From the IMG/VR virus record IMGVR_UViG_3300007960_000015, positions 1 to 64,000 of that record: a stretch of DNA of 64,000 bases. One strand, written 5' to 3'. The notes beneath the pieces were generated by a model. The model worked only from the letters and a program-made list of their open reading frames with translations. It was not told where the DNA came from and did no database searches. Origin of the DNA: a virus. Positions 1 to 64,000 of this stretch are shown in pieces; positions within the stretch are counted from its first letter, which is position 1, and every line of letters begins with the position of its first letter. Both the position numbers and the translations under genes were made by a program.

Positions 1-2
1 CT

Positions 3-608
3 GACGACGTCTCATTATATGAATACATAGTAGTAACTGACGGACAAAGACCTGACCAGCTAAGTTATGCTTTATATGGAAACACCAAATACTATTGGAC
101 ATTTTTATTAACTAATCCTTGGCTTAGAAATTTTTGGAATGATTGGCCAAAGGATGATAGTCAGTTATTAGATTATTCTTTAACCAGACATTATGGTGTA
201 GCTGCTATGACTAACGATAGTTTGTCTAATAAATTTACATTAGGTGAGACAGTTAGAGGAATATTATCTAATGCCACGGGTATTATTAATGAGATATACG
301 TTAATAATGGATATATTAACATAGATGTTACTTCTGGTACATTTAGAGAAAGTGGAGAGGATATTCTAGGATTAAGTTCTCAAGATGCTGTTACTGCCAC
401 CTCAGTTAGAAACTATGCTTATTCACCTAAGTATCACGTAGACGATGCAACATTACAAGTTGTACCTAAGAGATTAGCAGGAACCACACCTAAGACACAT
501 TTAGATTTAGATACTGCTGATAACGCTAGACATCAACGTTTAAAGGTAATTAAACCGCAGCATATCGAAGCAATATACGAAGAGTTCCTGCAAGAGATTA
601 ATGGCTAA
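3..608 (+). CDS. gp53: Baseplate wedge protein gp53 (5' end outside window)
   Basis: The frame of ORF 207..608 is open back to position 3 and reads DDVSLYEYIVVTDGQRPDQLSYALYGNTKYYWTFLLTN...NDWP, the gp53 LysM-like motif; C-terminus RLKVIKPQHI; first gene of the baseplate block. Confidence 0.85.
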   Translation, partial: DDVSLYEYIVVTDGQRPDQLSYALYGNTKYYWTFLLTNPWLRNFWNDWPKDDSQLLDYSLTRHYGVAAMTNDSLSNKFTLGETVRGILSNATGIINEIYVNNGYINIDVTSGTFRESGEDILGLSSQDAVTATSVRNYAYSPKYHVDDATLQVVPKRLAGTTPKTHLDLDTADNARHQRLKVIKPQHIEAIYEEFLQEING

Positions 609-1716
609 TATTTCGAAATACAGAGTTATTATCTCCGTTCAGGGTGGAGAGGGTGTTGACATTACAAAAAATGTCGATAAAATTACTATCAGAGAATCGC
701 TAGGAGATGAGTTAATCGGTGAAATTCATTATGATGATTCTAATGGTTTAGCAGATACTATATCTTGGTTTAATGAGGCGGTGTCCATCTCATTTGAATA
801 TTTAGGTGTGTCTTATCATAGTACCTTTATTACTGATGGTATTAGAGGTGTAACTAAAAAATCTAGTTCTAAAACGTTTGTGATTGATCTTAAAGCTGTA
901 AACCATTTAAAAGATTCTATGGCATTATGTGCAAAGAGTTTTTCTGGCACAGCCACTAATGTTATTAAAAAGATTCATGAAGAGTTTTTTGATAATGATT
1001 TATTGGTTAAGGATGAAGCCTTAAATAGAGGTATGTTTATTAGTCCTAATATAAGTCCGAAGAAAGCTATTAATATGATTTTAAATAAGAGTTATAATAA
1101 AGAAGACTCTCCATTTATGCAATTTCAACATTTTATTGGAAAGAAGAGTCCTGTTATTATTAATTCATTACAGAAGATGATAGCAAATGATCCGATATGT
1201 AACTTTACACAATTAAATTCCTTAGATAAAACTAATCTTAAGGCTATTATGGGGCAGGCGGAGAAGTTAGTTATCGATGGCGATGTAACAGCTGCTGTAG
1301 CCAAAAGAGCTGCTGGGGAATTTGGAAGAACTGTGATAGGTTATAATTTAGAAAAGCAAGAGGTTGAGGCTGTAGCTCTTGGCAACGATGTTAATGGTGT
1401 TAATACAATGATACCATTTAGAAGTAACATGTATAATCACAGAGAACAACCTCTACTAAATAATGGTGATGCTGTACATATCTTTACAGCCAAGTTTGTG
1501 AATAGTTTTCTGAATCAACAAACTATGTCAATATACGATTGCCATCCTAATCACTGCGGTGTTGGTGATACAGCAGAAATAACAGTAGACGCTGTTGTCG
1601 GAGATCATGATGTACCTTCAGAAAAGTATTCGGGAAAATATCTTATTAAAGACATCATACATAATATTATTGGTGATGAGTTTAGACAAAACCTTAGGAT
1701 GAATAAAGTTGAATAA
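601..1716 (+). CDS. Putative baseplate hub protein (gp27-like)
   Basis: 371 aa; lies between gp53 and gp5; C-terminal VGDTAEI...YSGKYLIKDIIHNI motif typical of hub/gp27-like proteins. Confidence 0.6.
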   Translation: MANISKYRVIISVQGGEGVDITKNVDKITIRESLGDELIGEIHYDDSNGLADTISWFNEAVSISFEYLGVSYHSTFITDGIRGVTKKSSSKTFVIDLKAVNHLKDSMALCAKSFSGTATNVIKKIHEEFFDNDLLVKDEALNRGMFISPNISPKKAINMILNKSYNKEDSPFMQFQHFIGKKSPVIINSLQKMIANDPICNFTQLNSLDKTNLKAIMGQAEKLVIDGDVTAAVAKRAAGEFGRTVIGYNLEKQEVEAVALGNDVNGVNTMIPFRSNMYNHREQPLLNNGDAVHIFTAKFVNSFLNQQTMSIYDCHPNHCGVGDTAEITVDAVVGDHDVPSEKYSGKYLIKDIIHNIIGDEFRQNLRMNKVE

Positions 1717-2662
1717 ATTATATTTTGGTATTGTAGAGAGTTTGCAAGATCCTTTAAAATTAGGGAGGATACAGGTACGGGTATATAATGTCCATCCTGT
1801 AGATAAAACTAAGGTACCTACAGATTCTTTAGTATGGTCATTAGTAGTTACTCCTACCACATCTCCTTCTATATCAGGACTTGGACATAGCCCATTTTTA
1901 GTTAATGGATCTACAGTAGTTGGTTACTATATTGATGATGCCTACCAAGACTTTTTAATTTTAGGTACTATATCAGGCACACAATCTAGTTCGACACAAA
2001 TTATCCCTTCACAGGGCTTTGCTGATCCCGAAGGACAGTATCCAAGAGCTCTTGAGGATCCGGATTTAAATATTAGATCTAGGGAAGGTGATGATCCAGA
2101 TGCGGAGTTTGATATAACAAGGGGTACTTATCAACCGTATTCTACCTATAACCCTCAATACCCTCATAACCATGTATATGAAACAACCTCAGGTCATTTA
2201 AAAGAGTATGATGATACACCCGGGGCTGAACGTATTAGAGAGAAACACACTTCAGGTACTTATTACGAAATACAGTCTAATGGCACTAAGGTAGAAAGAA
2301 TACAAAGAGACAATTACCAATTAATCATCGGCGATGATACTATAGAGGTAAAGGGAAGTGTTAATGTTATAGTATCTGGTAATGCTAATGTGGCTGTGGC
2401 AGGTAATGTGGATGCTCATGTTCAAGGTAATATCACAGCTGTAGGGGAACAAAACCTATCCGCATCTATTACCGATAAGATCAACGTGACAGCAGGTAAT
2501 GATATTAACATTACAACTAATAAGAGTGCACATATACAAGCCTCTGATAATATTAACATTAGAGCTGATAAAGCTATGGAAATATACGCTAAGGATGACA
2601 TTTTAATTAAATCTGATAAGAATATCCAATTAAAAGGCGAGAATATTTATATAAATGAATAA
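1709..2662 (+). CDS. gp5: Baseplate central spike gp5 (OB-fold + beta-helix, no lysozyme domain)
   Basis: DPLKLGRIQVRV...PTDSLVW OB-fold; YPHNHVYETTSGHLKEYDDTPGAERI; C-terminal VxG beta-helix repeats. Confidence 0.9.
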   Translation: MNKLYFGIVESLQDPLKLGRIQVRVYNVHPVDKTKVPTDSLVWSLVVTPTTSPSISGLGHSPFLVNGSTVVGYYIDDAYQDFLILGTISGTQSSSTQIIPSQGFADPEGQYPRALEDPDLNIRSREGDDPDAEFDITRGTYQPYSTYNPQYPHNHVYETTSGHLKEYDDTPGAERIREKHTSGTYYEIQSNGTKVERIQRDNYQLIIGDDTIEVKGSVNVIVSGNANVAVAGNVDAHVQGNITAVGEQNLSASITDKINVTAGNDINITTNKSAHIQASDNINIRADKAMEIYAKDDILIKSDKNIQLKGENIYINE

Positions 2663-2670
2663 ATACTAAT

Positions 2671-3072
2671 ATGGCTATAACAGTAAGTACATCTACACTA
2701 CATAAGGATCTGGATTTTCATTTCGATATTAATCCTATTACTAATGATGTGCCTGTAGTAGTTGATGTAAAGGCTATCAAACAAAGTGTACTAAATATAT
2801 TATTAACTAACCACGGTGAGAGACCATTTAAACCTACCTTTGGTGCTAATCTAAGGTCTTATTTATTTGAGCCTATTGACAATGTAACGATTGTATTAAT
2901 TGCTAATCAAATAAAAGAAGCAATTACCAATTGGGAACCAAGAGTACGGGTTGTAGACATAAAGGTAAGTAGTAAAGCGGATAGGAATGCTATAGACATA
3001 TCAGCCGAAATAAAAATTATTGGTACAGGTGATGTAGTAACAATAGAAACTTCTTTAGAGAGAATACGATAA
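2671..3072 (+). CDS. gp25: Baseplate wedge subunit gp25
   Basis: KDLD...AIKQSVLNILLTNHGERPFKPTFG...WEPRV. Confidence 0.92.
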   Translation: MAITVSTSTLHKDLDFHFDINPITNDVPVVVDVKAIKQSVLNILLTNHGERPFKPTFGANLRSYLFEPIDNVTIVLIANQIKEAITNWEPRVRVVDIKVSSKADRNAIDISAEIKIIGTGDVVTIETSLERIR

Positions 3073-4928
3073 TGGCGACAAATAGACAAATTAATGTTTC
3101 AGAACTAGATTTTAATCAAATAAAGAGTAATCTGATAGAGTACATGGAGGCTCAACCAGCTCCATTCTCTGATTATAACTTTGAAGGTTCTGCTATGTCA
3201 ACTGTAATTGACGTGTTAGCATATATTACACATATTAATGCTGTTAATGCTCACTTTGCTTTAAATGAAACATTTATTGATACAGCACAACTTAGAGAAA
3301 GCGTTGTATCACATGCGAAGCTTCTAGGATATACACCACATTCTACCAAGCCTGCTTTAGCAAAGATTAATTTACTTATTAATAATCCTATTAATGTTTT
3401 GGATGAGAATAATAAGAATCTTCCTCTCACTATAACAAGAGGCACAGCATTCACTACAACAATCAACTCGGTCACTTATCCTTTTATGGTTTCAGATACT
3501 ACTACTATTAATGTTAATTCAGAGGGTAACTATATATTTGAAGACCTTATTATAGAACAAGGGCAATTAAAAACAACTACCTATGTGTATGACGACAGAG
3601 GATTTGAACACTATTATCTTTTTGATGATGCTGTTAATACCAATTCTGTAAAGGTTACTATCTTTGAATCAGACTCATCAACACAAAGCGAGATTTATGT
3701 TCCTGCTGGAAATGTAGCATCCTTATCTAATACGACTCCGATATTCTTTTTAGAAGAGAGTAGAGAGGGTTTGTATGAAATTAAATTTGGTGATGGTGTT
3801 ATCGGAAAGAAACCTAAGAACGGTAATATTATATCAATAAGTTATTCTGTGGTGGGTAATAATAATGTCAATGGTGCTTCACAATTTGCTTTAGCCGGAG
3901 ATATTAATGGTAATACTAATGCTACAGTAACTGTGATTGATAATGCCTCAGGATATAGTAAGAGGGAAACAAAGGATTCTATTAAATTTAATGCACCTCT
4001 CGGTTATGTAGCTCAAAATAGAGCGGTTACGCCAGATGACTATAAGGCTATTATCCAGAATAATTGGGGTGACATTGAAACACTAACTGTTTGGGGCGGT
4101 GAAGATAATATTCCACCTGATTATGGAAAAGTATATGTATCCATTAAACCTTTATCCGGACCAGCTTTATCAGATACAGATAAAGCTGCTATTATTCATA
4201 ACTATTTAAAACCAAAGAATGTGGTGTCAATTACCCCTGTATTAGTAGATCCGGATTACACATATATTAAATTAGACATACACTTTAAATATAATCCTAA
4301 TGTATCTGATGTTACTTCAGCCGGTCTTTCTAATAATATAAGAACAGAAATCAATACTTATAAACAAGATCAATTAGATAACTTCGGTGGTGTATTTAGA
4401 TATTCAAACCTATCTAAAAGAATAGATGATTCTCATATTGCTATTATATCTAACGTAACTAGAGTACAAGTATATAAGGAGTTTACTCCCGCATTAAATA
4501 CAGAGAAACTATATACGTTTAATTTTAATCAGCCGCTGCGTGATTATGATGGATCTGATAGTACAATCAAATCTTCAGAATTTACTTATATGGGTCATGT
4601 ATGTTATTTACAAGATTATTACGATTCAGAAAAAGAAAAGTATATCGTTAGAGTGGTGACTACAGATGAAACAATACTAGCTACTAACGTTGGTGAAGTA
4701 AATAGATTAACTGGTCACGTAAGTCTTACCGGATTCGTACCACAATCTGTTATAGATATTTCTGGTGTTCTTAAATTATTTGCTAAGACGGCTTCTAATG
4801 ATATTAAACCAAGTAGAAATGAATTAATTACTATTGATGTTAATGAAACCACAATTCAAGGGGAAGTAGATACTATGGTGACAGGAGGTACTACTGCAGG
4901 TATTGATTATAATACAGTGAATAGCTAA
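3072..4928 (+). CDS. gp6: Baseplate wedge subunit gp6
   Basis: ELDFNQIK..DYNFEGS..AQLRESVVSHAKLLGY; FGDGVIG; QNRAVTPDDY; WGGEDN. Confidence 0.93.
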   Translation: MATNRQINVSELDFNQIKSNLIEYMEAQPAPFSDYNFEGSAMSTVIDVLAYITHINAVNAHFALNETFIDTAQLRESVVSHAKLLGYTPHSTKPALAKINLLINNPINVLDENNKNLPLTITRGTAFTTTINSVTYPFMVSDTTTINVNSEGNYIFEDLIIEQGQLKTTTYVYDDRGFEHYYLFDDAVNTNSVKVTIFESDSSTQSEIYVPAGNVASLSNTTPIFFLEESREGLYEIKFGDGVIGKKPKNGNIISISYSVVGNNNVNGASQFALAGDINGNTNATVTVIDNASGYSKRETKDSIKFNAPLGYVAQNRAVTPDDYKAIIQNNWGDIETLTVWGGEDNIPPDYGKVYVSIKPLSGPALSDTDKAAIIHNYLKPKNVVSITPVLVDPDYTYIKLDIHFKYNPNVSDVTSAGLSNNIRTEINTYKQDQLDNFGGVFRYSNLSKRIDDSHIAIISNVTRVQVYKEFTPALNTEKLYTFNFNQPLRDYDGSDSTIKSSEFTYMGHVCYLQDYYDSEKEKYIVRVVTTDETILATNVGEVNRLTGHVSLTGFVPQSVIDISGVLKLFAKTASNDIKPSRNELITIDVNETTIQGEVDTMVTGGTTAGIDYNTVNS

Positions 4929-6094
4929 TGAGCATTACTAGTCCATTTGAAAAGAGAGAGACTTATAACATTTCGTCGTTTATCGATGATTTGGTACCAC
5001 AGCATATTGTAGATGATCACCCAGAACTTATTGAGTTCATTAAAGTATATGCTTATTATATGGAGAAGGTTAATGCTTCTGGCTTTTACCTAAACCAATT
5101 AGATATTCAACGAGATATTGATCATATTGAAACGAAATTATTGAATGAACTACAAAATGAAATTGGTGCACCGATACCAAGAACATTCGCTTCCGATCCA
5201 CGATTATTTTATAGAAGGTTAGGTGAATTTTATAGAAGTAGAGGTACTCCTGAATCTATCGATGCCTTTTTCAGATTAATATACAATGATGATGTAGAGG
5301 TTTATTTTCCGAAGGAGGATATGCTTATTCCTTCTGATGGCAAATTCTACTCACAAGAAGATGATATTGTTAATCACTATCAAGATCATACACCGGTATT
5401 TACATTTACATTAACGTCTAATACAAATACAATTGACTTTAATGATGATTATGGATATAAACCTAAGTTTGATGATGACGTTGTATTTGTTAATAATATA
5501 ATACAATATCCAACGGAAAAGATTGTATATAATAATTCAACAGAAGAATTAGATCATAGTTTAGTATTTGATTATGATTTAACCTCAGGTGATGTTATAA
5601 CGGTTTATCGTCGTGGATTATTTACTACAGCTGATGGATTTATATCAGATAAAAAATATATTCAAGATAGTTATTTCTATCAGAAATTCTCTTATGTTCT
5701 GAAGACGGGTAAGAATATAACAGAATGGAAGAATTCATTTACAAGATTAATTCACCCTGCAGGATTTATATTCTTCGGTGAGATCTTAATCTTAGTAGAG
5801 GCGTTTGACTTAGGTATCCCATCAATACAGCCGGGATACCAAAGAGAAGGTCTTCCCAGAACTATTAATATACAGCCTGCTTATGCAACATCTTCATTTG
5901 TTGCAACAGGTCATTATATAGAAAAAGAGTATACTCATATAGCCAGCGCTAATAAGTTCGGCTCGTGGGACCACTTTGATAACACGAAGTTTGTTAATTG
6001 GAGACAAATTTCAGAATACCAAAACATTTCTTTCGGAGATGTTATAAATAAAACTATTGGTACCCATATCGGTTGCCAGATTATAGAATCATAA
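4928..6094 (+). CDS. gp7: Baseplate wedge initiator gp7-like (short form)
   Basis: FYRSRGTPESIDAFFRLIY; IQDSYFYQKFSYVLK; LIHPAGF; located between gp6 and gp8. Confidence 0.75.
   Translation: MSITSPFEKRETYNISSFIDDLVPQHIVDDHPELIEFIKVYAYYMEKVNASGFYLNQLDIQRDIDHIETKLLNELQNEIGAPIPRTFASDPRLFYRRLGEFYRSRGTPESIDAFFRLIYNDDVEVYFPKEDMLIPSDGKFYSQEDDIVNHYQDHTPVFTFTLTSNTNTIDFNDDYGYKPKFDDDVVFVNNIIQYPTEKIVYNNSTEELDHSLVFDYDLTSGDVITVYRRGLFTTADGFISDKKYIQDSYFYQKFSYVLKTGKNITEWKNSFTRLIHPAGFIFFGEILILVEAFDLGIPSIQPGYQREGLPRTINIQPAYATSSFVATGHYIEKEYTHIASANKFGSWDHFDNTKFVNWRQISEYQNISFGDVINKTIGTHIGCQIIES
6043..6050 (+). promoter_or_regulatory. T4-type late promoter box
   Basis: TATAAATA ~60 nt upstream of gp8. Confidence 0.65.
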
Positions 6095-6109
6095 CGGAGT
6101 TAAATAAAA

Positions 6110-7432
6110 ATGTCAGCAATTATTACCAGTGAATTTCGCCTGAATACTACGAGTGTTTTCGTAGATGCTTTAGGCACGGATTCGTATTACATGGGATTAG
6201 GTCGTCCGAATAATTGGACAGATGAGCTAAATCCTGATGTTCCTTACGAAAATGTATACACAACAAACACAGTGTGGGAAAATATGTACGCTATGAAAAA
6301 ACTAGATAGTACAGATATTACTTACACTTGCCCACGAAACGTATGGGTATCAGGTCAAACATATTCTGAATATGATGACAGGGACAGTAATTTAGAAGGA
6401 AAGCAGTATTATGTCATTTCCGATAATAATAACGTATACCTTTGCTTAAAATCTGGTGGTGTTTCCACTAAAGATCCTGATATTGAAGGTGTAACCACAT
6501 CGGGTGTTATCGACTATACCAACGCTGACGGGTATATTTGGAAATACTTGTTTACGGTTCCAGTAGATACAGGTACTAAATTCTTAACAGCTTCGTTTAT
6601 TCCAGTGGTACATTTAGATACTCAACCAACTCCGGGTTCAGATACAGCATTATTAAATCAATGGGCTGTGCAACAAAACACTGTGGATGGCGCTATTTAC
6701 AATGTTAAGATTGATAATGCAGGTACAGGTTATACCTCAGCTCCGACTGTTACTATTGAAGGTGATGGTACTAATGCTACAGCAACTGCTACAGTATCTG
6801 GTGGTGTTATTACTGATATTGAAGTAACTAACATTGGTTCTGGATATACAAAAGCAATAGTAACTTTATCTGGCGGTGGTGGTTCTAATGGTTCGGTAAG
6901 AGCTGTTATAGGTCCGAAGGGTGGCTTTGGTGCTGATCCTCGCGTTGATTTAAGAACTCATTACGTTATTATTAATAAGGTGTTTAACGGTAATGAAGCT
7001 GGTACTATTCCAAGTGCTAATGACTTTAGACAAATTACATTAGTAAAAAATCCTATAGAGGACGGTGGTTCTCCAGCAGCTGCTAATGCTTATACAGTAG
7101 CACATTCATTAGAAGTATCATTGGGTTCAACATTTGATCCTGATGATGTTATTGAAGGTACTGTTACTGGCGCGAAAGGTTTTGTTGTTGAATATGATAG
7201 TGTGAATGGTATTATCAAATATGTTCAAAATGAGGATACTGGATATACACCATTTACTACTTCCGATCTAATTAGATTGGAAACTGCATCAACCGGTGGT
7301 GAAACATGTACGGCGGTAGTAGATCCTGAAGTCCAACATTATTCAGGCGATGTTGTTTTTGTTGAAAACAGAACAGCTGTAACAAGAGCTTCAGATCAAA
7401 TTGAAACAATCAGATTAGTTATTGAATTTTAA
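6110..7432 (+). CDS. gp8: Baseplate wedge protein gp8
   Basis: MSAIITSEFR; VYLCL; DGYIWKYLFT; FIPV; GPKGGFG; DFRQI; YSGDVVFVENR...EF. Confidence 0.9.
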   Translation: MSAIITSEFRLNTTSVFVDALGTDSYYMGLGRPNNWTDELNPDVPYENVYTTNTVWENMYAMKKLDSTDITYTCPRNVWVSGQTYSEYDDRDSNLEGKQYYVISDNNNVYLCLKSGGVSTKDPDIEGVTTSGVIDYTNADGYIWKYLFTVPVDTGTKFLTASFIPVVHLDTQPTPGSDTALLNQWAVQQNTVDGAIYNVKIDNAGTGYTSAPTVTIEGDGTNATATATVSGGVITDIEVTNIGSGYTKAIVTLSGGGGSNGSVRAVIGPKGGFGADPRVDLRTHYVIINKVFNGNEAGTIPSANDFRQITLVKNPIEDGGSPAAANAYTVAHSLEVSLGSTFDPDDVIEGTVTGAKGFVVEYDSVNGIIKYVQNEDTGYTPFTTSDLIRLETASTGGETCTAVVDPEVQHYSGDVVFVENRTAVTRASDQIETIRLVIEF

Positions 7433-7442
7433 GGAATAAGAG

Positions 7443-10400
7443 ATGGCAATAAAATTTAACATTGAACCGTATTGGGATGATTATAATACACCTACGGCTG
7501 TAGATGGATTAACTCCTAAGGAGAAGTATAATAGAGTCCTCTTCAGACCAGGACATGCTGTTCAGGCAAGGGAATTAACTCAACTACAATCAATGCTTCA
7601 AAATCAAGTATCTTCAGTTGGAGATCACTTGTTTAAAGAAGGTTCAGTTGTTATTCCTGGTAGTGTAAGTGTATTTAATGACATTGATTATTTAAAATTA
7701 AGTGCGTTAAACGTTACAGCTAATGCCGCAATCGGACTTACCTTTACAGACGGAACAAACAGCGCGAAGGTTATTCATGCTGTAGAAGCTGAAGGTACAG
7801 ATCCAATTACTCTTTTCGTTCAATATGTTGAAGGATCAGCCAAATTTGCTGATGCCGCCAACCTTACTACATCTACTTTAGAGACAGCCACCGTAGATAC
7901 TTCAGGAAAGGGTTCTATTGTATCTATTGACGATGGTATCTATTACGTAAAGAAACATTTTGTAATTGTTAAAGCAGCTACTGTTGTATTGTCAAAATAT
8001 ACTACTGATGTATCATATGATGTAGGTTTATTAGTTAATGAGGAATTAGTAAGTGCTGGTGAAGATGTATCATTAAATGATAATGCACAAGGTACTCCTA
8101 ATGAATCAGCTCCTGGCGCTCATAGATATGCTATTAAAACATCTTTAGTTAAACAAGCCAATAATGCTAATAATGGTAATTTCGTTTTATTAGCGCGATT
8201 ACAAAATGGTATTGTTTCACATCAAGTAAGAGCTACTGATTATTCTGTTATTGAAGAAACATTAGCCAGAAGAACTTATGATGAATCAGGTAACTATACA
8301 GTTAATCCATTTACAGCTTCTGCGAAAGATCATGTTGGCGCGGATACCACTAAATTATCATTAGGTATCGAGCCATCTAAAGCCTATGTTCGTGGTTATG
8401 AAATCCAAACATTAGACACAACCAATGTTGATATTAATAAAGCTAGAGATACAGCCTTAGTTACAGATAGAGTTACAGAGTTAACTCATGATAATTATAT
8501 CATTGTATCCTCATTAATTAGTACTCCAGATACTACAACATTCGAAAAATTTGATATTACAAATGGTTCTGTTGTAATTGGTTCAGCCAGAGCTAGATTA
8601 TTAAATTCTGAAAATACAAGTCCTGCTACATATAAGATACATGTATTTGATGTATCATTCACAGGATCTTATTCAATTGATGATGCTACCGCAATTGAGA
8701 ATTCGGGTAATTTATCTGCAACGATTGATTCACATAATCTTTCAAAAGATTCATTAGTTTATCCGCTTCCATACGAAAGGATTTCTACTTGTTCTGCGGA
8801 AACTGATCCTTTAAATCCACCTGATTATAACTATAGATTTGAGACTAATAGAGACGTAGGCCAATCTCAAGTTGCCAACCATGAAGCTATTTTCTATTGT
8901 GCTACCACTAACGAAGTATTTGGTTCTACAAGTAATGAAGCTAATTGGATATTAGAAGTAGTATCATTTGGTACTGGCACTGATGGTACAATTTTAGATT
9001 TAACTGCGAGTGATATAGTTGTTGATAATAACAACGTTCCGCCCAAAGTTACTGTAACAATGCCTACTGGTCCACACGGCACACACGATGGTGATACAGT
9101 TAAATTAATCGCTCCTACTATTAGAACATTAACTCATAAGACTAAATCAAAGATTTCTGCTTCTACTGTATTATCAGTAGCATTAAACTTTAATAATTGG
9201 CAAAATTTAGGACATGCTGATGTATTAAGAATTGTCTCTATCGATGATAACGGTGTTGATGTTACAAGACATTTTGATTTAGATAACGGTCAAAGAGATA
9301 CTCATTATGGTGTAGGTGCTATCAGAATTAAATCTACATCATTATATGTACCAAGTGCTGATCTTACTGTTGATTATGAATACTTTTCACATACAACAGG
9401 TGATTTCTTTACAGTAGATTCCTATTCAGGTGCTGTAGATTATGAAGATATTCCTAATTATAATGGTATTGAATTAAGATCTTCAGTTGATTTCAGACCA
9501 AGAATGGATAACTCTGGTGGTAATTATACAGGCACTGGAGCTTCAACTTCTATTTGTCCAAGACCATTATCTCAGTTTGAGACGGACATTCAATATTACT
9601 TAAATCGTATTGATAAAGTATACTTAGATAAAGACGGTGAGTTTGGTGTATTAGAAGGTGTAGCAGATTTAAATCCTGAATTGCCTGGTGAACCTAAAGA
9701 TGCTATGGTATTATACCATGTATTTGTTCCTGCTTACACACTAAATCCTGAAGAAGTTATTATTAATTATATTGATAATAGACGTTATACAATGAGAGAT
9801 ATTGGTAAGCTAGAATCAAGAATTAATAATCTTGAATATTATACAACATTAAATATGTTGGAAGCTGCTGCCGAACAACGTCAAATTTTAGATAACGCTG
9901 GTCTTCCACGATTTAAATCAGGACTTTTAGTAGATTCATTTACTGATACCACAGTCGGACGTGTTAACTCACAAGAGTATCGTGCTTCAATTGATAGATC
10001 TACAGGTACATTAAGACCTTTATTTAGTGAGGGTAATTCGAAGTTATTGTTTGACAATTCACTTTCTGATACTCAAAAGACTGGTGATTTAGTTACTCTT
10101 CCATATACCGTAAGTGCATTGATTGATCAATCACAATACTCTGGTTCTATTAATGTTAACCCATTTGATGTATTTAACTGGACAGGTACTTTAAAATTAA
10201 CTCCTGCCACAGATGAATGGAAAGATATTGATAGAAGACCACAACTAATTGTTAATCAAGATGGTGTATTTGATGCATTAAGAGATATTCTAGATGAAAA
10301 TGTAGCTACTGGTACTGTATGGAACTCATGGCAAACTAACTGGACAGGTGCTACAACAAGAACTTCAAATAATTTTAATTGGGGTTGGGCCGCTGGAGTT

Positions 10401-12413
10401 GATACCACAACAACTCGTTCAGGTACAAGAACAAGAACTGGAGTTAATACTTCTATTGGCACAGAGAATGTAACTACTAATGTAGGTGATAGAGTAGTAG
10501 AAGTTAATTTTGCCCCGTTCATGAGATCACGTTGGGTATCATTCGAAGGTACTCGTTTAAAACCTAATTCAACATTATACGCATTCTTTGATGATGTAGA
10601 TGTTTCTGATTGGGTTAATATGAAAGATTTAGATAATCTTTCTGCAGGCGATCAAACAACACATGACGAAGCAATTATTGTAGGCGAAAATACATTTACT
10701 GCTAATCCACTAGGTGCATCAGCTTTAACTACCGATGCTAATGGTTATATTAAAGGTTCATTTTATGTACCTAATAACAGTTCATTAAACTTTAGAACAG
10801 GTGATAAGAAATTCTTATTAACTGATTCTTCTACTAATAATAATGATCTAACTAATACATCAGCCGCGGCAGTATACACAGCCAGAGGATTAATAGAAAC
10901 ACAAGAGAATGTGGTATTAAGTACTCGTGTTCCTGCTATTCAAAGGACTACAGTTCAGCAAAGTCGTGTAGTAACATCTACATCTACTGCCAGAAGATTT
11001 ACTTGGGTGGATCCTTTAGCACAATCATTTATGGTAGACATTGATGGCGGTGCGTTTATTACTTCACTTGAATTATATTTCACTACTAAAGATGATAATA
11101 TTCCGGTTCAAGTGCAGATTCGTAAGATGGATCAAGGTATTCCTACACAAGAAATCATTCCATTTAGTGACGTTACATTAAATAGCAGTGACGTTAGTAC
11201 AACAGGTACTACAACATTTACATTCGATAGCCCTGTATATTTACAAGATGGTGTCGAATATTGTTTTGTTGTATTATCTAATTCAAATCAATATACTGTT
11301 AAGTATGCAGAGATTGGTGAAGAAGATGATAACGGTAATAGAATTTCTAAACAACCTTATAATGGTGTGTTATTTAAATCACAAAATGCTTCAACTTGGA
11401 CGCCAGATCAAAATAAAGATCTTGCATTTAAGTTAAACAGAGCTGTATTTGATGTATCTACTGAAAGAGAAGTTGTATTATATAACGAAGCTTCTCCAAC
11501 TCGTGCTTTAACATACGATCCATTATATACTACTAATGCATCAGCCGATGTAATTGTTGCACATAAGAATCATGGATTGTTGGATGGTAATTCAGTAACA
11601 TTATCTGGTATAACAGCTGACGTAAATGGTATTCCATTTGCTGAATTAAATACTTCTCATACAGTTTCTTCTGTTAAGAGAGATCAATATACAATCACAG
11701 TAACTACACCAGCCACAGGAACAGGTATTGGTGGTAATTCAGTAATGGCTACTCAAAACTTAGCTTGGGATGTATTGCTTCCGTTAGTACAAGAAATTAC
11801 ACTTCCTAATACAGGTATGACTTGGGGAGTTAGAGGAACAGATGCATCTACACATACTACTGCGAGTACATATAATCCTATTATTATTAATCAGAATCAT
11901 ATGTCATTAACACCTCAAGTAGTATTACCAGGTTCAACTGCTTCTTTATTCTTAAAGGGAACATTAAGTTCATCGAAAGATAATGTAAGTCCGGTAATTG
12001 ACTTAGATCGTTGTTCTGGTATTACGATTTCTAATAGAATTGATGAGAATACAGATGTGGCAGAAACAGATCCTGTTGGAGGTTCTGCTTTAGCCAAATA
12101 CGTTACTAAAACAGTTTCATTAGATAATACTTCCAATGAAATTAAATTGTTCTTGGATGTTAACAGACCGAGTAGAACTGATATTGAAGTATACTACAAA
12201 TCAGGTAATGATTTAGCTACTTTCGATACTCAAAATTGGACATTAAGCAGTAAGGTTATTCCTTTTAATGATTCGGGTTCTTATGAAGAAGTAGCTTATA
12301 GTATTACTCCTGCATCTTCATTTACGTTGTTTGCTATTAAGATTGTGTTTAAATCACAAACAACAAGTTCTATTCCTTCAATTAGAAACTTTAGGGCTAT
12401 TGCGGTAATATGA
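7443..12413 (+). CDS. vrlC: VrlC-like / DUF4815 large virion structural protein
   Basis: PYWDD..RVLFRPGHAVQARELTQLQSMLQNQ; APGAHR; LARRTYDESGNY; NRRYTMRDIGKLE; DPLAQSF; LFKSQNASTW. Confidence 0.88.
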   Translation: MAIKFNIEPYWDDYNTPTAVDGLTPKEKYNRVLFRPGHAVQARELTQLQSMLQNQVSSVGDHLFKEGSVVIPGSVSVFNDIDYLKLSALNVTANAAIGLTFTDGTNSAKVIHAVEAEGTDPITLFVQYVEGSAKFADAANLTTSTLETATVDTSGKGSIVSIDDGIYYVKKHFVIVKAATVVLSKYTTDVSYDVGLLVNEELVSAGEDVSLNDNAQGTPNESAPGAHRYAIKTSLVKQANNANNGNFVLLARLQNGIVSHQVRATDYSVIEETLARRTYDESGNYTVNPFTASAKDHVGADTTKLSLGIEPSKAYVRGYEIQTLDTTNVDINKARDTALVTDRVTELTHDNYIIVSSLISTPDTTTFEKFDITNGSVVIGSARARLLNSENTSPATYKIHVFDVSFTGSYSIDDATAIENSGNLSATIDSHNLSKDSLVYPLPYERISTCSAETDPLNPPDYNYRFETNRDVGQSQVANHEAIFYCATTNEVFGSTSNEANWILEVVSFGTGTDGTILDLTASDIVVDNNNVPPKVTVTMPTGPHGTHDGDTVKLIAPTIRTLTHKTKSKISASTVLSVALNFNNWQNLGHADVLRIVSIDDNGVDVTRHFDLDNGQRDTHYGVGAIRIKSTSLYVPSADLTVDYEYFSHTTGDFFTVDSYSGAVDYEDIPNYNGIELRSSVDFRPRMDNSGGNYTGTGASTSICPRPLSQFETDIQYYLNRIDKVYLDKDGEFGVLEGVADLNPELPGEPKDAMVLYHVFVPAYTLNPEEVIINYIDNRRYTMRDIGKLESRINNLEYYTTLNMLEAAAEQRQILDNAGLPRFKSGLLVDSFTDTTVGRVNSQEYRASIDRSTGTLRPLFSEGNSKLLFDNSLSDTQKTGDLVTLPYTVSALIDQSQYSGSINVNPFDVFNWTGTLKLTPATDEWKDIDRRPQLIVNQDGVFDALRDILDENVATGTVWNSWQTNWTGATTRTSNNFNWGWAAGVDTTTTRSGTRTRTGVNTSIGTENVTTNVGDRVVEVNFAPFMRSRWVSFEGTRLKPNSTLYAFFDDVDVSDWVNMKDLDNLSAGDQTTHDEAIIVGENTFTANPLGASALTTDANGYIKGSFYVPNNSSLNFRTGDKKFLLTDSSTNNNDLTNTSAAAVYTARGLIETQENVVLSTRVPAIQRTTVQQSRVVTSTSTARRFTWVDPLAQSFMVDIDGGAFITSLELYFTTKDDNIPVQVQIRKMDQGIPTQEIIPFSDVTLNSSDVSTTGTTTFTFDSPVYLQDGVEYCFVVLSNSNQYTVKYAEIGEEDDNGNRISKQPYNGVLFKSQNASTWTPDQNKDLAFKLNRAVFDVSTEREVVLYNEASPTRALTYDPLYTTNASADVIVAHKNHGLLDGNSVTLSGITADVNGIPFAELNTSHTVSSVKRDQYTITVTTPATGTGIGGNSVMATQNLAWDVLLPLVQEITLPNTGMTWGVRGTDASTHTTASTYNPIIINQNHMSLTPQVVLPGSTASLFLKGTLSSSKDNVSPVIDLDRCSGITISNRIDENTDVAETDPVGGSALAKYVTKTVSLDNTSNEIKLFLDVNRPSRTDIEVYYKSGNDLATFDTQNWTLSSKVIPFNDSGSYEEVAYSITPASSFTLFAIKIVFKSQTTSSIPSIRNFRAIAVI

Positions 12414-12604
12414 TAAAGGTAAAGGGATATGATACATTATACCGAGATCGAGCTTCGGGTGCTATTATAAATAAAGATAGGATGGGAGCTCAAGCTGCTA
12501 TGGAGAGATATGAGCTTCGTGAAGTACAATCAGATAGAATTTCAGCACTGGAAGATAAATTATCAAGAGTTGAAATGTTATTAGAAAAATTAATAGAGAA
12601 ATAA
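12410..12604 (+). CDS. Small coiled-coil hypothetical protein following vrlC
   Basis: 64 aa, KVKGYDTLYRDRASGAIIN; ATGA overlap with the vrlC stop. Confidence 0.7.
   Translation: MIKVKGYDTLYRDRASGAIINKDRMGAQAAMERYELREVQSDRISALEDKLSRVEMLLEKLIEK
12466..12473 (+). promoter_or_regulatory. Possible late promoter box
   Basis: TATAAATA inside the 64-aa gene, ~130 nt upstream of fibre gene 12606. Confidence 0.4.
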
Positions 12605-12605
12605 T

Positions 12606-14705
12606 ATGGCCAATACTATTAACGTTAATCTTACAGATACTTTTGAAATTTGGAGAACCAAGACTAATGAGATTGGTACTGCAGTAGGTGATCTTGATAA
12701 TTTAAATCTTGCTGGTGAATCTGGTGAAGATACAGTAATAGATACTTTAAATAATCTACGAAGTGAGGCGGATGACCATGAAAGTTGGATTGGTAATATT
12801 AACAACCTCCATACTAGTCATACAGATTTAACAAGTGCTTCTAATGCTAATAAAGCAGATATTGATACAATAGCATTAGCTGGCGGTATCGACTTGGTTA
12901 ATGGCGGATTATCAGGATATAATGGAAGTGAGTCAGCTGCTGTAGATATCTTTAATGCTCACTTATCAGCTATTCAATCAAATGATAGTGATATCTTAAC
13001 ACTCCAAACAGATTTAAATACTGCTGAAACAGATATCGTAGCTATTGAAACTGATATCGGTGATTTCTCTACATACACAGGAAGTCAGAGTGATATTACA
13101 TCAGTATTAAATGATTTCAAAACAGCCTTAGATGGTACTTCAGGCACTTATGTAGACGCTACTGGTGATACCATGACGGGTGATTTATACTTTACCTCTG
13201 GCGGGGTTCAAGCTTCTGGACAATACTTAAATTTAGGTGTTGGTGGTACACAAACTATTCGTATTAATACATCAAATAGAATTGGTATTGGTAAGGCAGC
13301 ACATACATCTTATAAAATGGATGTTTCAGGAACATTAAATGCTACTGAATTGAGAGTTGGCGGACAAGATACTGACGATCGTTATATTATGAACTCAACC
13401 GGTGGTGGTACTTCTACTATTGGTTCTGATATTGAATTATCGGGTGATGTTACTATTTCACAAAAATTATTAATTGGTTCTGAGACAGTATTTGATGACT
13501 CAGCATTCTCATTTAGTGAATACATTGAAGATGTTGCTGGTAATATGTTCGAATTAAATGCAGAATCTGGTGGTATCGCGGCAGCCTACAATGATACTAC
13601 AGGTAAGATTACATTATCTATTGCTGACGACGGCCACAATCACGTTATTGGTAATATTGATAACTTCACAGAAGAAGTACAAGATATCGTTGGTAATATG
13701 ATATCTAACAATTCAGAGTCTGGTATATCCGTAGATTATGATGATATAACAGGTACTTTAGATTTTAATGTAAATGATCCAACTATTACTTTAACAGGTG
13801 ATGTTACAGGTTCAGCTACAATGTCAAATCTAGGTTCTATTACTATTGCCACTACAGTTGGTAGTAATAATGTGGCGTTAGGTACTGATACAACAGGCAA
13901 TTATGTTAAACAAGGTGCAACGAGCGGTAACGGTATTTCTGGATCTGTTAATAGTGAAGGGGGAACATTTACTGTAACCTCGAACGCTACTTCTAATAAT
14001 ACAGCTTCAACAATTATCTTTAGAGATGCTTCTGGTGATTTCGCAGCTGGTTCTGCAAGTCTTACTGGTTTATCTGTTACTAATGATGCTACTTTTAATG
14101 GTAATATTACTGTTAATGCTGATGACGCGGCATCTACTATTGTGATGGGTGATTCTGATGAAGGTAATAGAACTATTAAGAATGATTCGAATCAAATAGG
14201 TTTCTTGAAGCAGGATGGTGCTTGGGCTGCTTATGCTGACGATAATGGTAATTGGACAGCCGCAGGAGATATAACAGCTTCTGGTGGTGATATGTATGCT
14301 ACTTATTTCCACGGTCAGGCTACTTCTGCTACTTACGCCGACCTAGCAGAGAATTATGTGGCAGATGATAATTATCAACCAGGAACAGTATTAGTTTTAG
14401 GTGGCGAAGAAGAAGTTACTCAAGCAGTTAATCAAAATGATAGGGCTGTTATAGGAGTTGTTTCAACACAACCAGCACACTTAATGAACTCTGGTTTACA
14501 AGGGCCAATGGTAGTTGCTGTTGCATTAGTAGGACGTGTTCCTTGTAAAGTAACCGGACCAATTAAGAAAGGTGATCTTTTAGTTTCAGCAGGACACGGC
14601 GCTGCTATGGCAAATAATAATCCTCAAGTAGGAACTGTAATTGGAAAGGCATTAGAAGATTCAGACGGTGAGAATGTCATTGAAGTCGTAGTCGGTAAAT
14701 TATAA
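12606..14705 (+). CDS. Tail fibre/collar-type protein with C-terminal autoproteolytic (peptidase G2-like) chaperone domain
   Basis: N-terminal TDTFEIWRTKTN and coiled coil; G/T/S-rich body; C-terminal YADLAENY..PGTV..GVVST.P..VALVGRVPCKV.G.IKKGDLL. Confidence 0.75.
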   Translation: MANTINVNLTDTFEIWRTKTNEIGTAVGDLDNLNLAGESGEDTVIDTLNNLRSEADDHESWIGNINNLHTSHTDLTSASNANKADIDTIALAGGIDLVNGGLSGYNGSESAAVDIFNAHLSAIQSNDSDILTLQTDLNTAETDIVAIETDIGDFSTYTGSQSDITSVLNDFKTALDGTSGTYVDATGDTMTGDLYFTSGGVQASGQYLNLGVGGTQTIRINTSNRIGIGKAAHTSYKMDVSGTLNATELRVGGQDTDDRYIMNSTGGGTSTIGSDIELSGDVTISQKLLIGSETVFDDSAFSFSEYIEDVAGNMFELNAESGGIAAAYNDTTGKITLSIADDGHNHVIGNIDNFTEEVQDIVGNMISNNSESGISVDYDDITGTLDFNVNDPTITLTGDVTGSATMSNLGSITIATTVGSNNVALGTDTTGNYVKQGATSGNGISGSVNSEGGTFTVTSNATSNNTASTIIFRDASGDFAAGSASLTGLSVTNDATFNGNITVNADDAASTIVMGDSDEGNRTIKNDSNQIGFLKQDGAWAAYADDNGNWTAAGDITASGGDMYATYFHGQATSATYADLAENYVADDNYQPGTVLVLGGEEEVTQAVNQNDRAVIGVVSTQPAHLMNSGLQGPMVVAVALVGRVPCKVTGPIKKGDLLVSAGHGAAMANNNPQVGTVIGKALEDSDGENVIEVVVGKL

Positions 14706-14708
14706 ATA
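14701..14708 (+). promoter_or_regulatory. T4-type late promoter box
   Basis: TATAAATA 5 nt before ATG 14714. Confidence 0.6.
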
Positions 14709-14713
14709 TTAAC

Positions 14714-15055
14714 ATGGCGATATACTCAAACATAACAATAGACCAAGGTTCAGACTTTTCAACGGAAGTTACTGTTGAAGATGCGACCGGTAATCCAGCA
14801 GACCTTACTGGGTATATCGCCGCTGGACAAATTAGAAAAACATATACAAGTAGTACAGCATATGATTTTATATGCACTATTGCTTATCCTGTACAAGGTA
14901 AAATTAATGTGGCTATGTTAAATAATATAACCGAAACAATAAAACCTGGCAGATATGTATATGATATAGAAATTAAAGAAGGTGTTAATGGCCCTATTAC
15001 AAGAGTTGTAGAAGGTCAGGTAGAAGTAACACCAAGTGTAACTAGGAGCTTATAA
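14714..15055 (+). CDS. Small virion structural protein (Ig/BppU-like)
   Basis: ITIDQGSDF...DLTGY..AGQIRK...PGRYVYDI...TRVVEG.V.V.P.VT, a family common in marine T4-like phages. Confidence 0.65.
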   Translation: MAIYSNITIDQGSDFSTEVTVEDATGNPADLTGYIAAGQIRKTYTSSTAYDFICTIAYPVQGKINVAMLNNITETIKPGRYVYDIEIKEGVNGPITRVVEGQVEVTPSVTRSL

Positions 15056-15267
15056 TGGCACTAAAAGGCCGTATTAAAAATACAAGGACGATTCAGGCCA
15101 AGCAAATGTCGTATACTCCTACGCAGAAATTGAGCGATTTATTAGATGTAGATACAACTAATAGACGCGACGGATCGGTACTTATTTGGGACGAACAAAC
15201 TCAAACATTTAAGGTTATCGGCGAAGTAGAAAATGATGGTTTAAATATAATAGGCGGAAGTTTCTAG
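15055..15267 (+). CDS. Small tail-associated hypothetical protein
   Basis: 70 aa; LSDLLDVD..DGSVLIWD and a terminal GGSF motif like fibre termini. Confidence 0.6.
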   Translation: MALKGRIKNTRTIQAKQMSYTPTQKLSDLLDVDTTNRRDGSVLIWDEQTQTFKVIGEVENDGLNIIGGSF

Positions 15268-15317
15268 CTAAATAGCAAACTTACTTTCGGTATAACTTAA
15301 TTAAGGAGAAATAAAAT

Positions 15318-17063
15318 ATGTCAGGTACAGTAATTATTACTAAGTTTTCCTTGACTAATGCCCAACCGATAAGTAATGCATTAGCCCAAGGTGAACAGGC
15401 TTATTCGTTTGTCTCAGATAAACTCTGGATTGGCGAAGATAACGGCGGAACTATCGATCCAATTGCGATTGGTGGTAAGTTTTATACAGATCAACTCCCA
15501 GCTGCTTCATCAGGTTTTGGTACCCTAGTTGCTAACCAAGCACTTGTAGTTGATTCAAATAAGAAAATTGATGTTATTAATGTTGATAATATTACCCTTG
15601 ATGGTAATACTATTTCAACAACAAATACTAATGGTGATTTAACTATTAGTCCTAACGGTACTGGTTCTGTTGGTATTCAAGCCAGCACAGATATCGTTGG
15701 TAATTTAACAGTTTCGGGTACAGCATCCATAACTGGTCAATCATCTTTTACATCAATAAATGTTACAGATCTAACAGATGGTAGAGTACTATTAGCTGGT
15801 ACTAATGGTGAATTAGAAGATTCTGGTAATTTAACATTTGATGGATCAACATTAACAGTAACTGGTATTATAGATGCTGATAATGTAAGAATTGATGGTA
15901 ATACAATTTCAGCTATCAATACAAATGGTGGATTAACATTAACACCAGCAGGCTCAGGACTTGTTACAGTCGATACTGATCAAGCTATGGTTGTACCGTA
16001 TGGTACTTTAGGTACTAGACCTTCAGCGGGAACAATTGGTGATGGTGCTATTCGATATAACACAACAGATAATAGATTTGAAGGATCAGTAAACGGTAAT
16101 TGGACTGGTTTAGGTGGTGTAGTTGATATTGATCAAGACACTTATATTACTGCTGAAGCTACTTCAGATGATGATACACTAACATTTGTTACTGCTGGCA
16201 CTACAGAAATGACAGTCGACTCTACAGGAGTTGATATTACAGATAGAGTTACTGTTCCTACAGCAAATATTACCACAGCTAATACTACTACTGAAAATGT
16301 TGGTACTATTAATGTATCCACTCAAATGCAAGTTAATGCTGATGCTAACTTCGCAGCTGGTATTGATGTTACTGCTGGTAATGTAGATATTGCAGATAAC
16401 TTAAACGTCGATGGTAATACAATCATTGGTGGTAACCTAACAGTTAATGGTACTACAACTACAGTTAATTCGACAGTTACTGAATTATCAGATCCTGTAA
16501 TTAAAGTTGGTGAAGGTTCTTTAGCTGCTGGTGATGCTAATGATCGTGGTGTTAGCTTTGATTGGGGCGATGGTACTGATGTTAAGACTGGTTTCTTCGG
16601 TATGGATATCCAAACTGGAAGATTCTCTTTCAAGAAAGACGTTGATACTGGAGATGAAAACTATGTAGCTACTTGGAGTGATGCTCAGTTTGATAAGTTA
16701 TTCCTATCAGGTGATGCTTCAGTAGATGATAACTTAATATTAAGTGCTAATGATATTACTACAACTACTGGTGATTTAACAATTGCACCAGCTGGTGGTG
16801 ATACTAATGTTACTGGTACTTTATCAGTTTCTACTGACTTAACGGTTAATGGTGATGTAACATTTGCTAATGACGTTCCAGTAACATCTGGTGGTACTGG
16901 CATGAGTTCATTTACAGGTAATTCAATCTTTGTATCTAATAGTCAAGGCGATGCAATTGCATTTATTGCACCTCCAAGTACTGATCCTGAAGATTATATT
17001 ATTAAATTTAATTCAGCAGGTGTTCCAGTTGCTTCTAACACAATTGATGGAGGTACATTCTAG
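15318..17063 (+). CDS. Tail fibre-like structural protein
   Basis: AAGGAG RBS; LAQGEQAYS; repeated IDGNTIS.NTNG.L...P.G.G; GGVVDIDQDTYI; GNLTVNGTTTTVNST; terminal IDGGTF. Confidence 0.8.
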   Translation: MSGTVIITKFSLTNAQPISNALAQGEQAYSFVSDKLWIGEDNGGTIDPIAIGGKFYTDQLPAASSGFGTLVANQALVVDSNKKIDVINVDNITLDGNTISTTNTNGDLTISPNGTGSVGIQASTDIVGNLTVSGTASITGQSSFTSINVTDLTDGRVLLAGTNGELEDSGNLTFDGSTLTVTGIIDADNVRIDGNTISAINTNGGLTLTPAGSGLVTVDTDQAMVVPYGTLGTRPSAGTIGDGAIRYNTTDNRFEGSVNGNWTGLGGVVDIDQDTYITAEATSDDDTLTFVTAGTTEMTVDSTGVDITDRVTVPTANITTANTTTENVGTINVSTQMQVNADANFAAGIDVTAGNVDIADNLNVDGNTIIGGNLTVNGTTTTVNSTVTELSDPVIKVGEGSLAAGDANDRGVSFDWGDGTDVKTGFFGMDIQTGRFSFKKDVDTGDENYVATWSDAQFDKLFLSGDASVDDNLILSANDITTTTGDLTIAPAGGDTNVTGTLSVSTDLTVNGDVTFANDVPVTSGGTGMSSFTGNSIFVSNSQGDAIAFIAPPSTDPEDYIIKFNSAGVPVASNTIDGGTF

Positions 17064-17064
17064 A

Positions 17065-17072
17065 TATAAATA
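17065..17072 (+). promoter_or_regulatory. T4-type late promoter box inside an 8-bp inverted repeat
   Basis: TTCTAGAT-ATAAATA-ATCTAGAA (17058-17080). Confidence 0.5.
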
Positions 17073-17088
17073 ATCTAGAAGTTAATTT

Positions 17089-17128
17089 AAAAGCCGAGAT
17101 AAATTAACTTTTGCCTCGGCTTTTTTTT
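17089..17128 (+). terminator. Rho-independent terminator (with alternative/pseudoknot pairing)
   Basis: AAAAGCCGAG (17089-98) pairs with CTCGGCTTTT (17115-24); T8 run at 17121-28. Confidence 0.7.
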
Positions 17129-17130
17129 AT

Positions 17131-17138
17131 TATAAATA
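17131..17138 (+). promoter_or_regulatory. T4-type late promoter box
   Basis: TATAAATA directly after the terminator, 33 nt upstream of ATG 17171. Confidence 0.7.
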
Positions 17139-17170
17139 AGAGTAATAAGGTAAATTTCTCATAGGAAAAG

Positions 17171-17440
17171 ATGGCAGGAACCGTTTTAAAAATTAAACAA
17201 ACATCAGTAGCCGGTAGAGTCCCTACCCATAATACTGGTAATAACACTGATATCGAACAGGGTGAATTAGCCTTAAATACAGCAGACCAAAAATTATTTT
17301 CAAAAGATGCTAATGGCAATATATTTACTATTGGTGATCCAGAAATTTCATTGACATCAGACGGTATAATAAGCAAATTAATGAATTTGGGCCACAGTGC
17401 TGATGAAGACGGGGCTACTATAACATTCGATTTAAATTAA
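17171..17440 (+). CDS. Small fibre-attachment-like protein
   Basis: KIKQTSVAGRVP...GELALNTADQKLF, an N-terminal motif shared by many phage fibre proteins. Confidence 0.6.
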   Translation: MAGTVLKIKQTSVAGRVPTHNTGNNTDIEQGELALNTADQKLFSKDANGNIFTIGDPEISLTSDGIISKLMNLGHSADEDGATITFDLN

Positions 17441-17449
17441 AGGTAAACT

Positions 17450-20311
17450 ATGGCAATTAAAATTCAATTTCGTAGAGACACATCAGCAAATTGGAGTAGT
17501 AATAATCCAATTCTAGCAGAGGCTGAATTAGGTTTTGATACTACTAAAAAACAATTTAAGGTTGGTGATGGTGTAACTGCATGGAATTCATTAGGTTGGT
17601 TAAAAACCGAACAAGAAGACATAGAAGATATTATCGGTGCGATGACATCAGGAAATACCGAATCAGGTATTTCTGTTACATATGACGACGCAAATGGTGT
17701 TATTAATTTTGATGTAAATGATCCTACATTAAGCATCTCGGGTGATGCTACCGGTTCTTCTACAATGACTAATTTGGGTAATACCGATATCGTTATTACA
17801 CATGCTAATACAGGAGTTACCGCGGGATCTTATGGTTCAGCTTCTGAGGTTCCTATTATCGCAGTTGATTCTAAAGGTAGAATTACATCTGCATCTACAA
17901 CAAGTGTTGCTGGTGTTACCGATTTCGATTATAATACTTCTACCGGTGAATTAGATATTGATACAGCCGATGGTGCTAATTTTGCTACTACGGTTACTTT
18001 AGATCCATTTAGTACTGATGACCTAGTAGAGGGTTCTACTAATCAATATTATACTGATACTAGAGTTAGAAACGCTATATCTTTAACAGATAACGGTGGC
18101 GATGGATCTTTCACATACAATTCAACAACGGGTGAATTAGCATATACAGGTCCGAGTTCTGCAGAAGTCAGGGCTCATTTAAGCGCAGGTACTGGTGTTA
18201 GTTACGCGGGCGGTCAGTTCTCTATTGGCCAGGCAGTAGCTACTACAGATTCACCAGAATTTGCTGATGTTACTATTAGCGGTGATTCAGTGGCTACACA
18301 AGCCTATGTTAATACTGAAGTAACTAATTTAATTAATGGCGCGCCTGGTGTTTTAGATACGTTAGATGAATTAGCAGCTGCTATTAATGATGATGCTAAC
18401 TTTGCAGCTACAATGACTAATAGCCTTGCATTAAAGGCTGATAAAGCAGTAACATTAACTGCTGGCACAGGATTAACAGGCGGTGGAGATTTATCTCAAA
18501 GTAGAACATTTAATTTATCAAATACAACTGTTACCGCTGGAACTTATGGAGATGCATCAAATGTCGCGTCGTTTACTGTAAACGCACAAGGACGTATTAC
18601 AGGCGCTTCTGATACAGCTTTAGTTACTACTAATATTACTGAAGGTACTAATCTTTATTATACTGATGCAAGAGTCCACGCTGCAGTAAGTGGTACTGGA
18701 GATCTTCAATACGATGCGGCTGGTAACTTTAGTTTCTCATTAAGTGATCACGATACAGACGATGTTGCAGAAGGTTCAACTAACCTTTATTATACAGATA
18801 CAAGAGTTAAAAATGCTATTCAAGCTTCTACAGGTTTAACATATAATTCAACAAGTGGTGCTTTTTCTATAACAGATACAACAGTTACGGCAGGATCTTA
18901 CGGTTCAGCATCAGAAGTTCCTGTTATTACAGTAAATGCTCAAGGACAATTAACAGCGGCTTCTACAGTTGCAGTAGCTGGTGTTACAGATTTTGATTAT
19001 GATACCACAACTGGTGTTTTAGATATTGATACTGCTGATGGCGGTAATTTTGCTGCTACTGTTACTTTAGATCCATTTAGTACGACTGATTTAGTAGAAG
19101 GTTCTAATCTTTATTATACTGATACAAGAGCAAAAGCAGCTATTACAGTTTCTAATGCTGGTGGATTTGGTAACCTTAGTATAACGACGAGTGGACAAAT
19201 AGATTATCAAGGTATTACTACGGAAGAAGTACAAGATGTTGTTGGTGATATGATATCTACTAATACCGAATCAGGTATTTCTGTTACTTATGATGATACC
19301 AATGGTAAATTAGATTTTGATGTAAACGATCCTACAATTACTTTAACTGGTGATGTATCTGGTTCTGCTACTATGACAGATCTCGGAAATGTTTCAATTA
19401 CTACAACTGTTGCAGATGATTCACATGATCATACAATTGCTAATGTAGATGGTTTACAAGCAGCTTTAGATACTAAAGCCACTATTACTTATGTAGATAA
19501 TGAAATTACAACATTAATTGGTGGTGCACCAGGTACATTAGATACATTAAACGAATTAGCCGCGGCTATTAATGATGATGCTAATTATGCTTCTACATTA
19601 ACTACCGCTTTAGCAACAAAAGCCGATAAATCAACTACATTAACTGCAGGTACTGGTTTAACAGGTGGTGGTGATTTATCAACAGATAGAACTATATCAT
19701 TAGATACTTCTGGTGTAACTGCTGCTTCATATGGTTCAGCAACGCAAGTTCCTGTTATAACTGTTGATACATATGGTAGAATTACATCTGCATCTACAAC
19801 AAGTGTTGCGGGAGTATCATCTGTTAGTTATACAGGATCTACTGGAGAATTAACTATTAATACTTCTGATGGTTCAACTTATACAAATGATTTGGGAGTT
19901 GGTACTGGTGATTCACCTACATTTGCTGGATTAACCGCTAATGGTAATATTACTGTGACAGGTACAGTCGACGGTAGAGATGTAGCCACTGATGGTACTA
20001 AATTAGATGGTATTGAAGCAGGAGCTACAGGAGATCAAACAGCAGCAGAAATATTAACAGCTCTTAAAACTGTCGATGGTGCGGGATCGGGATTAGATGC
20101 TGATACATTGGATGGAAAGCATGCTAGTAATTTTGCATCATATACAGAAGCTACTACAGCACCTAGTACTGGCGTGAATAATGGTGATATGTGGTATGAT
20201 ACAGCAACTGAAGTTTTATCACAATATCAAGATGGTGTTTGGGTACAGATTTCTACACAAAGTGCTCCGGCAATTATAGTATATGATGTTGCGGGTACAA
20301 TTGTTAACTAA
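17450..20311 (+). CDS. Long tail fibre with Mtd_N/hyaluronidase-type N-terminus and internal repeats
   Basis: IQFRRDT.ANW...NPILAEAE.GFDT...FKVGDG.TAWNSL; repeated GSYGSASEVP, EGSTNLYYTD.R and GAPG.LDTL.ELAAAINDD; GSGLDADTLDG. Confidence 0.85.
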   Translation: MAIKIQFRRDTSANWSSNNPILAEAELGFDTTKKQFKVGDGVTAWNSLGWLKTEQEDIEDIIGAMTSGNTESGISVTYDDANGVINFDVNDPTLSISGDATGSSTMTNLGNTDIVITHANTGVTAGSYGSASEVPIIAVDSKGRITSASTTSVAGVTDFDYNTSTGELDIDTADGANFATTVTLDPFSTDDLVEGSTNQYYTDTRVRNAISLTDNGGDGSFTYNSTTGELAYTGPSSAEVRAHLSAGTGVSYAGGQFSIGQAVATTDSPEFADVTISGDSVATQAYVNTEVTNLINGAPGVLDTLDELAAAINDDANFAATMTNSLALKADKAVTLTAGTGLTGGGDLSQSRTFNLSNTTVTAGTYGDASNVASFTVNAQGRITGASDTALVTTNITEGTNLYYTDARVHAAVSGTGDLQYDAAGNFSFSLSDHDTDDVAEGSTNLYYTDTRVKNAIQASTGLTYNSTSGAFSITDTTVTAGSYGSASEVPVITVNAQGQLTAASTVAVAGVTDFDYDTTTGVLDIDTADGGNFAATVTLDPFSTTDLVEGSNLYYTDTRAKAAITVSNAGGFGNLSITTSGQIDYQGITTEEVQDVVGDMISTNTESGISVTYDDTNGKLDFDVNDPTITLTGDVSGSATMTDLGNVSITTTVADDSHDHTIANVDGLQAALDTKATITYVDNEITTLIGGAPGTLDTLNELAAAINDDANYASTLTTALATKADKSTTLTAGTGLTGGGDLSTDRTISLDTSGVTAASYGSATQVPVITVDTYGRITSASTTSVAGVSSVSYTGSTGELTINTSDGSTYTNDLGVGTGDSPTFAGLTANGNITVTGTVDGRDVATDGTKLDGIEAGATGDQTAAEILTALKTVDGAGSGLDADTLDGKHASNFASYTEATTAPSTGVNNGDMWYDTATEVLSQYQDGVWVQISTQSAPAIIVYDVAGTIVN
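17654..19287 (+). repeat. 26-nt exact direct repeat in fibre gene (17654-17679 and 19262-19287)
   Basis: AATACCGAATCAGGTATTTCTGTTAC occurs twice. Confidence 0.8.
17876..19809 (+). repeat. 35-nt exact direct repeat in fibre gene (17876-17910 and 19775-19809)
   Basis: GGTAGAATTACATCTGCATCTACAACAAGTGTTGC occurs twice. Confidence 0.8.
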
Positions 20312-20321
20312 GGAGAATTAA

Positions 20322-21170
20322 ATGGGTTGGTCAGGATTTAGAAGTGGAATGTCGGATGGTCAGATTAGAACCCATACCGACGGCCGTAAATGGCAATGGA
20401 GTTCCTCAAATGGAAGATGGAATGTAGTAAGGAACACGACGACCACACTTGGTAACACAGGCCCAATGCCTGATCACCAATGGAATGGATACGAACTTAG
20501 ATTCGAGTCTGATACTGGTGTTTGGGGAAGTTATACCAATCTTCGTGGTGCCACTGGCCCCCAAGGACCTACATTTACAGGTGGAACAAATCAACAAGTT
20601 ACGGATGATGCTTATTTCCTTAGCGAAATATATTATAATAAATGGGCAAGAAATGATGGAACAGAAGGTTTATACTGGACCGCTCATGGCAATCATTTTC
20701 ATGCTATCAATTCACAAGACATCAGAGTAAGAACCGGCTCAGGTAACGGTGGATTACAATTTACTGTTTCTGATACTACTGCTAGAGGATATATACATGC
20801 TACTACGTCTAATGAAATTGGATTCTTAAATTCAAGTAGAAGTTGGTCCTTTAGATGTGATAATTCAGGAAATGTTACTGCAACATCTAATGTTACAGCT
20901 TATTCTGATAAGCGTCTAAAAGATAATATAAATACTATTGAGAACGGACTTGAGAAAGTAGAAGCCTTACGAGGCGTAACTTATACAAGGAAAGATAATG
21001 GTGAAGCAGGTATTGGTGTTATCGCCCAAGAGATCCAAGAGGTTTTACCTGAGTTAGTAAAAGATAATGGTGAAGCGTTATCTGTAGCCTATGGTAATAT
21101 TACGGGCGTACTTATTGAAGCTGTTAAGGAATTATCAGCACGTGTTAAAGAACTAGAAGATAATAAATAG
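20322..21170 (+). CDS. Distal tail fibre with C-terminal peptidase S74 intramolecular chaperone
   Basis: NVTAYSDKRLKDNI..I.N.LEKV..LRGV.Y...GVIAQE...VLPE.V...SVAYGN....LIEAVKEL; AAGGAG RBS. Confidence 0.88.
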   Translation: MGWSGFRSGMSDGQIRTHTDGRKWQWSSSNGRWNVVRNTTTTLGNTGPMPDHQWNGYELRFESDTGVWGSYTNLRGATGPQGPTFTGGTNQQVTDDAYFLSEIYYNKWARNDGTEGLYWTAHGNHFHAINSQDIRVRTGSGNGGLQFTVSDTTARGYIHATTSNEIGFLNSSRSWSFRCDNSGNVTATSNVTAYSDKRLKDNINTIENGLEKVEALRGVTYTRKDNGEAGIGVIAQEIQEVLPELVKDNGEALSVAYGNITGVLIEAVKELSARVKELEDNK

Positions 21171-21179
21171 GAATAAAAT

Positions 21180-21524
21180 ATGGCAATTCAATCAACAAAC
21201 CATACAACGTCATCTGGAGTGGAGCTATCTAATGGCTATGCTGTAGTAATTAATGTAATGGTTAATAAAATCCTAAATGATGTGGAACAGGAAAATCCTG
21301 AAACAGGATTTACAGATACAATTCCCGCACATTATGGGATCACCTATTCTGCACAAATCTTTAAGGATGCTGCAGCTAGAGAAGCAGGATTAAATCCTGT
21401 TGAATCTATTGGTGATGCTCCAGGAGATTTATTTTTCACTACAGAAGATATGACTACAGATGTTATAGCGCAGTGTTATGCGCATCTAGCCGGTGTTTTA
21501 GAAACCGATAATACAGAGGTATAA
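21180..21524 (+). CDS. Hypothetical protein (possible fibre-associated chaperone)
   Basis: 114 aa acidic protein directly after the S74 fibre gene. Confidence 0.5.
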   Translation: MAIQSTNHTTSSGVELSNGYAVVINVMVNKILNDVEQENPETGFTDTIPAHYGITYSAQIFKDAAAREAGLNPVESIGDAPGDLFFTTEDMTTDVIAQCYAHLAGVLETDNTEV

Positions 21525-21526
21525 TT

Positions 21527-22618
21527 ATGAAATACTACTATCAGCATCCGGACGAAATACACGTCGAGGAAGGAAGTAAAGAAGAAGCAGAAAAAATGAT
21601 TACAAAGATTCTGTCGAAAGAATTTAATGCTGCCGTAGTAGATCGAACAGGTAATATTAATACTTTTGTAGAGAATTTATATCCATTACCTGCCCCTGCG
21701 GACAGTCCTATTGATTTTAATCAGTTAATGGATGAAAGAGCAGAAGAAATCGTTGAATATGCAGCGGATAGAGGCAAAGAAATTCGTATGGAATGGAACG
21801 GTCTTATGACACAAACAGCTGCTTTATTATCTATTATTCGCTATATCACAGATAAGGAAAACATGCCTAAACTTACAGTATTTATTGTGGGTAAGGCTGA
21901 TACTAAACGTCCTGACTTTTATAAGAAATGGATTGAAGATATTGATTTTGTGAATGTAGTACATGTTACTAAGCTGTCCAATAGACTTAATATGGGTAAA
22001 CCTGGTAATTATATTACAGTAAATGATGCTGGAGGCCAGAACTTATTTGCTGTAGGATATATGACATTCGCAGATCATAAAACACCTTTCGTAGATGTTT
22101 GTGAACCTGAATTTTATGAAATTATTAAACCCATTTTAGATGAGATGCCTCAAGATTGGAACAACGAAGATCCTCTTACAACAACATATACAAGTAGTGC
22201 TATGCATTGGTTGAACTTTGTATTGAAATGGCAATGGGTGGCTGTAAAGAGATATATTAAAACACCTGATAATATAACATTCGATGATATTAAATGTTTC
22301 TATCATACAGATAAATTCCAGCAATGGTTTTATCAGGTACCTCCTTTAGCTAAACATGTTGATTTACAGAATAAGAAATCACATTGGCATTGTCGTCAAT
22401 ATATTTGGCAATTCCATGATGATGAATCTATGCAACAATGCCAGTATGTAACAGGTCGTTCGTACAGAAATATGGAGAGTCAACAACAAGAAACTAATCC
22501 TATTTTACATAGAGGCAGATATTGTATTGCTATTGATGAGAATTGGGGTAAACACTGGAGGGATCGAGGAAATATTCAATTCGAAGTGGTTGAAGATGAT
22601 GAGTCTTTAGCATCTTAA
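21527..22618 (+). CDS. Asparagine-synthetase-like paralogue with degenerate PP-loop
   Basis: Shares HWLNFVLKWQW and FY...FQQW with 24654, but has WNGLMTQT where SGGIDS is expected. Confidence 0.6.
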   Translation: MKYYYQHPDEIHVEEGSKEEAEKMITKILSKEFNAAVVDRTGNINTFVENLYPLPAPADSPIDFNQLMDERAEEIVEYAADRGKEIRMEWNGLMTQTAALLSIIRYITDKENMPKLTVFIVGKADTKRPDFYKKWIEDIDFVNVVHVTKLSNRLNMGKPGNYITVNDAGGQNLFAVGYMTFADHKTPFVDVCEPEFYEIIKPILDEMPQDWNNEDPLTTTYTSSAMHWLNFVLKWQWVAVKRYIKTPDNITFDDIKCFYHTDKFQQWFYQVPPLAKHVDLQNKKSHWHCRQYIWQFHDDESMQQCQYVTGRSYRNMESQQQETNPILHRGRYCIAIDENWGKHWRDRGNIQFEVVEDDESLAS

Positions 22619-22631
22619 AGGAAAATATATA

Positions 22632-24065
22632 ATGTCATATCAACGTAAAGCAGATTTAGATTATCAAATAGATACGTATCAGGGTGGAGTACAAGAACTT
22701 CACCCTCGTATTACGATTCAAAATTTAATACGTCGTATTAAATTCTTAAAGACTAAACAAACAGATCAGGCTTTTTTGCATCCAACTAAAATCAAAATCA
22801 TGGACGATACTATTGCCATGATAAAAGAGCAAACAAATATTAGAGATGCTTATGCCATTTTTTTAAGGAGTTTTACCTGGCATCCTAACGCAACGAGTCC
22901 GGTTGAGATTTCTTTTGAGAAGGAATACAGAATGGTTTGCGGCGATGAAATGGTTGACACTTATTGTCCCGAAATATATGCGAGAAATAGAAATGATGAT
23001 GAATTTAATGTAGCTGATATTATATTCGGAAGACCTTTAAATAGATTAAATCCTAAAGAAGGTAAGGAAGTATTATCTCCAATTCCTACAGTTACACCGG
23101 ATACTCCTCGACAAACATTAGAAGAAATTTGTAATGACAGAGCACAAGAAATAGGAGCGATAGGAAAAGATGTTTATGTTCTTTGGTCTGGTGGTATTGA
23201 TTCAACATTAGCATTACACTCATTAAATAATAATAATGTCTCATTCCATATTATTATGGATAATGATACTATCATGGAATATCCTGATTTAGCTGATCAA
23301 ATTACAGGCGAAGAATGGCCTAATTGCGCTGGTATCGTATTTAATCCTAAGCCAGATAAATATAAAGAAATCTTAGATAACCCTGGGATTATTTTAATAT
23401 CTGGGGGACAGGGTGATGAAATCTTTGGTGGTGAACCTAATTGTGCTGGAGAGTTAAAGAACGCTGACCAGCAATATGATTATTATGTGCCGAGTTATGC
23501 AATAGAGGGTACAGATCCATATATTAAACAACTTCTCTCACCTTTATATGGAGAAGATGTTCTTCAGGATATGACCGTTTGTGAATGGCGTTGGGCTATT
23601 AATTTCATATACAGATATCAACAAATTCAAATCTCATCTGCGTATATGTTGGGTATGAATATGTTAAGGAAAGAAGGAAAGGCGGATGCTCTACATTTCT
23701 ATGATACTGATGCTTTCCAGATTTGGTCAATTCAAAACTATAGGTCATTATGCGGAGACGGTGAAGACAAACAAGTAGCCAAAGATTTAATATATAAGTA
23801 TGATGGGAATGAGTGGTTCCATAAGGACAAAACTAAAGTTTGTTCTATGAAGAAAACCAGATATAGATCCGGAAGGGATTATATAGGTACTGGTGGTGCT
23901 GTCGGCACTGATGTGGGAGTTCTTAGACAGGTAGGTCCTGGAGAATTAGCGCAAGGAACACATTCAAGTTATAGTGATTCGATACTTATAACAGGCGGAG
24001 ACTATACTAGATTATTAAAACCTGGTGTTTTAATTAATGCACTAGATAGAGCAGGAGACAATTAA
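22632..24065 (+). CDS. Asparagine-synthetase-like PP-loop ATP pyrophosphatase
   Basis: VLWSGGIDST; SGGQGDEIFGG; no Ntn glutaminase domain. Confidence 0.75.
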   Translation: MSYQRKADLDYQIDTYQGGVQELHPRITIQNLIRRIKFLKTKQTDQAFLHPTKIKIMDDTIAMIKEQTNIRDAYAIFLRSFTWHPNATSPVEISFEKEYRMVCGDEMVDTYCPEIYARNRNDDEFNVADIIFGRPLNRLNPKEGKEVLSPIPTVTPDTPRQTLEEICNDRAQEIGAIGKDVYVLWSGGIDSTLALHSLNNNNVSFHIIMDNDTIMEYPDLADQITGEEWPNCAGIVFNPKPDKYKEILDNPGIILISGGQGDEIFGGEPNCAGELKNADQQYDYYVPSYAIEGTDPYIKQLLSPLYGEDVLQDMTVCEWRWAINFIYRYQQIQISSAYMLGMNMLRKEGKADALHFYDTDAFQIWSIQNYRSLCGDGEDKQVAKDLIYKYDGNEWFHKDKTKVCSMKKTRYRSGRDYIGTGGAVGTDVGVLRQVGPGELAQGTHSSYSDSILITGGDYTRLLKPGVLINALDRAGDN

Positions 24066-24634
24066 TGGCTACTTTACCTAATACTAATTTAACGTGGTCG
24101 GCTATTCAGGCTGAATATGGCGGATCAAATCCTATCAGTTTAAGTGAATATTACGGTATTGATAGTGGAATTCCTGGTTCTGGTTCAATTTCTGCTTCTC
24201 AATTTAGAGGTGCTACGCGTGACGTATATTTGAGTATTGGATCATATTCACGTTCACCTACTCCTCATAATCCATCAGGAAATAATGGTGATAAGTATTT
24301 CAGAAACGTTTCTGTTTCACGTTCTCATACGGTCGGTAGTATTTCATTATCCCAACAAATGAGATTAGATAATCTACACATACGAGGTAATGGTTCAAAT
24401 AACGTAGAGACTTATATTGATAAAATATATGTTGGTGGTACTTTAGTATGGGACGGAACACATTATGATGTGTCCACAAGTTCACCTGGTACTAACTTCG
24501 AGACTAACCATGTGTTTAATTCTGGAAGCCATTCTATCAGAATTGATACTTGGGCACAACATGAAAGTACAGATTCGCTATATATTTCATCAATACGATT
24601 TGATTTTAGGCAGCCAGGTATTGACGGCGTTTAA
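24065..24634 (+). CDS. Tail-fibre tip/adhesin-like protein
   Basis: N-terminal IQAEYGGSNPISLSEYY...IP.SGSIS.SQFRG motif typical of fibre-tip proteins; beta-rich C-terminus. Confidence 0.65.
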   Translation: MATLPNTNLTWSAIQAEYGGSNPISLSEYYGIDSGIPGSGSISASQFRGATRDVYLSIGSYSRSPTPHNPSGNNGDKYFRNVSVSRSHTVGSISLSQQMRLDNLHIRGNGSNNVETYIDKIYVGGTLVWDGTHYDVSTSSPGTNFETNHVFNSGSHSIRIDTWAQHESTDSLYISSIRFDFRQPGIDGV

Positions 24635-24653
24635 CTATGGAGTTTATTAAAAT

Positions 24654-25949
24654 ATGGCAAATGAATTGTATGGTATTAACATACCATCACTAAGTGATGA
24701 TCACAATAGGGTATTACGTTTAAGAGCTAATAATACCAAATACACAGAGTTAGAAATAGATAAATCACATGGTTATTATTATGTAAGAAAGCGCCGTGCT
24801 GAAGAAAATGACGATGAAACCCATGAAAGGTTTGAAAGAGGTTGGGCTCCAATCGACACCTTAGGTAATATATTAAAGGCATTTCTTGTTGATAGAACAA
24901 GAACGATTGATGATTTCTACGCTATTCTAGGGCCTCTTCCACCTTATCCAGACTACGAAGTAGATTATACAGCAGCTTGTGATAGAAAAGCCATAGAACT
25001 TCTACGAGAATGTAAAGACAAGAATTATGAGATGAGGATCTCATGGTCTGGTGGTATTGATTCTACTAATGGATTTGCTGCGATATACAAGTGGTTAGAT
25101 ACTGATGAATTTAAGGATATGAATATTTGGGTATGCTTAAATGAAAAGAGTATAATGGAGTATCCATGGTTTTATGAAAATATTATTCAGAAACATCCTC
25201 GTATTCATGAATATAGAGGTGAGTTCTTTGAAGATGCTGAAGACGGTGAAAATGAAGCATTAGGTCTTAATATGAATAGACCTGTACAGGAAGGATACGA
25301 TGACTTTGTAGTAGTTACTGGTGAACTTGGAGATCAGATATTTGGTGCAAAGATTCTTATACCAGATATTAAAGAAAATGGTACAGAAGGTTTAGTTAAG
25401 AAACCATATACTGATGTATTCTCACCTGATATGTGCCGTTATTTAAAACCATTGATTGATGCAATGCCTGAACATTGGGAAAGAGATTGTGGACATGTTC
25501 TGCATTGGATGAACTTTATTCTCAAGTGGCAATGGTGTCAGATAAGAATGTTTATTATGTATCCTATTCCATATACAAAGTACAGACATTTTTATGATGA
25601 TAATATTATACAGCAATGGTCATTACAGAATAATATGGATGTGAAGTTTCCTGAATATGATTTAAAGAGATATAAAGAACCAGCGAAGAGATATATTGCG
25701 AATGTTACTGGTGATGAAGAATACTTTACTAATAAAGAAAAGGAAGATTCACAAAGATGTACAATTAATGTATTTGATACTTCTCCTGAAATTGAAGGGA
25801 TGGATCCTACAGTGAGGAGACATTGGACTGCTATGGATATTAATTATAAGAAAGAATGGAAGCAGTGCATTCAAAATAATGTAACACATAATGTCGATGA
25901 TGAAAAGGGTATAGAAAGTTTCGAATTAAAAACCACATTGGATCTTTAA
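24654..25949 (+). CDS. Asparagine-synthetase-like PP-loop ATP pyrophosphatase
   Basis: ISWSGGIDST; VTGELGDQIFG; YKEPAKRYI. Confidence 0.75.
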   Translation: MANELYGINIPSLSDDHNRVLRLRANNTKYTELEIDKSHGYYYVRKRRAEENDDETHERFERGWAPIDTLGNILKAFLVDRTRTIDDFYAILGPLPPYPDYEVDYTAACDRKAIELLRECKDKNYEMRISWSGGIDSTNGFAAIYKWLDTDEFKDMNIWVCLNEKSIMEYPWFYENIIQKHPRIHEYRGEFFEDAEDGENEALGLNMNRPVQEGYDDFVVVTGELGDQIFGAKILIPDIKENGTEGLVKKPYTDVFSPDMCRYLKPLIDAMPEHWERDCGHVLHWMNFILKWQWCQIRMFIMYPIPYTKYRHFYDDNIIQQWSLQNNMDVKFPEYDLKRYKEPAKRYIANVTGDEEYFTNKEKEDSQRCTINVFDTSPEIEGMDPTVRRHWTAMDINYKKEWKQCIQNNVTHNVDDEKGIESFELKTTLDL

Positions 25950-26016
25950 ATCTTATATATAAATGCATACGAGTAATTCGTATATTAACTAGTTAATAAG
26001 TAAGGAGTAAAATAAC

Positions 26017-26964
26017 ATGGCAAAACAAAATATCAAGTGGGTAATTGCCCATGAGCCAATTGATTTGTTCTTGCGTGCTGCGAAGAAATTTTCAGACGAG
26101 ATCAATTCAAAAACTGATAAGTTCTCTTTCGAGTGTTTAACTCTTAAAGAATATTCAGACAAGTATAACGGTGGCGTACAAATCAATAAGTACGATCTTC
26201 TTGACCATATGGATCAAGGTAAAGTAGAAATGGCACAAATGTATACAACTACATTAGGTCAAAAGCACAATAGAGATATGTGGGCTTTGGATATGCCTTT
26301 CCTATTTAAAGATCATGATCACGCTGCTCGTGTTTTAGATGGTCAAATCGGTCAAAAGATTCTATCTGAAATGACTAATGAAGGCAATGTTAGAGGTCTA
26401 GCATTTACATATTCTGGTGGATTCAGAATGTTACCTTCTGATCGTGATATTAATGTATTGAGCGATCTTCAAGGTATGAGAGTTCGTGTACACGAGCATT
26501 CTCCAGTTGCTTCTGAAACATTTAAAGCTGTTGGTGCAGAGCCAGTTCAGTTAATGTTAGAGGAAATTAACGAGGGTGTTGCTAAAGATATGATTGACGC
26601 AGGTGAGTCTACTTACCCACGTTACTATTCTCTAAAGCAAAACGAAGCTCTTCCTACTATTAATGATACACAACATTCACTATTCTTAACTTCAGTTCTT
26701 ATCAATGATAATTTCTGGGCTGAGATGGATGCTGCGGACCAAGAAGTCATTCAATCAGCTGCTTTATCTGCTGCTGTAACTGAGCGTGCTGAATCAATCG
26801 CTGATATTAAGAAGGTTGAAGAAGTATGTGCTAAGGATGGTATCAACATTAATAAGATGAGCGAGTCTGTAACTGCAGAGTGGAAAGCTGCTACTGCACA
26901 CTTATATGACAAGTTCGAAGATATGTTCACACCAGGTCTTCTAAAAGCTATTCAAAAAGCTTAA
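26017..26964 (+). CDS. dctP: TRAP transporter substrate-binding protein (DctP family), no signal peptide
   Basis: LDMPFLFKD.DHA.RVLDG.IG; GGFR; DLQGMRVRV; FKAVGAEPV; TAAGGAG RBS. Confidence 0.88.
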   Translation: MAKQNIKWVIAHEPIDLFLRAAKKFSDEINSKTDKFSFECLTLKEYSDKYNGGVQINKYDLLDHMDQGKVEMAQMYTTTLGQKHNRDMWALDMPFLFKDHDHAARVLDGQIGQKILSEMTNEGNVRGLAFTYSGGFRMLPSDRDINVLSDLQGMRVRVHEHSPVASETFKAVGAEPVQLMLEEINEGVAKDMIDAGESTYPRYYSLKQNEALPTINDTQHSLFLTSVLINDNFWAEMDAADQEVIQSAALSAAVTERAESIADIKKVEEVCAKDGININKMSESVTAEWKAATAHLYDKFEDMFTPGLLKAIQKA

Positions 26965-26970
26965 AACTTT

Positions 26971-26997
26971 AAGGGGGCTCTTCAACAGAGCCCTTTT
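26971..26997 (+). terminator. Rho-independent terminator after dctP
   Basis: GGGCTCT-TCAAC-AGAGCCC followed by TTTT. Confidence 0.8.
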
Positions 26998-27002
26998 ATA
27001 TT

Positions 27003-27845
27003 ATGCCCACAATTGAAAAAAACTATATTAATATTAATGAGCTATCCACTGCTTTAAATTGGATGGTTGATCAATATTGGTATGTTAATATTAAACAAGA
27101 TAGAACTCAATGGAATAATGAGGAATCTATCTTATCTGATTCATTAATAACCCAATTAACACCCGATGGAAAGATGAGAGATCCGATGGTTATTGGTGCC
27201 CATGACCCAAGGCCACCTAGACCTAATGAAGTTTCTTCTATTAAAGGTGTTTGGAGAATGCCATTTGGATGGGATGATGAATCAACTAAAAGAAGATCAC
27301 CTATCATATACGATGTATTTGAAAATATTAATAAACAATTCTTTAATAATGAATTTACATTAGATGGTTATGGGGAAGGTATTAGAGCTACAAGATTAAT
27401 GTGGCAAAGTCCTAAACATAAAGATATACCTGGCTGGGGTAATTTTCTGAGGAGAGGCCATACTCCTCCGATTTGGACTTGTTATGCTAATGGAAGACCT
27501 AATGGTATGCATTGTCATGGTAATCTACCTGAACAAAAAAGTAATGCCCATATGGATAGTCCTGCTAATCCAGATCCTGACGCCTTGCCAGATAAAGATA
27601 CATATACTATATTAGTTAATTTAAATCCTGTGTGGAGACCCAATTCGGGTGGGGAAGTTATTTTCCATAAATTAGGAGATGATAATGGTGTGGGTTATGC
27701 TGAAGAAATTGTCCCACATGAACCTGGTTTAGTCTTGTTGTACTCATCTGACTATATACATAGAACTATACCAAATGTTGTTGCTAATAATAAAGAAAGG
27801 TTTCAACAGAAATTAGCATTTAGAGTAAGGAGAAAACATGATTGA
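27003..27845 (+). CDS. 2OG-Fe(II) oxygenase-like protein
   Basis: HMD...YTILVNLNPVW...GGEVIF...PG.VLLY....IHR..P...K.AFR. Confidence 0.75.
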   Translation: MPTIEKNYININELSTALNWMVDQYWYVNIKQDRTQWNNEESILSDSLITQLTPDGKMRDPMVIGAHDPRPPRPNEVSSIKGVWRMPFGWDDESTKRRSPIIYDVFENINKQFFNNEFTLDGYGEGIRATRLMWQSPKHKDIPGWGNFLRRGHTPPIWTCYANGRPNGMHCHGNLPEQKSNAHMDSPANPDPDALPDKDTYTILVNLNPVWRPNSGGEVIFHKLGDDNGVGYAEEIVPHEPGLVLLYSSDYIHRTIPNVVANNKERFQQKLAFRVRRKHD

Positions 27846-28275
27846 TGAAGGTGAATTCAAAGATGAATTAGAGCAAGATTTTAAGAAGGCTATGAGGTAT
27901 GATAATATTAAGTTTGAAAATCCTGATAGACTTCGTGAAATAGATAAAAAGAATAATCTATTATCAAGACGAGGTGCTCATATTACATTGCATGATGTAG
28001 CAAGTTTTATAAAGTTTATTGATATTTCAATGCAAAGGGGTATTGTACAAGACCCAGGAGAAAAAGAAGATATTATTGCACTTAAGCAAAGATTGATCAA
28101 ATTCTTAAATTTAGCTACTCCAGAAAACTATGATATTTTAGCCGATGCAGAACTGACTCAGAAGTTTGCAGAAGAAGAAAGAGCTAGGATTGAAGCGACT
28201 AGAAGACCGGATGGATCCCTACCGGCTGATGATGACAAGCAAAAAAAGACTGGAGGAGCTCCATTCCCGATATAA
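27838..28275 (+). CDS. Hypothetical protein
   Basis: 145 aa; overlaps the upstream stop; AGGAG upstream. Confidence 0.55.
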   Translation: MIDEGEFKDELEQDFKKAMRYDNIKFENPDRLREIDKKNNLLSRRGAHITLHDVASFIKFIDISMQRGIVQDPGEKEDIIALKQRLIKFLNLATPENYDILADAELTQKFAEEERARIEATRRPDGSLPADDDKQKKTGGAPFPI

Positions 28276-28289
28276 ATATCTTATAAATA
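28271..28289 (+). promoter_or_regulatory. Tandem T4-type late promoter boxes
   Basis: TATAAATA at 28271-78 and 28282-89, upstream of 28315 and the long downstream gene run. Confidence 0.7.
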
Positions 28290-28314
28290 TAATTAAACTC
28301 TTATAGGTGTAACT

Positions 28315-28944
28315 ATGGCTCGTCCTTTACAAATTAAATATAATTCTGGCTCATTCCAAGGCATCCAAGAAATTGGATCAAATATGACTTTGGGTGATGA
28401 ATCTACTGCCACTACTAAAATTACTTTTAAGGGGCACACAACTCAACATGGTGAGTTTTATTCACAACATGTTGATACAGATACAGGTTCGCCGAATGCT
28501 GGATATTCTTTCCACTTTAATTCGACAGAAACCTCCACAAATGTAGTTCTTGATAATGGTGGATATTTCATTGGAACTGCTACTTCAGTTGATTATGCGG
28601 ACTTGGCAGAGAAATATTTACCCGATGCAGAATATGGCGAAGGTGTTGTATTAGCTATTGGTGGTGAGAACGAAGTTACTGAATATAAATCAGGCATGCC
28701 TTTAGCAGGCGTTGTTTCTCTTATACCAGCATTTGAAATGAATTCAAGTTTAGAAGGTGGTGTATTTGTAGCACTAAAAGGACGTGTTCCATGTAAGATT
28801 AATGGTTCGGCAAAGAAAGGCGATATTATCATTGCTGATGATAATGGTGCTGGAAAGGCTGTTGATGCTATTACCACATTTGCTGATCAAAAGATTGGTA
28901 TTGCTTTAGAAGACGGTGAGGGAATAATTGAAGTAAAAATTTAA
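28315..28944 (+). CDS. Short fibre-like protein with peptidase G2-like autocleaving domain
   Basis: YADLAEKY..G.VL.IGG..EVT...GVVS..P...VALKGRVPCK..G..KKGD, paralogous to the C-terminus of 12606. Confidence 0.7.
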   Translation: MARPLQIKYNSGSFQGIQEIGSNMTLGDESTATTKITFKGHTTQHGEFYSQHVDTDTGSPNAGYSFHFNSTETSTNVVLDNGGYFIGTATSVDYADLAEKYLPDAEYGEGVVLAIGGENEVTEYKSGMPLAGVVSLIPAFEMNSSLEGGVFVALKGRVPCKINGSAKKGDIIIADDNGAGKAVDAITTFADQKIGIALEDGEGIIEVKI

Positions 28945-28950
28945 TATATA

Positions 28951-29685
28951 ATGATTGGTATTATTGGTTATGGTATGGTTGGCTCTGCCTTAAAAGAAGC
29001 CTTCTACAAAGAAACAATAGTTGTTGTAGATCCTAAATTTAATGATGTAACTATTAAAGATTTAGTTAATCGCAAACCCAAAGCAATATTTGTTTGTGTT
29101 CCTACTCCAACAGATAATTCAAACTACATTATAATAAGAAGTGTTCTGGATGAACTCAAACTCTTATATGATGGTTTGGTTATAGTAAAATCTACAATTC
29201 TTCCTGAAGTTCTTGAACCCTATGATGTTATATACAATCCTGAGTTTTTAAGTAGGGCTACAGCTAAAGACGATATGGTTAAACCTCCGATGGTAGTGAT
29301 TGGTGGTGATTCAGAAGAAAAATGTAACAAGTTGGCTGCATTATATGCGAAGCACTCTATTATTGATTTAAGTAATTTATTCTTTTGTACAGTAAGACAA
29401 GCTTGCTATATTAAATATATGATGAATACATTTTATGCAACGAAGATAACGTTTATGAATGAAATGTATGATATAATTAATTCAGCTGAAGATTTTGAGG
29501 TAGTAACTCAGGCTTGCGCAGCACATCCTTGGATGGGTACACATCATTTTCAAGTACCAGGTCCAGATGGAAAGCGTGGATTCGGTGGCCCTTGCCTTCC
29601 CAAGGATACTAAGGCATTAAATGATATGAATCCGGATTCTTTATTAGGAAAGGTATTGGAGTTAAACGAAACATATAGAAAATGA
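28951..29685 (+). CDS. UDP-glucose/GDP-mannose dehydrogenase family protein (short)
   Basis: GYGMVG; CVPTP; KST; NPEFL; KY..N.F.A.KI.F.NE; GFGGPCLPKD. Confidence 0.85.
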   Translation: MIGIIGYGMVGSALKEAFYKETIVVVDPKFNDVTIKDLVNRKPKAIFVCVPTPTDNSNYIIIRSVLDELKLLYDGLVIVKSTILPEVLEPYDVIYNPEFLSRATAKDDMVKPPMVVIGGDSEEKCNKLAALYAKHSIIDLSNLFFCTVRQACYIKYMMNTFYATKITFMNEMYDIINSAEDFEVVTQACAAHPWMGTHHFQVPGPDGKRGFGGPCLPKDTKALNDMNPDSLLGKVLELNETYRK

Positions 29686-30689
29686 AAACATTATTAGTTG
29701 TAATGAGTGAACAATGCAATTTAAATTGTTCTTATTGCAATGTAGATAAATGGTCAAAGACAAAGATTGACGTTAATACCTTTATAGATTATTATAAAGA
29801 CCAAAGAAAGAAATATCCTGATGAGATGTTTAAGATTGATTTCTTTGGTGGTGAACCCCTCCTGCAGTTTGATGTTATGAAGGATATCGTGGCAAGAACA
29901 GAACACGATCCTTTAGTAAAATATTTTATGCCTACTAATGGATTGGTTATCACCCAGGAGAAATTAGACTTTATAATTGATAAGCAAATAGAAGTATCAT
30001 TATCATTTGATGGTTTATGGCAAGATGATAATAGACCACAATTAAGTGGAAGTGGTACATTAACTAAATACCTAGCCAAGAAAGATATATTAAAACAAAT
30101 TCCTAATCTTAGATGCCACTCTATGATAGGTTCTGGTAATCATAATTTATTAGAAAATCATTTGTTTATTGAAGATGTGTTTGGTGTTGCCTCTGAATTT
30201 ACATTAGTTAGAGACATTGGTATTTGGGATAAAGAAGGTGTTGAATCATTAAAGGAAGGTATAAAGGAATTAATGGAATGGTATTCTGTTAATACCCATA
30301 GAGAAATGCCTTTTTATATACGCTATTATTTAAGACATATGATAATGGCAAAGTATAAACAAGAAGAGGTTGATTCTTGTGGGGCTGGTGAATCTTTATT
30401 TACATTTAATGAAGATAATTCAGTAGTACCTTGTAATAGATTTAAAGATCAACCGGATGTTATTGCGAAGATACCTGAATTTAGAAAGATGTCCCCTTGT
30501 CAAACCTGCGAAGTAAGATCTTACTGCAGAAAGGGATGTTTATATGAGCAGATAAATAATAATGGACCTATTGAAGAATTGTGTGAGATATACAAATATA
30601 CCTATAAAAGTATTGGTCAGCTGGTAGCTAATGTACAGGATGATCCAAACTTCCAAGCCGTAGTGAAGGAGGAAATTGAAAATGGCTAG
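29682..30689 (+). CDS. Radical SAM/SPASM protein 1 (maturase-type)
   Basis: CNLNCSYC; FFGGEPLL; TNG; SFDG; SPASM-type CGAG...PC...CQTC.....CRKGC. Confidence 0.9.
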   Translation: MKTLLVVMSEQCNLNCSYCNVDKWSKTKIDVNTFIDYYKDQRKKYPDEMFKIDFFGGEPLLQFDVMKDIVARTEHDPLVKYFMPTNGLVITQEKLDFIIDKQIEVSLSFDGLWQDDNRPQLSGSGTLTKYLAKKDILKQIPNLRCHSMIGSGNHNLLENHLFIEDVFGVASEFTLVRDIGIWDKEGVESLKEGIKELMEWYSVNTHREMPFYIRYYLRHMIMAKYKQEEVDSCGAGESLFTFNEDNSVVPCNRFKDQPDVIAKIPEFRKMSPCQTCEVRSYCRKGCLYEQINNNGPIEELCEIYKYTYKSIGQLVANVQDDPNFQAVVKEEIENG

Positions 30690-30900
30690 TATTAAACAAA
30701 TGAATAAGGCTTTATTTAAGTCTTCTGCTCATCTATTTGAAGCAGCAAAATATCTATCAAATGTAGAGGAATTTCGTGAAGAGGCGGTGATGCTTCTTGA
30801 AATGGCAGACGAAATGTCTAGTATTATCCAACCTGAAAAAGAGAAAGTATCAAAGGATAAAATGGCCGATATATTATCAGAGATTACAAAAAATGCATGA
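30682..30900 (+). CDS. Small helical hypothetical protein between the two rSAM/SPASM genes
   Basis: ATG 30682 downstream of AAGGAGG; overlaps both neighbours. Confidence 0.6.
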   Translation: MASIKQMNKALFKSSAHLFEAAKYLSNVEEFREEAVMLLEMADEMSSIIQPEKEKVSKDKMADILSEITKNA

Positions 30901-32029
30901 AATAAGTAACCAATTTACGTTAGAAATTACCACAGCAGCTCTATGTAACTTAGACTGTACTTATTGCTTTGAAGGTGCAAAGACAAATAAGAGACGTTTA
31001 GATACAGAACAAGTAGCAGCCTTGAAAAAAAGAATCTATGATTTTTTAGATAGTGATTTCTTTAAAGATAATTACGACAATCTGAATATATCTTTTTGGG
31101 GTGGTGAACCCACTCTAAATCCTGATTTAATTATTAACATTATGCAAGAGTATCAGCATATAGACAATGTCGGTTTCCATATTTACACTAATGCTTATGA
31201 AAGAAGAAGATTAGATAAGATTGTAGATAATATTGATAAGAGTAAACTTAATGTACAGATATCATATGATGGCCGGGATATTAATGATGTGTTTAGAGTA
31301 ACTGCTACTGGTAAGTCATCTGCTGATAAAGTATTAGAGAATCTTGAATACTTTGCTAAGAAAGGTGTTGCTATTTCGATGAAATCGACTATACCTCTTA
31401 AATCAATGAGAACATTATATTCTACTTGGAAAGACTTTGAAAGAATGTATGAGAAGTATAATGCTATTGGTGATCATGTACAAATATCTTATGCCCCTAC
31501 TATTGACTATGTTGATGAATTACCTAGAGATGAAGCAGAAAAGCTTGTTGAAATATTCCGTGAGCAGATGATTAAAGTTGCTGCCGAAGAAATTAAATTT
31601 GTTAACAAACACCAAAGACATTTATGCACTTGGTTTAATGGTTCTGATTCCAAACAGCATTGTGCTGCTGGTGCACACATGCATGCTATTGATGTGGATG
31701 GTAATAGTTATGCTTGCCATGGTGCTTTATACTCTCCTAATAAAGAAAAGATGCACGGAGGTAATATTGAGGATGAAAACTTTATAAATAAGATTGAGAA
31801 GATGAGTAATGAATATTCATCAGTAATTGGCCGCGGAGTAAGCGACGTCTGTAAAGACTGTGTCGCTACAACGTGTATGATTTGCCCGGTAGCCTCATTC
31901 GATATGAGTAATAAAGAAGACCACATGGATAGGTGGACCGATAGATGGGTAAACAACATGTGCGGATTTTTTAAGGCGTTTGGAGAAATAGATAGAACAG
32001 TTCAAGCGCATTTAGACGGAGATTTATAA
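30893..32029 (+). CDS. Radical SAM/SPASM protein 2 (maturase-type)
   Basis: Likely start ATG 30893 (MHEISNQ); CNLDCTYC; FWGGEPTL; ISYDG; CAAG..C..CKDC....CMIC. Confidence 0.9.
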   Translation: MHEISNQFTLEITTAALCNLDCTYCFEGAKTNKRRLDTEQVAALKKRIYDFLDSDFFKDNYDNLNISFWGGEPTLNPDLIINIMQEYQHIDNVGFHIYTNAYERRRLDKIVDNIDKSKLNVQISYDGRDINDVFRVTATGKSSADKVLENLEYFAKKGVAISMKSTIPLKSMRTLYSTWKDFERMYEKYNAIGDHVQISYAPTIDYVDELPRDEAEKLVEIFREQMIKVAAEEIKFVNKHQRHLCTWFNGSDSKQHCAAGAHMHAIDVDGNSYACHGALYSPNKEKMHGGNIEDENFINKIEKMSNEYSSVIGRGVSDVCKDCVATTCMICPVASFDMSNKEDHMDRWTDRWVNNMCGFFKAFGEIDRTVQAHLDGDL

Positions 32030-32748
32030 TGGCATGTTCAGGAAGTCATTGCAGTAATCATGGAACTGGTACTTCTACTTGTTCCAACCATAGAGGTACT
32101 TGCTCTACTAACAGGGCTTATAGCCCCTCTAGTGAGTTCACTGGAGGTTCAATTACAGCAGCAGATATCAATCTACTAAGAACTAATATTAGAGATGAGA
32201 TAACACGTTATAATCTTCATGCGGATCATTCTCACACACTACGCCAGGGCTCTGCTTATCAAACATCAACTGTAATAGATAATGCTCATATTAATGATAT
32301 GGAGCAAATGGTATATGATGGTGAGAATAGAAAAGAAAGAGTTGGATCTAACTATGCATCTGTAGCTGGTGCTACTACCTGGGGTAATAAATCTATATCT
32401 TCATATTCGGAAGGTTCTGTAATTAATGCATCACACTGGACAACACTTAAATCAAGATACGATAATCTAAGAACAGATTGTATATGTAATTCGGATTGTT
32501 CATGTAATCTAGTTTGTGCTTGTCATAATGACTGTGGTTGTAACTACTCTGATATTAGATTAAAGAGAGAGATTCAATTCCTTGAAAAACGTGGTGATAT
32601 TAATTATTATTCATTTAAGTATATTTGGGATAATGTTAGAAGAACTGGTGTTATGGCACAAGAGATTCTTGAATCTAAGTGGAAAGATGCTGTGAAACAA
32701 GATAAGAAAGGTTATTATATGGTAGACTATTCAATGCTGCCTCAATAA
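32029..32748 (+). CDS. Cys-rich fibre-like protein with (CxCxxx)4 array and C-terminal S74 chaperone
   Basis: N-terminal C3/C8/C18/C25; I.A.HI/W..L repeats; CICNSDCSCNLVCACHNDCGCNY then SDIRLK...Y.F.Y...GVMAQEI...V...GY..VDYS. Confidence 0.8.
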   Translation: MACSGSHCSNHGTGTSTCSNHRGTCSTNRAYSPSSEFTGGSITAADINLLRTNIRDEITRYNLHADHSHTLRQGSAYQTSTVIDNAHINDMEQMVYDGENRKERVGSNYASVAGATTWGNKSISSYSEGSVINASHWTTLKSRYDNLRTDCICNSDCSCNLVCACHNDCGCNYSDIRLKREIQFLEKRGDINYYSFKYIWDNVRRTGVMAQEILESKWKDAVKQDKKGYYMVDYSMLPQ

Positions 32749-32764
32749 AAAAAGGAGTTATATT

Positions 32765-33376
32765 ATGATGCTTTATGAACTCGCGTTGGTCGAAGACCGC
32801 GGATCCTATTGGTTTGTTACAAACGTAACAAGAAACACCCTAGACAATTTAGCAGAGGAAGGAGAAACAGTCCTTAAACTTTCTGCTAACTCATTTAAAA
32901 TTATTAGTGATGCTATCAATGATGGTAAGGCTGTACATATTACAAAAACACGTATGGCTAGTGAAGTACTACCAATGGAGATTGAGGTACTAGATCATAG
33001 TGAGACTGATCCATTAGATGAAGCTAGAAAGGCAGCTCTTATTAAGGTTAGAATGTTAGTTACGCCTGAGTTAGCTAAAATATCGGGTTTCGCATTATAT
33101 GGATTTATGATGCTTAATAATGATCTGGCTAATGCAGGATTCTTTATTACTAACGATAATAGGGAAGAGAAGTATCTCTCTATTCTTGAAACAGGTAATG
33201 AAGATTTAATTGAGAAGTTAGAAGATTATTTAAATTATAAAGACGAGATTGAAAATGTAGCTCATCTAGAAAGAAAGTTTTCTAAATTCAAAAAAGATCT
33301 TAGAATTGCAACCACTGTAGAGGATGTACAAGGAATCCAAGATAGATTCCTAGATAAATTCTATTCAAATTTCTAA
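32765..33376 (+). CDS. Hypothetical protein (possible partner/chaperone of the Cys-rich fibre)
   Basis: AAGGAG RBS; 203 aa; helical C-terminus ending I..ATTVEDV..I, reminiscent of fibre assembly chaperones. Confidence 0.55.
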   Translation: MMLYELALVEDRGSYWFVTNVTRNTLDNLAEEGETVLKLSANSFKIISDAINDGKAVHITKTRMASEVLPMEIEVLDHSETDPLDEARKAALIKVRMLVTPELAKISGFALYGFMMLNNDLANAGFFITNDNREEKYLSILETGNEDLIEKLEDYLNYKDEIENVAHLERKFSKFKKDLRIATTVEDVQGIQDRFLDKFYSNF

Positions 33377-34170
33377 TGAGACTTGCTGTAGTCTATAAGT
33401 TTAAAAATCATAATAAACTTAACGGAACACTCTTTTATTGCTACGAATACTATAGAAAATTAAGGGAAAGTTATCCTTGTACAAAGTTTGTTATTATAGG
33501 CATTGAACCTGATAATATTAAACTTATTGAGAAGGTATTTAAAGAAAAGTATAATAACTTTTATCCGATGGATATCATTCCATTCAAATCAGTAATTAGT
33601 TTATGGAAACAAAAGTTTGATCGAACTCTAATATTGGACATTGATACCTTTTATCAATGTAAAGAGTTTTGCACTAACGAAGTCCATGTGTTTAGTAATG
33701 ATACTCATGAGATGTATCGATACCCTGATGATAGACAAGTAACATACTATGGTGTGTATCCATACCAAAGATTCGATAAAGAATGTATGTTAAAACTCAA
33801 CTTTAATATAATGACTCCGGCTCAGAATAAACCTGGTGTGTTTGTTTCCTGTTTAGATATGACTCATCTAAAAAATAATATAAACAGATATGAAAGAGAG
33901 TTTCAAAGGCCTATTATATTAAAGAAAAGTCATGAGGGGTCTGGTTCAATTTTTGATGAAATTAACCAGGTGCATTATGTCCATGTACAAAGAGATACAA
34001 ATAATAGAATTATACCCGAAGCATTCTTTCATAATAAGAAACTAACAATAGAAGAAGTATATAATGAAGATGATTCTATTATGAGGCGATATAATGATAT
34101 TATTAATAATGGATTAGATAATTATACTTTAAGTGATAGTGATTTGATGATTAAGGCATGTCTGCGATAG
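33376..34170 (+). CDS. Putative GT-B glycosyltransferase-like protein
   Basis: C-terminal NRIIPEAFFHNKKL resembles the GT-B E-motif region; distant paralogue of 34158. Confidence 0.4.
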   Translation: MRLAVVYKFKNHNKLNGTLFYCYEYYRKLRESYPCTKFVIIGIEPDNIKLIEKVFKEKYNNFYPMDIIPFKSVISLWKQKFDRTLILDIDTFYQCKEFCTNEVHVFSNDTHEMYRYPDDRQVTYYGVYPYQRFDKECMLKLNFNIMTPAQNKPGVFVSCLDMTHLKNNINRYEREFQRPIILKKSHEGSGSIFDEINQVHYVHVQRDTNNRIIPEAFFHNKKLTIEEVYNEDDSIMRRYNDIINNGLDNYTLSDSDLMIKACLR

Positions 34171-35036
34171 TAAAATTAGAAAATAAAGATCTTTGGCTTA
34201 CCTATTCATGGAGTAATAATAACCATGGAATATGTGGACATACCTATGAAGTTATTGATTATTGGTATATCTTAAAAGATAAAATGAATGTGGGTATTGT
34301 CTTATGTGAAGACATTGACTCAGATACATTATTTAAAGCTGTGAGGTGTAGATATAACTTTAATACTTTAGAGATATCGGAATTAGAAAACTCAGTTGTA
34401 TTTCATAATAGACCAAAGATACTTACTGGAGGCTCTAAAATATTATTTACAGATGGTGGTATTGTAAATATGAGTAATGTCACATTATTATATGATAAGA
34501 TATATTATATGGCTTGTGGTAATAAACAGGTAAAAGATAATAATAAAGATAATGTGTATATTCTACAAGATGATAGAGTATATGAGAGAGTTAAAAAGAA
34601 TGGAATACATTATGTTAAGAAGATTCTATTTGATAAGTTAAAGAAGCCAAGAGGGCAGTTAAATAATACTTTGGTTTATGGAACTAAGAATTGCAGACAT
34701 ATTGAAGATTATAGTGATTTACATCAATATGGCAATCTTTTAATTGTAACTAATAAAGAGAATAAACCTAAGGGATTGGTATCACTCCAGCCTCCAGTGC
34801 CTGATATATTCAGATTATTTAAGACATATGTGTATACACCAGTAGCTAGGAAATGGGATTGTTCTCCAAGATTTTTAGCAGAATGTGTATACTTCAATAA
34901 AGAAGTTATCTTTCATAATATAGATTATTGGGAAGAGGATCACGGATTAAGAGTTAGATGGGACGATATCCAAAATAATTTTGAGAGTTTATATCTTAAA
35001 GAAGATGATCCAATAATAGAGATTTTAAATGATTAG
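34158..35036 (+). CDS. Putative GT-B glycosyltransferase-like protein
   Basis: YVYTP...WDCSPRFLAECVYFNKEVI. Confidence 0.4.
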   Translation: MSAIVKLENKDLWLTYSWSNNNHGICGHTYEVIDYWYILKDKMNVGIVLCEDIDSDTLFKAVRCRYNFNTLEISELENSVVFHNRPKILTGGSKILFTDGGIVNMSNVTLLYDKIYYMACGNKQVKDNNKDNVYILQDDRVYERVKKNGIHYVKKILFDKLKKPRGQLNNTLVYGTKNCRHIEDYSDLHQYGNLLIVTNKENKPKGLVSLQPPVPDIFRLFKTYVYTPVARKWDCSPRFLAECVYFNKEVIFHNIDYWEEDHGLRVRWDDIQNNFESLYLKEDDPIIEILND

Positions 35037-35862
35037 CATTGAGATTATCGAAGGCTGTAATTTTAAGTGTTACTTTTGTGCGGCCAAAGATATTGACAAA
35101 TATAAGTTTATGGATATTGATGTCTTTAAGAAAGCTGTGCTTGAGGCGAGGGAACTAGGTATTAAGACAGTTGATATGATTCCTTCCAGAGGTGATCCAT
35201 TTCTTCATCCGCACATTTATGAGATGTTAGACTTCATAAATGAGCATATGGAAGAGATTTTAATATTTACTAATGCTACTCCTGTTAATGTAGCTAAGCT
35301 AAGTCAGTGTAATCTATCCCACACTATATTATCCATCTCTCTTTATGGAAAGACAACAGAAAAATTTATTGAGTTAACAAAGACAGATGAGAGAATGTTT
35401 AATAAATTTAATAAAAAGCTGAGGGAACTAGATGAGGCTGGTATAAAATATAACATAGAGAGAAGGGATGAGGACTATGAATTCGATACTCATGGAGTAG
35501 CAAAAAACGATTTTGATGCGTCTCAGAAGTGTAAATTTCATCATATACCGAAGATTCTTGTGGATGGTAGTGTAACATTCTGCCGTACTGCCTGGAGTAG
35601 TAATGGTCTTTCTATTGGTAATCTATCTAACAAAGACCTACATGATATGTTATCAGATCCTATAAGATATAAGTTTATGGACTCCCAAAGTATATGTGAA
35701 CATGCATGTGATTCATATGAGATTAATTGTAACACAAAGACAACATTCGCTGCTATAAAACTGATGAGTGAAAGCAGAGCTAGATACTTAAGTAGTCATG
35801 TTGATACTGAAATTAGATATAAGAAATTAGAAAATGAGACTATACAACGAACTGAGTCATAG
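35029..35862 (+). CDS. Radical SAM protein 3 (Twitch/SPASM)
   Basis: CNFKCYFC; GDPFLHP; TN; C...DGSVTFC..IGNL..C...C. Confidence 0.88.
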   Translation: MISIEIIEGCNFKCYFCAAKDIDKYKFMDIDVFKKAVLEARELGIKTVDMIPSRGDPFLHPHIYEMLDFINEHMEEILIFTNATPVNVAKLSQCNLSHTILSISLYGKTTEKFIELTKTDERMFNKFNKKLRELDEAGIKYNIERRDEDYEFDTHGVAKNDFDASQKCKFHHIPKILVDGSVTFCRTAWSSNGLSIGNLSNKDLHDMLSDPIRYKFMDSQSICEHACDSYEINCNTKTTFAAIKLMSESRARYLSSHVDTEIRYKKLENETIQRTES

Positions 35863-36841
35863 AGAAATTGAAATAGATTATGATACTCCATATTGTAATC
35901 GTGGTAAATTAGATACAGGAACTCACTGTAACTATCGCTGTGGCTTTTGTTATTACTATAATCAGTTAGACCAGAAGACTCCCTTTAAGGAAGTTAAAAA
36001 AAGAATAGATCATTTGGTTGAATGTGGTATTGCTGAAGCAGATTTATCTGGTGGTGAGAGCTCTATACATGCAGACTGGTTTAATATCCTGGATTACTGT
36101 AAAGAAAAAGGATTGAAAGTTTCTTGTCTCTCAAATGGATCAATGTTTTCTAAGTATGAATTTTTAGAGAAATCAAAGCAGCATGGATTAGATGAGATAC
36201 TTTTTTCTTTACATGGCTTTGATGAAGAAAGTCATAATAAATTAGTTGGTGTTAAGGCCGGCTTCAGAAAGATAACTCAATCAATAGTGTTTGCAAATCA
36301 GTTAGGTATTAAGGTAAGACTTAATTGTACTGTAACAAAAGACAATTATAAGGAACTAGATAACAAGTTTGTTGATCTTGTCCATCAGTTTGATGTAGCA
36401 CAAGTTAATTTTCTAACTCTAAACTATTGGGACGATGCAAATGCACAGGATGCATTCCCATATAAGGAAGCAACAGAGTCAATAAAAAGAGCTATTGATA
36501 AGTTAGAAGTACCAGACAAAAGAGTACGTTATACTCCCTTCTGCTATCTTAAGGGTTACGAAAAACACCTCTTCGGGTATTATCAACATATCTATGACCT
36601 CTCTGATTGGAATATCGCTACCTATGGACATACTATTGATCCGAGAGAGTATGTCGGTAACGAGTTAAAGCATTTATATTTAGCTGCTGAGAGGCAGAGA
36701 AACGCAACTTATAAGAAAAATAAAGAGTGCCTGGATTGTAAACATTATTATATCTGTGATGGATATGAAAAGAAACATGGTGAACTGGAAGTGTTTCCAG
36801 AGCCTGGGGAAAAGATTAAGAAGGTAACACATTACTTATGA
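35834..36841 (+). CDS. Radical SAM protein 4
   Basis: CNYRCGFC; LSGGE; SNG; SLHG; PFC; CLDC.....CDG. Confidence 0.88.
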   Translation: MRLYNELSHREIEIDYDTPYCNRGKLDTGTHCNYRCGFCYYYNQLDQKTPFKEVKKRIDHLVECGIAEADLSGGESSIHADWFNILDYCKEKGLKVSCLSNGSMFSKYEFLEKSKQHGLDEILFSLHGFDEESHNKLVGVKAGFRKITQSIVFANQLGIKVRLNCTVTKDNYKELDNKFVDLVHQFDVAQVNFLTLNYWDDANAQDAFPYKEATESIKRAIDKLEVPDKRVRYTPFCYLKGYEKHLFGYYQHIYDLSDWNIATYGHTIDPREYVGNELKHLYLAAERQRNATYKKNKECLDCKHYYICDGYEKKHGELEVFPEPGEKIKKVTHYL

Positions 36842-37479
36842 ATATTCTAGTTATTGGTGGTGGCGAATATGGAAAGTTCGGCAACGACTTTGTAATAAAG
36901 GCAAGAGAAGATGGACATAGAGTCCTTGTCTTATCTCATAGAAGAAGAGCAGATGATCCAGATCAGGTTATTGCTAACTTCACATCAACAAATGATATTA
37001 TAGAGAAGGTAAATTTTTTATGTAAATTAGTTGACCAAATCGATATTATGTTGTATAATACATCTGCCGATGGGGAGCCCAGGGTGCCTATAGCCTATAC
37101 GAGTGGTGGTGTTATTAATGAGAGTCTTTATCTGTTTAACTTCAGACTTCATGCTGTTATTCCTCATGTAATTGCTAATACTGTAATGGAATATATGAGG
37201 GGCGGAAAGATGATCTTTATTACTACCGACATGATTCATGATAGAGAAAGAAGTAAGTATCTTGAGAATGTTGGTTATTGTGGCGGTAAGGCATTCCAGC
37301 ATCAGTTAATGTTAGCGTTAGCTGAATATAATGATAGGAACTTAACTGTATCTTCTATCTCTCCTTTCTTTGATTATAATAATAAAGAGTGTTATAAGTC
37401 AGTATTTGATGCCGCATACAATTATATTTTTGATCATGGAGAAGAGATGAATGGAAAGATATTCGAGTGTTTTGATTAA
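36838..37479 (+). CDS. Short-chain dehydrogenase/reductase-like protein
   Basis: N-terminal ILVIGGGEYGKFG; IDIMLYN; YCGGK (YxxxK). Confidence 0.65.
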   Translation: MNILVIGGGEYGKFGNDFVIKAREDGHRVLVLSHRRRADDPDQVIANFTSTNDIIEKVNFLCKLVDQIDIMLYNTSADGEPRVPIAYTSGGVINESLYLFNFRLHAVIPHVIANTVMEYMRGGKMIFITTDMIHDRERSKYLENVGYCGGKAFQHQLMLALAEYNDRNLTVSSISPFFDYNNKECYKSVFDAAYNYIFDHGEEMNGKIFECFD

Positions 37480-38114
37480 TGCATGATGATTACTACCTTG
37501 GTGGATATGATGATGAAGGAACATACACCTTATATGTTACCTATAAGTGTAACTGGAGATGTGACTATTGCTCAGAAGATACATGGAATAGACCGAGGGT
37601 TAATAACCTGCAGGAGAAACTTGACGCCATTGTAGAAGGATCGGATGTATCAATTACTGGTGGAGAGCCAGGTATCCTTCCTAAGGATATAATGGAAGAT
37701 GTCATTAGGCAACTGAAAGAAAAGAAATGTATAATAAATGTCAATACAAATGGAACATTTTTTAAGAGGTTTAAGTATCTTGATGAACAGGTAGATAGTT
37801 ATCTCTATCATTGTTCAGAGCAATTAGAGGATGAAGAGATTATTATCCCTGACATTGATCAGAATAAGATACAATACATGTTAGTCATTACAGATGACAA
37901 TATGGATAGGTTAGAATATTATGTAAGTAAGTATCCTAATATAAACTTTTTAGTGTTTGGAGCTGATAATGTTATTGGTAAAGGACTATCAAGGAAGAAT
38001 GGTTTTGAGATATCAAGAAAGTACAGGGGAAGGATAGATGATGATTCACATATACATTTGATTACAACCTGCTGGGAAGTAAATCAGATGAGGAATCTAA
38101 GAGCATTACGATGA
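37479..38114 (+). CDS. Radical SAM protein 5 (minimal)
   Basis: CNWRCDYC; ITGGEPG; NTNG; YHCSE. Confidence 0.88.
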   Translation: MHDDYYLGGYDDEGTYTLYVTYKCNWRCDYCSEDTWNRPRVNNLQEKLDAIVEGSDVSITGGEPGILPKDIMEDVIRQLKEKKCIINVNTNGTFFKRFKYLDEQVDSYLYHCSEQLEDEEIIIPDIDQNKIQYMLVITDDNMDRLEYYVSKYPNINFLVFGADNVIGKGLSRKNGFEISRKYRGRIDDDSHIHLITTCWEVNQMRNLRALR

Positions 38115-38683
38115 AGGAAGTAGAATTATCATTAACTAATAAGTGTCAATGGCACTGTGATTATTGTGTAGCTGATATACATAATCAACCTCTTCGTAAA
38201 TATAAAGATGTATTAGAAGATGCGAGGAATATATTACCTAAAACAGAAGTAACTTTTTCTGGTGGTGAGCCTGGCCTTCTTAAAAGAGAACAGATTAAGG
38301 AGTTAATTTCTATACTGGAAGAAAAAAACTGTCCGATAGATCTATTAACTAACGGACTTTTCATAAAGAGATTTCCTGATTTATTAAAACATTTTGGAAA
38401 GGTTCATTATCATTGTGTAGAATATATCGGAGATGACATTGAATTTCCTAATAGAGATGATGTAATATATTGTGTTGTGGTTGAAGATAAGAACTTATTA
38501 GACGGAAGTTTAATTAAGATGATTAATAGATATCCTCATATTAAATTTTTAACTTTATTTGACGTAAGGAACCAACACAAGATTAATCTTAATAATATGA
38601 AGAAGTTTGTTAATGAATATAAAGATAAGATACATCCTACGGCTTTAGATGAATTCATTACTGTAGTGAGTAGGTGGCATTGA
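38111..38683 (+). CDS. Radical SAM protein 6 (minimal)
   Basis: CQWHCDYC; FSGGEPG; LTNG; YHCVE. Confidence 0.88.
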   Translation: MKEVELSLTNKCQWHCDYCVADIHNQPLRKYKDVLEDARNILPKTEVTFSGGEPGLLKREQIKELISILEEKNCPIDLLTNGLFIKRFPDLLKHFGKVHYHCVEYIGDDIEFPNRDDVIYCVVVEDKNLLDGSLIKMINRYPHIKFLTLFDVRNQHKINLNNMKKFVNEYKDKIHPTALDEFITVVSRWH

Positions 38684-39288
38684 TGGCTATACAAGCGAAA
38701 GAAAAAGAAATTGAATTAGTTATTACTTGGACTTGTCAATGGCATTGTGAATATTGTTGTGTAGATACTCATAACAGGCCTAAATTATCTTTTGATGAAG
38801 TTAAAAAGAAATTAGATAAAATTATACCCGGATATAATGTGACATTATCTGGCGGTGAACCTGGTGCTCTAAAAAGAGAGCAATTAGAATTTTTATTAGA
38901 TGAGCTTGAGAAGAGAGGATGTGAACCTTCTATCAATACTAATGGTTTATTCTTAAAGAAGTATCCAGATCTTATTGATAGATTCGCCACGATATTGTAT
39001 CATTGTAGTGAAGATATTAATTTGGATGATCCATTGTTAATAGGTGATTATGAATATCTATTAATAGTAACCGATAATAACTTTGAAAGGCTAGGACCAT
39101 TTTTAGACAAGTATCCGGATATACAATTTAATTTAGTAGCTGCTACCAATCCGAAGGGAATATACGGTGTTACTTTATCTATTGAAAACAAACATAAAAT
39201 GTTAAAACTATACCATAATAGAATGACTAAAGAATCTATTAAGAGAGTATTTAAAGAGAAAGATTTTGATGCAATCACCTATCTATAA
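38683..39288 (+). CDS. Radical SAM protein 7 (minimal)
   Basis: ATG 38683 (TGATG coupling); CQWHCEYC; LSGGEPG; NTNG; YHCSE. Confidence 0.88.
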   Translation: MAIQAKEKEIELVITWTCQWHCEYCCVDTHNRPKLSFDEVKKKLDKIIPGYNVTLSGGEPGALKREQLEFLLDELEKRGCEPSINTNGLFLKKYPDLIDRFATILYHCSEDINLDDPLLIGDYEYLLIVTDNNFERLGPFLDKYPDIQFNLVAATNPKGIYGVTLSIENKHKMLKLYHNRMTKESIKRVFKEKDFDAITYL

Positions 39289-40153
39289 AGAACAAAATAA
39301 AGAAGACATAATCAGGATTGAATTAGAATTAACTTCTCTTTGCAATCTTAAATGTCCCTTATGTGTAAGAGAAACATTTCCGGTTGCCAAATATGATACA
39401 AGAGGGTATAATAGTATTATTGAGCAATTAAATGAGTATTCGAATCTTAAATTTGTAACTATAGCCGGTGCGATAAGTGAACCTACTAGTCATCCCGATC
39501 TATTTAAAATAATACAGTATCTTAATGATAGAGATATTGAAATTTCATTATACATTAACGGTGATACTAAAACAGATTTATATTACTCTAAATTAGGATT
39601 AATATTTAGGGGATGTAAGGGCCATGTCTATTTCACTATTGCTGGATCAACACAAGAACTCCATGAGAGATATAGAGTAGGATCAGATAGACAAAGGGTA
39701 TTAAGGCGTTTAGATTTAGTTAACAAATATTCTGGTAATAAAGGCATATTAACGTGGTTGGTATTTAATTATAATCAGGAGGATTTTGAACAGAACTATC
39801 AATATTATAAAGACAGATATAATACTGAGTTCTTTCATACTCTTCCTTTCCAAGAACATTTTAATTGGGATATAGATATACACCTACCTAAAAAAGAACA
39901 TGAATTGTATATAACTCAGATTAATAGAAATGTATATCCAACAACTTGCGTATCTAATCAAAATAACTTTGTACAGATATTACATGATGGGGAGGTAACT
40001 CCCTGTTCTTTATATAGACTCCATGGTGAAAAACATTGTTGGGAGTGCCATAAAGAAAACCTGGATATGTTAAGAAAGAATAAGATTTATAATATAGCAG
40101 AGAGTGAAACTGAGACCTCTGAAATACCATTAAGGTTGTATTATGATTGTTAG
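39269..40153 (+). CDS. Radical SAM protein 8 (Twitch-like)
   Basis: ELTSLCNLKCPLCVR; GAISEPT; TIAGSTQELHERYR; C..DGEVTPC..CWEC. Confidence 0.88.
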   Translation: MQSPIYKEQNKEDIIRIELELTSLCNLKCPLCVRETFPVAKYDTRGYNSIIEQLNEYSNLKFVTIAGAISEPTSHPDLFKIIQYLNDRDIEISLYINGDTKTDLYYSKLGLIFRGCKGHVYFTIAGSTQELHERYRVGSDRQRVLRRLDLVNKYSGNKGILTWLVFNYNQEDFEQNYQYYKDRYNTEFFHTLPFQEHFNWDIDIHLPKKEHELYITQINRNVYPTTCVSNQNNFVQILHDGEVTPCSLYRLHGEKHCWECHKENLDMLRKNKIYNIAESETETSEIPLRLYYDC

Positions 40154-41054
40154 TAAAGCGGATATTGAAGAAATAGAAATGGATTTGGTGGGGATGTGTA
40201 ATCTATCGTGTCCTCTGTGTACTAGAAATTATGTTCATGCAGAACATATGCTATCTAAAAATGTACGCCATATTGATGAGATAATTAAACAATTAGATCA
40301 ATATCCCAACTTACAAAGGTTCTTTGTTGCTGGCGCTGTATCTGAACCTACTATGTACAAATACTTCGATGAATTTATTGATTATTTAAATAGCAGAGAC
40401 ATATATTATGAAATATTCACTAATGGTAATACAAGAAGTGAAGATTGGTGGTATCAATTAGGACAGAAGGTTCCTTCAAAATGTTTTACAGCATTTACTA
40501 TATGTGGAAGCAATCAAGAAATGCATGAGAAATATAGAGTAGGTTCTTCATTAGATGAAATCCTAAGGCATGCCAGGGCTTATAGAAAGGCCGGAAAGAA
40601 TAATGATATGATACAAACTATTAGATTTGATTATAATAAAGAAGATTTAGAGTCATCTCAAATGAAAGAACTTATTGATGAGTTCTCTCTTCATCTTCCT
40701 GTTGATACTGAAGGAATAAGAAGGCGTAATGAATATCAAGAAGATGTAGCAGATGGTGTACAGCCCATTGAGATTAGAGATCAACTTATTAAACAATTAT
40801 TTGCGAGAAGACCTAAACCAGATGATGGAAAGGAATATACTATACAATGTAACTCCATAAAGAATAAAAAAATATACATTAATCAATATGGACAGGTAGC
40901 TGCTTGTTATATCCACGCAGAGAATGAACAGGATTATTTTGACGATGTAATGGATTATGGTGATATTTTAGAATTTAAATACCCGGATTGTTTTGTATGT
41001 GAAAAACAAACGAGAACATTTATTGAAAAAATGGGATTAGAATTTATATGTTAA
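40143..41054 (+). CDS. Radical SAM protein 9 (Twitch-like)
   Basis: CNLSCPLCTR; GAVSEPT; TICGSNQEMHEKYR; C..GQVAAC..CFVC. Confidence 0.88.
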   Translation: MIVSKADIEEIEMDLVGMCNLSCPLCTRNYVHAEHMLSKNVRHIDEIIKQLDQYPNLQRFFVAGAVSEPTMYKYFDEFIDYLNSRDIYYEIFTNGNTRSEDWWYQLGQKVPSKCFTAFTICGSNQEMHEKYRVGSSLDEILRHARAYRKAGKNNDMIQTIRFDYNKEDLESSQMKELIDEFSLHLPVDTEGIRRRNEYQEDVADGVQPIEIRDQLIKQLFARRPKPDDGKEYTIQCNSIKNKKIYINQYGQVAACYIHAENEQDYFDDVMDYGDILEFKYPDCFVCEKQTRTFIEKMGLEFIC

Positions 41055-41926
41055 TTGAAGAAATTGAAATTGAATTAACCTCTATATGTAATGCGAAATG
41101 CCAATTGTGTTATAGGAATTATAAAAGTTATAAGCCCACTAAAATCATTAGACCTATTGATGATGTTATATCTCAATTGGATAGTTATAAGTCACTTAAA
41201 CGCATTAAATTAGTAGGAGTAGAATCGGAGCCTACTATCCATCCTGAGTTTCTTAAATTGATTACTTGGCTAAAATCAGAGGATATTCATATTGAAATAT
41301 GTACTAACGGCGATACTAAAACACCTGCCTTTTGGAGAAAATTGGGTATACTATTAGATAAGGACGATGAAGTTTATTTTACTATATGTGGAAGTACTCA
41401 AGAGCTACATCAAAGATATAGAAGAAATACCAGATTAGATAAAATACTTAGGAATGCGGCTGCTATGAGGGAAGCAGGAAAGCCGACCGATTATGCACAA
41501 TGTATTAGATTCTCATATAATGACGAGGACTTTAATAGTAAGAAATTTCAGGATATGGTATCTGTATTCTCCAACGTCTATTGGACTGAAACCTATCTCC
41601 ATAAAGATTTAAATAATTATGTTGATATTGAAGGGATGGAATATTTAACCCCACCTATACAAAAGCAAGATAGTTATTATAAGGTAGAATTATTAGCTGA
41701 TGCTTTATATAAAGCAGATGGATTTAAAGAGACATTATGTATGGCTGAAGAAAGTAAGTCGATTCAGATAGATGTTCATGGTAATCTATATCCGTGTTAT
41801 CTTCATAAAGAAGCTGATATTCCGTGGACGGGTGAGTATGGAAGTGGAGAGATTGAAACATGCAAGTTTTGTATTAAAGGCGTTAGACAATTATGTCATG
41901 ATAAACAATTGGAGTATGTAATATGA
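41048..41926 (+). CDS. Radical SAM protein 10 (Twitch-like)
   Basis: ELTSICNAKCQLCYR; GVESEPT; TICGSTQELHQRYR; C..GNLYPC..CKFC. Confidence 0.88.
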   Translation: MLIEEIEIELTSICNAKCQLCYRNYKSYKPTKIIRPIDDVISQLDSYKSLKRIKLVGVESEPTIHPEFLKLITWLKSEDIHIEICTNGDTKTPAFWRKLGILLDKDDEVYFTICGSTQELHQRYRRNTRLDKILRNAAAMREAGKPTDYAQCIRFSYNDEDFNSKKFQDMVSVFSNVYWTETYLHKDLNNYVDIEGMEYLTPPIQKQDSYYKVELLADALYKADGFKETLCMAEESKSIQIDVHGNLYPCYLHKEADIPWTGEYGSGEIETCKFCIKGVRQLCHDKQLEYVI

Positions 41927-42714
41927 AAAATATATTAATTACTGGGGGCGGAGGAACTATAGGTGCTGGCTTAGTTAAAAGTTTATATGAAAGATATAAT
42001 GTAATAGCACAAGATATTTCTGAATATAATTTATATAAGTTAAAGCGCGAAATACCCTCGTTAAAGATATCTTGTGGTGATTTAAAAAATAGAAATTATG
42101 TGCGTCGTCTATTTGATAATAATGAGATAGATACCGTATTCCATTGCGCTGCCTATAAACATGTGGATTTACAAGAAGAGGATTTTCAAACGACCTGGGA
42201 TAATAATGTTAAGCCTGTTATTAATATTCTTAATCATGAGTTTGATACATTCGTTTTATTATCTACAGATAAGGCGGTGGACGCTGTGAATAATATGGGG
42301 AAGACAAAGAGAAAATGCGAAACCTTAACAAAATCATCTGATAATCAGAAGAATAGAAAAATCGTAAGGTTTGGTAATGTATATGGATCTTCAGGATCAT
42401 TTATTGAGACTATGAATTGGCAAATAGAAAATAATATGCCGGTTACCATTACTGATGTGGACATGTCAAGATATTTTCTTACATTAGATGAGGCTGTAGA
42501 AATGTTAGAAAAGGTGGTTGAAATCGATGAGGGAAATGGGACATATATATTAGACATGGGAGAAGAGGTTAAGATTATTGACCTTGTGCCACCTTTGCAT
42601 CCTATTGATATTATCGGAATAAGACCTGGTGAAAAGATTAAAGAAGTATTGTATTCCGGAAACCAGGAATTAATTGATACAAGTGATGAGAAAATTAAAA
42701 AAATATTATGGTAA
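41923..42714 (+). CDS. UDP-GlcNAc 4,6-dehydratase-like protein (CapD/PglF/PseB family, soluble)
   Basis: ITGGGGTIG; HCAAYKHV; STDKAV..NNMGKTK; VRFGNVYGSSGS; LDMGE; GIRPGEK. Confidence 0.88.
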   Translation: MKNILITGGGGTIGAGLVKSLYERYNVIAQDISEYNLYKLKREIPSLKISCGDLKNRNYVRRLFDNNEIDTVFHCAAYKHVDLQEEDFQTTWDNNVKPVINILNHEFDTFVLLSTDKAVDAVNNMGKTKRKCETLTKSSDNQKNRKIVRFGNVYGSSGSFIETMNWQIENNMPVTITDVDMSRYFLTLDEAVEMLEKVVEIDEGNGTYILDMGEEVKIIDLVPPLHPIDIIGIRPGEKIKEVLYSGNQELIDTSDEKIKKILW

Positions 42715-43307
42715 ATAATAATGATTTTATAGAATTATTTGAAAAGAGGTTATGTGAATTTACCGGTGCACCTTACGCTGTTGCAGTAGATTGTTGTACT
42801 AATGCTATCCTCCTTAGTGTAGTTGCTTCTAATATTAATAGTATAATCACTCTTCCAAGTAATACCTATCTTTCTGTTCCTATGACGTTAATTAATAATG
42901 GCTATGATATATCATTCCATGATTATAAGTGGAATGAGTCTTATAAAGTAACACACAATATATGGGATTGTGCTGTTGGTTTTAAAGAAGGCATGTATTC
43001 AGTAGGACAAGTTCAATGTTTATCCTTCCAACAAAAAAAGAGATTACCTATAGGGAAGGGAGGAGCCATATTAACTGATGATATGGAGTTAGCAAAGAAA
43101 CTTCGTAGATTAAGGCACGATGGTAGAGACTCTTCAATTCCTGTTGTTGATGATGATCCCAAGAAAATTACAATAGGTTATCATATGTACATGAGCCCCG
43201 ATCAGGCTGCGAAGGGTATACTCCTTCTTAATCAAATCCAAGAATATAAAAAATCAGGATGGTATGATTATCCTGACATTTCTAAATTACCATGCTTTAC
43301 GCCTTAA
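42708..43307 (+). CDS. DegT/DnrJ/EryC1/StrS aminotransferase (short)
   Basis: FEKRLCEFTGAPYAVAVDCCT.A; DCA; SFQQKKRLPIGKGGAILTDD; LRHDGR. Confidence 0.82.
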   Translation: MVNNNDFIELFEKRLCEFTGAPYAVAVDCCTNAILLSVVASNINSIITLPSNTYLSVPMTLINNGYDISFHDYKWNESYKVTHNIWDCAVGFKEGMYSVGQVQCLSFQQKKRLPIGKGGAILTDDMELAKKLRRLRHDGRDSSIPVVDDDPKKITIGYHMYMSPDQAAKGILLLNQIQEYKKSGWYDYPDISKLPCFTP

Positions 43308-44116
43308 TTGCTGCTATAGAATCTGAGTTTAACGACACTAACGTTAATACAGGAATATGTGAATCTTGTAAAAGACGTTTGGAAAGTGAAGCTATTGAAT
43401 GTTTTAGTAAGTGGAGAGAGAATGGCGGATGGTTAAAAGATATTCCGATCTATGCTGTATGCCCCACTAAAAACGTTATATCAGAAGATACAAAAGAGAA
43501 ATTCAATGAATTGAATGTAACTTATATTGAAGAATATAAAAGTGTAACCGAAACATTTACTTCAGGATTCTTAAATATTCCTTTAATAGGAATGATGATG
43601 GAAGAAAGATTAAAAGAAGATTTCTTTATTAAAATAGATTTGGATATGAATCTAATTAAACCTCTTCCGAAGAGTATGTTTGAAAATGATATTACATTAG
43701 GACAGTATGATGATTATTGTACGAAGATGCAAAGAGGTGGTTTAGACGGCTCTAATCCTATGGATACCGGATTCTTAATATCTAAAAGAAAGAGCGGCAT
43801 ATACAAACATTGGTTTGATATAGTAATGAGTATAATGGGAAGTGATGATCCTGAGTGGTTAAAGGTAAAAGCACAAACAGGGGAATACTTTTTAGAAGAA
43901 TTCTGTATGGATAAAATAGTATCATCAAATAAATTTGATATTAAATTAATTCAGAAATATCAAATAGGGGAATGGTACACACCTGTGAAAGAATATAGCG
44001 ACGCGGAATTAGAAAATGTATATTTTTGGCATGAACATATCGAATATGATAAACAAGGATATGATAAGATTCGTGAGAAAATAGAATATCTAAAGAGAAT
44101 AAATGGTAAACAGTAA
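43292..44116 (+). CDS. Putative GT-A glycosyltransferase-like protein
   Basis: FIKIDLDM (DxD); MDTGFLIS; FWHEH. Confidence 0.45.
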   Translation: MLYALIAAIESEFNDTNVNTGICESCKRRLESEAIECFSKWRENGGWLKDIPIYAVCPTKNVISEDTKEKFNELNVTYIEEYKSVTETFTSGFLNIPLIGMMMEERLKEDFFIKIDLDMNLIKPLPKSMFENDITLGQYDDYCTKMQRGGLDGSNPMDTGFLISKRKSGIYKHWFDIVMSIMGSDDPEWLKVKAQTGEYFLEEFCMDKIVSSNKFDIKLIQKYQIGEWYTPVKEYSDAELENVYFWHEHIEYDKQGYDKIREKIEYLKRINGKQ

Positions 44117-45155
44117 TACATCATTTGGAAAACTTAATAAGGTTGTTGTTGGAAGAGAACTACAATTAGAAAGAAGATTATCTGATATAACATTCAGACA
44201 ATTTTATCGTGAAGCCATAGGTGAAAAGATATACGAAAGTCCTATTGACGAATATCATGTTACTATGGACCTTATTGATTTAAGAAATAAGGAATTAGAT
44301 GATTTAGAAAAAACACTTTCAAAATATTGTAAGGTATACAGACCCGAACCTTTAACTAAGATTATTCCATTTTCTACACCGTCATTTAAATCAGAATTAT
44401 CTTCAGCTTCTAATGTTAGAGATTTAACGTTAGTGTATAATGATAAGTTAATAGAAACACCTACCTTTGTTAGAAATAGGTATTATGAAAATACTTTATT
44501 ATATGATGTATATGATGAAGTAACGGGTGGGCATAATTGGATTAAAGCCCCTCATACTAAACTAACTGAAGATACTATTGATTTAGAACATTGGGGGGAT
44601 AAGAGAGATTATAATAACCCTCCTAAAAATTATGTTATGGCTATTGATGGTGCACAATTCCTTAGAATAGGAAGAGATTGTATTGTTAATGTAAATAGTT
44701 ATAATCACTATAAAGGTTATCAATGGGTTAAATCATTCTTTCCTGAAACTGATTTTCATATGATACATGTTGCAGATAATCATATAGATGGTGCAATAGT
44801 AAGCTTATGTCCTGGTAAATTTTTAGTTGACCCGAAGTATAAAGGAATAGAGAAGTTAATGCCTGACCAATTTAAAAATTGGGAATATCTTTATCCTGAA
44901 AATTTAACTGAAGAATATAATGGACCTGATATTGAAATGCGGTTAGCTTCATCTCGTGGAATGGATATTAATGTATTAAGTATCGACGAAAATACTGTTG
45001 TTGTAAATAAGAGAGCTGTTGGTGTTAAGGATATATTAGATAAACATGGATTCAATGTTATTGAAGTTACATTAGAGAATGGTGAAATCTTTGCTGGGGG
45101 TATTCATTGTTCTACCCTGGACTTAGATAGAGATGATGAATACATATATTATTAA
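44103..45155 (+). CDS. Amidinotransferase (glycine/inosamine-phosphate amidinotransferase family)
   Basis: L.KVVVG; V.RP; VRD; IDGA..LRIGRD; HIDG; NVLSIDE; GGIHCSTLDL.R (catalytic Cys/His/Asp). Confidence 0.88.
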   Translation: MVNSNTSFGKLNKVVVGRELQLERRLSDITFRQFYREAIGEKIYESPIDEYHVTMDLIDLRNKELDDLEKTLSKYCKVYRPEPLTKIIPFSTPSFKSELSSASNVRDLTLVYNDKLIETPTFVRNRYYENTLLYDVYDEVTGGHNWIKAPHTKLTEDTIDLEHWGDKRDYNNPPKNYVMAIDGAQFLRIGRDCIVNVNSYNHYKGYQWVKSFFPETDFHMIHVADNHIDGAIVSLCPGKFLVDPKYKGIEKLMPDQFKNWEYLYPENLTEEYNGPDIEMRLASSRGMDINVLSIDENTVVVNKRAVGVKDILDKHGFNVIEVTLENGEIFAGGIHCSTLDLDRDDEYIYY

Positions 45156-45777
45156 TGAAAAGGTTAGATTAATTAGACAAGCACAATCTGATTATAAAAA
45201 AGACTTTGGATTAGATTACACACCATTTACTCGGAAGAATTTCTTTTATTTTTTCGTAAGAGATAATAAGAAATACGTTCATAAAGAATCATTGCGATTT
45301 GTATACACTAATGCAGATACATTCCATAATGATTCAGATCCAACGTTTTGTTATTTACAAAAACAAGTGGATATTCCTGATGTTGTATCTTTCTTAGGAT
45401 CTGCTAAATCCAATCTCCTTCCAACTCTATTAGAAGAAACCAATAGCTTTCTGGTATTTGATTATATTCCGGGTGAGCCTGTAAAATCGTTAAATGAAAA
45501 AGATTATAAATACATTAGAAATGAGGTGGATAAACTTGAGTTGACACCATTCTACAATTCGATGACTTATAATCTTTTAAAGAATAATAATAAAGTATAT
45601 CTCATTGATTTGAAGCATTTTGAAAAGAAAGTTGATATTCCTTTCTTTATTTACTTTTATAACTATGATTTTGGTATAAATACATTATACACGGACGAAC
45701 GAAGTAACGTCAGTTTAATTAAGGAAATTATCGATGTTGATTATCCATTCGATAAAGCCAATATAATTTATTATTAG
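45133..45777 (+). CDS. Kinase-like (APH/RIO-type fold) hypothetical protein
   Basis: LPTLL....LVFDYIPGEP; NLL....VYLIDL. Confidence 0.45.
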   Translation: MMNTYIINEKVRLIRQAQSDYKKDFGLDYTPFTRKNFFYFFVRDNKKYVHKESLRFVYTNADTFHNDSDPTFCYLQKQVDIPDVVSFLGSAKSNLLPTLLEETNSFLVFDYIPGEPVKSLNEKDYKYIRNEVDKLELTPFYNSMTYNLLKNNNKVYLIDLKHFEKKVDIPFFIYFYNYDFGINTLYTDERSNVSLIKEIIDVDYPFDKANIIYY

Positions 45778-45787
45778 GAACGAGTTT

Positions 45788-46546
45788 ATGTCAATTATTA
45801 CGCCAGAAGAAGAGAACGCCATAGATCCAGTATATGGAGATGTCAGAACATCTTTAGATAGGTTTTGTGAATATGATGAGTCATTACAAGAAGGATGCAG
45901 AAGAACACAAACTATGTTGGCAATTGAGGAATTATATGACACCGCAGTAATTCCAGAAATGGATTGGGGTCATTGGGATCTTTTCTGTGTTTTAGATAAT
46001 AAAGTATATGTAGATAAGACATGGCTTGAATGGAATATTGAACTCGATGCGAGTGAGGATAATTCTAATGATCCAGTCAATGATGATTTAGAGTATGTTC
46101 AAGAGAAAGCTGGAGCGGATTGGCTGGTTATTGATATGGATAAGATACAAGCAATTGTCGACGATAATAATCATTGCCTTCCTGCTTTAAAAGATTCTAA
46201 TGATAGATTTTATAGATTTAATGATGTAGGCGATTTCGTTGTTACAACTGACAATATCACTAGAGATATATTAACAATGATTGAGTCTGATCTCGCCAGT
46301 GAAGACGTTAACCCTCTTCTTAATGATTTAAAAGGCTCTGTATACTTGTTAAATGATAGAGCTTATTGTCCAAACCTATTAGCTTATGGCCATAATCCTT
46401 TAGCTAAATTTGGTTTATTATTAACTGATAATAACGATGATGTTTTCTTTTATCCATTTAATGAACTTACTGCTGAACAAGAGGAGTTTGTTAATAAACT
46501 AGTTTCTTCAGAAGGCTTAACAGGAGTAGAAATAGTCAATTTATAA
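45788..46546 (+). CDS. Acidic hypothetical protein, degenerate paralogue of 45133
   Basis: FCVLDNKVYVDK vs FFVRDNKKYVHK; LPALKDSNDRF vs LPTLLEETNSF. Confidence 0.5.
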   Translation: MSIITPEEENAIDPVYGDVRTSLDRFCEYDESLQEGCRRTQTMLAIEELYDTAVIPEMDWGHWDLFCVLDNKVYVDKTWLEWNIELDASEDNSNDPVNDDLEYVQEKAGADWLVIDMDKIQAIVDDNNHCLPALKDSNDRFYRFNDVGDFVVTTDNITRDILTMIESDLASEDVNPLLNDLKGSVYLLNDRAYCPNLLAYGHNPLAKFGLLLTDNNDDVFFYPFNELTAEQEEFVNKLVSSEGLTGVEIVNL

Positions 46547-46547
46547 T

Positions 46548-47453
46548 ATGAATTATTTGTTATTGGGTGGTGCTGGTTTTATAGGTACCCACCTGGCGAG
46601 GCGTCTCTTAGAGGCAGGCCATAAAGTCACTATTATTGATAACCTTAGCACTTCAGAGATGCCTGAGGATTTTTCTTATTTTCACCAACAGGATATTAGA
46701 GATGGAGGACCAATACTGGATTTCTTCATTGAAAAATCCGATGTTGTTTATTTTTTAGCTGCTTCGGTTGGAGTACAACATATTGATAAAGATCCTAAGG
46801 GAACTTTGGAAAATAATATCGAATTAATTCAGGCTGTAATTCCTCTTTTAGAAAAATATAATAAGAAATGTATATTTGCCTCTAGTTCTGAGGTATATGG
46901 AGATGGTCCGTTTTTAGAAGATGGAAACTTATCTATAGGAAACCCTCAAGTATTAAGATGGGGTTATGCAGCTGCTAAATTAACTACAGAGTTTATGATA
47001 GCAGCCTCTTCCTTTCCTTTTATTATTGCTAGATTCTTTAATATAGTAGGACCGGGCCAACTTCCTGACTATGGGATGGTGCTTCCTAATTTTATTAAGG
47101 CTATTAAAAATAAAGAAGATTTAATTGTTCATGGTGATGGAAAGCAAGTTAGATCATTCTGTCATGTTAAAGATGCGGTTGACTTTTTGTTACAATTAGA
47201 GTATAATAATAGTAAGGAGTTTCCAATTTATAATATTGGAAATGATCAACCAATAACTATTAAGCAATTAGCTGAGAAGGTTATTGAATTATCAGATTCA
47301 TCTTGTAAGTTATCAATGACTCCTTATAAAGAAGTGTTTAGTGAGAATACTAAAGACATTAATTATAGAGTACCTGATTTAACAAAACTCAGAAGAAATA
47401 TAATGTATGCCCCGAAGTATTCATTAGATGATATAATAAAGGATATGTTATGA
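46548..47453 (+). CDS. NAD-dependent nucleotide-sugar epimerase/dehydratase
   Basis: GGAGFIG; ASSSEVYG; YAAAK; RFFNIVGP; GDGKQVRSFCHV.D; YNIG. Confidence 0.9.
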   Translation: MNYLLLGGAGFIGTHLARRLLEAGHKVTIIDNLSTSEMPEDFSYFHQQDIRDGGPILDFFIEKSDVVYFLAASVGVQHIDKDPKGTLENNIELIQAVIPLLEKYNKKCIFASSSEVYGDGPFLEDGNLSIGNPQVLRWGYAAAKLTTEFMIAASSFPFIIARFFNIVGPGQLPDYGMVLPNFIKAIKNKEDLIVHGDGKQVRSFCHVKDAVDFLLQLEYNNSKEFPIYNIGNDQPITIKQLAEKVIELSDSSCKLSMTPYKEVFSENTKDINYRVPDLTKLRRNIMYAPKYSLDDIIKDML

Positions 47454-48106
47454 AAATATTATTTGTATTTGCCCATCCAGATGATGAGGCTTATGGTCCG
47501 GCAGGAACTATTAATAAACTCGCGCAGAGTCATGAAGTAGAAATATTTGTATTGTGTAGAGGTGATCGATTTGGTAACGAAGATGTATCTCGTGCAAGAA
47601 TTGAACAATTTAAACAATCATGTGAACATCTGGGGGTGAAGGGAACAATTCTTAATCACTCCGATTGTAATCTTACCTATAATCAGGTTTGCAGTGATAT
47701 AACAAAGAAAGTTATGCAATTTGAACCAGATGTAGTATATACACATTCTAATACAGATATACATTTAGATCATAGATTAGTATCTGAGGCTACTATGGTA
47801 GCTTGTCGTCCAACGGCAAATTCTACAGTTAATGCTGTGTATATGTGTGAGATTCCATCTTCTACTGATTGGTCATTTGGTAAGATAAATGGTTCATTTA
47901 CACCAAATGTATATAAAGATGTAACTGATTTTATTCATAAGAAACAACAAGTAATGTCATTATATAAGACTGAATTACATGATTATCCAGATGCTAGATC
48001 AACGGAGTCTATGGAAGTATTAGCTATGCATCGTGGAAAACAGATTGGTGTGCATCGTGCAGAAGCTTTTCAATTGGTGTTCTCTCACGACCGTGGAATT
48101 CAGTAA
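47450..48106 (+). CDS. PIG-L/LmbE family N-acetyl deacetylase
   Basis: AHPDDE; VYTH..DIHLDH; F.PN.Y.D; RG...G...AEAF. Confidence 0.9.
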   Translation: MKILFVFAHPDDEAYGPAGTINKLAQSHEVEIFVLCRGDRFGNEDVSRARIEQFKQSCEHLGVKGTILNHSDCNLTYNQVCSDITKKVMQFEPDVVYTHSNTDIHLDHRLVSEATMVACRPTANSTVNAVYMCEIPSSTDWSFGKINGSFTPNVYKDVTDFIHKKQQVMSLYKTELHDYPDARSTESMEVLAMHRGKQIGVHRAEAFQLVFSHDRGIQ

Positions 48107-48602
48107 AGCCATAACCTTTCAATAATCCTTTATATAAACCATCCATATCATCATTATATGGAAAACAAAATGATGTTGGAACAAAGTTTAAATTTTTATT
48201 AAACCATTCTAACATCATTTCTGTATCTCGTTTTATATAATCTACCTTCTCCTTCAACGTACTAAAACTTGTTAAGCGTGTATGTGAATGTGAGTGACAC
48301 CCTATATTTGTTCTATATTGTTCCGATAATTCTTTAATTTGATCAATAGTCATATATTGTGAAAAATCACCTTTAAATGCTTGTTGATGTGCCTGATGGC
48401 AAGGAAAGAATAAATCTGATTGTTTATTATTATTACATACTATTCCTGAAGATATAAAGTATGTTTTATCAGTATCGATTTTCTCGAACCGATGCGAATA
48501 ATAATATTGAGAATATAAACCGTCATCGAATGTTAGATTATAATCTTCAAGATTTAACGAAAACATATCTTCGTTAATAACTTCATGAATCATCAGCGTC
48601 AT
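48024..48602 (-). CDS. Polysaccharide deacetylase (NodB/CE4-like)
   Basis: LTFDDG; GCHSHSH; FCFPY; start could instead be ATG 48593. Confidence 0.8.
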   Translation of the reverse strand: MTLMIHEVINEDMFSLNLEDYNLTFDDGLYSQYYYSHRFEKIDTDKTYFISSGIVCNNNKQSDLFFPCHQAHQQAFKGDFSQYMTIDQIKELSEQYRTNIGCHSHSHTRLTSFSTLKEKVDYIKRDTEMMLEWFNKNLNFVPTSFCFPYNDDMDGLYKGLLKGYGFTEFHGRERTPIEKLLHDAHQSVFHDA

Positions 48603-48607
48603 AATTT

Positions 48608-48615
48608 TATAAATA
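48608..48615 (+). promoter_or_regulatory. T4-type late promoter box
   Basis: TATAAATA in the divergent intergenic region, 21 nt before ATG 48636. Confidence 0.6.
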
Positions 48616-48635
48616 AAATAGATTATTTTTTATTT

Positions 48636-49073
48636 ATGGGTAAAATTATGACTTATGTAATTGCGTTAGTGGGAGCCTGTTTTTTATCGGGTTGTGCCAC
48701 ATTAGGTGAAGGTTCATTAGATCTTAAAAATTTAGGAAAAACCGTAACAACTACGGCGGTTACTAATGTTGTGGCAGGACCAACTGCTGCCGCGGCTAAT
48801 CTGCTTACATCTATGGCTTATGATGAAGTGGCTGAAGAGATATCTCCAGAAAAACCTCAAATTTCTGAAATAGAAGAGGGTAATACAGAACAATTGGTAG
48901 CTTATATTTGGAGTGAGGCGAAGGAATTAATACTGTATAGTATTATAGGATTTTTGATATTCACTAATATTATAGGGCCTTGGGCTGCTCAAAGAAGAGC
49001 TAGGCGCAGGATGAAATACGAACAATACAAGATCGAAGCTAAAGCTTCAAGGGTTAAGAAAGATGGGCCTTGA
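48636..49073 (+). CDS. Putative lipoprotein with C-terminal TM segment
   Basis: Likely start 48636 or 48648; hydrophobic stretch ending in lipobox LSGC; TM ILYSIIGFLIFTNII followed by a basic tail. Confidence 0.6.
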   Translation: MGKIMTYVIALVGACFLSGCATLGEGSLDLKNLGKTVTTTAVTNVVAGPTAAAANLLTSMAYDEVAEEISPEKPQISEIEEGNTEQLVAYIWSEAKELILYSIIGFLIFTNIIGPWAAQRRARRRMKYEQYKIEAKASRVKKDGP

Positions 49074-49146
49074 ATTATTTTTAGAAATATTATTCATTGC
49101 TGGTTTAATCGGCGTGGCTGTATGGTTTCATAGTTTAATACCATGA
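49063..49146 (+). CDS. 27-aa single-TM microprotein (not in ORF track)
   Basis: MGLELFLEILFIAGLIGVAVWFHSLIP*; overlaps the upstream stop and is ATGA-coupled to 49143. Confidence 0.5.
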   Translation: MGLELFLEILFIAGLIGVAVWFHSLIP

Positions 49147-49718
49147 TAGATTTATTATTACAATTTTGGCAATTTACTTTAGTAGGGCTTTTAATTATTA
49201 TCGGTTTCATTATAAACCGTTTCGGCATAGATAGTGATGCTGATAGAGTAGGTTTTTCATACAAAGAAATGCCACATATGAAACCAATTGCTATTCCTAC
49301 AGCAGGCAAAGGCTTTTGGGGTGCTATTTGGCTATGGCTAATGGGGACACGTCAATGGGAAATTGCCAAAGATTTTCACTACAGTATTAACGGTGAAGAT
49401 TTTGTAATCCCGAAAGGATTTCAATTTGATGGTGCTAGTATTCCTAAGTTTTTACACACTTGGTTATCACCAACTGGTGTATTACTAATGGGTGGATTAA
49501 TTCACGATTATGGATACAAATACGCAACACTACTTAAAAAAGATAAGAAAACCACTATCGGCATCAAAGATCAAAAGTGGATGGATCAAACATTCAGAGA
49601 TATTAATATTGAACAAAACGGATTTCATTTCTTAAATTATTTGGCTTATTGGGCATTGCGATTGGGCGGTTTCGTTGCATGGAATGGACACAGGAGGAAC
49701 AATGAGAAATGTATTTAA
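49143..49718 (+). CDS. DUF1353 family protein with N-terminal membrane anchor
   Basis: IPKGFQFDGASIP; IHDYGY; D..F; A.RLGG..AW. Confidence 0.8.
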   Translation: MIDLLLQFWQFTLVGLLIIIGFIINRFGIDSDADRVGFSYKEMPHMKPIAIPTAGKGFWGAIWLWLMGTRQWEIAKDFHYSINGEDFVIPKGFQFDGASIPKFLHTWLSPTGVLLMGGLIHDYGYKYATLLKKDKKTTIGIKDQKWMDQTFRDINIEQNGFHFLNYLAYWALRLGGFVAWNGHRRNNEKCI

Positions 49719-50088
49719 GTTTTTAATAATCAGTTTATTAATTCAACCTGTCGCAGCCTTAGACGATTATAATTTAAGGTATTTTGGTCCGGATGCCAAG
49801 ATAGAAATAGGCAGAACTGCAGTTATTGTAAAGGTGATATTCCATCCTGATGAGGAAGCATTAAATGAGGAGTGGATGAGATATAACGAAGGGGATAGAT
49901 TCGATAAACACTTTCCGGGTATTAGAGGTTTTACCCTAGTAAATAGTGAAGATCCTGTATGTTATATTCATATGGAAAAGGCTGAAATTTGGGATGATAG
50001 AGAGAATATGACTATTTTAGGTCATGAGATGTATCATTGTCTGTTAGCAAGCCATCAGGAAGCTGATGAAAGCTCAACTGAAGATTAG
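49702..50088 (+). CDS. Secreted protein with HExxH zinc-metallopeptidase-like motif
   Basis: AGGAGG RBS before ATG 49702; signal peptide MRNVFKFLIISLLIQPVAA; ILGHEMYHC. Confidence 0.55.
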   Translation: MRNVFKFLIISLLIQPVAALDDYNLRYFGPDAKIEIGRTAVIVKVIFHPDEEALNEEWMRYNEGDRFDKHFPGIRGFTLVNSEDPVCYIHMEKAEIWDDRENMTILGHEMYHCLLASHQEADESSTED

Positions 50089-50623
50089 ACCTTCTCTCTG
50101 TAATATTTTCAACACTGTGGATAATCCGAGTATCTAAAATATACCAGCAGTTTAAAGGTCCTTTTATTGACTCCAATAATTTAAGATCAGCACTTCTATC
50201 TATAGCTAACCCCCTTTCTCTTTCAATAGGATATCCATTTTCTTGCCAAAATGAAAGGGTGGCGTCAGGTCCTCCTACTTCAAAATTATACAACATAACA
50301 TAACGTCGTGTAGTATCCGTATGTGGGAGTTGTTCGTGATCGAAAAACATCACCCCAGAATTGTCTCTTATAAAATCCGGAGTAATATTATTACTCATCC
50401 ATTCTTCGTCTTCTCGATTAAATCTATACCTAAGATTGTTATTAGACACCATAGGTTTAATCCAATCATAAGACTGATCCTTCCAATCTTCAACTTCATC
50501 GATAGAGACATAGTCATCCGCAGTAGGACTAAACAGATCTAAATCTGGACGATATCTCATATCGATTTTATTGATCATCCAATCGGGTGGATGAGGTAAA
50601 TTGGGAAGGAGCTTAAAGTACAC
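50012..50623 (-). CDS. Cupin/2OG-Fe(II) oxygenase-like protein
   Basis: LPHTD...YNFEVGG...WYILDTRIIHSVENI..RR (HxD...H). Confidence 0.55.
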   Translation of the reverse strand: MYFKLLPNLPHPPDWMINKIDMRYRPDLDLFSPTADDYVSIDEVEDWKDQSYDWIKPMVSNNNLRYRFNREDEEWMSNNITPDFIRDNSGVMFFDHEQLPHTDTTRRYVMLYNFEVGGPDATLSFWQENGYPIERERGLAIDRSADLKLLESIKGPLNCWYILDTRIIHSVENITERRSNLQLSFHQLPDGLLTDNDTSHDLK

Positions 50624-51471
50624 TACTTCTTATCTAACCAATGAGCTGTCATCTTATCTACGAATGTTGCCATGTTGTCAATATCATCTTGTGTTACATT
50701 GAAAGTACCATCAACTAATGACTTTTTCATATAAGCTTGAAATTCAGGATCAGTCGACCATGCTTTTAGTTTTGCTAACAAATCTTCGTTTTTAGTATTT
50801 GTATATACTAGGTAACCAATTTTAAAATCAGGTACTTTTAATCCTGGTAGTGCCTTTCCGATATAGTTGTCTTTTTTAGGATCTGTAGTATATAAACATT
50901 CTAGATTACCTTTTGCCACTTGTTTTTTAGCTAAACCAGAACCAATCCAACCTAAAGAAATATCACCAGCACGTAAAGCATTTACAACAGTCTTTGAACC
51001 TGAGTAAGGAACAATAGTTAGATCGCCTGCACCTGCATCACGCATCTTACTTTCATGTGCCTTTGTTGCATACATAGATGCCATGCCCAAAGCATTTGTT
51101 TGTCCTACAACTAAATCGTTATCTGTACCAGGTCTACGACAAATCCAAATAGGAGTACCGCCGGCAAATAAAGTATTTTCAGGTGTGGCTAAACTAGGAC
51201 AATTTAAACCTTTATTACGAGCACCAAATTCCATTGAGGAGTTGTAAATAAATACAGCATCTTTCTTCTCTTCATAAGCCCTTCCTGCATCTTCACAATT
51301 TGAACCTTGATAATATTTACCACCAACAGACTTCTTTACACCCATAGCAAATACAGTAGTAGGACTTGCTTTAGAGCTAGGCGATACAATTGTTAATTGA
51401 TCCTCTCCAAAAAAGGCCATACTTGTTGTAGCGATTGCTGTAAGTATGATTGTAGATAACGTTTTCTTCAT
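50623..51471 (-). CDS. tctC: Tripartite tricarboxylate transporter substrate-binding protein (TctC-like)
   Basis: Signal peptide; IVPYSGSKTVVNALRAGDI matches the TctC VPYxG...ALxxGxV motif; adjacent to tctA; AGGAG RBS. Confidence 0.7.
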   Translation of the reverse strand: MKKTLSTIILTAIATTSMAFFGEDQLTIVSPSSKASPTTVFAMGVKKSVGGKYYQGSNCEDAGRAYEEKKDAVFIYNSSMEFGARNKGLNCPSLATPENTLFAGGTPIWICRRPGTDNDLVVGQTNALGMASMYATKAHESKMRDAGAGDLTIVPYSGSKTVVNALRAGDISLGWIGSGLAKKQVAKGNLECLYTTDPKKDNYIGKALPGLKVPDFKIGYLVYTNTKNEDLLAKLKAWSTDPEFQAYMKKSLVDGTFNVTQDDIDNMATFVDKMTAHWLDKK

Positions 51472-51486
51472 TATATTATTTCTCCT

Positions 51487-52788
51487 TTAATAAAAATAAA
51501 TGTTATAGGTCTGTATATATAACCAAACCAGCTTATCCCCTAAAATTGTGGCGAATAAAAACGGAAGGGGTGATACGTTTTTATATTTTAGAATAAACCC
51601 GAGTAATGTAAATAATCCTAAAAGGATAAAGTACATTAGGATGGTCAATTCAGATGCCCATAAGTCAACAATAATTAACGAACCCAATAAAACTGCTAGT
51701 ATGATTTTCATCTTATGATGAATGGCAACGATGAATTTCGCATACCAGTCAATTAAATGAGTTGATAATATATAGTAAAGTCCTAAACACAATAATAAGA
51801 TTAACATAGAAGCGTCTACTACTCTTAATCCTTCAATAACACTCGGCTCATATATTTCATCAAATATAGTCATACCTTTCATGTCTACAATATTACTCAT
51901 TAATAACGCATTAAAGTTAATAGGTAATGCTAATAACATTAAAGGAATTGAACAAGTAATTACTGAGGAATTATTTGCTGTTTCAGCCGCAATAATCTTT
52001 TTCTTTACATCTTTCCCTGCTGTCTTGTATGCGGCAATAGCAGCTAAAGAGGAACTTGGACCTGGTATAAGTCCTGCGATAGATCCAATCACCGCTGATT
52101 TTATAGCCAGATAGAATGAATAGGTTTTATCTTTAATAGCTTCGTAGTGATCATCCAATACAGCCCTCCTATCAGTACTCATAAAGACGTCTGGAAGAAC
52201 CACAGCCCCTAATGCTAACATATAGAACGTATATCCTTGAGTATAATATTGTAAATTAAACCAAGTATCAGGAATAGCATAATTTTGTTTAGGACCTAGC
52301 ATTATACCGAGTAATACTAAACCTATTGTCCACCACCATCTCTTATCTAAAAATACAAAGGATAACATAGCTAAAGTATACAATGAGGCCTGGAATGGAA
52401 TACCCATTAACCAAGGCATATTAGCAATATTAATATATTCTATACAGAACCATACAAATAATGTAGATAGAGTTCCAGCAATCCAAGAACCATAAGCGGT
52501 GGAATGAAGGAGTGAATTTTTAACTTCATGTGTTAAATTATCTAAGTCACGAATATAAACTAGACTTGATTCTTCTCCAGGTATTTTTGTTGTGATAACG
52601 GCGATTGAGCCGAAGAATTGTGATCCAGATACAACAGCTAACCAAAAGGTAATTAGATGTTCTAAAGGGAAATCATTATAAAAGTAAAATAATAGGAAAG
52701 GGCCTGTGAATACCGGTAATGCAGGTAATAATCCTGTTAATACACCAACGCCTACACCAGCTAAGGCCAATAATAATAATTCGATCAT
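51487..52788 (-). CDS. tctA: Tripartite tricarboxylate transporter permease (TctA family)
   Basis: Multi-TM; GVLTGLLP; FFGSI...KIPGE; GLIPG; IIAAETANNS; PLMLLALP. Confidence 0.85.
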   Translation of the reverse strand: MIELLLLALAGVGVGVLTGLLPALPVFTGPFLLFYFYNDFPLEHLITFWLAVVSGSQFFGSIAVITTKIPGEESSLVYIRDLDNLTHEVKNSLLHSTAYGSWIAGTLSTLFVWFCIEYINIANMPWLMGIPFQASLYTLAMLSFVFLDKRWWWTIGLVLLGIMLGPKQNYAIPDTWFNLQYYTQGYTFYMLALGAVVLPDVFMSTDRRAVLDDHYEAIKDKTYSFYLAIKSAVIGSIAGLIPGPSSSLAAIAAYKTAGKDVKKKIIAAETANNSSVITCSIPLMLLALPINFNALLMSNIVDMKGMTIFDEIYEPSVIEGLRVVDASMLILLLCLGLYYILSTHLIDWYAKFIVAIHHKMKIILAVLLGSLIIVDLWASELTILMYFILLGLFTLLGFILKYKNVSPLPFLFATILGDKLVWLYIQTYNIYFY

Positions 52789-52834
52789 AATATAGATTTA
52801 TAAAATCACTATATTATATATAAGGGTAAGAACG

Positions 52835-52842
52835 TATAAATA
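52835..52842 (+). promoter_or_regulatory. T4-type late promoter box
   Basis: TATAAATA immediately upstream of 52851. Confidence 0.65.
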
Positions 52843-52850
52843 TAGTTAAT

Positions 52851-53198
52851 GTGGAGAATAAAATGGAAATTTTAACTTTAGATACGTTTAGTTTACAGGT
52901 AGCTGATTTAATAACACCCTTTTTGGCGTTATTGATCGTTATCATTACGGGTATATTTGTGAAGGATTTGGCCATTGATTTAGCTAATGGAGTCGCATTT
53001 AAACTCTTTAGTCCTTTCAAAGAGGGTGACGAAGTAATCCTAGATGATAAGAGAGCTACTATAATAAGGATAGGACTAACTGTAACAGTTTTTGGATATA
53101 ATGATGACGCGAAAGGTTACATTTGGAGATACGTCCCTAATGATAAAATTGGCAATTTAAGGCTCGGTAAAATCATTTCTAAGGCAAATAAAATATAA
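52851..53198 (+). CDS. Small MscS-like (mechanosensitive channel beta-domain) membrane protein
   Basis: TM followed by KDL...ANG....PFKEGDEVILDD..A.I.RIGL..T...VPN. Confidence 0.65.
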   Translation: MENKMEILTLDTFSLQVADLITPFLALLIVIITGIFVKDLAIDLANGVAFKLFSPFKEGDEVILDDKRATIIRIGLTVTVFGYNDDAKGYIWRYVPNDKIGNLRLGKIISKANKI

Positions 53199-53201
53199 AT
53201 A
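53194..53201 (+). promoter_or_regulatory. T4-type late promoter box
   Basis: TATAAATA upstream of 53230. Confidence 0.6.
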
Positions 53202-53229
53202 TTAATAGTATTTGTTAGAAGGAAAACAG

Positions 53230-53616
53230 ATGGAGCATAAGGATTTAAGCGCACTGGAAATAGAATTAGCAGTATTGCAAAGGGATGTGAAGAATTACGA
53301 GAATAAAAAAGCGGAAGTCCCCAATTGGGTTAAGAACTCTTCTGCGGCAATTATATTAGCTATTTTCACACAAACAATAGCTTCAGTTTGGTGGGCTTCG
53401 GCTATAACCGCCAATGTAGACAATCTACGAAAAGAGGTTAGACTAAATACAGAGTTTAGATTATTGTTTCCTAAAATGAAAGAAGACATAATGATCGAAT
53501 TGAATAAACTGGGATCACAAAATAGTCATTTATCTGAAAAAATTGATACAATTAAAGGCATAGTTATTGGTCCTGATAGTGGCCATAATTTTAAAATCAC
53601 CCCATTAACGGAATAA
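53230..53616 (+). CDS. Hypothetical single-TM coiled-coil protein
   Basis: ATG 53230 after GAAGGA; TM AIILAIFTQTIASVWWAS. Confidence 0.5.
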   Translation: MEHKDLSALEIELAVLQRDVKNYENKKAEVPNWVKNSSAAIILAIFTQTIASVWWASAITANVDNLRKEVRLNTEFRLLFPKMKEDIMIELNKLGSQNSHLSEKIDTIKGIVIGPDSGHNFKITPLTE

Positions 53617-53620
53617 ATTT

Positions 53621-55042
53621 ATGAAATCATTTACTGAATCATTAAAAGGCGATAAAGAAGCATACCAGGCATTTTTTAAAAAAGCACTAAAGAAGTTTGG
53701 TGTTGATGAACCTGATCAATTATCTGGCGATAAGAAAAAGGAATTTTTTAATTACGTAGATAAAAATTGGAAGGCTGATAATGAGACAGATGTAGATGAG
53801 GGACTTTCTCCACTTTCTAAAGGCACTAGAAAACACATCGACCGTGTTCGTGATGATAATAATGAAAGATTAAAAAAGTTAAGAGCATCGAAGAGAAAGA
53901 AGAATCCTACTTTCATGGACAAGTTTAAAAAAGGATTTAAAAAAGAAGATTTAGATTTAGACGAAGCACTTAACAAAGATTGGATTAAAGCAGTAAATAA
54001 TCTCAGTAAGAAAATGGGTGCGAGTGTTGCTAAGTCATCTAAAGGTGGTATTATTCCTTTCGCATCAAGAGTTGGTAAAACTACTAATATTGGTTATACT
54101 GATTCTAAAGGAAAGAGACATGTAGTATTCTCTACTGATAAACCATTATCTAATAAAGAAGAAGATAAAATGATGGCTGATATTCGTAAGAAGTTTGCGA
54201 TTAAGGAAGCAAGAGTACCAAGTGATGATAACTTTAAAGGCGCTGGTTATTCTGGTGAAAAGGGTTTCAAAAATAAAGCAGTAGCATCGAGAGGTGGTTC
54301 GACTGCTGGAAGAAATCGTAGTCGAGCAGCACAGAGAAAAGCACAAGAAGGTATGATAGATGCCGCTATAAAACAAGATCTAAAAGCTTTTAGGAAACAT
54401 GCTGTAGCAATGTCTAAAAGTATAGCATCGCAGACTAAACAAAAAGAACCAATCCAAACAATGTGGACTAAAGAAAAAGCAAAAGCATTGAAAGACGGAA
54501 CTTGGTTTAAGATGAGTTACCAACAACAGAAAAAGATAGAGGGTGACAAACCAAGATATGAACCTTTTGATTGGGGTCAAAGAGAATCGGTAGAAGATAT
54601 GAATAAATTAAATGAAGCTTTTGATGTTCCGAACATAGATTATTCAAAATTAAAAGACTATAAAGGTTTCCAGAATATTAACATCAACAAGATGATTAAG
54701 GCAAATAATTTCGCTAAGTTTAATGTAAAGACAATACAAGATGTTATTGTTTGGTTAAACATGGTTGCGATGCAATGGAAAGCAGGTAATCTGAAAGAAG
54801 AAGTTGAAATCGAAGAAGCAGTGGCAGTTGATATGAGAACTAAAGGTTATAAGGAAGCGGTGAAGAGAGCTTTACTAAAGAAAAAGAAATGTAAGAAAGA
54901 TACTTATGAAGTAAAGAATGATGATGTTTTGGAAATCGATGGTGTTTCTTCAAAGCCTAAGACAGAGGATGTGACTACAGCTAATGTAGCAACAACCCCT
55001 AAACCATTATCAACAATGCGCCGTAAGAAGAAAGATTACTAG
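53621..55042 (+). CDS. Lys-rich putative internal head protein with repeated prohead-protease-type sites
   Basis: N-terminal YQAFFKKALKKFG...KKKEFFNYVDKNW; basic blocks separated by VDE/LDE/IKE/LNE/LKE/IEE motifs. Confidence 0.5.
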   Translation: MKSFTESLKGDKEAYQAFFKKALKKFGVDEPDQLSGDKKKEFFNYVDKNWKADNETDVDEGLSPLSKGTRKHIDRVRDDNNERLKKLRASKRKKNPTFMDKFKKGFKKEDLDLDEALNKDWIKAVNNLSKKMGASVAKSSKGGIIPFASRVGKTTNIGYTDSKGKRHVVFSTDKPLSNKEEDKMMADIRKKFAIKEARVPSDDNFKGAGYSGEKGFKNKAVASRGGSTAGRNRSRAAQRKAQEGMIDAAIKQDLKAFRKHAVAMSKSIASQTKQKEPIQTMWTKEKAKALKDGTWFKMSYQQQKKIEGDKPRYEPFDWGQRESVEDMNKLNEAFDVPNIDYSKLKDYKGFQNININKMIKANNFAKFNVKTIQDVIVWLNMVAMQWKAGNLKEEVEIEEAVAVDMRTKGYKEAVKRALLKKKKCKKDTYEVKNDDVLEIDGVSSKPKTEDVTTANVATTPKPLSTMRRKKKDY

Positions 55043-55050
55043 ATTATGAA

Positions 55051-56694
55051 ATGGCTAGCGCAGCAAGAATAGGGGATACAGTATCCGTACATGAATGTGG
55101 TGTAACCCCTACAGCAGCAACTGGTTCTCCAAATGTTTTTATTAATGGCATAGCTGCCCATAGAGTTGGGGATACAAATACTGCTCATCCATATGCTCCT
55201 GTTACCTGTCCAACGCATGAAACCGCGTTAACATCAGGTTCACCAAATGTATTTGTTAATGGACAACCATTAGGCAGAGTTGGTGATCCTTATTCCTGTG
55301 GAATAACTGTAACGTCAGGATCCCCTAATGTTCTTATAAACGAATCATACACACCAACTAAAACATCAGAACCTCTGATGAGGAGTTATACCGCATCTAA
55401 ACTTAATGTATTAGAGATGATAGCGGCTCTTACTATTTTCAATCAAGTAAAAGAACATAGTCAACTTACTAAAACACAAAGAAATGATGTTTTGGTAGGA
55501 GGTGTATTTAAAACTGTTAAAGAATATAATGATCAAATTGATGAAGTATTAAGTAGACAACCACAATACGCTAAAGATATACAATCATTTAGAGGTGCCC
55601 AAGGAGCTTATGTTAAAGGAAAGTGGATTCCATATGAGGAATTCATAACAAAATATAAAGATCAAATAGATAATTTTGGCAGATTAAATAGACAGAGGCG
55701 ATCTTTGCACGAAAAAATGTATGAATTTGATGCGACTACCAAAACATTAAAGCTTAAATCAGATATTGCATTAATACAAGCACAATATAGAACAATAAGC
55801 GATCTTATGATGGAAACTCAGAAGGTTATGATCGATAACATGCACCATCAAAACATTGCTGATGTATTATGGAAACATTCCTCTATTGTATTAGACAAGC
55901 CAATAATTATTGAAAGAATTCATAAGTTATATGACACATCTTTTGAAGATAATGCTAGTAAGCCTATAAAGAATGCTTCAACATATTCTGCCACAGTCGT
56001 GGATGCAAAGGATATTGAGGTGGGTAAAGAAAAAATGTTCTTTATTATACCAGCAGGCTCTAAGGTTATTCATACCGGAGGTTTATCTGATTTTGCTGAA
56101 ATACTAGTATCTGGTGATACTCTTAATGCTGCTAAAATTAAAATGAATGGTACAGTGTATGCCGCATTAAACACATTACAAGATGGTAAATTATTAGATT
56201 CTGAAACTATTAAAGAGATAAGAGACATATACGTTTCCAGAAATAATTCAGAGCCTCCGAAATGGTGGGCGGATTTAATGGATGATGTTGAAAATACTCC
56301 TAATAAATCATGGAGGCTTAATTTATTATTAGTAGTATTAACAGGTACTACGTCTTGGTTTAGTGATAACGAAGAATATTGGGATATTTGGAAGTCTAGT
56401 GATATGAAACAACTTAACAGTGCCTTAACCAAATATTATGGAGAGTCCACTTGGAATATGGCTCAATTTGGTAATACCGATATACCATTTCATGATAGAA
56501 TGGATAATCTAGCATTAGCTATGTTTGTACAAACAGTAGATGTTCTTTCTACGCTTCCATTTGCCGCATTTGGTGCTGCAGAAAAATATATTTGGGAAGA
56601 TAATATTGTTGAGGGCTGGATATATTTAATGGAAGGTTTAGGTGATTTAGAGGAAGCAATAGAAGATTTATTGACTCCTCCTGAGGGTTGGTAA
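55051..56694 (+). CDS. PAAR spike-tip protein (gp5.4-like) fused to ~450-aa C-terminal extension
   Basis: aa1-97: AARIGD..H..GSPNVFING.AAHRVGD...H..H..GSPNVFVNG.PLGRVGD..SCG..GSPNV; the frame continues to 547 aa. Confidence 0.85.
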   Translation: MASAARIGDTVSVHECGVTPTAATGSPNVFINGIAAHRVGDTNTAHPYAPVTCPTHETALTSGSPNVFVNGQPLGRVGDPYSCGITVTSGSPNVLINESYTPTKTSEPLMRSYTASKLNVLEMIAALTIFNQVKEHSQLTKTQRNDVLVGGVFKTVKEYNDQIDEVLSRQPQYAKDIQSFRGAQGAYVKGKWIPYEEFITKYKDQIDNFGRLNRQRRSLHEKMYEFDATTKTLKLKSDIALIQAQYRTISDLMMETQKVMIDNMHHQNIADVLWKHSSIVLDKPIIIERIHKLYDTSFEDNASKPIKNASTYSATVVDAKDIEVGKEKMFFIIPAGSKVIHTGGLSDFAEILVSGDTLNAAKIKMNGTVYAALNTLQDGKLLDSETIKEIRDIYVSRNNSEPPKWWADLMDDVENTPNKSWRLNLLLVVLTGTTSWFSDNEEYWDIWKSSDMKQLNSALTKYYGESTWNMAQFGNTDIPFHDRMDNLALAMFVQTVDVLSTLPFAAFGAAEKYIWEDNIVEGWIYLMEGLGDLEEAIEDLLTPPEGW

Positions 56695-56695
56695 T

Positions 56696-57436
56696 ATGAG
56701 CAATTGGTTTTTAGATTATTTTACATCAGCTGTTACTTCTCGTATTTTTCCTCCGAAGAAATTAAATGCTTGTAAGAAGAGCGATAACGCTTTAAAATAT
56801 TCTGGTCAATTATTTGGTAGATATACTAGATTCGCTATAATGCTTACTTACGATTCATTAATGAGAAGAAATAAATTAGTGGATGTTTCTTACGATGAAT
56901 TTGAATCTAATATGCTTTGGATGTTATCGGTTATTGTAGATGTAGAAAATGAACCTTGGGAATGGACATTAGCTAATAAGACATCAGGAGCTTATGGGTA
57001 TTTTCAAATATTAAATGTTGATTGGTTTCAAACCTCATTAAACAGAATGAATAATCAAATTGAAGCAGCTGCAAAATATAATAATAGAGATTGGTATATG
57101 CCAAAATTTGAATTTAAGTTACCTTTGGCTATGGAACAAATACAAAGAGATTTAGATGAGAAAAAGACAAAGGAATACATTATTGATGTTAGAAATCCAG
57201 ATTTAATTTCAGCGTTAGTAGTATCACATATAGCAGAAGCATCAGGGACAGATGAGGCATTAATAGGTCTTCAAACAAATCCTGTCGATTCAGCTAAAAT
57301 TGCTTATTATAGAGGTCATCATTTAGATGCTACGTTAATTAATAAATCTAATGCACAATTATTAAATGGTAAGGCTTTCTCTAGTAAAAATAAATCAGTT
57401 TACACCAATGTTGAATCAAAAATCAAATGCTTATAA
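56696..57436 (+). CDS. Lytic transglycosylase/lysozyme-like fold protein
   Basis: IVDVE...ANKTSGAYGYFQI resembles the SLT E...A.N..SGA.G..Q signature. Confidence 0.5.
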   Translation: MSNWFLDYFTSAVTSRIFPPKKLNACKKSDNALKYSGQLFGRYTRFAIMLTYDSLMRRNKLVDVSYDEFESNMLWMLSVIVDVENEPWEWTLANKTSGAYGYFQILNVDWFQTSLNRMNNQIEAAAKYNNRDWYMPKFEFKLPLAMEQIQRDLDEKKTKEYIIDVRNPDLISALVVSHIAEASGTDEALIGLQTNPVDSAKIAYYRGHHLDATLINKSNAQLLNGKAFSSKNKSVYTNVESKIKCL

Positions 57437-57439
57437 ATA
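57432..57439 (+). promoter_or_regulatory. T4-type late promoter box
   Basis: TATAAATA 25 nt upstream of gp13. Confidence 0.7.
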
Positions 57440-57463
57440 ACTGTATAAAATTAAGGAATTATT

Positions 57464-58204
57464 ATGGCTAAGGTAACCAGTAGAGCAGAATTGGCAGATC
57501 ATGCTTTAAGAGCATTGGGTGCACCTGTAATCGAAATTAATGTAGATCCAGATCAAGTAGAAGATAGAATTGATGATGCTATTCAATATTATCAAGAATA
57601 TCATACTGATGCTGTTATCAGGAACTATCGTAAACACCAGTTAACTGCCACAGATATTACTAACTCATATATTGATACCCCGGATTCTGTATTGACTGTT
57701 ATGCGTGTTTTAGACTTTGGCAATAGCAATATTAATTTGGAATTTAATGTAGAATATCAGATGAGACTTCATGACATTATGACTTGGGGTGCTTCTGGTA
57801 ATTTACAATTATATGATCAAAGAATGCAACATTTAAATCTGATTGATCATAGATTAAATTCAGCTGAATTATTAAGATTTAATAGGCATATGAATCGCCT
57901 TCATGTAGATCAGGGTTTTGGCGGTTTAGAAGCTGGAGATTATATTGTAATAGAAACTATAGAATCAATCGATCCGGAGCAATACAGTGACGTATATAAT
58001 GATATGTTTTTAAAGAGATACGTTACTGCCCTAATTAAAAGACAGTGGGGTGCTAACATGAGTAAGTTTGAAGGTATGCAATTACCTGGTGGAGTTACTA
58101 TGAATGGCCTTGAAATATATAATCAAGCAAATGAAGAAATTATGAGAATCGAAGAGGAAATGATTTTGAATTGGTCAGAGCCCGACACATTCCTCATGGG
58201 GTAA
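57464..58204 (+). CDS. gp13: Neck protein gp13
   Basis: LRALGAPVIEINV..DQVEDRID.A; LKRYVTALIKRQWG.N.SKFEGMQLPGGVTMNG. Confidence 0.95.
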   Translation: MAKVTSRAELADHALRALGAPVIEINVDPDQVEDRIDDAIQYYQEYHTDAVIRNYRKHQLTATDITNSYIDTPDSVLTVMRVLDFGNSNINLEFNVEYQMRLHDIMTWGASGNLQLYDQRMQHLNLIDHRLNSAELLRFNRHMNRLHVDQGFGGLEAGDYIVIETIESIDPEQYSDVYNDMFLKRYVTALIKRQWGANMSKFEGMQLPGGVTMNGLEIYNQANEEIMRIEEEMILNWSEPDTFLMG

Positions 58205-58207
58205 TAA

Positions 58208-59128
58208 ATGAAAAATGTTTACTTTTCTGGCAATGTAGTATCTGAACAAGATTTATATGAAGATTTAATTATTGAATCTATGCAAATCTATGGACAGGAT
58301 ATTGTCTATATTCCAAGACAAGAAATATCCTTGGATGAGATATTAAATGAATCTTATTCAAAATTCACCGATTCATACGTTGTTGAAATGTACATTGAAA
58401 ATGTGGATGGATTTGAAGGTGAAGGTGATCTTCTTACTAAATTTGGTTTAGAAATTAGAGATCAAGCCACATTTATTGTTGCCAAGAGAAGGTGGGAAAA
58501 ACAGGTAGGTGCTTATTTATCACCGGCAACAGGTAACTCTGATTCATTCAGACCTATGGAAGGTGATTTATTATATCTTCCAATGTCTAATTCAATATTT
58601 GAAATTAAGTTTGTTGAACATGAACAGCCTTTCTATCAGTTACAAAATCTTCCAGTATATAAATTACAAGCTGAATTATTTGAATATAATGATCAGCAAT
58701 TTGATACTGATATTCCTGGTATTGATAAGTTAGAAACTAATTATGCCACTTCATACACTTATATTATGGCAGCAGGTGCTGGTGATTATGAGATTGGTGA
58801 GACGGTTAGACAATGGACTGGAAATAATGATATAAATGGTGATCCAATTTATATTGAAGGTGAAGTTGCTGCTTGGGAAGATATGGGAGCATCCTCAGGT
58901 AATCTTACAGTTGTTTCATTAACTAGTGAAGGTAAATTTAGACAATTATATGTAGACGTTAATAATCCAGTTACAGGTACAGAATCTGGTGCTTCATATA
59001 ATGTATTAAGTTTGAAAACAGACGTAACAAATTTCAATAGAGATCCTTTAGCGGATAACGATGCTATTAATTTTGAAGCAGATGATATTATAGACTTTAC
59101 TGAAACAAATCCATTTGGAGAATTTTAA
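58208..59128 (+). CDS. gp14: Neck protein gp14
   Basis: EQDL.EDL..ES.QIYG.D..YIPR; KFGLEIRD; RP.EGDL.Y.P; FEIKFVEHE.PFYQL; DFTETNPFG. Confidence 0.95.
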   Translation: MKNVYFSGNVVSEQDLYEDLIIESMQIYGQDIVYIPRQEISLDEILNESYSKFTDSYVVEMYIENVDGFEGEGDLLTKFGLEIRDQATFIVAKRRWEKQVGAYLSPATGNSDSFRPMEGDLLYLPMSNSIFEIKFVEHEQPFYQLQNLPVYKLQAELFEYNDQQFDTDIPGIDKLETNYATSYTYIMAAGAGDYEIGETVRQWTGNNDINGDPIYIEGEVAAWEDMGASSGNLTVVSLTSEGKFRQLYVDVNNPVTGTESGASYNVLSLKTDVTNFNRDPLADNDAINFEADDIIDFTETNPFGEF

Positions 59129-59856
59129 TGTTTGGTGATCATTGGTATAACGAATCAACTAGAAGAATGGTATCTGTATTTGGATCTCTATTCTCTAATA
59201 TTTCAGTAAAGAAATATAATTCTGCTGGTGATGAATTGCAAACTACAAAAGTACCTTTGGCGTACGGACCTCGTCAAAAATTCTTAGCTAGGATGTCTGA
59301 TTTAACAGATACTAAAATGGCTATTAAATTGCCAAGGATGAGTTTTGAAATTGTTGATATGACTTACGATGGGGCGGCAAGAATTAATAAAACTAAAGTA
59401 TATGCTAAGGTAGATCCGAATGATCCTAAAAATAGAAAATCATTAGGAGCTCCAGCAGTATATAAAGTTGGTTTTGAATTAAATATTATGGCTAAGGCTC
59501 AAGATGAGGCTTTACAAATTCTAGAACAAATTCTTCCAGTATTTCAACCAGACTTTACCGTAACTATTAAAGATATTCCTGATTTAGATTTAACAAGTGA
59601 TGTACCGATTGTATTAACAGGTGTAACGTTAAATGATGAATATGAAGGTGACTTCTTATCGAGAAGAGCTGTAATATACACATTAACCTTTGAAACAAGA
59701 ATTAGATATTATAGAGGTATTCAAGATAGAGGTATTATTGAGAAGACCGAAGTATATTATTTAGATTCTGAATCCAGAGAAAATATTGAGGTACAGAAAG
59801 TAGACGGAACTACAGTACCATACACTGAAACTATTGACTTTTTTAATGAGCCGTAA
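59128..59856 (+). CDS. gp15: Tail sheath stabiliser/terminator gp15
   Basis: FGSLF; KVPLAYGP.QKFLAR; LPRMSFE; LQILEQILP.FQP. Confidence 0.95.
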   Translation: MFGDHWYNESTRRMVSVFGSLFSNISVKKYNSAGDELQTTKVPLAYGPRQKFLARMSDLTDTKMAIKLPRMSFEIVDMTYDGAARINKTKVYAKVDPNDPKNRKSLGAPAVYKVGFELNIMAKAQDEALQILEQILPVFQPDFTVTIKDIPDLDLTSDVPIVLTGVTLNDEYEGDFLSRRAVIYTLTFETRIRYYRGIQDRGIIEKTEVYYLDSESRENIEVQKVDGTTVPYTETIDFFNEP

Positions 59857-59858
59857 TT

Positions 59859-60203
59859 ATGAGTGATTTAGATGATGATTATAAAAATATAAGAAAGAAT
59901 TTATATGATTTAGCCGCACAAGGTGATGAGGCTATTCAATTAATGATGGAGTTAGCTAGGGAATCAGAACATCCCAGAGCATTTGAAGTTCTCGGTCAAC
60001 TAATAAAGCAAAATGCTGAAATTAGCGAGAAATTAATGAAGTTACAAAAACAAACCAAAGAAGTTAAAAATGTTGGAAGTCTATCTAATACTGGCGGCAA
60101 TGATTCTATCACTAATAATAATATCTTTGTAGGATCTACTACTGATTTACAAAGAATATTACGCGATGAAACAGTGATTGAACATGACGACAACCAGACC
60201 TGA
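59859..60203 (+). CDS. gp16: Terminase small subunit gp16
   Basis: DY..IR.NL; ESEHPRAFEV; NNNIFVGSTTDLQ. Confidence 0.92.
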   Translation: MSDLDDDYKNIRKNLYDLAAQGDEAIQLMMELARESEHPRAFEVLGQLIKQNAEISEKLMKLQKQTKEVKNVGSLSNTGGNDSITNNNIFVGSTTDLQRILRDETVIEHDDNQT

Positions 60204-61743
60204 ATCATATCTAGGGAACGCCCAAGTTAAGAGAGACGGTGTTTCACAGAATTGGACTAAAGAAGATATACTTGAATATAAGAAGTGTATGGAAGATCCT
60301 GTACACTTCGCAGAAACCTATTGTAAAGTAATATCTTTGGATGATGGTTTAGTTCCATTCAAATTATATCCTTATCAAAAAGAAATGTTTAAACATTTCA
60401 ATGATAATAGATTTTCTATTGTTCTTGCATGTAGACAATCCGGTAAGTCTATATCTACTGTGGCTTATCTTTTATGGTACGCAATATTTAAATCAGAACA
60501 GACTATTGCTGTATTAGCTAATAAAGGTTCTACAGCTAGAGAAATGTTAGCACGTATAACATTAATGTTAGAGAATCTTCCATTCTTCTTACAACCGGGT
60601 TGTAAGGCATTAAATAAAGGTTCGATAGAATTTTCAAATAATAGTCGTGTTGTTGCAGCTGCAACTTCTGGTTCTTCTATTCGTGGTATGTCTATTAACT
60701 TATTGTATCTCGATGAGTTTGCTTTCGTAGAAAATGCTACTGAATTTTATACTTCAACTTATCCTGTAATTTCAGCTGGTAAATCTACTAAAGTTATTAT
60801 TACTTCTACAGCAAATGGTTTAGGAAACATATATCATAAGTTATATGAAGGAGCTGTGCAAGGTACAAATGAATTTAAACCATTCAGAGTAGATTGGTGG
60901 GATGTCCCTGGTAGAGATGATGAATGGAAACGCATGACTATTGCTAATACTTCCGAATTACAATTCGATCAGGAATTCGGCAATAATTTCCAGGGTACTG
61001 GTAATACTTTAATTAATGCAGAAACATTATTAGCATTAAAGTCAGTAGAGCCTAATTCTATTCATAATAATGTTAGAATATATGAAGATCCAATAGAGGG
61101 CCATCATTATTTAATGTTTGTTGATGTATCCAAAGGTAGAGGACAAGATTATTCTACATTTAATATTATTGATGTTTCTGCAAAACCCTTTAAACAAGTA
61201 GCGGTATTTCAAGATAATATGATATCACCTTTATTATTTCCTGATGTTATATACAAATATGCAAGTTATTATAATGAAGGTTATGTAGTAATTGAATCTA
61301 ATGATCAAGGGGCAGTTGTTTGCAATGGTTTATATTATGACTTAGAATATGAGAATGTTTATGTAGAATCCATGGTAAAGGCTAATGCTATTGGTGTTAC
61401 TATGACAAGAAAGATTAAAAGAGTCGGTTGTGCCACGATTAAAGATATTTTAGAGCAGAATAAAGTAGAAATTGTAGATGGGAATACTATTCATGAAATG
61501 TCAACGTTTGTTGCTAGAGGTTCTAGTTATGAAGCTGAACCAGGTAATTATGATGATTTAATGATGAATCTAGTATTGTTTGGATGGTTTACTACAACAC
61601 CATTTTTTCAAGAAGCCACTGATGTTAATATGAAAAATATGTTATATGCTGAGAAAGCAAAACAAATTGAAGATGATTTAATACCTGTTGGTATTATGCC
61701 CGAATCTGAACAAGATGATGGCTGGGTAGTATGGGAAGGATAG
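60184..61743 (+). CDS. gp17: Terminase large subunit gp17
   Basis: Likely ATG 60184; YLGN; RQSGKS Walker A; YLDEFAF Walker B; TSTANG; DVSKGRGQDYS; DDLMM. Confidence 0.96.
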   Translation: MTTTRPESYLGNAQVKRDGVSQNWTKEDILEYKKCMEDPVHFAETYCKVISLDDGLVPFKLYPYQKEMFKHFNDNRFSIVLACRQSGKSISTVAYLLWYAIFKSEQTIAVLANKGSTAREMLARITLMLENLPFFLQPGCKALNKGSIEFSNNSRVVAAATSGSSIRGMSINLLYLDEFAFVENATEFYTSTYPVISAGKSTKVIITSTANGLGNIYHKLYEGAVQGTNEFKPFRVDWWDVPGRDDEWKRMTIANTSELQFDQEFGNNFQGTGNTLINAETLLALKSVEPNSIHNNVRIYEDPIEGHHYLMFVDVSKGRGQDYSTFNIIDVSAKPFKQVAVFQDNMISPLLFPDVIYKYASYYNEGYVVIESNDQGAVVCNGLYYDLEYENVYVESMVKANAIGVTMTRKIKRVGCATIKDILEQNKVEIVDGNTIHEMSTFVARGSSYEAEPGNYDDLMMNLVLFGWFTTTPFFQEATDVNMKNMLYAEKAKQIEDDLIPVGIMPESEQDDGWVVWEG

Positions 61744-61748
61744 GAATG

Positions 61749-61756
61749 TATAAATA
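61749..61756 (+). promoter_or_regulatory. T4-type late promoter box
   Basis: TATAAATA upstream of gp18. Confidence 0.75.
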
Positions 61757-61817
61757 AGTGTATTGAAATATACGTATTATGAATAACATATTAAATCTTG
61801 ATTTAGGAGAATAACAC

Positions 61818-63536
61818 ATGGCCTTTTTAGTTTCACCTGGTGTACAGGTAAAAGAAATTGACCTTACTAATGTTGTTCCGGCTGTATCATCTTCGATTGG
61901 TGCAATTGCAGGCTCATTTCAATGGGGTCCGGCAGATGTTATCCAGACGGTTGGTTCAGAAGAGCAATTAGTTTCGGTTTTTGGGAAGCCGAATGATGAC
62001 ACTTTTAGTACATTTTTAACAGCTTCTCAATTTTTAGCATATGCGAACACTTTAAGAGTAGTTCGTAAGGTTGGATCATCCGCACTAAATGCTGGTGACG
62101 GTGGTTCAGGTTCATTAATTAAAAACGATGACGACGCTCAGGTATATTCAGGCGTTGATAATCTAGTAGCAAAATATCCAGGCGTAATTGGTAACTCAAT
62201 TATCGTTGAAATTTGTCCTGCTGATTCAGGTGCCTTCGCGGGTTGGGCCAGTAAAGACAATTTTAACTCTGCTCCGGGTACTTCAGCACAAGCAGAAGCA
62301 TTTAACTGTTCAAATGACGAAATGCATATCGTAGTTGCTGACGCTAATGGTGTAATTACAGGTGCTGCAGGTACAATTCTTGAGACATATTCATATGTTT
62401 CTCAAGCTTCAGATGCGAAATCATCAGATGGTACTTCAAACTACTGGAAGAATGTAATTAACACACAATCTAATTGGATTCGTGTAACAACAGCATTCAC
62501 AAGTGAGTTTGCAGATTCTGGTACTGCATTTACGGCAATGGGTGGTACAACTGGTAACGTTGTGGCTTATAATACAGCTCCTGCATCAGCTGGTGCTGGT
62601 TCTACATCTGATACTACTTTATCTGGTGGTGTTTCCGACGATACTCTAACTGTTGGTTTGGTTACTGATGGTATGGATATGTTTGGCGATGCTGAAACAG
62701 TAGAGATTTCACTATTAATGAATGGTGCTGATCTTTCTGGTGCAGATCATATAACAGCTTGTAATAAGGCAATTGCAATTGCTGAAGGTCGTAAAGACAC
62801 TGTTGCATTTGTTTCACCTAATACTTCAGATAGTATTTCAAATCCAAATGCTGCTACTGATATTATTACATGGAGATCATCGTTAACTTCATCTTCATAC
62901 GCATTTGCTGATTCTTCAGCTTTGTATGTTTATGATAAGTACAACGATACTTACCGTTGGGTTCCTGCTTCAGGTTCAATGGCTGGTCTTGCTGCTAACG
63001 CAGATCTAGTTGCTGATGCTTGGTTTAGTCCAGCTGGTTTTACTCGTGGTAATATTAGAAATGTAACTAAATTGGCATTCAATCCTAAACAAGCAGAAAG
63101 AGACGATCTATATAAGAATGGTATTAATCCTCTGGTTTCATTCCCGGGTGCTGGTACTCTTTTATATGGTGATAAGACTCTACAATATAAAGCTTCTGCA
63201 TTTGATAGAATCAATGTTCGCAGATTGTTCATCGTTCTTGAGAAAGCTATTTCAAGAGCTTCTAAAGCGTCTTTATTTGAATTCAATGATGAGTTCACAA
63301 GAGCACAATTTAGAAATATGGTTGAGCCATTCTTAAGGGATGTTAAGGGTAGACGTGGTGTTACAGACTTTAAAGTAGTTTGTGATGACACTAATAATAC
63401 TGGTGATATTATCGATACTAATCGTTTTGTTGCTGATATTTACATCAAACCTGCACGTTCTATTAACTTTATAACATTAAACTTCATCGCTACTAGAACT
63501 GGTGTTGAGTTTAGTGAAATTGCAGGAGGTAACTAA
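61818..63536 (+). CDS. gp18: Tail sheath protein gp18
   Basis: SPGVQVKEIDLT; FQWGP; WFSPAGFTRG; FDRINVRRLF; FEFNDEFTR; IKPARSINFITLNF. Confidence 0.97.
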   Translation: MAFLVSPGVQVKEIDLTNVVPAVSSSIGAIAGSFQWGPADVIQTVGSEEQLVSVFGKPNDDTFSTFLTASQFLAYANTLRVVRKVGSSALNAGDGGSGSLIKNDDDAQVYSGVDNLVAKYPGVIGNSIIVEICPADSGAFAGWASKDNFNSAPGTSAQAEAFNCSNDEMHIVVADANGVITGAAGTILETYSYVSQASDAKSSDGTSNYWKNVINTQSNWIRVTTAFTSEFADSGTAFTAMGGTTGNVVAYNTAPASAGAGSTSDTTLSGGVSDDTLTVGLVTDGMDMFGDAETVEISLLMNGADLSGADHITACNKAIAIAEGRKDTVAFVSPNTSDSISNPNAATDIITWRSSLTSSSYAFADSSALYVYDKYNDTYRWVPASGSMAGLAANADLVADAWFSPAGFTRGNIRNVTKLAFNPKQAERDDLYKNGINPLVSFPGAGTLLYGDKTLQYKASAFDRINVRRLFIVLEKAISRASKASLFEFNDEFTRAQFRNMVEPFLRDVKGRRGVTDFKVVCDDTNNTGDIIDTNRFVADIYIKPARSINFITLNFIATRTGVEFSEIAGGN

Positions 63537-63537
63537 A

Positions 63538-64000
63538 ATGGCGATCCTAGGCGTAGATGATTTTAAAGCAAAACTAACTGGTGGTGGTGCTCGTTCTAAT
63601 TTATTTAAAGCGACATTAGGTTTCCCAGGTTATGTTACTGCTGACGTAGAGAAAGCTTCATTCATGATCAAAGCTGCTCAATTACCAGCTTCTATTATTG
63701 CACCTATCATGGTACCTTTCCGTGGTAGACAATTACAGATTGCTGGTGATAGAACATTTGAACCTTGGAATATTACAATTATCAATGATACTGATTTTGA
63801 TGTTCGTAATTCTTTCGAGGAGTGGATGAATGGTATTAACCAACACAATGCTAATACTGGTTTAACTAATCCGTCTGACTATATGGCAGATATGATTGTG
63901 GCACAACTGGATAAAGATGGCACTGACTTAAAGAGCTATAATATCCGTGGTTGTTTCCCTACGAACTTAGGTGCTATTGAAGTATCTTATGATCAAGAGA
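63538..64000 (+). CDS. gp19: Tail tube protein gp19 (runs off window end; not in ORF track)
   Basis: MAILGVDDFKAKLTGGGARSNLF...PFRGRQLQIAGDRTFEPW..TIIND.DF..R..FEEW.NGIN...QLDKDG. Confidence 0.93.
   Translation, partial: MAILGVDDFKAKLTGGGARSNLFKATLGFPGYVTADVEKASFMIKAAQLPASIIAPIMVPFRGRQLQIAGDRTFEPWNITIINDTDFDVRNSFEEWMNGINQHNANTGLTNPSDYMADMIVAQLDKDGTDLKSYNIRGCFPTNLGAIEVSYDQE

Follow-up and report, generated by a model that had tools for sequence, protein, structure and literature searches.

A cysteine-array protein with a Peptidase_S74 domain, encoded beside radical SAM/SPASM enzymes in T4-like phages, as a candidate for RiPP-like thioether maturation

The window analysed here, 64,000 nucleotides of the IMG/VR record IMGVR_UViG_3300007960_000015, comes from a marine T4-like phage and contains a compact cassette in which neighbouring genes overlap by 1-14 nt (Table 1). 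The stop codon of the second radical SAM gene (R2) and the start codon of the following gene for a Cys-array protein share the letters TAATG, with a GGAG 10 nt upstream. The open reading frames, their overlaps, the (CxCxxx)4 array and the SDIRLK motif that an earlier note on this DNA had described were all recovered in our analysis. The usual first gene of the cassette, fibC, is matched by PHROG tail-fibre families over aa 82-200 and has a homologue upstream of R1 in many related loci. The dehydrogenase-like gene sits before R1 in the close clade, and its homologue in phage CP220 is gp019. Sugar-nucleotide genes and eight other radical SAM genes adjoin the cassette. Since the window thus contains ten radical SAM genes in a row, two such neighbours are nothing special within it, and what counts is the pairing that is conserved across genomes. 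The array protein is the sole Cys-rich non-enzyme of the window, and a second S74 protein (20322-21170) has neither a Cys array nor a radical SAM neighbour. In a DNA-level search of cultured phages, the sole match was 100 nt long and lay within the p203 homologue of CP220.

Table 1. Features of the cassette, all on the + strand, with positions in the window.
Feature	Position	Size or residues	Basis or remark
fibC, protein with tail-fibre C-terminal-type domain	28315..28944	209 aa	usual first cassette gene
UDP-glucose/GDP-mannose dehydrogenase-like protein, truncated	28951..29685	244 aa	Pfam PF00984, PF03721, phrog_9148
R1 (rSAM1), radical SAM/SPASM enzyme	29682..30689	335 aa	Pfam Radical_SAM
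Small three-helix protein (predicted), zero Cys	30676/30682..30900	72-74 aa	AF2
R2 (rSAM2), radical SAM/SPASM enzyme, ATG at 30893	30893..32029	378 aa	motifs, CteB match, adjacency
Cys-array protein: N-terminal Cys motif, three predicted helices, array, S74	32029..32748	239 aa	
N-terminal Cys motif, MACSG..C ... C..HR..C.TNR	32029..32115	aa 1-29	
Cys array, CICNSD-CSCNLV-CACHND-CGCNYS	32479..32550	aa 151-174	abuts SDIRLK directly
Proposed substrate region and mature C-terminus, four CxC, period six, ends CNY	32479..32547	aa 151-173	
Peptidase_S74 intramolecular chaperone, Ser174 + Lys179	32548..32745	aa 174-239	PF13884
p203, conserved partner downstream of the array gene	32765..33376	203 aa	phrog_25260

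Relatives of the array protein were gathered with a DNA pattern for the array and with an S74-free alignment (A2). With the full-length alignment (A1) as query, generic S74 domains overwhelmed the results, and A1 was set aside for finding related loci. Each of the eight array Cys positions is kept in 160-162 of 162 distinct relatives, so that the array cannot be a product of chance, and N4, D6, N10, D/N18, N22 and Y23 of the array are essentially invariant as well. The last of these, Tyr173 of the protein, lies directly before the predicted S74 cut and is found in 162/162 relatives. The N-terminal Cys motif is retained in most relatives, including those with an array of heptads (MACTGH...). 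In the AF2 monomer model, this motif has a pLDDT below 50 and the array one of 33-37, while alpha-helices are predicted at aa 44-61, 85-99 and 134-149. What had been read as fibre-like I.A.H..L repeats are these predicted helices and not beta-fibre repeats. A Foldseek search of the PDB with the monomer model gave no match, sequence and profile searches of the PDB gave nothing useful, and a ferredoxin-type motif is absent from the protein. PHROG tail-fibre matches, which would mark it as a fibre or virion protein, are weak (E 1e-4 to 1e-3).

The C-terminus was assigned to Peptidase_S74 by Pfam: aa 174-215 match positions 1-51 of the 58-position profile PF13884 and score 24.3 bits (cut-off 22). 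S174, D175, R177, L178 and K179 are invariant in alignment A1, with S174 and K179 invariant in 32 sequences. The predicted cut site thus has the catalytic pair at its usual spacing of five residues, which bears out the S74 assignment of the earlier note. Nearly all members with an S74 domain contain SDxRLK, PF13884 is among the precomputed assignments of most relatives, and tblastn matched the S74 end to those of structural proteins from Brucella phages. Like the S74 domains of endosialidases and tail fibres, the domain starts with Ser-x4-Lys and stands at the extreme C-terminal end of a phage protein, here a putative trimer, but the version in the array protein is short, lacks the terminal helix, and is split off or lost in relatives. 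We know of no S74 protein with a Cys array at its cut site. Across the relatives the domain is fused, split into an ORF of its own (for example at 5787-6062 of locus L122), or missing from proteins that end in ...CNY, and judging by these natural forms it is dispensable in the family. The proposed follower that removes itself occurs in only a minority of the family. The related idea, that the array would come to lie at the mature C-terminal tip after the cut, is backed by the relatives that end in ...CNY by nature.

Both enzymes matched the radical SAM family PF04055 (39.1 bits for R1 and 47.0 for R2, cut-off 29.5), and CxxxCxxC is invariant in 21 and 25 relatives, respectively. In R1, C12/C16/C19, GGE(P) and the auxiliary C233, C251, C273, C276, C282, C286 and C301 are invariant; in R2 the same is true of C18/C22/C25, GGEP and the auxiliary C257/C275/C320/C323/C328/C331/C357. 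Both thus have the seven-Cys SPASM motif for two auxiliary 4Fe-4S clusters, although neither enzyme gave a hit to the Pfam SPASM model PF13186 at E<=0.01. The best PDB match of R1 is CteB (5WGG, 97.9 bits, alignment from CteB residue 97), which R2 also matches (71.3 bits), together with anSME; the alignments of both enzymes to CteB start at about residue 100 and cover its SPASM region. The best NCBIfam matches are PapB, QhpD, SCIFF, the CXXX-repeat family and anSME. PapB (NF047865) is the nearest family, with 110.8 bits for R1 and 107.3 for R2 against a cut-off of 340, and both enzymes fall far short of every equivalog cut-off in NCBIfam. These matches confirm the earlier assignment of both as SPASM-type radical SAM enzymes and place them nearest to thioether synthases. 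Both begin at the radical SAM motif, neither contains an RRE, and no leader is evident. By their sequences, R2 and, in most lineages, R1 are three-cluster SPASM enzymes without a leader-recognition domain. Close relatives of R2 were found on viral contigs only; in GTDB genomes, identity was about 27% where most of the protein aligned and at most 35% over part of it.

The association of array gene and enzyme was examined in both directions. Where the available DNA extends 300 nt or more upstream of the array gene, R2 ends no more than 33 nt before it in 49/49 distinct cases. For the converse, 37 distinct R2 relatives of 24-67% identity on viral contigs of IMG/VR were used: an array ORF follows within 300 nt in 32/37, lies within 4 kb in 4, and was not found within reach in 1 (L127). 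The adjacency persists in rearranged islands (L098, L102), in loci without R1 (L042, L087-L089, L095) and in phages with just two or three cassette radical SAM enzymes. In Campylobacter phages, by contrast, the R2 homologue and the array gene are 2.3 kb apart rather than adjacent. The coupling had originally been proposed for two enzymes, and was to be abandoned if homologues of the array protein commonly occurred without radical SAM neighbours; with 49/49 and 36/37 this is not what was found. Of the two, R2 is universal, whereas R1 is absent from one clade. As the cassette is embedded among ten radical SAM and sugar-nucleotide genes, operon inertia could contribute to the adjacency.

The 74-aa gene between the enzymes travels with R1, which is present wherever blast detects the small gene. 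Its product is a predicted three-helix bundle (AF2 pLDDT 91.8; helices 6-27, 31-50 and 60-73), and Foldseek found only generic helical hairpins in the PDB. An RRE/PqqD role, for which the earlier note had wanted the gene at 30682 checked, was rejected, as the fold is all-helical, 0/26 members match PqqD and no fold match was obtained. Downstream, p203 follows within 150 nt of the array gene in 37/49 loci and at 234-945 nt in the others. It is also found behind heptad-array genes, and its CP220 homologue is gp015. Atlas matches to DUF4376/tail-fibre assembly score below 0.9 and serve as leads only; p203 is possibly a fibre-assembly or adaptor protein.

The arrays themselves are of several types, namely four CxC pairs (CxCNxx x4), more than ten CxCxCNY heptads, and CHSx repeats. 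The helical body and the N-terminus are conserved over the whole superfamily, and heptad-array and CxC-array proteins are homologous (hhalign 99.3%, E 1.5e-20), with the reservation that hhalign scores between array modules may be inflated by their repetitive Cys composition. Varied arrays on homologous proteins are what one would see if a conserved enzyme acted on a repeat substrate. A direct hhalign comparison of A1 with CP220 gp140 was negative (2.7%), and the link runs only via the heptad-type alignment A6. Gene 3-9 of phage IBB_35 shares the array module with CP220 gp140 (hhalign 99.5%), and a published mass-spectrometry study found its product in virions, with 2.6% coverage (PMC3322345 supplement). 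Presence in virions is thereby shown for a Campylobacter-phage protein with the same array module; for the array protein of the window, a place in a virion fibre is a prediction. A search for longer fused array forms returned none, which is weak evidence; an HMM search gave a small number of longer proteins (413-619 aa) whose C-terminus is formed by the module.

From these sequences, the best reading is in our view a RiPP-like thioether maturation at the scale of a whole protein, to which we assign a probability of roughly 0.6. R2, together with R1 in most lineages, would take the 239-aa protein, translated along with them, as substrate and modify its unstructured C-terminal Cys array. A Cys thiolate of the array would bind an auxiliary Fe-S cluster, and the 5'-deoxyadenosyl radical would take a hydrogen from a neighbouring acceptor residue, for which the invariant Asn/Asp at +3 or -3 of each Cys (CxxN, CxxD and NxxC motifs) are candidates, with Asn154/160/172 and Asp156/168 as the predicted acceptors. 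A thioether ring would then close, and the process would be repeated along the array. S74 would trimerise the protein and subsequently cleave itself off before Ser174. What remains would be a short, helical and fibre-like trimer tipped at its C-terminus by a stapled ...CGCNY knob, and p203 may help to build this trimer into the particle. As the array family always lies right behind a radical SAM enzyme of the cysteine-stapling type, the phage probably cross-links a protein of its own particle. We infer the enzyme-substrate relation, the thioether chemistry, the order of these steps and the location in the virion.

Several known systems can be compared. QhpD, a SPASM enzyme, forms Cys-to-Asp/Glu thioethers in the protein subunit QhpC during maturation of quinohemoprotein amine dehydrogenase. 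Its model gave 72 bits for R1 and 61 for R2 against a cut-off of 453, and QhpC is a periplasmic enzyme subunit rather than a repeat array. HxH iron sites are known from T4 gp37 and from the spike tips of P2 and phi92. There, as would hold for the CxC pairs, paired ligands at i/i+2 are repeated along the tip of a trimeric phage fibre, but His takes the place of Cys and the neighbouring genes include no enzyme dedicated to the site. Similar in layout is CrpC, which installs ranthionine links at CxxQ/D motifs of the Cys-rich CrpA in Methanococcus voltae (2026; PMC13692751). In both systems a SPASM enzyme stands beside a Cys-rich repeat protein, and not a short peptide, with motifs of the CxxQ/D type. 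The ranthionine thioethers were shown there by MS. However, CrpC has an RRE and CrpA a leader-like N-terminus, and both are archaeal, without S74 or a phage or fibre context. The CrpC family model TIGR04463 gave 50 bits for R2 (cut-off 525). CteB/SCIFF, PapB/freyrasin and NxxcB/NxxcA include the best structural and family matches of R1 and R2 and share repeated motifs of a Cys plus an acceptor. NxxcB joins Cys to Asn in NxxC motifs (PMC9389541), and both NxxC and CxxD are present in the array. Their substrates, however, are leader-bearing peptides recognised by an RRE, whereas R1 and R2 have no RRE and would modify a protein of about 173 aa. We found no paper that describes radical-SAM maturation of a phage Cys-array protein.

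Three other explanations were weighed. The array could belong to a trimeric needle and serve there as a structural site for metal or a knot of disulfides, much like the HxH iron sites of T4 gp37 and P2-type spike tips, with the radical SAM enzymes serving sugar or other chemistry of the island. Three chains with CxC at four levels would provide six Cys per level for Fe, Zn, an Fe-S cluster or interchain disulfides, an option already allowed for in the earlier note. The strict period of six, with both thiols of each CxC on one strand face, is in keeping with this, as are the low confidence of the array in the monomer, expected if folding needs the oligomer or a metal, and the sugar genes and eight other radical SAM genes next door. 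We nevertheless regard it as unlikely, since it leaves unexplained both the R2-array linkage (49/49 and 36/37) while the island otherwise varies, and the membership of R1 and R2 in the peptide- and protein-modifying SPASM clade rather than among sugar-acting radical SAM enzymes; moreover, a simple needle site would not need arrays of more than ten heptads with over 30 Cys. A precursor whose C-terminal 23-24 residues, once modified, are cut out to give a diffusible peptide, a metallophore or a cofactor is quite improbable. The S74 cut would yield the C-terminal end of such a product, much as the PQQ and mycofactocin SPASM enzymes act on a C-terminal tail containing Tyr, and the invariant Tyr173, the match of R2 to the MftC model (52 bits) and the RiPP-like overall layout would suit it, but the cassette encodes no protease that would cut on the N-terminal side of the array, conservation of the helical body and the N-terminus extends over the whole superfamily, a fibre-type gene lies upstream in a tail-fibre island, and the Campylobacter-phage relative is found in virions. 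That the protein serves the enzymes as an Fe-S scaffold, iron or sulfur store or electron carrier hardly deserves credence: ten radical SAM enzymes need clusters and reductant and the protein is rich in Cys, but it has no ferredoxin-type motif, its S74 domain and fibre-type context point elsewhere, it pairs with R2 only, even in phages with two or three cassette radical SAM enzymes, and the module was detected in IBB_35 virions.

Thioether stapling by radical SAM enzymes is known for small peptides and, since 2026, also for one archaeal protein, so that a phage stapling a protein of its own particle would add a new chemistry of virion maturation. More tentatively, and at somewhat less than even odds, a widespread family of T4-like phages from the ocean and fresh water, including Campylobacter phages, may thioether-staple the Cys-repeat module of a virion fibre with radical SAM/SPASM enzymes of its own, the repeat number being free and the chaperone fused, split or lost. 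If true, it would be the first case in which a virus structural protein is cross-linked by enzymes in the manner of a RiPP. It would also account for at least part of the radical SAM sets that have long been unexplained in Campylobacter phages, with 11-12 such genes (PMC2853527), and in the host-recognition islands of pelagimyophages (PMC7029224). With fused, split and S74-less forms, nature already provides a test of what the chaperone is required for, and leader-independent SPASM enzymes for protein substrates with a tunable repeat number would be of use in protein engineering.

The 239-aa Cys-array gene overlaps R2, the second of two rSAM/SPASM enzyme genes, the stop codon of R2 and the start of the array gene both lying in TAATG with GGAG 10 nt upstream. 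The ORFs, ORF overlaps and array coordinates of the earlier note were all exactly confirmed and are collected in the table below. In the array, the eight Cys codons are followed by Asn172-Tyr173 and then by SDIRLK. The array is under strong selection: each Cys position is retained in 160-162 of 162 distinct relatives, and Asn4, Asp6, Asn10, Asp/Asn18, Asn22 and Tyr23 of the array are conserved as well. The family comprises 184 near-length relatives in 90% clusters and 323 clusters at 50% identity (E<=0.001), and no other protein in the window, enzymes aside, is rich in Cys. An AF2 model built with 32 relatives is confident for three helices and for the S74 part, with a pLDDT of 33-37 in the array and below 50 in the N-terminal Cys motif. 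Within this N-terminal stretch, C-x-(T/S)-N-(R/K) (in ...HRGTCSTNR, for example) resembles C-x-P/A-x-R, the sequence that anSME-type enzymes target in sulfatases; that the protein might be modified here too, with R1 as a possible enzyme, is pure speculation.

Coordinates of the features in the window and in related phage loci, with homologues in Campylobacter phage CP220
Feature	Position (nt)	Length	CP220 homologue
Fibre-like protein	12606-14705	699 aa	
Second S74 protein	20322-21170	282 aa	
Protein preceding the dehydrogenase	28315-28944	209 aa	
Dehydrogenase	28951-29685		gp019
Row of consecutive rSAM genes	29682-41926	12 kb	
R1	29682-30689	335 aa	gp023
Small helical protein	30676/30682-30900	74 aa	
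R2	30893-32029	378 aa	gp136
Array gene	32029-32748	239 aa	
N-terminal Cys motif	32029-32115		
Eight array Cys codons	32479-32544		
p203	32765-33376	203 aa	gp015
Very short rSAM paralogues	37479, 38111, 38674		
CP220 gp020	L009:3329-3706		
CP220 gp032	L009:12707-13078	123 aa	
CR5 tandem ORF 1	L105:3142-3534	130 aa	
CR5 tandem ORF 2	L105:3504-3947	147 aa	
Split chaperone ORF (example)	L122:5787-6062	91 aa	

For the forward test, 49 distinct array genes for which DNA upstream was available were collected from IMG/VR, with a DNA pattern specific to the array, and from metagenomes, with a profile lacking S74. In every one of them R2 ends at most 33 nt upstream, mostly at -1 to +2 nt, while p203 follows within 150 nt in 37 and R1 lies upstream in 29 of the 30 loci with enough DNA. 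The adjacency of R2 and the array gene is kept even where the island is rearranged (L098, L102). Conversely, running the R2 profile over IMG/VR recovered 37 distinct relatives of R2, the most divergent at 24% identity, and a Cys-array ORF starts no more than 300 nt downstream in 32 of these (L128 and L129 included) and lies within 4 kb in four more; one (L127) is without. The co-occurrence of rSAM-SPASM and array genes across phage loci is thus borne out for R2 (49/49 forward, 36/37 converse). The coupling to two enzymes, as put forward in the earlier note, holds for R2, and not throughout for R1, which is missing in one divergent clade (L042, L087-L089, L095).

These associations suggest that the array protein is a substrate of R2 (with R1), a relation to which we assign a probability of about 0.62. 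The main alternative, a trimer tip held by metal or disulfides with the rSAM enzymes unrelated to it, agrees with the array geometry but does not fit the two-way linkage of the R2 and array genes, and we consider it rather unlikely. A released peptide or cofactor fits more poorly and is improbable, and a Cys-rich Fe-S helper, likewise a poorer fit, is the least probable of all.

Both enzymes have retained CxxxCxxC and GGEP, and beyond these motifs exactly seven invariant Cys in a SPASM arrangement. Their best profile match is CteB (5WGG), followed by 8VPO and anSME, and the alignments leave out the RRE of CteB, starting only at about its residue 100. In its Aux-I region, C..G...G..Y.CH, R2 is CteB-like, without the extra Cys of anSME; in CteB, the iron at Aux-I is left open for a substrate Cys. 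The top NCBIfam model for both is PapB with about 110 bits, far below its cut-off, and QhpD, SCIFF, the CXXX-repeat family and anSME also score well, all far under their cut-offs. The motifs, the CteB matches and these sub-cut-off scores therefore place R1 and R2 in a clade that is new within the SPASM group acting on peptides and proteins. No close relatives were found off viral contigs, GTDB genomes giving about 27% identity over most of the sequence and up to 35% over part. The 74-aa protein, for which the earlier note had considered an RRE/PqqD function, is a confident three-helix bundle with zero Cys, in which neither a PqqD signal nor an RRE-like fold was found, and p203 gives only weak leads, to DUF4376 and tail-fibre assembly proteins. 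In the mechanism we propose, R2 (with R1) would install thioether staples in the array independently of a leader, after which S74 would drive trimerisation and self-cleavage. Thioether stapling as the exact chemistry is put forward with less confidence than the enzyme-substrate relation. The array motifs CxxN, CxxD and NxxC match known acceptor logic (PMC13692751, PMC9389541).

The S74 C-terminus proposed in the earlier note was recovered as Pfam Peptidase_S74 at aa 174-215, with 24.3 bits against a cut-off of 22. A second S74 protein, directly behind a 953-aa tail fibre gene, has a full chaperone including the terminal helix (Pfam 63 bits), no Cys array and no rSAM neighbour, and serves as an internal control. 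Members of the array-protein family can do without the S74 domain: of 150 cluster representatives, 59 end no more than 8 aa after the last CxC, 34 carry a short stub with SDxRLK and 23 one without, 23 have a long tail with SDxRLK and 10 one without, and in one CxC was not found. The natural forms ending at ...CNY support the view that the array becomes the mature C-terminus. In the stub forms, the remaining chaperone lies directly downstream in another frame, and several of these remainders, such as that in L122, have a start codon of their own. Because the frame offset varies among loci, a split gene fits better than a programmed frameshift. A split S74 was also seen downstream of the array gene in L084, L078, L073, L081 and L075; in split loci the array protein retains only SDxRLKxxIxY(C), the rest being a separate ORF of ~85-91 aa in another frame, the start of which overlaps the array-gene stop in some.

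The arrays encoded behind the more distant R2 relatives differ from four CxCNxx units and include CxCxCNY heptads (up to >10 copies), CHSx repeats and mixed forms. Some distant cassettes have two tandem array genes and some a third R2-like enzyme; in the heptad-array cassettes L125, L131, L147, L124, L130 and L134, tandem array genes are often seen together with a third paralogue of the R2 type, which separates R1 from R2. The proteins with these divergent arrays share a MAC(S/T)G N-terminus and helices with the 239-aa protein (hhalign 99.3%, E 1.5e-20). Campylobacter phage CP220 carries 11 unexplained rSAM genes (PMC2853527). Its gp140 (534 aa), 2.3 kb upstream of gp136, contains six CxCxCNY heptads, and its array module scores 99.5% against the heptad family, a value that repeat composition may inflate. 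Its orthologue in IBB_35, gene 3-9, is among the proteins identified in purified particles, with 2.6% coverage (PMC3322345 supplement). Near the CP220 portal gene, gp032 has 27 Cys that recur strictly every three residues in CxN/CxD repeats, and gp020, between the dehydrogenase and R1 homologues, resembles the 74-aa protein by eye (A.HL..A..Y... and ...DEILN motifs). Cronobacter phage CR5 (JX094500.1) is an independent case. Two unannotated tandem ORFs, flanked by a virion structural gene on one side and the rSAM pair CR5_154/153 on the other, have a common MAVSLN... N-terminus and about twenty CxxxC repeats each. CR5_156 is a truncated third copy, and an ORF annotated on the minus strand overlaps part of the two repeat ORFs.

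The window belongs to a 79.5-kb viral contig (estimated completeness 44%) of a T4-like myovirus, whose gp6 baseplate wedge is nearest to Methylophilales phage Melnitz and Pelagibacter phage HTVC008M. The R1/R2/array-gene locus sits in a host recognition cluster, the variable island of pelagimyophages where tail fibres and glycosyl genes occur along with rSAM cassettes that have no explanation so far (PMC7029224). Ten consecutive rSAM genes, three of them very short paralogues, are followed by sugar-nucleotide genes and an amidinotransferase-like gene, which parallels the rSAM and amidinotransferase clusters of CP220/CPt10 (PMC2853527). A C-terminal domain (phrog_22593/6427/19602) is common to the 209-aa protein and the 699-aa fibre-like protein. 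Since many distant cassettes have a homologue of the 209-aa protein ahead of R1, it may belong functionally to the module. Near-identical DNA is also present in metagenomes labelled freshwater and marine, and the array gene is covered at 99% or more by contigs from two RNA libraries of a single marine study, which is no proof of transcription.

No description of phage ranthipeptide, SPASM or thioether systems, or of Cys-rich virion proteins of this type, was found in the literature searched. A SPASM maturase with a Cys-rich substrate is an already known kind of system; what would be new here, judging from sequence, is a phage-borne, protein-scale, RRE-less and S74-linked form of such a candidate enzyme-substrate pair.

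Follow-up and report, generated by a model that had tools for sequence, protein, structure and literature searches.

Ten radical SAM genes of an aquatic T4-like phage belong to a conserved and mobile cassette shared with predatory bacteria

Why should one phage carry ten radical SAM genes? The window analysed here, the first 64,000 nucleotides of the IMG/VR virus record IMGVR_UViG_3300007960_000015, holds ten such ORFs at 29682-41926, the positions reported by a first-pass annotation of the same DNA, all on the + strand and each with one N-terminal CxxxCxxC. All ten pass the PF04055 gathering score of 29.5 (32.6-67.3 bits), and PF04055 matches nothing else in the 79.5-kb virus record (genes are named below by their first coordinate):

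29682..30689, + strand, putative radical SAM/SPASM enzyme 1 (PF04055; canonical seven-Cys SPASM pattern)
30893..32029, + strand, putative radical SAM/SPASM enzyme 2 (PF04055; CX2CX4CX2C variant)
35029..35862, + strand, radical SAM singleton with a partial SPASM-like C-terminus (PF04055; five C-terminal Cys)
35834..36841, + strand, radical SAM singleton with the widest conservation of the ten (PF04055, 67.3 bits)
37479..38114, + strand, minimal radical SAM paralogue 1, 211 aa (PF04055; orthologue clade of 4 rows)
38111..38683, + strand, minimal radical SAM paralogue 2, 190 aa (PF04055; separate orthologue clade)
38683..39288, + strand, minimal radical SAM paralogue 3, 201 aa (PF04055; separate orthologue clade)
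39269..40153, + strand, Twitch-like paralogue A (PF04055; C-x18-C-x10-C-x2-C; clade A, which includes bacterial copies)
40143..41054, + strand, Twitch-like paralogue B (PF04055; clade B)
41048..41926, + strand, Twitch-like paralogue C (PF04055; clade C; 37-38% identity to CP220 gp080)

The division of the ten into a SPASM pair, two singletons, a minimal triad and a Twitch-like triad, also made in that annotation, is borne out by Cys patterns and by pairwise identities (36-43% in the minimal triad, 32-39% in the Twitch-like triad, 27% over ~158 residues for the SPASM pair); the motifs SEPT and FTI.GS.QE.H..YR, which it had singled out, are invariant across the Twitch-like triad. Its proposal of tandem duplication and divergence holds for the origin of the paralogue sets, but not for duplication in situ: in phylogenies every paralogue groups with its own orthologues from other phage contigs, and in both triads orthologues are 47-75% identical as against 32-43% between paralogues. 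The minimal triad forms three clades, each common to several phage contigs, and the Twitch-like triad three strongly supported clades, each with copies from other phage contigs, Halobacteriovorax and Peredibacter; the order A-B-C is the same in phages and bacteria. Because each paralogue has its own orthologue clade, closer to it than the other paralogues are, the sets must have been passed on as one block, by inheritance or transfer. Nor does each gene belong to a distinct, characterised host family: none of the ten proteins reaches the cut-off of a curated NCBIfam family, so that their chemistry can be read by analogy only.

What had been missed is the larger conserved cassette around these genes, which is also found in bacteria. 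It comprises ~27 tightly packed genes over ~20 kb (28315-48602) of this aquatic T4-like phage, and joins the ten radical SAM enzymes to sugar-tailoring enzymes (PseB-, PseC-, BshB-, CE4-, GalE- and UGDH-like, with GT-A-like and GT-B-fold proteins), an SxtG/StrB1-type amidinotransferase and a small, Cys-array fibre-like protein with an S74 chaperone domain. In this phage it is a single co-directional, operon-like block, with intergenic gaps of <=16 nt throughout 28315-48106 and overlaps of 1-29 nt between genes across most of its length. Its start and its less readily classified members are the following:

28271..28289, + strand, two tandem TATAAATA motifs, possible T4-type late promoter, 33-44 nt 5' of the first cassette gene
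28315..28944, + strand, first cassette gene, small protein whose C-terminal half resembles phage tail-fibre C-termini (phrog_22593, phrog_19602 'tail fiber protein')
33376..34170, + strand, conserved protein, 264 aa, with orthologues in phage and bacterial cassettes
36838..37479, + strand, protein judged SDR-like only by inspection (Rossmann-like N-terminus, YxxxK motif), with orthologues in L003, L010 and their relatives
45133..46546, + strand, two conserved proteins (45133-45777 and 45788-46546) with orthologues in phage loci, 45133 also in bacteria

A late-type promoter possibly drives the cassette. The motif is not enriched in the window (17 observed versus 17.8 expected by chance), its only suggestive features being a 16:1 strand bias and its placement ahead of gene starts. 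Orthologues of 28315 open the cassette in loci L016 and L076-L080, and it shows no detectable similarity to the gene that opens the bacterial cassette. No family match was obtained for 33376 (Pfam and PHROG searches), for 36838 (Pfam and NCBIfam) or for the two proteins at 45133-46546, and profile searches did not confirm a kinase-like assignment of 45133. Upstream of the cassette, the window holds tail-fibre genes and another S74 protein. The adjacency to fibre genes may merely reflect the usual hypervariable region of T4-like genomes.

The cassette is conserved and horizontally mobile. Its order is kept in at least eight other viral contigs, at 45-75% protein identity, and it is present in three Bdellovibrionota chromosomes (including Halobacteriovorax and Peredibacter) with eight radical SAM genes, where it adjoins a pilin-like S74 protein. 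Aquatic phages and these chromosomes share the order and identity of ~20 genes; among the radical SAM genes, the SPASM pair, 35834 and the Twitch-like triad have chromosomal orthologues in Halobacteriovorax and Peredibacter.

What might the SPASM pair act on? The assignment of both proteins to the SPASM class is suggested by their Cys motif and by full-length alignments to SPASM families; the Pfam SPASM model matched neither at E<=0.01. The best NCBIfam match of 29682, which has the pattern C-x17-C...CX2CX5CX3C...C, is the PapB ranthipeptide maturase (110.8 bits versus a cut-off of 340), while 30893 scores 107.3 bits against PapB, aligns full-length with anSME, SCIFF and CXXX-repeat maturases and has CteB (5wgg, E 8.6e-12) as its nearest solved sequence. 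The best families of the pair are all maturases of Cys-containing peptides or proteins: PapB, QhpD, SCIFF, CcpM, CXXX-repeat and anSME. Orthologues of 29682 in Halobacteriovorax and Peredibacter are 44-49% identical, and 30893 shares 30% identity with CP220 gp136 over 95% of its length. Three genes accompany the pair:

30682..30900, + strand, 72-aa ORF between the SPASM genes, with same-position orthologues (37-64% identity) in phage loci and Peredibacter
32029..32748, + strand, Cys-array protein (PF13884): eight-Cys array, then an S74 self-cleaving chaperone domain
32765..33376, + strand, conserved protein (phrog_25260) whose position is conserved, always following the fibre-like gene

The 72-aa ORF has no Pfam or PHROG match, and ESM Atlas models (scores <=0.84) provide a weak lead that 32765 may resemble tail-fibre assembly proteins. 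The 32029 protein consists of an N-terminal C..HR Cys cluster, a helical middle, four CxC pairs (period 6) ending in ...CNY, and the S74 domain; its structure model (pLDDT 53) is too poor for showing a fibre fold. The eight-Cys array is kept in 12 distinct orthologues from a family of 190 unnamed members, orthologues devoid of S74 stop precisely at ...CNY, the predicted cleavage point, and bacterial copies terminate in ...CGCHY. The Cys-array gene and the SPASM pair occupy the same cassette position in phages and bacteria, and most SPASM-bearing loci with a 32765-like gene have a C-terminal Cys array encoded just 5' of it. SPASM genes and array are both absent from L005 and L006, and in two differently built loci a SPASM enzyme likewise accompanies a CxC...NY array (CP220, with gp140 near gp136, and contig L004); the divergent loci L012 and L082 have SPASM-like genes and no recognisable array. 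Alternatively, the array could be a metal site, T4 gp37 having HxH iron sites, or could acquire normal disulfide bonds once the cell has lysed.

Against the SPASM model 35029 scores 20.9 bits, slightly below the cut-off of 21.5; its homologue in CP220 is gp087, and it is absent from bacterial cassettes. The second singleton, 35834, is found in almost all related loci (47% identity to bacterial copies, 48% to CP220 gp163), with SuiB, viperin-like, PqqE and BlsE as nearest solved sequences. The minimal triad lacks a C-terminal Cys domain and has just two conserved Cys, spaced 27 residues from each other; the family profile (38683) matches the MoaA core and QueE (5tgs), and 38683 shares 36% identity with a radical SAM protein of a CPt10-type phage. 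In the Twitch-like triad, the auxiliary Cys pattern is C-x18-C-x10-27-C-x2-C and both cluster-cysteine sets are kept in all three clades, which argues against dead scaffolding copies and would fit the divergence towards sequential steps or hetero-oligomers that the first-pass annotation proposed. A model of the bacterial orthologue of 40143, poorly resolved in its C-terminal half, has BlsE, SkfB and MoaA as nearest folds. Sugar or nucleotide enzymes (BlsE, MoaA, viperin, BtrN) lie near it, and the peptide maturases SkfB, CteB and SuiB are equally near (TM ~0.5). Because both kinds of enzyme fit at equal TM, only co-occurrence assigns the triads to sugars rather than peptides: Twitch-like enzymes are found together with an amidinotransferase and a GT-A-like protein in phages, CP220 and bacteria. 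The sugar-related genes of the cassette are:

28951..29685, + strand, short nucleotide-sugar dehydrogenase-like protein, 244 aa (PF00984 and PF03721; N-terminal and central domains only)
34158..35036, + strand, compact GT-B-fold glycosyltransferase-like protein (phrog_24441; ESM Atlas structure search)
41923..42714, + strand, short PseB-like UDP-HexNAc 4,6-dehydratase, 263 aa (PF02719, E 6e-64)
42708..43307, + strand, very short DegT/PseC-like aminotransferase, 199 aa (PF01041; SFxxxK lysine motif retained)
43292..44116, + strand, relative of CP220 gp082, gp088 and gp089 (phrog_23758; 35% identity to gp088)
44103..45155, + strand, small-molecule-type amidinotransferase (SxtG 1e-29, HsvA 4e-29, StrB1 6e-26, AGAT 5e-23)
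46548..47453, + strand, NAD-dependent sugar epimerase/dehydratase (PF01370, E 5e-45; CP220 gp158 homologue)
47450..48106, + strand, PIG-L/BshB-like de-N-acetylase (PF02585; BshB1-like, 56 bits; CP220 gp157 homologue)
48024..48602, - strand, CE4-type polysaccharide deacetylase (PF01522, 23.4 bits versus a cut-off of 23.1)

The short enzymes 28951 (114.7 bits against TIGR03026, cut-off 189.8), 41923 (129 bits against TIGR03589 PseB, cut-off 408) and 42708 may not be fully functional; in bacterial cassettes DegT is full-length (355-382 aa), the Peredibacter copy scoring 382.6 bits against PseC (cut-off 423.5). Scores of 46548 are GalE/UXS/ArnA-like and below cut-offs. In ESM Atlas 34158 has TM values of 0.65-0.70 to GT4/BshA-type models; its bacterial orthologues are 47-53% identical and its match to CP220 gp077 is weak. 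The CP220 record gives gp088 and gp089, relatives of 43292, a nucleotide-diphospho-sugar transferase (GT-A) fold (SSF53448). The amidinotransferase is 42% identical to CP220 gp086 and 54-57% to bacterial copies. The last conserved cassette gene, 48024, is kept at the cassette end in phage loci, and a Polysacc_deac_1 protein also occurs in the bacterial cassette and as CP220 gp156.

How could these parts work together? From the observed gene content, paralogy, orthology, synteny, co-occurrence and fold or family resemblance we tentatively infer, with a probability of about 45%, a joint pathway maturing fibre-type adhesins, including all its substrates, all its reactions and the fibre-like protein as target: the Cys array would receive cross-links from the SPASM pair, and other radical SAM enzymes would act in the tailoring of an amino or guanidino sugar. 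The cassette would be made of separable modules. In the first, 29682 and 30893, with the 72-aa ORF, would modify the protein encoded by the neighbouring 32029, S74 self-cleavage exposing the eight-Cys array as its mature C-terminus. The likeliest chemistry would be Cys-to-carbon thioether cross-links of the PapB/CteB/QhpD type, which could hold the fibre together covalently in the cytoplasm, a reducing compartment that does not allow disulfides. The second would assemble a deacetylated amino or guanidino 6-deoxy-hexosamine and transfer it, using the PseB-like dehydratase, DegT-like aminotransferase, amidinotransferase, epimerase, two deacetylases, and GT-A-like and GT-B-fold proteins. The Twitch-like triad, with 35834 and 35029, may perform radical tailoring of this sugar (oxidation, decarboxylation, epimerisation or dehydration, as in BtrN, BlsE and DesII), each ancient paralogue presumably serving a different step or site, and the minimal triad would be a phage-side addition.

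Would the same genes suit envelope glycan remodelling instead? An unusual cationic sugar could be placed on the lipopolysaccharide, capsule or pili of the infected cell or of the predator itself, serving for instance in superinfection exclusion or self-protection; the Cys-array protein would then be an unrelated small fibre that is linked by chance. PseB-, PseC-, epimerase-, deacetylase- and GT-like genes are typical of surface-glycan loci, and a type IV pilin-like gene, a common glycosylation target, adjoins the bacterial cassette. However, profile searches detected no flippase, polymerase, undecaprenyl-phosphate transferase or oligosaccharyltransferase in the cassette, the Cys-array gene and SPASM pair hold their position in phages and bacteria alike, and co-directionality with structural genes and the possible late promoter suit virion maturation better; we consider this reading unlikely.

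A diffusible aminoglycoside- or guanidino-sugar-like natural product is also doubtful, since searches of the cassette turned up neither a cyclitol or inosose synthase nor genes for export or self-resistance, 45133 is not confirmed as kinase-like, and fibre-type proteins are consistently part of the cassette. The parallel is with the established butirosin and streptomycin pathways, whose logic the aminotransferase, StrB1/SxtG-type amidinotransferase, Twitch-type enzymes, GT4-like transferase and PIG-L deacetylase resemble. A similar DegT-like/radical SAM/amidinotransferase trio in cyanophage S-SCSM2R was guessed in 2025 to represent 'antibiotic synthesis genes' (PMC12801897).

Decoration of phage bases by the sugar and radical SAM enzymes, evading restriction, is very improbable. 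T4-like phages do glycosylate their DNA, and thymidine hypermodification in some phages uses radical SAM enzymes. The DNA of CP220 is fully modified, but its base is a 7-deazaguanine made by FolE/QueD/QueE/QueC-type enzymes and DpdA, not by cassette genes (10.1101/2023.04.13.536721). Moreover, searches of the cassette, which resides in bacterial chromosomes beside a pilin-like fibre gene, revealed neither a DNA transglycosylase nor a nucleotide kinase nor a DNA-binding domain, and SPASM-like matches in Salmonella and Erwinia jumbo phages are just 21-26% identical. That independent accessory genes piled up in a hypervariable region with no joint function, as the 5 to 10 radical SAM genes per locus, the 1-3 copies of the minimal triad, the ORFs inserted in some loci and the scattering of the CP220 set over three loci could suggest, is hardly credible given the ~20 genes with common order and identity in aquatic phages and Bdellovibrionota, the constant A-B-C order and the 1-29 nt overlaps through most of the block.

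If the cassette does mature fibre-type adhesins, how does it compare with known systems? Like the trimeric S74 fibres of phages and the MAT fibres of Bdellovibrio (Caulton et al. 2024, PMC10769870), where S74 fibres serve prey recognition, 32029 has a Peptidase_S74 C-terminus with an SD..LK cleavage motif, and the same kind of protein adjoins the cassette in predators. Unlike them, it would be ~170 aa long when mature, versus typically ~1000 aa, is predicted to be largely helical in a low-confidence model, and has at its mature tip a Cys array of a kind not described in PMC10769870.

SPASM thioether maturases (PapB, the SCIFF enzyme CteB, QhpD, anSME) share with 29682 and 30893 an N-terminal radical SAM core and a seven-Cys SPASM, and in RiPP operons, as here, a Cys-rich substrate candidate is encoded adjacently. 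Scores, however, are ~1/3 of the cut-offs (~110 versus 340 bits), no recognisable RRE/PqqD domain was found, the candidate substrate is a 180-270-aa protein with a self-cleaving chaperone domain rather than a short leader-core peptide, and there are two paralogous maturases instead of one.

The Twitch-like triad resembles BtrN, BlsE, MoaA and SkfB in size (~300 aa), in its single C-terminal four-Cys pattern (C-x18-C...C-x2-C) and in top fold matches; no significant sequence match to these four was obtained, the sole PDB sequence match being GDGT-MAS (5.5e-5). Pathways for 2-deoxystreptamine aminoglycosides have the same neighbours as the triad: an aminotransferase, a GT4-like transferase and a PIG-L deacetylase. 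Unlike usual Twitch-domain enzymes, the triad carries SEPT in place of the GGE motif and consists of three ancient paralogues in fixed order.

Relatives also occur in Campylobacter phages, for which the first-pass annotation had rightly noted a radical SAM expansion: CP220 and CPt10 (Firehammervirus) encode 11 and 12 such proteins (Timms et al. 2010, PMC2853527), and several of the ten have true homologues there. For 13 of the 27 cassette proteins CP220 has homologues, among them Twitch-like gp080, gp083 and gp084 (30-38%), gp087 (35029 type), gp163 (35834 type, 48%), gp136 (second SPASM type, 30%), the amidinotransferase gp086 (42%), GT-A-like proteins, an epimerase and a PIG-L deacetylase, while the minimal type occurs in CPt10-type phages (36%). 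It also has a Cys-array protein, gp140, ~2 kb from its SPASM enzyme. The differences are that its genes lie over at least three loci with one SPASM enzyme instead of two, that its array is a long tandem heptad within a protein of 534 aa, not four C-terminal units preceding S74, that those of its Twitch-like copies included in the tree form a separate clade, and that hosts and habitats differ. This spread over aquatic phages, Campylobacter phages and predatory bacteria offers a route to testing the function of radical SAM genes in phages.

Ten radical SAM genes, arranged in paralogue sets, had been claimed for this region by the first-pass annotation, and both points hold. There are ten such ORFs, all on the + strand between 29682 and 41926 and designated here by their start positions, with one N-terminal CxxxCxxC motif each. 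All ten pass the PF04055 gathering score (32.6-67.3 bits against 29.5), and they are the only PF04055 matches in the whole record. They fall as follows:

29682 and 30893, + strand: SPASM pair
35029 and 35834, + strand: two singletons
37479, 38111 and 38683, + strand: minimal triad
39269, 40143 and 41048, + strand: Twitch-like triad

The sets were borne out by all-against-all BLASTP, with identities of 36-43% within the minimal triad, 32-39% within the Twitch-like triad and 27% over the radical SAM core of the SPASM pair; the motifs quoted for the Twitch-like triad (SEPT and TI.GS.QE.H..YR) are invariant in all three members. C-terminal cysteine patterns also agree with the SPASM and Twitch-like labels. 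The protein 29682 has the canonical seven-Cys SPASM pattern, CX2CX5CX3C with further flanking cysteines, and 30893 a close variant, CX2CX4CX2C. Neither matches PF13186, the Pfam SPASM model, at E<=0.01, yet both align full-length to SPASM families. Each Twitch-like protein has a short C-terminal domain and a single auxiliary-cluster motif, C-x18-C-x10-27-C-x2-C, whose four cysteines are invariant in ten members of the family, bacterial ones included. The minimal triad proteins have no auxiliary domain, and 35029 and 35834 show partial C-terminal Cys motifs. If one auxiliary cluster is assumed for each of these two, a motif count yields an estimate of about 19 [4Fe-4S] clusters, so the earlier remark that the Fe-S demand would be substantial is fair. 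No Fe-S assembly (PF01521) or ferredoxin (PF00111) gene was found in the record, an uninformative absence since only about 44% of the genome is represented.

No curated NCBIfam cut-off is reached by any of the ten proteins with any model; a mapping of each gene to a distinct, well-characterised host family, which was to count against the original reading, is therefore not what we see. The SPASM pair is nearest to PapB (NF047865), with 110.8 and 107.3 bits against an equivalog cut-off of 340: these enzymes may work like PapB but, with such scores, are not members of its family. The next-best families (QhpD, SCIFF, CcpM, CXXX-repeat and anSME) are maturases of Cys-rich peptides or proteins, and the nearest solved structure by sequence is CteB. 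SPASM-like matches in Salmonella, Erwinia and Proteus jumbo phages, at 21-26% identity, were uninformative. The Twitch-like triad scores 21-31 bits with NF033640 (twitch-domain radical SAM), under the cut-off of 170, and has no solved close relative by sequence. A model of the bacterial 40143 orthologue finds BlsE, SkfB, MoaA, CteB, viperin and BtrN as its nearest folds (TM about 0.5), the top Foldseek matches, BlsE, SkfB and MoaA, having E-values of 6e-9 to 1e-6. The C-terminal half of this model has a pLDDT below 50, and the matches, read on its well-modelled core, suggest the class of the enzyme, not its substrate.

About 600 unnamed metagenome proteins make up the family of the minimal triad, whose likeness to MoaA and QueE is confined to the core. 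We rejected an identity as QueE or as a glycyl-radical activase (COG0602-like), as scores remain below the cut-offs for QueE (24-27 bits against 206-260), NrdG2 (27-36 against 131) and PflA (19-23 against 232). H-atom chemistry is hinted at, and no more than that, by a YHC motif conserved in the triad and by weak similarity to the epimerase YydG/EpeE. The singleton 35834 resembles SuiB, viperin-like enzymes, PqqE and BlsE. A prokaryotic viperin (pVip), which would have suggested a defence or anti-defence role, was also rejected: 35834 scores best, at 65.7 bits against the NF038283 cut-off of 180, and the PADLOC pVip matches cover the radical SAM core alone and are generic.

The ten genes sit inside a larger block, 28315-48602, encoding 27 proteins, which we call the cassette. 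From 28315 to 48106 its genes overlap or are separated by gaps of at most 16 nt. Two TATAAATA motifs lie directly upstream of the block; the count of this motif in the window is not above chance, and we use it as a weak positional hint. The other members of the cassette are listed here.

28951-29685: nucleotide-sugar dehydrogenase, short, C-terminal domain missing
32029: Cys-array protein
34158: compact GT-B-fold protein
41923-42714: PseB-like dehydratase, short, 263 aa
42708-43307: DegT/PseC-like protein, very short, 199 aa, lysine motif kept
44103: amidinotransferase, SxtG/HsvA/StrB1/AGAT type
Further sugar enzymes: GalE/UXS-like epimerase, PIG-L/BshB-like deacetylase, CE4 deacetylase
Homologue of the GT-A-annotated CP220 gp088
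Remaining members: several conserved unknowns, and a small protein whose C-terminal domain is of tail-fibre type

The three short sugar enzymes (28951, 41923 and 42708) fall well below the length of their counterparts in cells; they have phage orthologues 46-63% identical and are thus conserved genes; the DegT counterparts in bacterial cassettes are full-length, at 355-382 aa versus 199 aa in the window. The amidinotransferase aligns with characterised members over about residues 55-345 of 350 (E 1e-29 to 5e-23), and its Pfam ADI score is 18.3, below the cut-off of 22.8. For 32765, ESM Atlas scores of at most 0.84 provide a lead towards a tail-fibre assembly protein. We found no family support for a kinase-like identity of 45133 or an SDR identity of 36838.

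The IMG/VR record is 79.5 kb long and estimated to be 44% complete, the window being its first 64 kb. With a G+C content of about 33%, the window carries genes for baseplate wedge, tail-fibre, PAAR and tail-sheath proteins of T4 type; the sheath protein shares about 51% identity with the sheaths of Pelagibacter phage HTVC008M and Methylophilales phage Melnitz. The PAAR-type N-terminal domain (phrog_281) occurs in a 547-aa protein (55051-56694), typical PAAR proteins being much shorter. Upstream of the cassette, in the region of the tail-fibre genes, 20322-21170 encodes another small protein with an S74 chaperone domain (282 aa; PF13884, E 2.5e-17). It is followed at 21527-25949 by three large ORFs of 363, 477 and 431 aa around a 189-aa ORF; none of the three has a Pfam match, and the 477- and 431-aa ORFs have no PHROG match. 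Two transporter parts, unusual for a phage, lie about 25 kb from each other: a DctP-type TRAP solute-binding protein (26017-26964; PF03480, E 3e-46) and a TctA-family tripartite tricarboxylate transporter membrane protein (51487-52788, - strand; PF01970, E 4e-36). Just beyond the conserved cassette, 27003-27845 resembles 2OG-Fe(II) oxygenases weakly (PF13640, 21.3 bits, under the cut-off of 27).

A near-complete stretch is present in freshwater-labelled metagenomes, and a relative occurs in a marine run (X10), where matching pieces are 90-95% identical to the window and about 34.9-38.9 kb is uncovered, an uninformative gap with no bridging contig. Two salt-marsh studies yielded RNA-library contigs, mostly 90-97% identical, that span the Cys-array/32765 region and genes 35029 to 38111; they may hint that related cassettes are transcribed, DNA carry-over being possible. 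A megablast search of deposited phages with the region gave no DNA-level match. At the protein level, searches with the triads recovered many viral contigs, of which at least eight carry the cassette in matching order with 45-75% protein identity and 5-10 radical SAM genes. A regex tally of radical SAM ORFs per locus undercounts (two versus five in CP220) and was not used for numbers. In three related loci (L003, L010 and L078) the homologues of 41048 and 41923 are separated by an additional ORF of about 505 aa, which is absent in the window; unmatched ORFs of 200-500 aa occur in other loci as well, so that cassette content is plastic.

When one genome per prokaryote species was scanned, close relatives turned up in four records only: two Halobacteriovorax, a complete Peredibacter chromosome and a short Sulfurovum-binned contig. 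The three Bdellovibrionota loci keep the cassette order, with eight radical SAM genes. They begin with SPASM1, SPASM2, the Cys-array protein, three unknowns including the GT-B protein, and 35834; they continue with three Twitch-like genes and a distant fourth, the amidinotransferase, the GT-A-like gene, a 45133-like gene and a full-length DegT; and they end with PIG-L, another radical SAM gene, the CE4 deacetylase and the epimerase. The minimal triad and 35029 are absent from all three. A 72-aa ORF between SPASM1 and SPASM2 (30682 in the window) was detected in Peredibacter only, and homology of the first bacterial cassette gene to 28315 was rejected (BLASTP E 2.4). Housekeeping genes border the bacterial cassettes on one side; on the other, the neighbour is a type IV pilin-like protein that carries an S74 domain. 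The Peredibacter total of open frames with such a domain is 22. Our literature search found no paper on the bacterial cassette.

Did the paralogue sets arise by tandem duplication in place, as first proposed? In an IQ-TREE phylogeny, the Twitch-like proteins form three strongly supported orthologue clades, each with phage and bacterial members, and the two CP220 copies included form a separate clade. The minimal triad likewise forms three orthologue clades common to phage contigs. Since these clades span phages and, for the Twitch-like set, bacteria, the phylogeny indicates that the duplications are ancient and that the sets move together as one block. The paralogue sets do exist, but they are old and lie within a mobile cassette. 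The Twitch-like tree is midpoint-rooted, so the direction of transfer between phage and predator is not readable from it. Both sets of cluster cysteines are retained in all three Twitch-like clades; this suggests that all three are active as enzymes and are not scaffolds.

The gene following the SPASM pair, 32029, encodes a protein of 239 residues with an N-terminal Cys cluster that includes a conserved C..HR motif, a middle part predicted to be helical, and an array of eight cysteines in four CxC pairs, with a period of six, ending in CNY. An S74 chaperone domain with its usual SD.RLK start comes directly after the array. Where a PapB-family maturase would have a neighbouring Cys-rich precursor with Cys-X-Asp-type motifs, the SPASM genes adjoin a Cys- and Asp/Asn-rich array carried by a 239-aa protein. 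The array is conserved in 12 distinct orthologues, and no member of the family (190 proteins) has a functional name. An AlphaFold model of 32029 was too poor for a fold search (pLDDT 53). Forms lacking the S74 domain (in loci L011, L013, L016 and L017, and in Halobacteriovorax) end at the predicted cleavage point or two residues beyond it; judged from these sequences, the array is therefore the predicted mature C-terminus. The Peredibacter gene (L088 about 5430-5550; chromosome 1273569-1273679) stops a few residues into an S74-like motif and is followed by a separate 98-aa open frame with the rest of the domain, which looks like a split or decayed chaperone domain. In RNA-library contigs of related phages (runs X7 and X9), some 184 unrelated letters stand in place of about 180 nt of the S74 region (window 32564-32747), so that divergence is quicker in the chaperone domain than in the Cys array or the next gene.

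Arrays and SPASM enzymes tend to occur together. A C-terminal Cys-array ORF precedes the 32765-like gene in most SPASM-bearing loci that have this gene, whereas L005 and L006 have neither SPASM genes nor array, and a Cys-free S74 protein in that place. L004 pairs a SPASM enzyme with a CxC...NY array in a 426-aa protein, and in CP220 the hypothetical protein gp140 (L166:2152-3756, 534 aa) has a tandem (C-x-C-x-C-N-Y) heptad array about 2 kb from a SPASM gene. Exceptions to the pairing are the most divergent loci, L012 and L082. The 21-bp 'Repetitive region x.1-x.6' annotated in CP220 in 2010 is the coding sequence of the gp140 array.

We propose, with a probability of roughly 0.45, that the cassette is a joint maturation pathway for fibre adhesins, for which we infer all substrates and reactions. 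The SPASM pair would form thioether cross-links in the Cys array, as PapB, CteB and QhpD do in their substrates; such cross-links would be a covalent stapling able to form in the cytoplasm. In the sugar module, a UDP-HexNAc would become first a 4-amino and then a guanidino 6-deoxy sugar, followed by transfer and deacetylation. The combination of GT4 and PIG-L enzymes is the logic of bacillithiol, mycothiol and aminoglycoside pathways. Two rivals are live: the cassette may remodel envelope glycans, or make a diffusible aminoglycoside-like product. In a T4-like cyanophage, DegT-like, radical SAM and amidinotransferase genes were termed antibiotic synthesis genes, their role being left open (2025, PMC12801897). 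DNA hypermodification, or the absence of any joint function in a block whose order is kept in phages and bacteria, are lesser alternatives. Under fibre maturation, the Twitch-like triad, 35834 and 35029 would perform radical tailoring of the guanidino/amino sugar. We group them with the sugar enzymes because the amidinotransferase and GT-A-like genes accompany them even where SPASM/Cys-array genes are distant or absent (CP220, L005 and L007). A more specific version, in which phages and predatory bacteria alike use SPASM thioethers in the Cys-array tip of a self-cleaving adhesin while the other radical SAM paralogues build an attached cationic guanidino-amino sugar, is unlikely to hold as a whole; if it did, the adhesin would be the first virion structural protein matured by radical SAM enzymes.

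If fibre maturation is correct, the reach of radical SAM peptide chemistry would include the adhesins of virions and predators, and it would define a new way in which receptor-binding proteins are covalently stabilised and decorated with sugar. Should it fail, the cassette is still unusually rich in uncharacterised radical SAM subfamilies, as none of its ten members reaches a curated family. The question becomes testable through the compact form, through the Cys-array partner and through the copies in predator genomes that were deposited as isolates, not as MAGs (Peredibacter sp. HCB2-198 and Halobacteriovorax spp.).

No explanation has been given since 2010 for the many radical SAM genes that CP220-type Campylobacter phages carry. 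CP220/CPt10-type phages have 11-12 such genes with no assigned function (PMC2853527; PMC3322345), and the first of these papers confirms the earlier statement that Campylobacter phages have radical SAM expansions of unresolved function. A keyword search of the main text of the IBB_35 proteome paper found no statement on the relevant proteins as virion components. In CP220, 13 of the 27 cassette proteins have homologues, which are spread over three loci. The first is the published module, where five radical SAM genes stand with the amidinotransferase and GT-A-like genes; the second combines a 35834-type enzyme (48% identical) with an epimerase and with PIG-L and polysaccharide deacetylases; the third has a SPASM2 homologue. 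Twitch-like, amidinotransferase and GT-A-like homologues are all present, 30-42% identical, and CPt10-type phages have a minimal-type enzyme. In the window this gene set is compact and ordered, and two groupings become visible: the SPASM enzymes go with a fibre-like protein that has a Cys array, the Twitch-like enzymes with an amidinotransferase and with proteins resembling glycosyltransferases. The cassette is a variant of the CP220-type radical SAM expansion, a known yet unexplained kind.

Follow-up and report, generated by a model that had tools for sequence, protein, structure and literature searches.

A conserved PAAR fusion in a T4-like phage with a putative ADP-ribosyltransferase-like domain and candidate membrane-active helices

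The locus lies in a 64,000-nt stretch of DNA (the window; positions 1 to 64,000 of IMG/VR viral record IMGVR_UViG_3300007960_000015, a 79.5-kb record estimated to be 44% complete) from an uncultured aquatic T4-like myovirus. The metagenomes in which its reads are best represented are labelled as freshwater and seawater, and a longer contig, of 136.7 kb, is also on record. A single open frame with an ATG start on the plus strand (55051..56694) encodes a 547-aa protein that begins with a PAAR spike-tip domain, the sole PAAR in the 79.5-kb record. It is surrounded by T4-like virion genes: those for a gp53-like protein, a hub protein, gp5, gp25, gp6 and gp8 of the baseplate occupy the left end of the window, and gp13, gp14 and gp15 of the neck and tail are found at 57.4–59.9 kb. 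The gp15 protein is ~44–47% identical to its counterparts in Methylophilales phage Melnitz and cyanomyoviruses, and no PAAR was found at the syntenic place in Melnitz. T4-type late-promoter motifs (TATAAATA) occur at 52835 and 53194, just 5′ of the PAAR-fusion block, and the next is at 57432, before gp13; overall the motif is not enriched (17 seen vs 17.8 expected), and it is their strand and positions alone that are suggestive. A PADLOC scan for defence systems gave zero matches, and no ARH or Macro partner was found across the 79.5-kb, 44% complete record.

By their profile matches, residues 1–97 (55051..55341, plus strand) make up a complete PAAR domain: Pfam PF05488 matches at E 6.7e-15 (55.5 bits vs a cutoff of 27), PHROG 281 at E 2.4e-28 and NCBIfam NF033420 (T6SS_PAAR_dom) at E 1.1e-16 over profile positions 1–93 of 94, and the segment also matches the PDB PAARs 4jiw and 4jiv and T4 gp5.4. 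It is 47–48% identical to stand-alone PAARs of cultured Yersinia, Cobetia, Synechococcus and Prochlorococcus phages. An earlier sequence-only reading had described a complete PAAR domain of ~97 aa that continues in frame for ~450 aa, and the full-profile matches within one 547-aa frame bear this out. A cognate beta-helical spike for the PAAR domain is also present in the record, in the form of a gp5 homologue (317 aa, 1709..2662, plus strand; PHROG 430, E 1.4e-78). Its Pfam Gp5_OB match (E 3.4e-23, aa 32–135) is followed by weaker matches to beta-helix families from aa 168; the OB domain runs straight into the beta-helix, and the lysozyme domain is absent. We presume this protein to be the docking partner of the PAAR domain. 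Its gene lies 52.4 kb upstream of the fusion, in line with the earlier estimate of ~52 kb.

The remainder of the protein can be divided by conservation and predicted structure. A linker (aa 98–139, 55342..55467), modelled with low confidence, holds a conserved amphipathic helix (..LEMIA.L..) in which E122, M123, I124, A125 and L127 are invariant in an 8-sequence alignment. It leads into a variable helical sub-domain (aa 140–264, 55468..55842; domain-model pLDDT 79–94) that contains an invariant FRG motif (R181, codon 55591–55593) and a long helical hairpin (aa ~195–263), and then into a conserved beta-rich core (aa 265–375, 55843..56175) with the candidate R-S-E residues R289 (codon 55915–55917), S313 (codon 55987–55989) and E350 (codon 56098–56100). 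A weakly conserved helical connector (aa 376–419, 56176..56307; pLDDT 43–66) joins the core to a C-terminal helical module (aa 420–547, 56308..56694), all of these features being on the plus strand. The PAAR domain is the most conserved segment of the family, with a mean pairwise identity of 59% and 25/97 positions invariant, followed by the core (48%, 19/111) and the C-terminal module (47%, 17/128), then the connector (33%, 1 invariant position) and the helical part (29%, 4/125).

Phage PAAR proteins have been described as stand-alone bare caps, unfused to effectors and normally of ~95 aa (PMC7824862), which would favour reading the long ORF as an artefact, either a lost stop or a chimeric join of a 97-aa PAAR gene to the next gene. 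That reading is refuted by the loci of relatives and by junction-bridging contigs, and we give it practically no weight. About 11 relatives at 33–92% identity, from many samples and independent metagenomes, keep the PAAR-fusion architecture and its synteny; two further sequencing runs yield contigs that bridge the PAAR/extension junction with no indel; and 6 of 7 natural SNPs in the PAAR fusion and the next gene are synonymous. Because the relatives share architecture and synteny and the junction is bridged without indels, the fusion is real and not an assembly artefact, and the same observations settle the concern that a stop codon might have been lost after aa ~98. In 7 IMG/VR loci from different samples the relatives run in one frame from the PAAR to the LLTPP(D/E)GW end, except in L009, where the match begins at a contig end and shows an apparent frameshift; a metagenome locus, L012, has a frameshift near its end. 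Contigs of one metatranscriptome library touch the PAAR-fusion gene, which is not proof of transcription.

The extension family is tiny and always PAAR-fused. Residues 100–547 retrieved 7 relatives from 5.8 billion proteins, and an exhaustive phmmer search of 1.84 billion cluster representatives with the extension alone returned 7 proteins, comprising 6 relatives (4 of them new) and a false positive, the repetitive fibre-like protein P0013 (855 aa). Full-length members span 550–662 aa and every one starts with a PAAR domain, and one relative of 382 aa appears to be N-terminally truncated. A metagenome scan for further relatives added duplicates and one frameshifted copy and nothing else new, and a search with the middle-domain profile for stand-alone forms of 143–515 aa (E ≤ 10) found none. 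No relative of the extension was found in cultured phages or bacteria. Among 50,697 cultured-phage records searched by tblastn, none matches past the PAAR part and query coverage never exceeds 27%; one Desulfovibrio phage match that seemingly reached past the PAAR proved to be a 98-aa stand-alone PAAR.

Directly downstream, 1 nt past the PAAR-fusion stop codon, lies a co-conserved gene for a 246-aa protein (56696..57436, plus strand), which occupies this position in 7/7 related loci. We observed that the family holds two invariant motifs, D82-x-E84 and A99-Y-G-Y-F-Q104 (A-Y-G-x-F-Q), and that its profile matches only c-type lysozymes in the PDB, across the catalytic stretch, at an E value of 0.049 that falls below the curated threshold. 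Residues 80–130 match an NCBIfam Apf C-terminal-like domain (E 0.0017, under the cutoff), Pfam Lys matches one family member (E 0.13), and a profile search for further relatives of the 246-aa protein returned only the protein itself. From these motifs and matches the product is probably a lysozyme-like muralytic enzyme. In all related loci, genes for two membrane proteins (115 and then 134 aa) and a Lys-rich protein of 473 aa precede the PAAR fusion, and the 246-aa gene follows it, whereas the distance from the 246-aa gene to gp13-gp14-gp15 varies, with ~0.8–2 kb of other DNA in the relatives vs 27 nt in the window. The PAAR fusion and its 246-aa neighbour diverge far faster than the neck proteins (33–43% vs 58–85% identity).

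For the middle of the extension, the sequence-only reading had proposed resemblance to the R-S-E motifs of VIP2-type ADP-ribosyltransferases (ARTs), quoting LDKPIIIER, ASTYS and MFFIIPAGSKVIHTGGLSDFAEILV; these strings are located at residues 281–289, 309–313 and 329–353, and R289, S313 and E350 sit where they were claimed to sit. All three residues are invariant in 12/12 sequences, and the invariant positions of the core include R289, T311-Y312-S313, P334, G336, D347, E350 and L352. Since R289, S313 and E350 had been picked from one sequence, and only ~1/6 of positions in the core are invariant, their conservation is independent support that these residues matter. As the earlier reading had noted, the motif has only one Glu: position 348 is F here and F/K/H/N/G/S/R/T across the family.

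Structure prediction hints at the same family of enzymes. A full-length AlphaFold model was poor (pLDDT 54, even in the PAAR part); with it, Foldseek placed VIP2 first and Vis toxin, CDTa and Ia among the top 30, and a VIA-wide search with it returned helical hairpins only. Residues 140–405 folded against a 12-sequence alignment gave a better domain model (pLDDT 75, pTM 0.65), consisting of helices followed by seven strands, with the P-x-G in a hairpin. In this model R289 ends a strand (285–288), T-Y-S begins the next (311–317) and E350 begins a strand at 350–354. Foldseek against the PDB again ranked VIP2 first, at E 0.12; VIP2, CDTa, Certhrax, C3bot1/2, Ia and BECa made up about half of the first 50 matches, and no match fell below E 0.001. 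In the BFVD, at least 9 of the top 50 entries carried ART, VIP2 or C3 annotations (best E 0.019, probability 0.82). The predicted model superposes on C3/VIP2-type ARTs over 131–139 residues at 3.6–4.4 Å, and the N-terminal helices of C3/VIP2 ART domains align to model positions 13..232, which contain the helices of the sub-domain; the helical hairpin (aa ~195–263) also attracts unrelated coiled-coil matches. The aligned range in the Foldseek matches ends 21 residues past E350, and on the toxin side at what we take to be 17–18 residues past the catalytic Glu, which is consistent with E350 occupying the catalytic-Glu position.

Against a reference alignment of 10 natural C3/VIP2-type ARTs taken from plasmids, the spacing from Ser to the Pro of P-x-G is 21 residues vs 22 in the reference, and from that Pro to Glu 16 vs 19. 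The distance from Arg to Ser is 24 (24–37 in the family) vs ~46, in agreement with the short spacing remarked on earlier. R289 follows the predicted strand 285–288 and is a candidate for the Arg at the end of strand β1. At the S-T-S site, the invariant T311, Y312 and S313 are followed by A/T and then T/Y, a sequence that is compatible as S-A-T and not canonical. The [Q/E]-x-E of the ARTT loop is incomplete, with the first Glu/Gln missing and E350 as the catalytic-position Glu only. R181 of the FRG motif was considered as the β1 Arg and rejected: it sits in a confidently predicted helix, though HMMER weakly aligns it to the ART Arg. A role as a second NAD-phosphate Arg is possible.

Sequence-profile comparisons gave no link to ARTs. 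Pfam ART families did not match the extension at E ≤ 10, nor did PF03496 match anything in the whole record at that threshold; a PDB profile search with the middle-domain alignment yielded coiled-coil noise only; HMMER with filters off found nothing significant between the extension and ARTs; and hhalign against the 10-member C3/VIP2 alignment reached a probability of 1–3% in local and global variants, its weak local alignments having conflicting registers. Two ESM Atlas look-ups returned SH3-like noise (scores 0.75–0.77). Because these sequence-level tests fail and the [QE]-x-E signature is absent, we do not file the middle domain as a member of PF03496. The interpretation that had been proposed is partly supported: the fold searches rank ARTs highly and R289, S313 and E350 are invariant, but every sequence-profile test fails and the first Glu/Gln of ExE is absent. 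Going by the predicted models, we think it fairly likely that the middle domain adopts a divergent ART-like fold; that it also uses NAD+ catalytically comes close to an even call, leaning slightly against. A single-Glu ART fold would be no worse a match for an NAD(P)+ glycohydrolase, or for an enzyme acting on a non-standard acceptor, than for a classic transferase of protein Arg or Asn residues.

The C-terminal module (aa 420–547) is predicted to be helical and contains two moderately hydrophobic helices, at ~420–438 and ~487–508, whose Kyte-Doolittle 19-residue peaks range from 1.0 to 1.9 across the family. Q494 and D497 are invariant within the second of these helices, glycine-zipper-like stretches occur in the modules of P0009–P0011, and the tail LLTPP(D/E)GW is invariant. 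Searches of the PDB and Pfam found no relative of the module, which looks membrane-active.

Comparison with known spike tips places the N-terminal part of the protein among phage PAARs and its architecture among the evolved PAARs of type VI secretion systems (T6SS). Like T4 gp5.4 and the stand-alone phage PAARs (PDB 4ku0, 5iv5), to which its N-terminal 97 residues are detectably related, the fusion is encoded in a T4-like genome with a gp5 beta-helix for docking. Unlike them, it carries 450 extra residues, whereas stand-alone phage PAARs have ~93–100 aa and nothing attached (PMC7824862), and its gene adjoins the neck genes, far from gp5. T6SS evolved PAARs, such as Tse6 with its transmembrane helices and the PAAR-bearing Tre23 and Tas1, likewise combine a PAAR cone and cargo in one polypeptide, and Tre23 and Tas1 match the fusion by sequence in their PAAR regions. 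A PAAR with a C-terminal extension is what we find here as well, in one ORF with 450 aa conserved in ~11 relatives. By analogy, the hydrophobic helices could carry cargo across the inner membrane, although in this protein they come after the cargo instead of bracketing the PAAR. In contrast to the T6SS proteins, the fusion sits in a virion structural operon of a lytic-type T4-like phage; no vgrG, Hcp or TssBC gene of a T6SS or eCIS locus and no recognisable cognate immunity gene lie around it, the downstream gene being lysozyme-like; and its cargo has no sequence relative in bacteria. We describe the protein as an evolved PAAR within a phage virion module, the enzymatic part of which is putative.

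The middle domain shares with the C3/VIP2-type R-S-E ARTs (VIP2 1qs2, iota Ia 4h03, CDTa, C3bot and Certhrax; PF03496) a predicted arrangement of N-terminal helices followed by a beta core, in which an invariant Arg ends a strand, S-x-T lies on the next, P-x-G forms a hairpin and an invariant Glu begins a strand and is followed by h-L-h, with matching spacing. It differs in an ARTT loop that is ~3–5 residues shorter and lacks the first [QE]xE residue, in an Arg-to-Ser distance of about half, in a ~70-residue helical hairpin inserted in the helical part, in model strands that are uncertain past the Glu strand, and in sequence-profile similarity that is undetectable. T4 Alt and the MuF-fused or polyvalent head-packaged ARTs (PMC9503650) offer a conceptual analogy, as virion-borne NAD-using enzymes that are put to use when infection begins, but they travel in the head and enter with the DNA, whereas the candidate enzyme described here would ride on the outer spike tip. 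A 2022 survey of viral NAD/ADP-ribose systems (PMC9503650) deals with ARTs of the head-packaged, MuF-fused and polyvalent kinds; PAAR is nowhere mentioned in it. A further comparison is RB43 orf205w, seen as extra density at the spike tip of another T4-like phage, a protein of ~690 aa that combines an alpha/beta portion with a long helical one (PMC12407873). RB43 differs in that, according to the same paper, it lacks a gene 5.4 orthologue (PMC12407873), and no Enterobacteria or Escherichia phage was among the matches listed when the PAAR fusion was searched by tblastn against the 50,697 phage records.

Our main reading, to which we assign a probability of about 0.5, is that the protein serves at the spike tip as an effector and as a module for penetrating the envelope, and that it contains a divergent ART-fold domain; catalysis and delivery we infer. 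The product would form the tip of the central tail spike, with the PAAR cone capping the gp5 beta-helix and the 450-residue cargo hanging from the cone beneath the baseplate. The first cargo module (aa ~150–375) would be a very divergent C3/VIP2-like fold with R289, S313 (in S-A-T), the P-x-G hairpin and E350, and the second (aa 420–547) a helical module with the two hydrophobic helices. Sheath contraction would drive the spike tip through the outer membrane into the periplasm, where the lysozyme-like product of the neighbouring gene would breach the cell wall; delivery of the tip to the periplasm by contraction has been shown for P2 gpV, and RB43 tolerates a large spike-tip protein (PMC12407873). 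The hydrophobic helices may then insert into the inner membrane and place the ART-like domain at its cytoplasmic face, where it would modify a host target with NAD+ as substrate. All of these steps would belong to the earliest moments of infection. Since ExE lacks its first Glu/Gln, the domain may alternatively only hydrolyse NAD(P)+ or use a non-protein acceptor. What the analysis shows is the PAAR identity, the conserved fusion, its synteny, the pattern of conservation and the fold-level likeness of a predicted model; the seat on gp5, the cargo's presence in virions, membrane insertion, NAD chemistry and the host target are proposed. That the tail tip of a lytic T4-like phage carries out T6SS-style delivery of a self-translocating protein, composed of PAAR, ART-fold enzyme and membrane helices, which, ahead of DNA entry or together with it, chemically modifies something in the host or uses up NAD(P)+, is a proposal we regard as doubtful.

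The absence of a lysozyme domain from gp5, together with the lysozyme-like gene 1 nt downstream that always co-occurs with the fusion, would also fit a purely structural or mechanical device for envelope penetration, in which the extension is a scaffold that carries or places the lysozyme-like enzyme, the ART-like fold is an adaptor without catalysis, comparable to the pseudo-ART N-domains of binary toxins, and the hydrophobic helices breach the inner membrane, or act as a gate in it, so that the DNA can enter. The incomplete ExE motif and the absent sequence-profile link to ARTs agree with such a device, as do the hydrophobic, glycine-zipper-like helices of the C-terminal module, the action of T4 gp5.4 in envelope penetration and the large, non-enzymatic-looking tip of RB43 (PMC12407873). 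The positions of ART catalytic type, however, are invariant while the helical part drifts to 29% identity, which is unexpected for a mere adaptor, and the scaffold–lysozyme interaction is itself only a proposal; we consider this explanation less likely than the effector reading. It is compatible with that reading; it keeps the steps through membrane insertion and drops catalysis.

Less probable again, in our judgement, is that the ART likeness is spurious and the domain a new alpha/beta fold, for example a receptor- or envelope-binding one, which AlphaFold, given 12 sequences, allowed to drift to an ART-like topology. One narrow family emerges from both of two separately built models and from both structure libraries searched, and an aligner independent of Foldseek picks C3/VIP2-type ARTs again. 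Three sequence blocks, moreover, follow the ART order at ART-like distances, and it is on these blocks that the invariant residues lie.

A conserved phage PAAR with enzyme-like and membrane-active cargo would add a third virion route for protein delivery into the host, and delivery by the spike tip, if true, would be an effector-injection route distinct from that of head-packaged proteins such as Alt. A spike-tip effector would further suggest that phages have, and may even be the origin of, 'evolved PAAR' effectors, and its cargo would link phage tails and T6SS effectors functionally, besides structurally. Such cargo would also offer a concrete system for studying events at the spike tip past the piercing of the outer membrane. 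Even if the domain is non-catalytic, the combination of a gp5 without lysozyme, an extended tip and a lysozyme-like protein encoded apart from both would be an unusual solution to envelope penetration.

The PAAR fusion (55051-56694, plus strand) ends in LLTPP(D/E)GW, which occupies aa 540-547 (window 56668-56691) at the extreme C-terminus and is near-invariant in a family whose members are otherwise 33-45% identical; it looks like a candidate docking or recognition motif. Within the C-terminal module that it closes (aa 420-547, predicted helical), two related metagenomic copies of the fusion carry apparent frameshifts, at L009:~1069-1132 and L012:~4600-4668, which could be assembly errors or could mark decayed copies. 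Sequencing runs of several studies, some labelled freshwater and others seawater metagenome, contain DNA nearly identical to window 54900-57500, as do contigs from a marine metatranscriptome library.

Upstream of the fusion, window 52851-55042 encodes three proteins, of 115, 134 (PHROG 26926) and 473 aa; the first two each have a single hydrophobic helix and the third is rich in Lys. This gene order is kept in the related loci that reach far enough upstream. Wide conservation of the 473-aa protein is limited to its N-terminal ~50 residues, and the C-terminal ~24 residues are additionally conserved in one relative. These three genes could encode more envelope-penetration or ejection proteins. 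Set within the plus-strand late region is a minus-strand cassette (50012-52788), one of whose genes encodes a full-length permease of the TctA tricarboxylate transporter family (Pfam E 3.6e-36). Motifs of the T4 late-promoter type, TATAAATA, lie on the plus strand in 16 of 17 cases (52835, 53194, 57432 and 61749 among them), many directly upstream of gene starts; their total shows no excess, the count equalling chance expectation.

On the other side, 1 nt downstream of the fusion, lies a 246-aa gene (56696-57436) whose protein is also on record from a 136.7-kb contig, and therefore a longer assembly of the same phage exists. Between this gene and the neck gene gp13, relatives carry ~0.8-2 kb of extra DNA (L003:3432-5425, L004:6228-7069, L006:3665-5859, L007:8621-10626 and L008:6335-8198) compared with 27 nt in the window, and in L008 there is also a large insertion inside the counterpart of the 246-aa gene. 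The only matches of the gene product, which are weak, are to c-type lysozymes and the C-terminal lysozyme-like domain of Apf, and the motifs D-x-E and A-Y-G-x-F-Q are invariant. The gp5 homologue, the central spike (1709-2662), has no lysozyme domain, and the putative product of the 246-aa gene may be the source of the muralytic activity that gp5 lacks.
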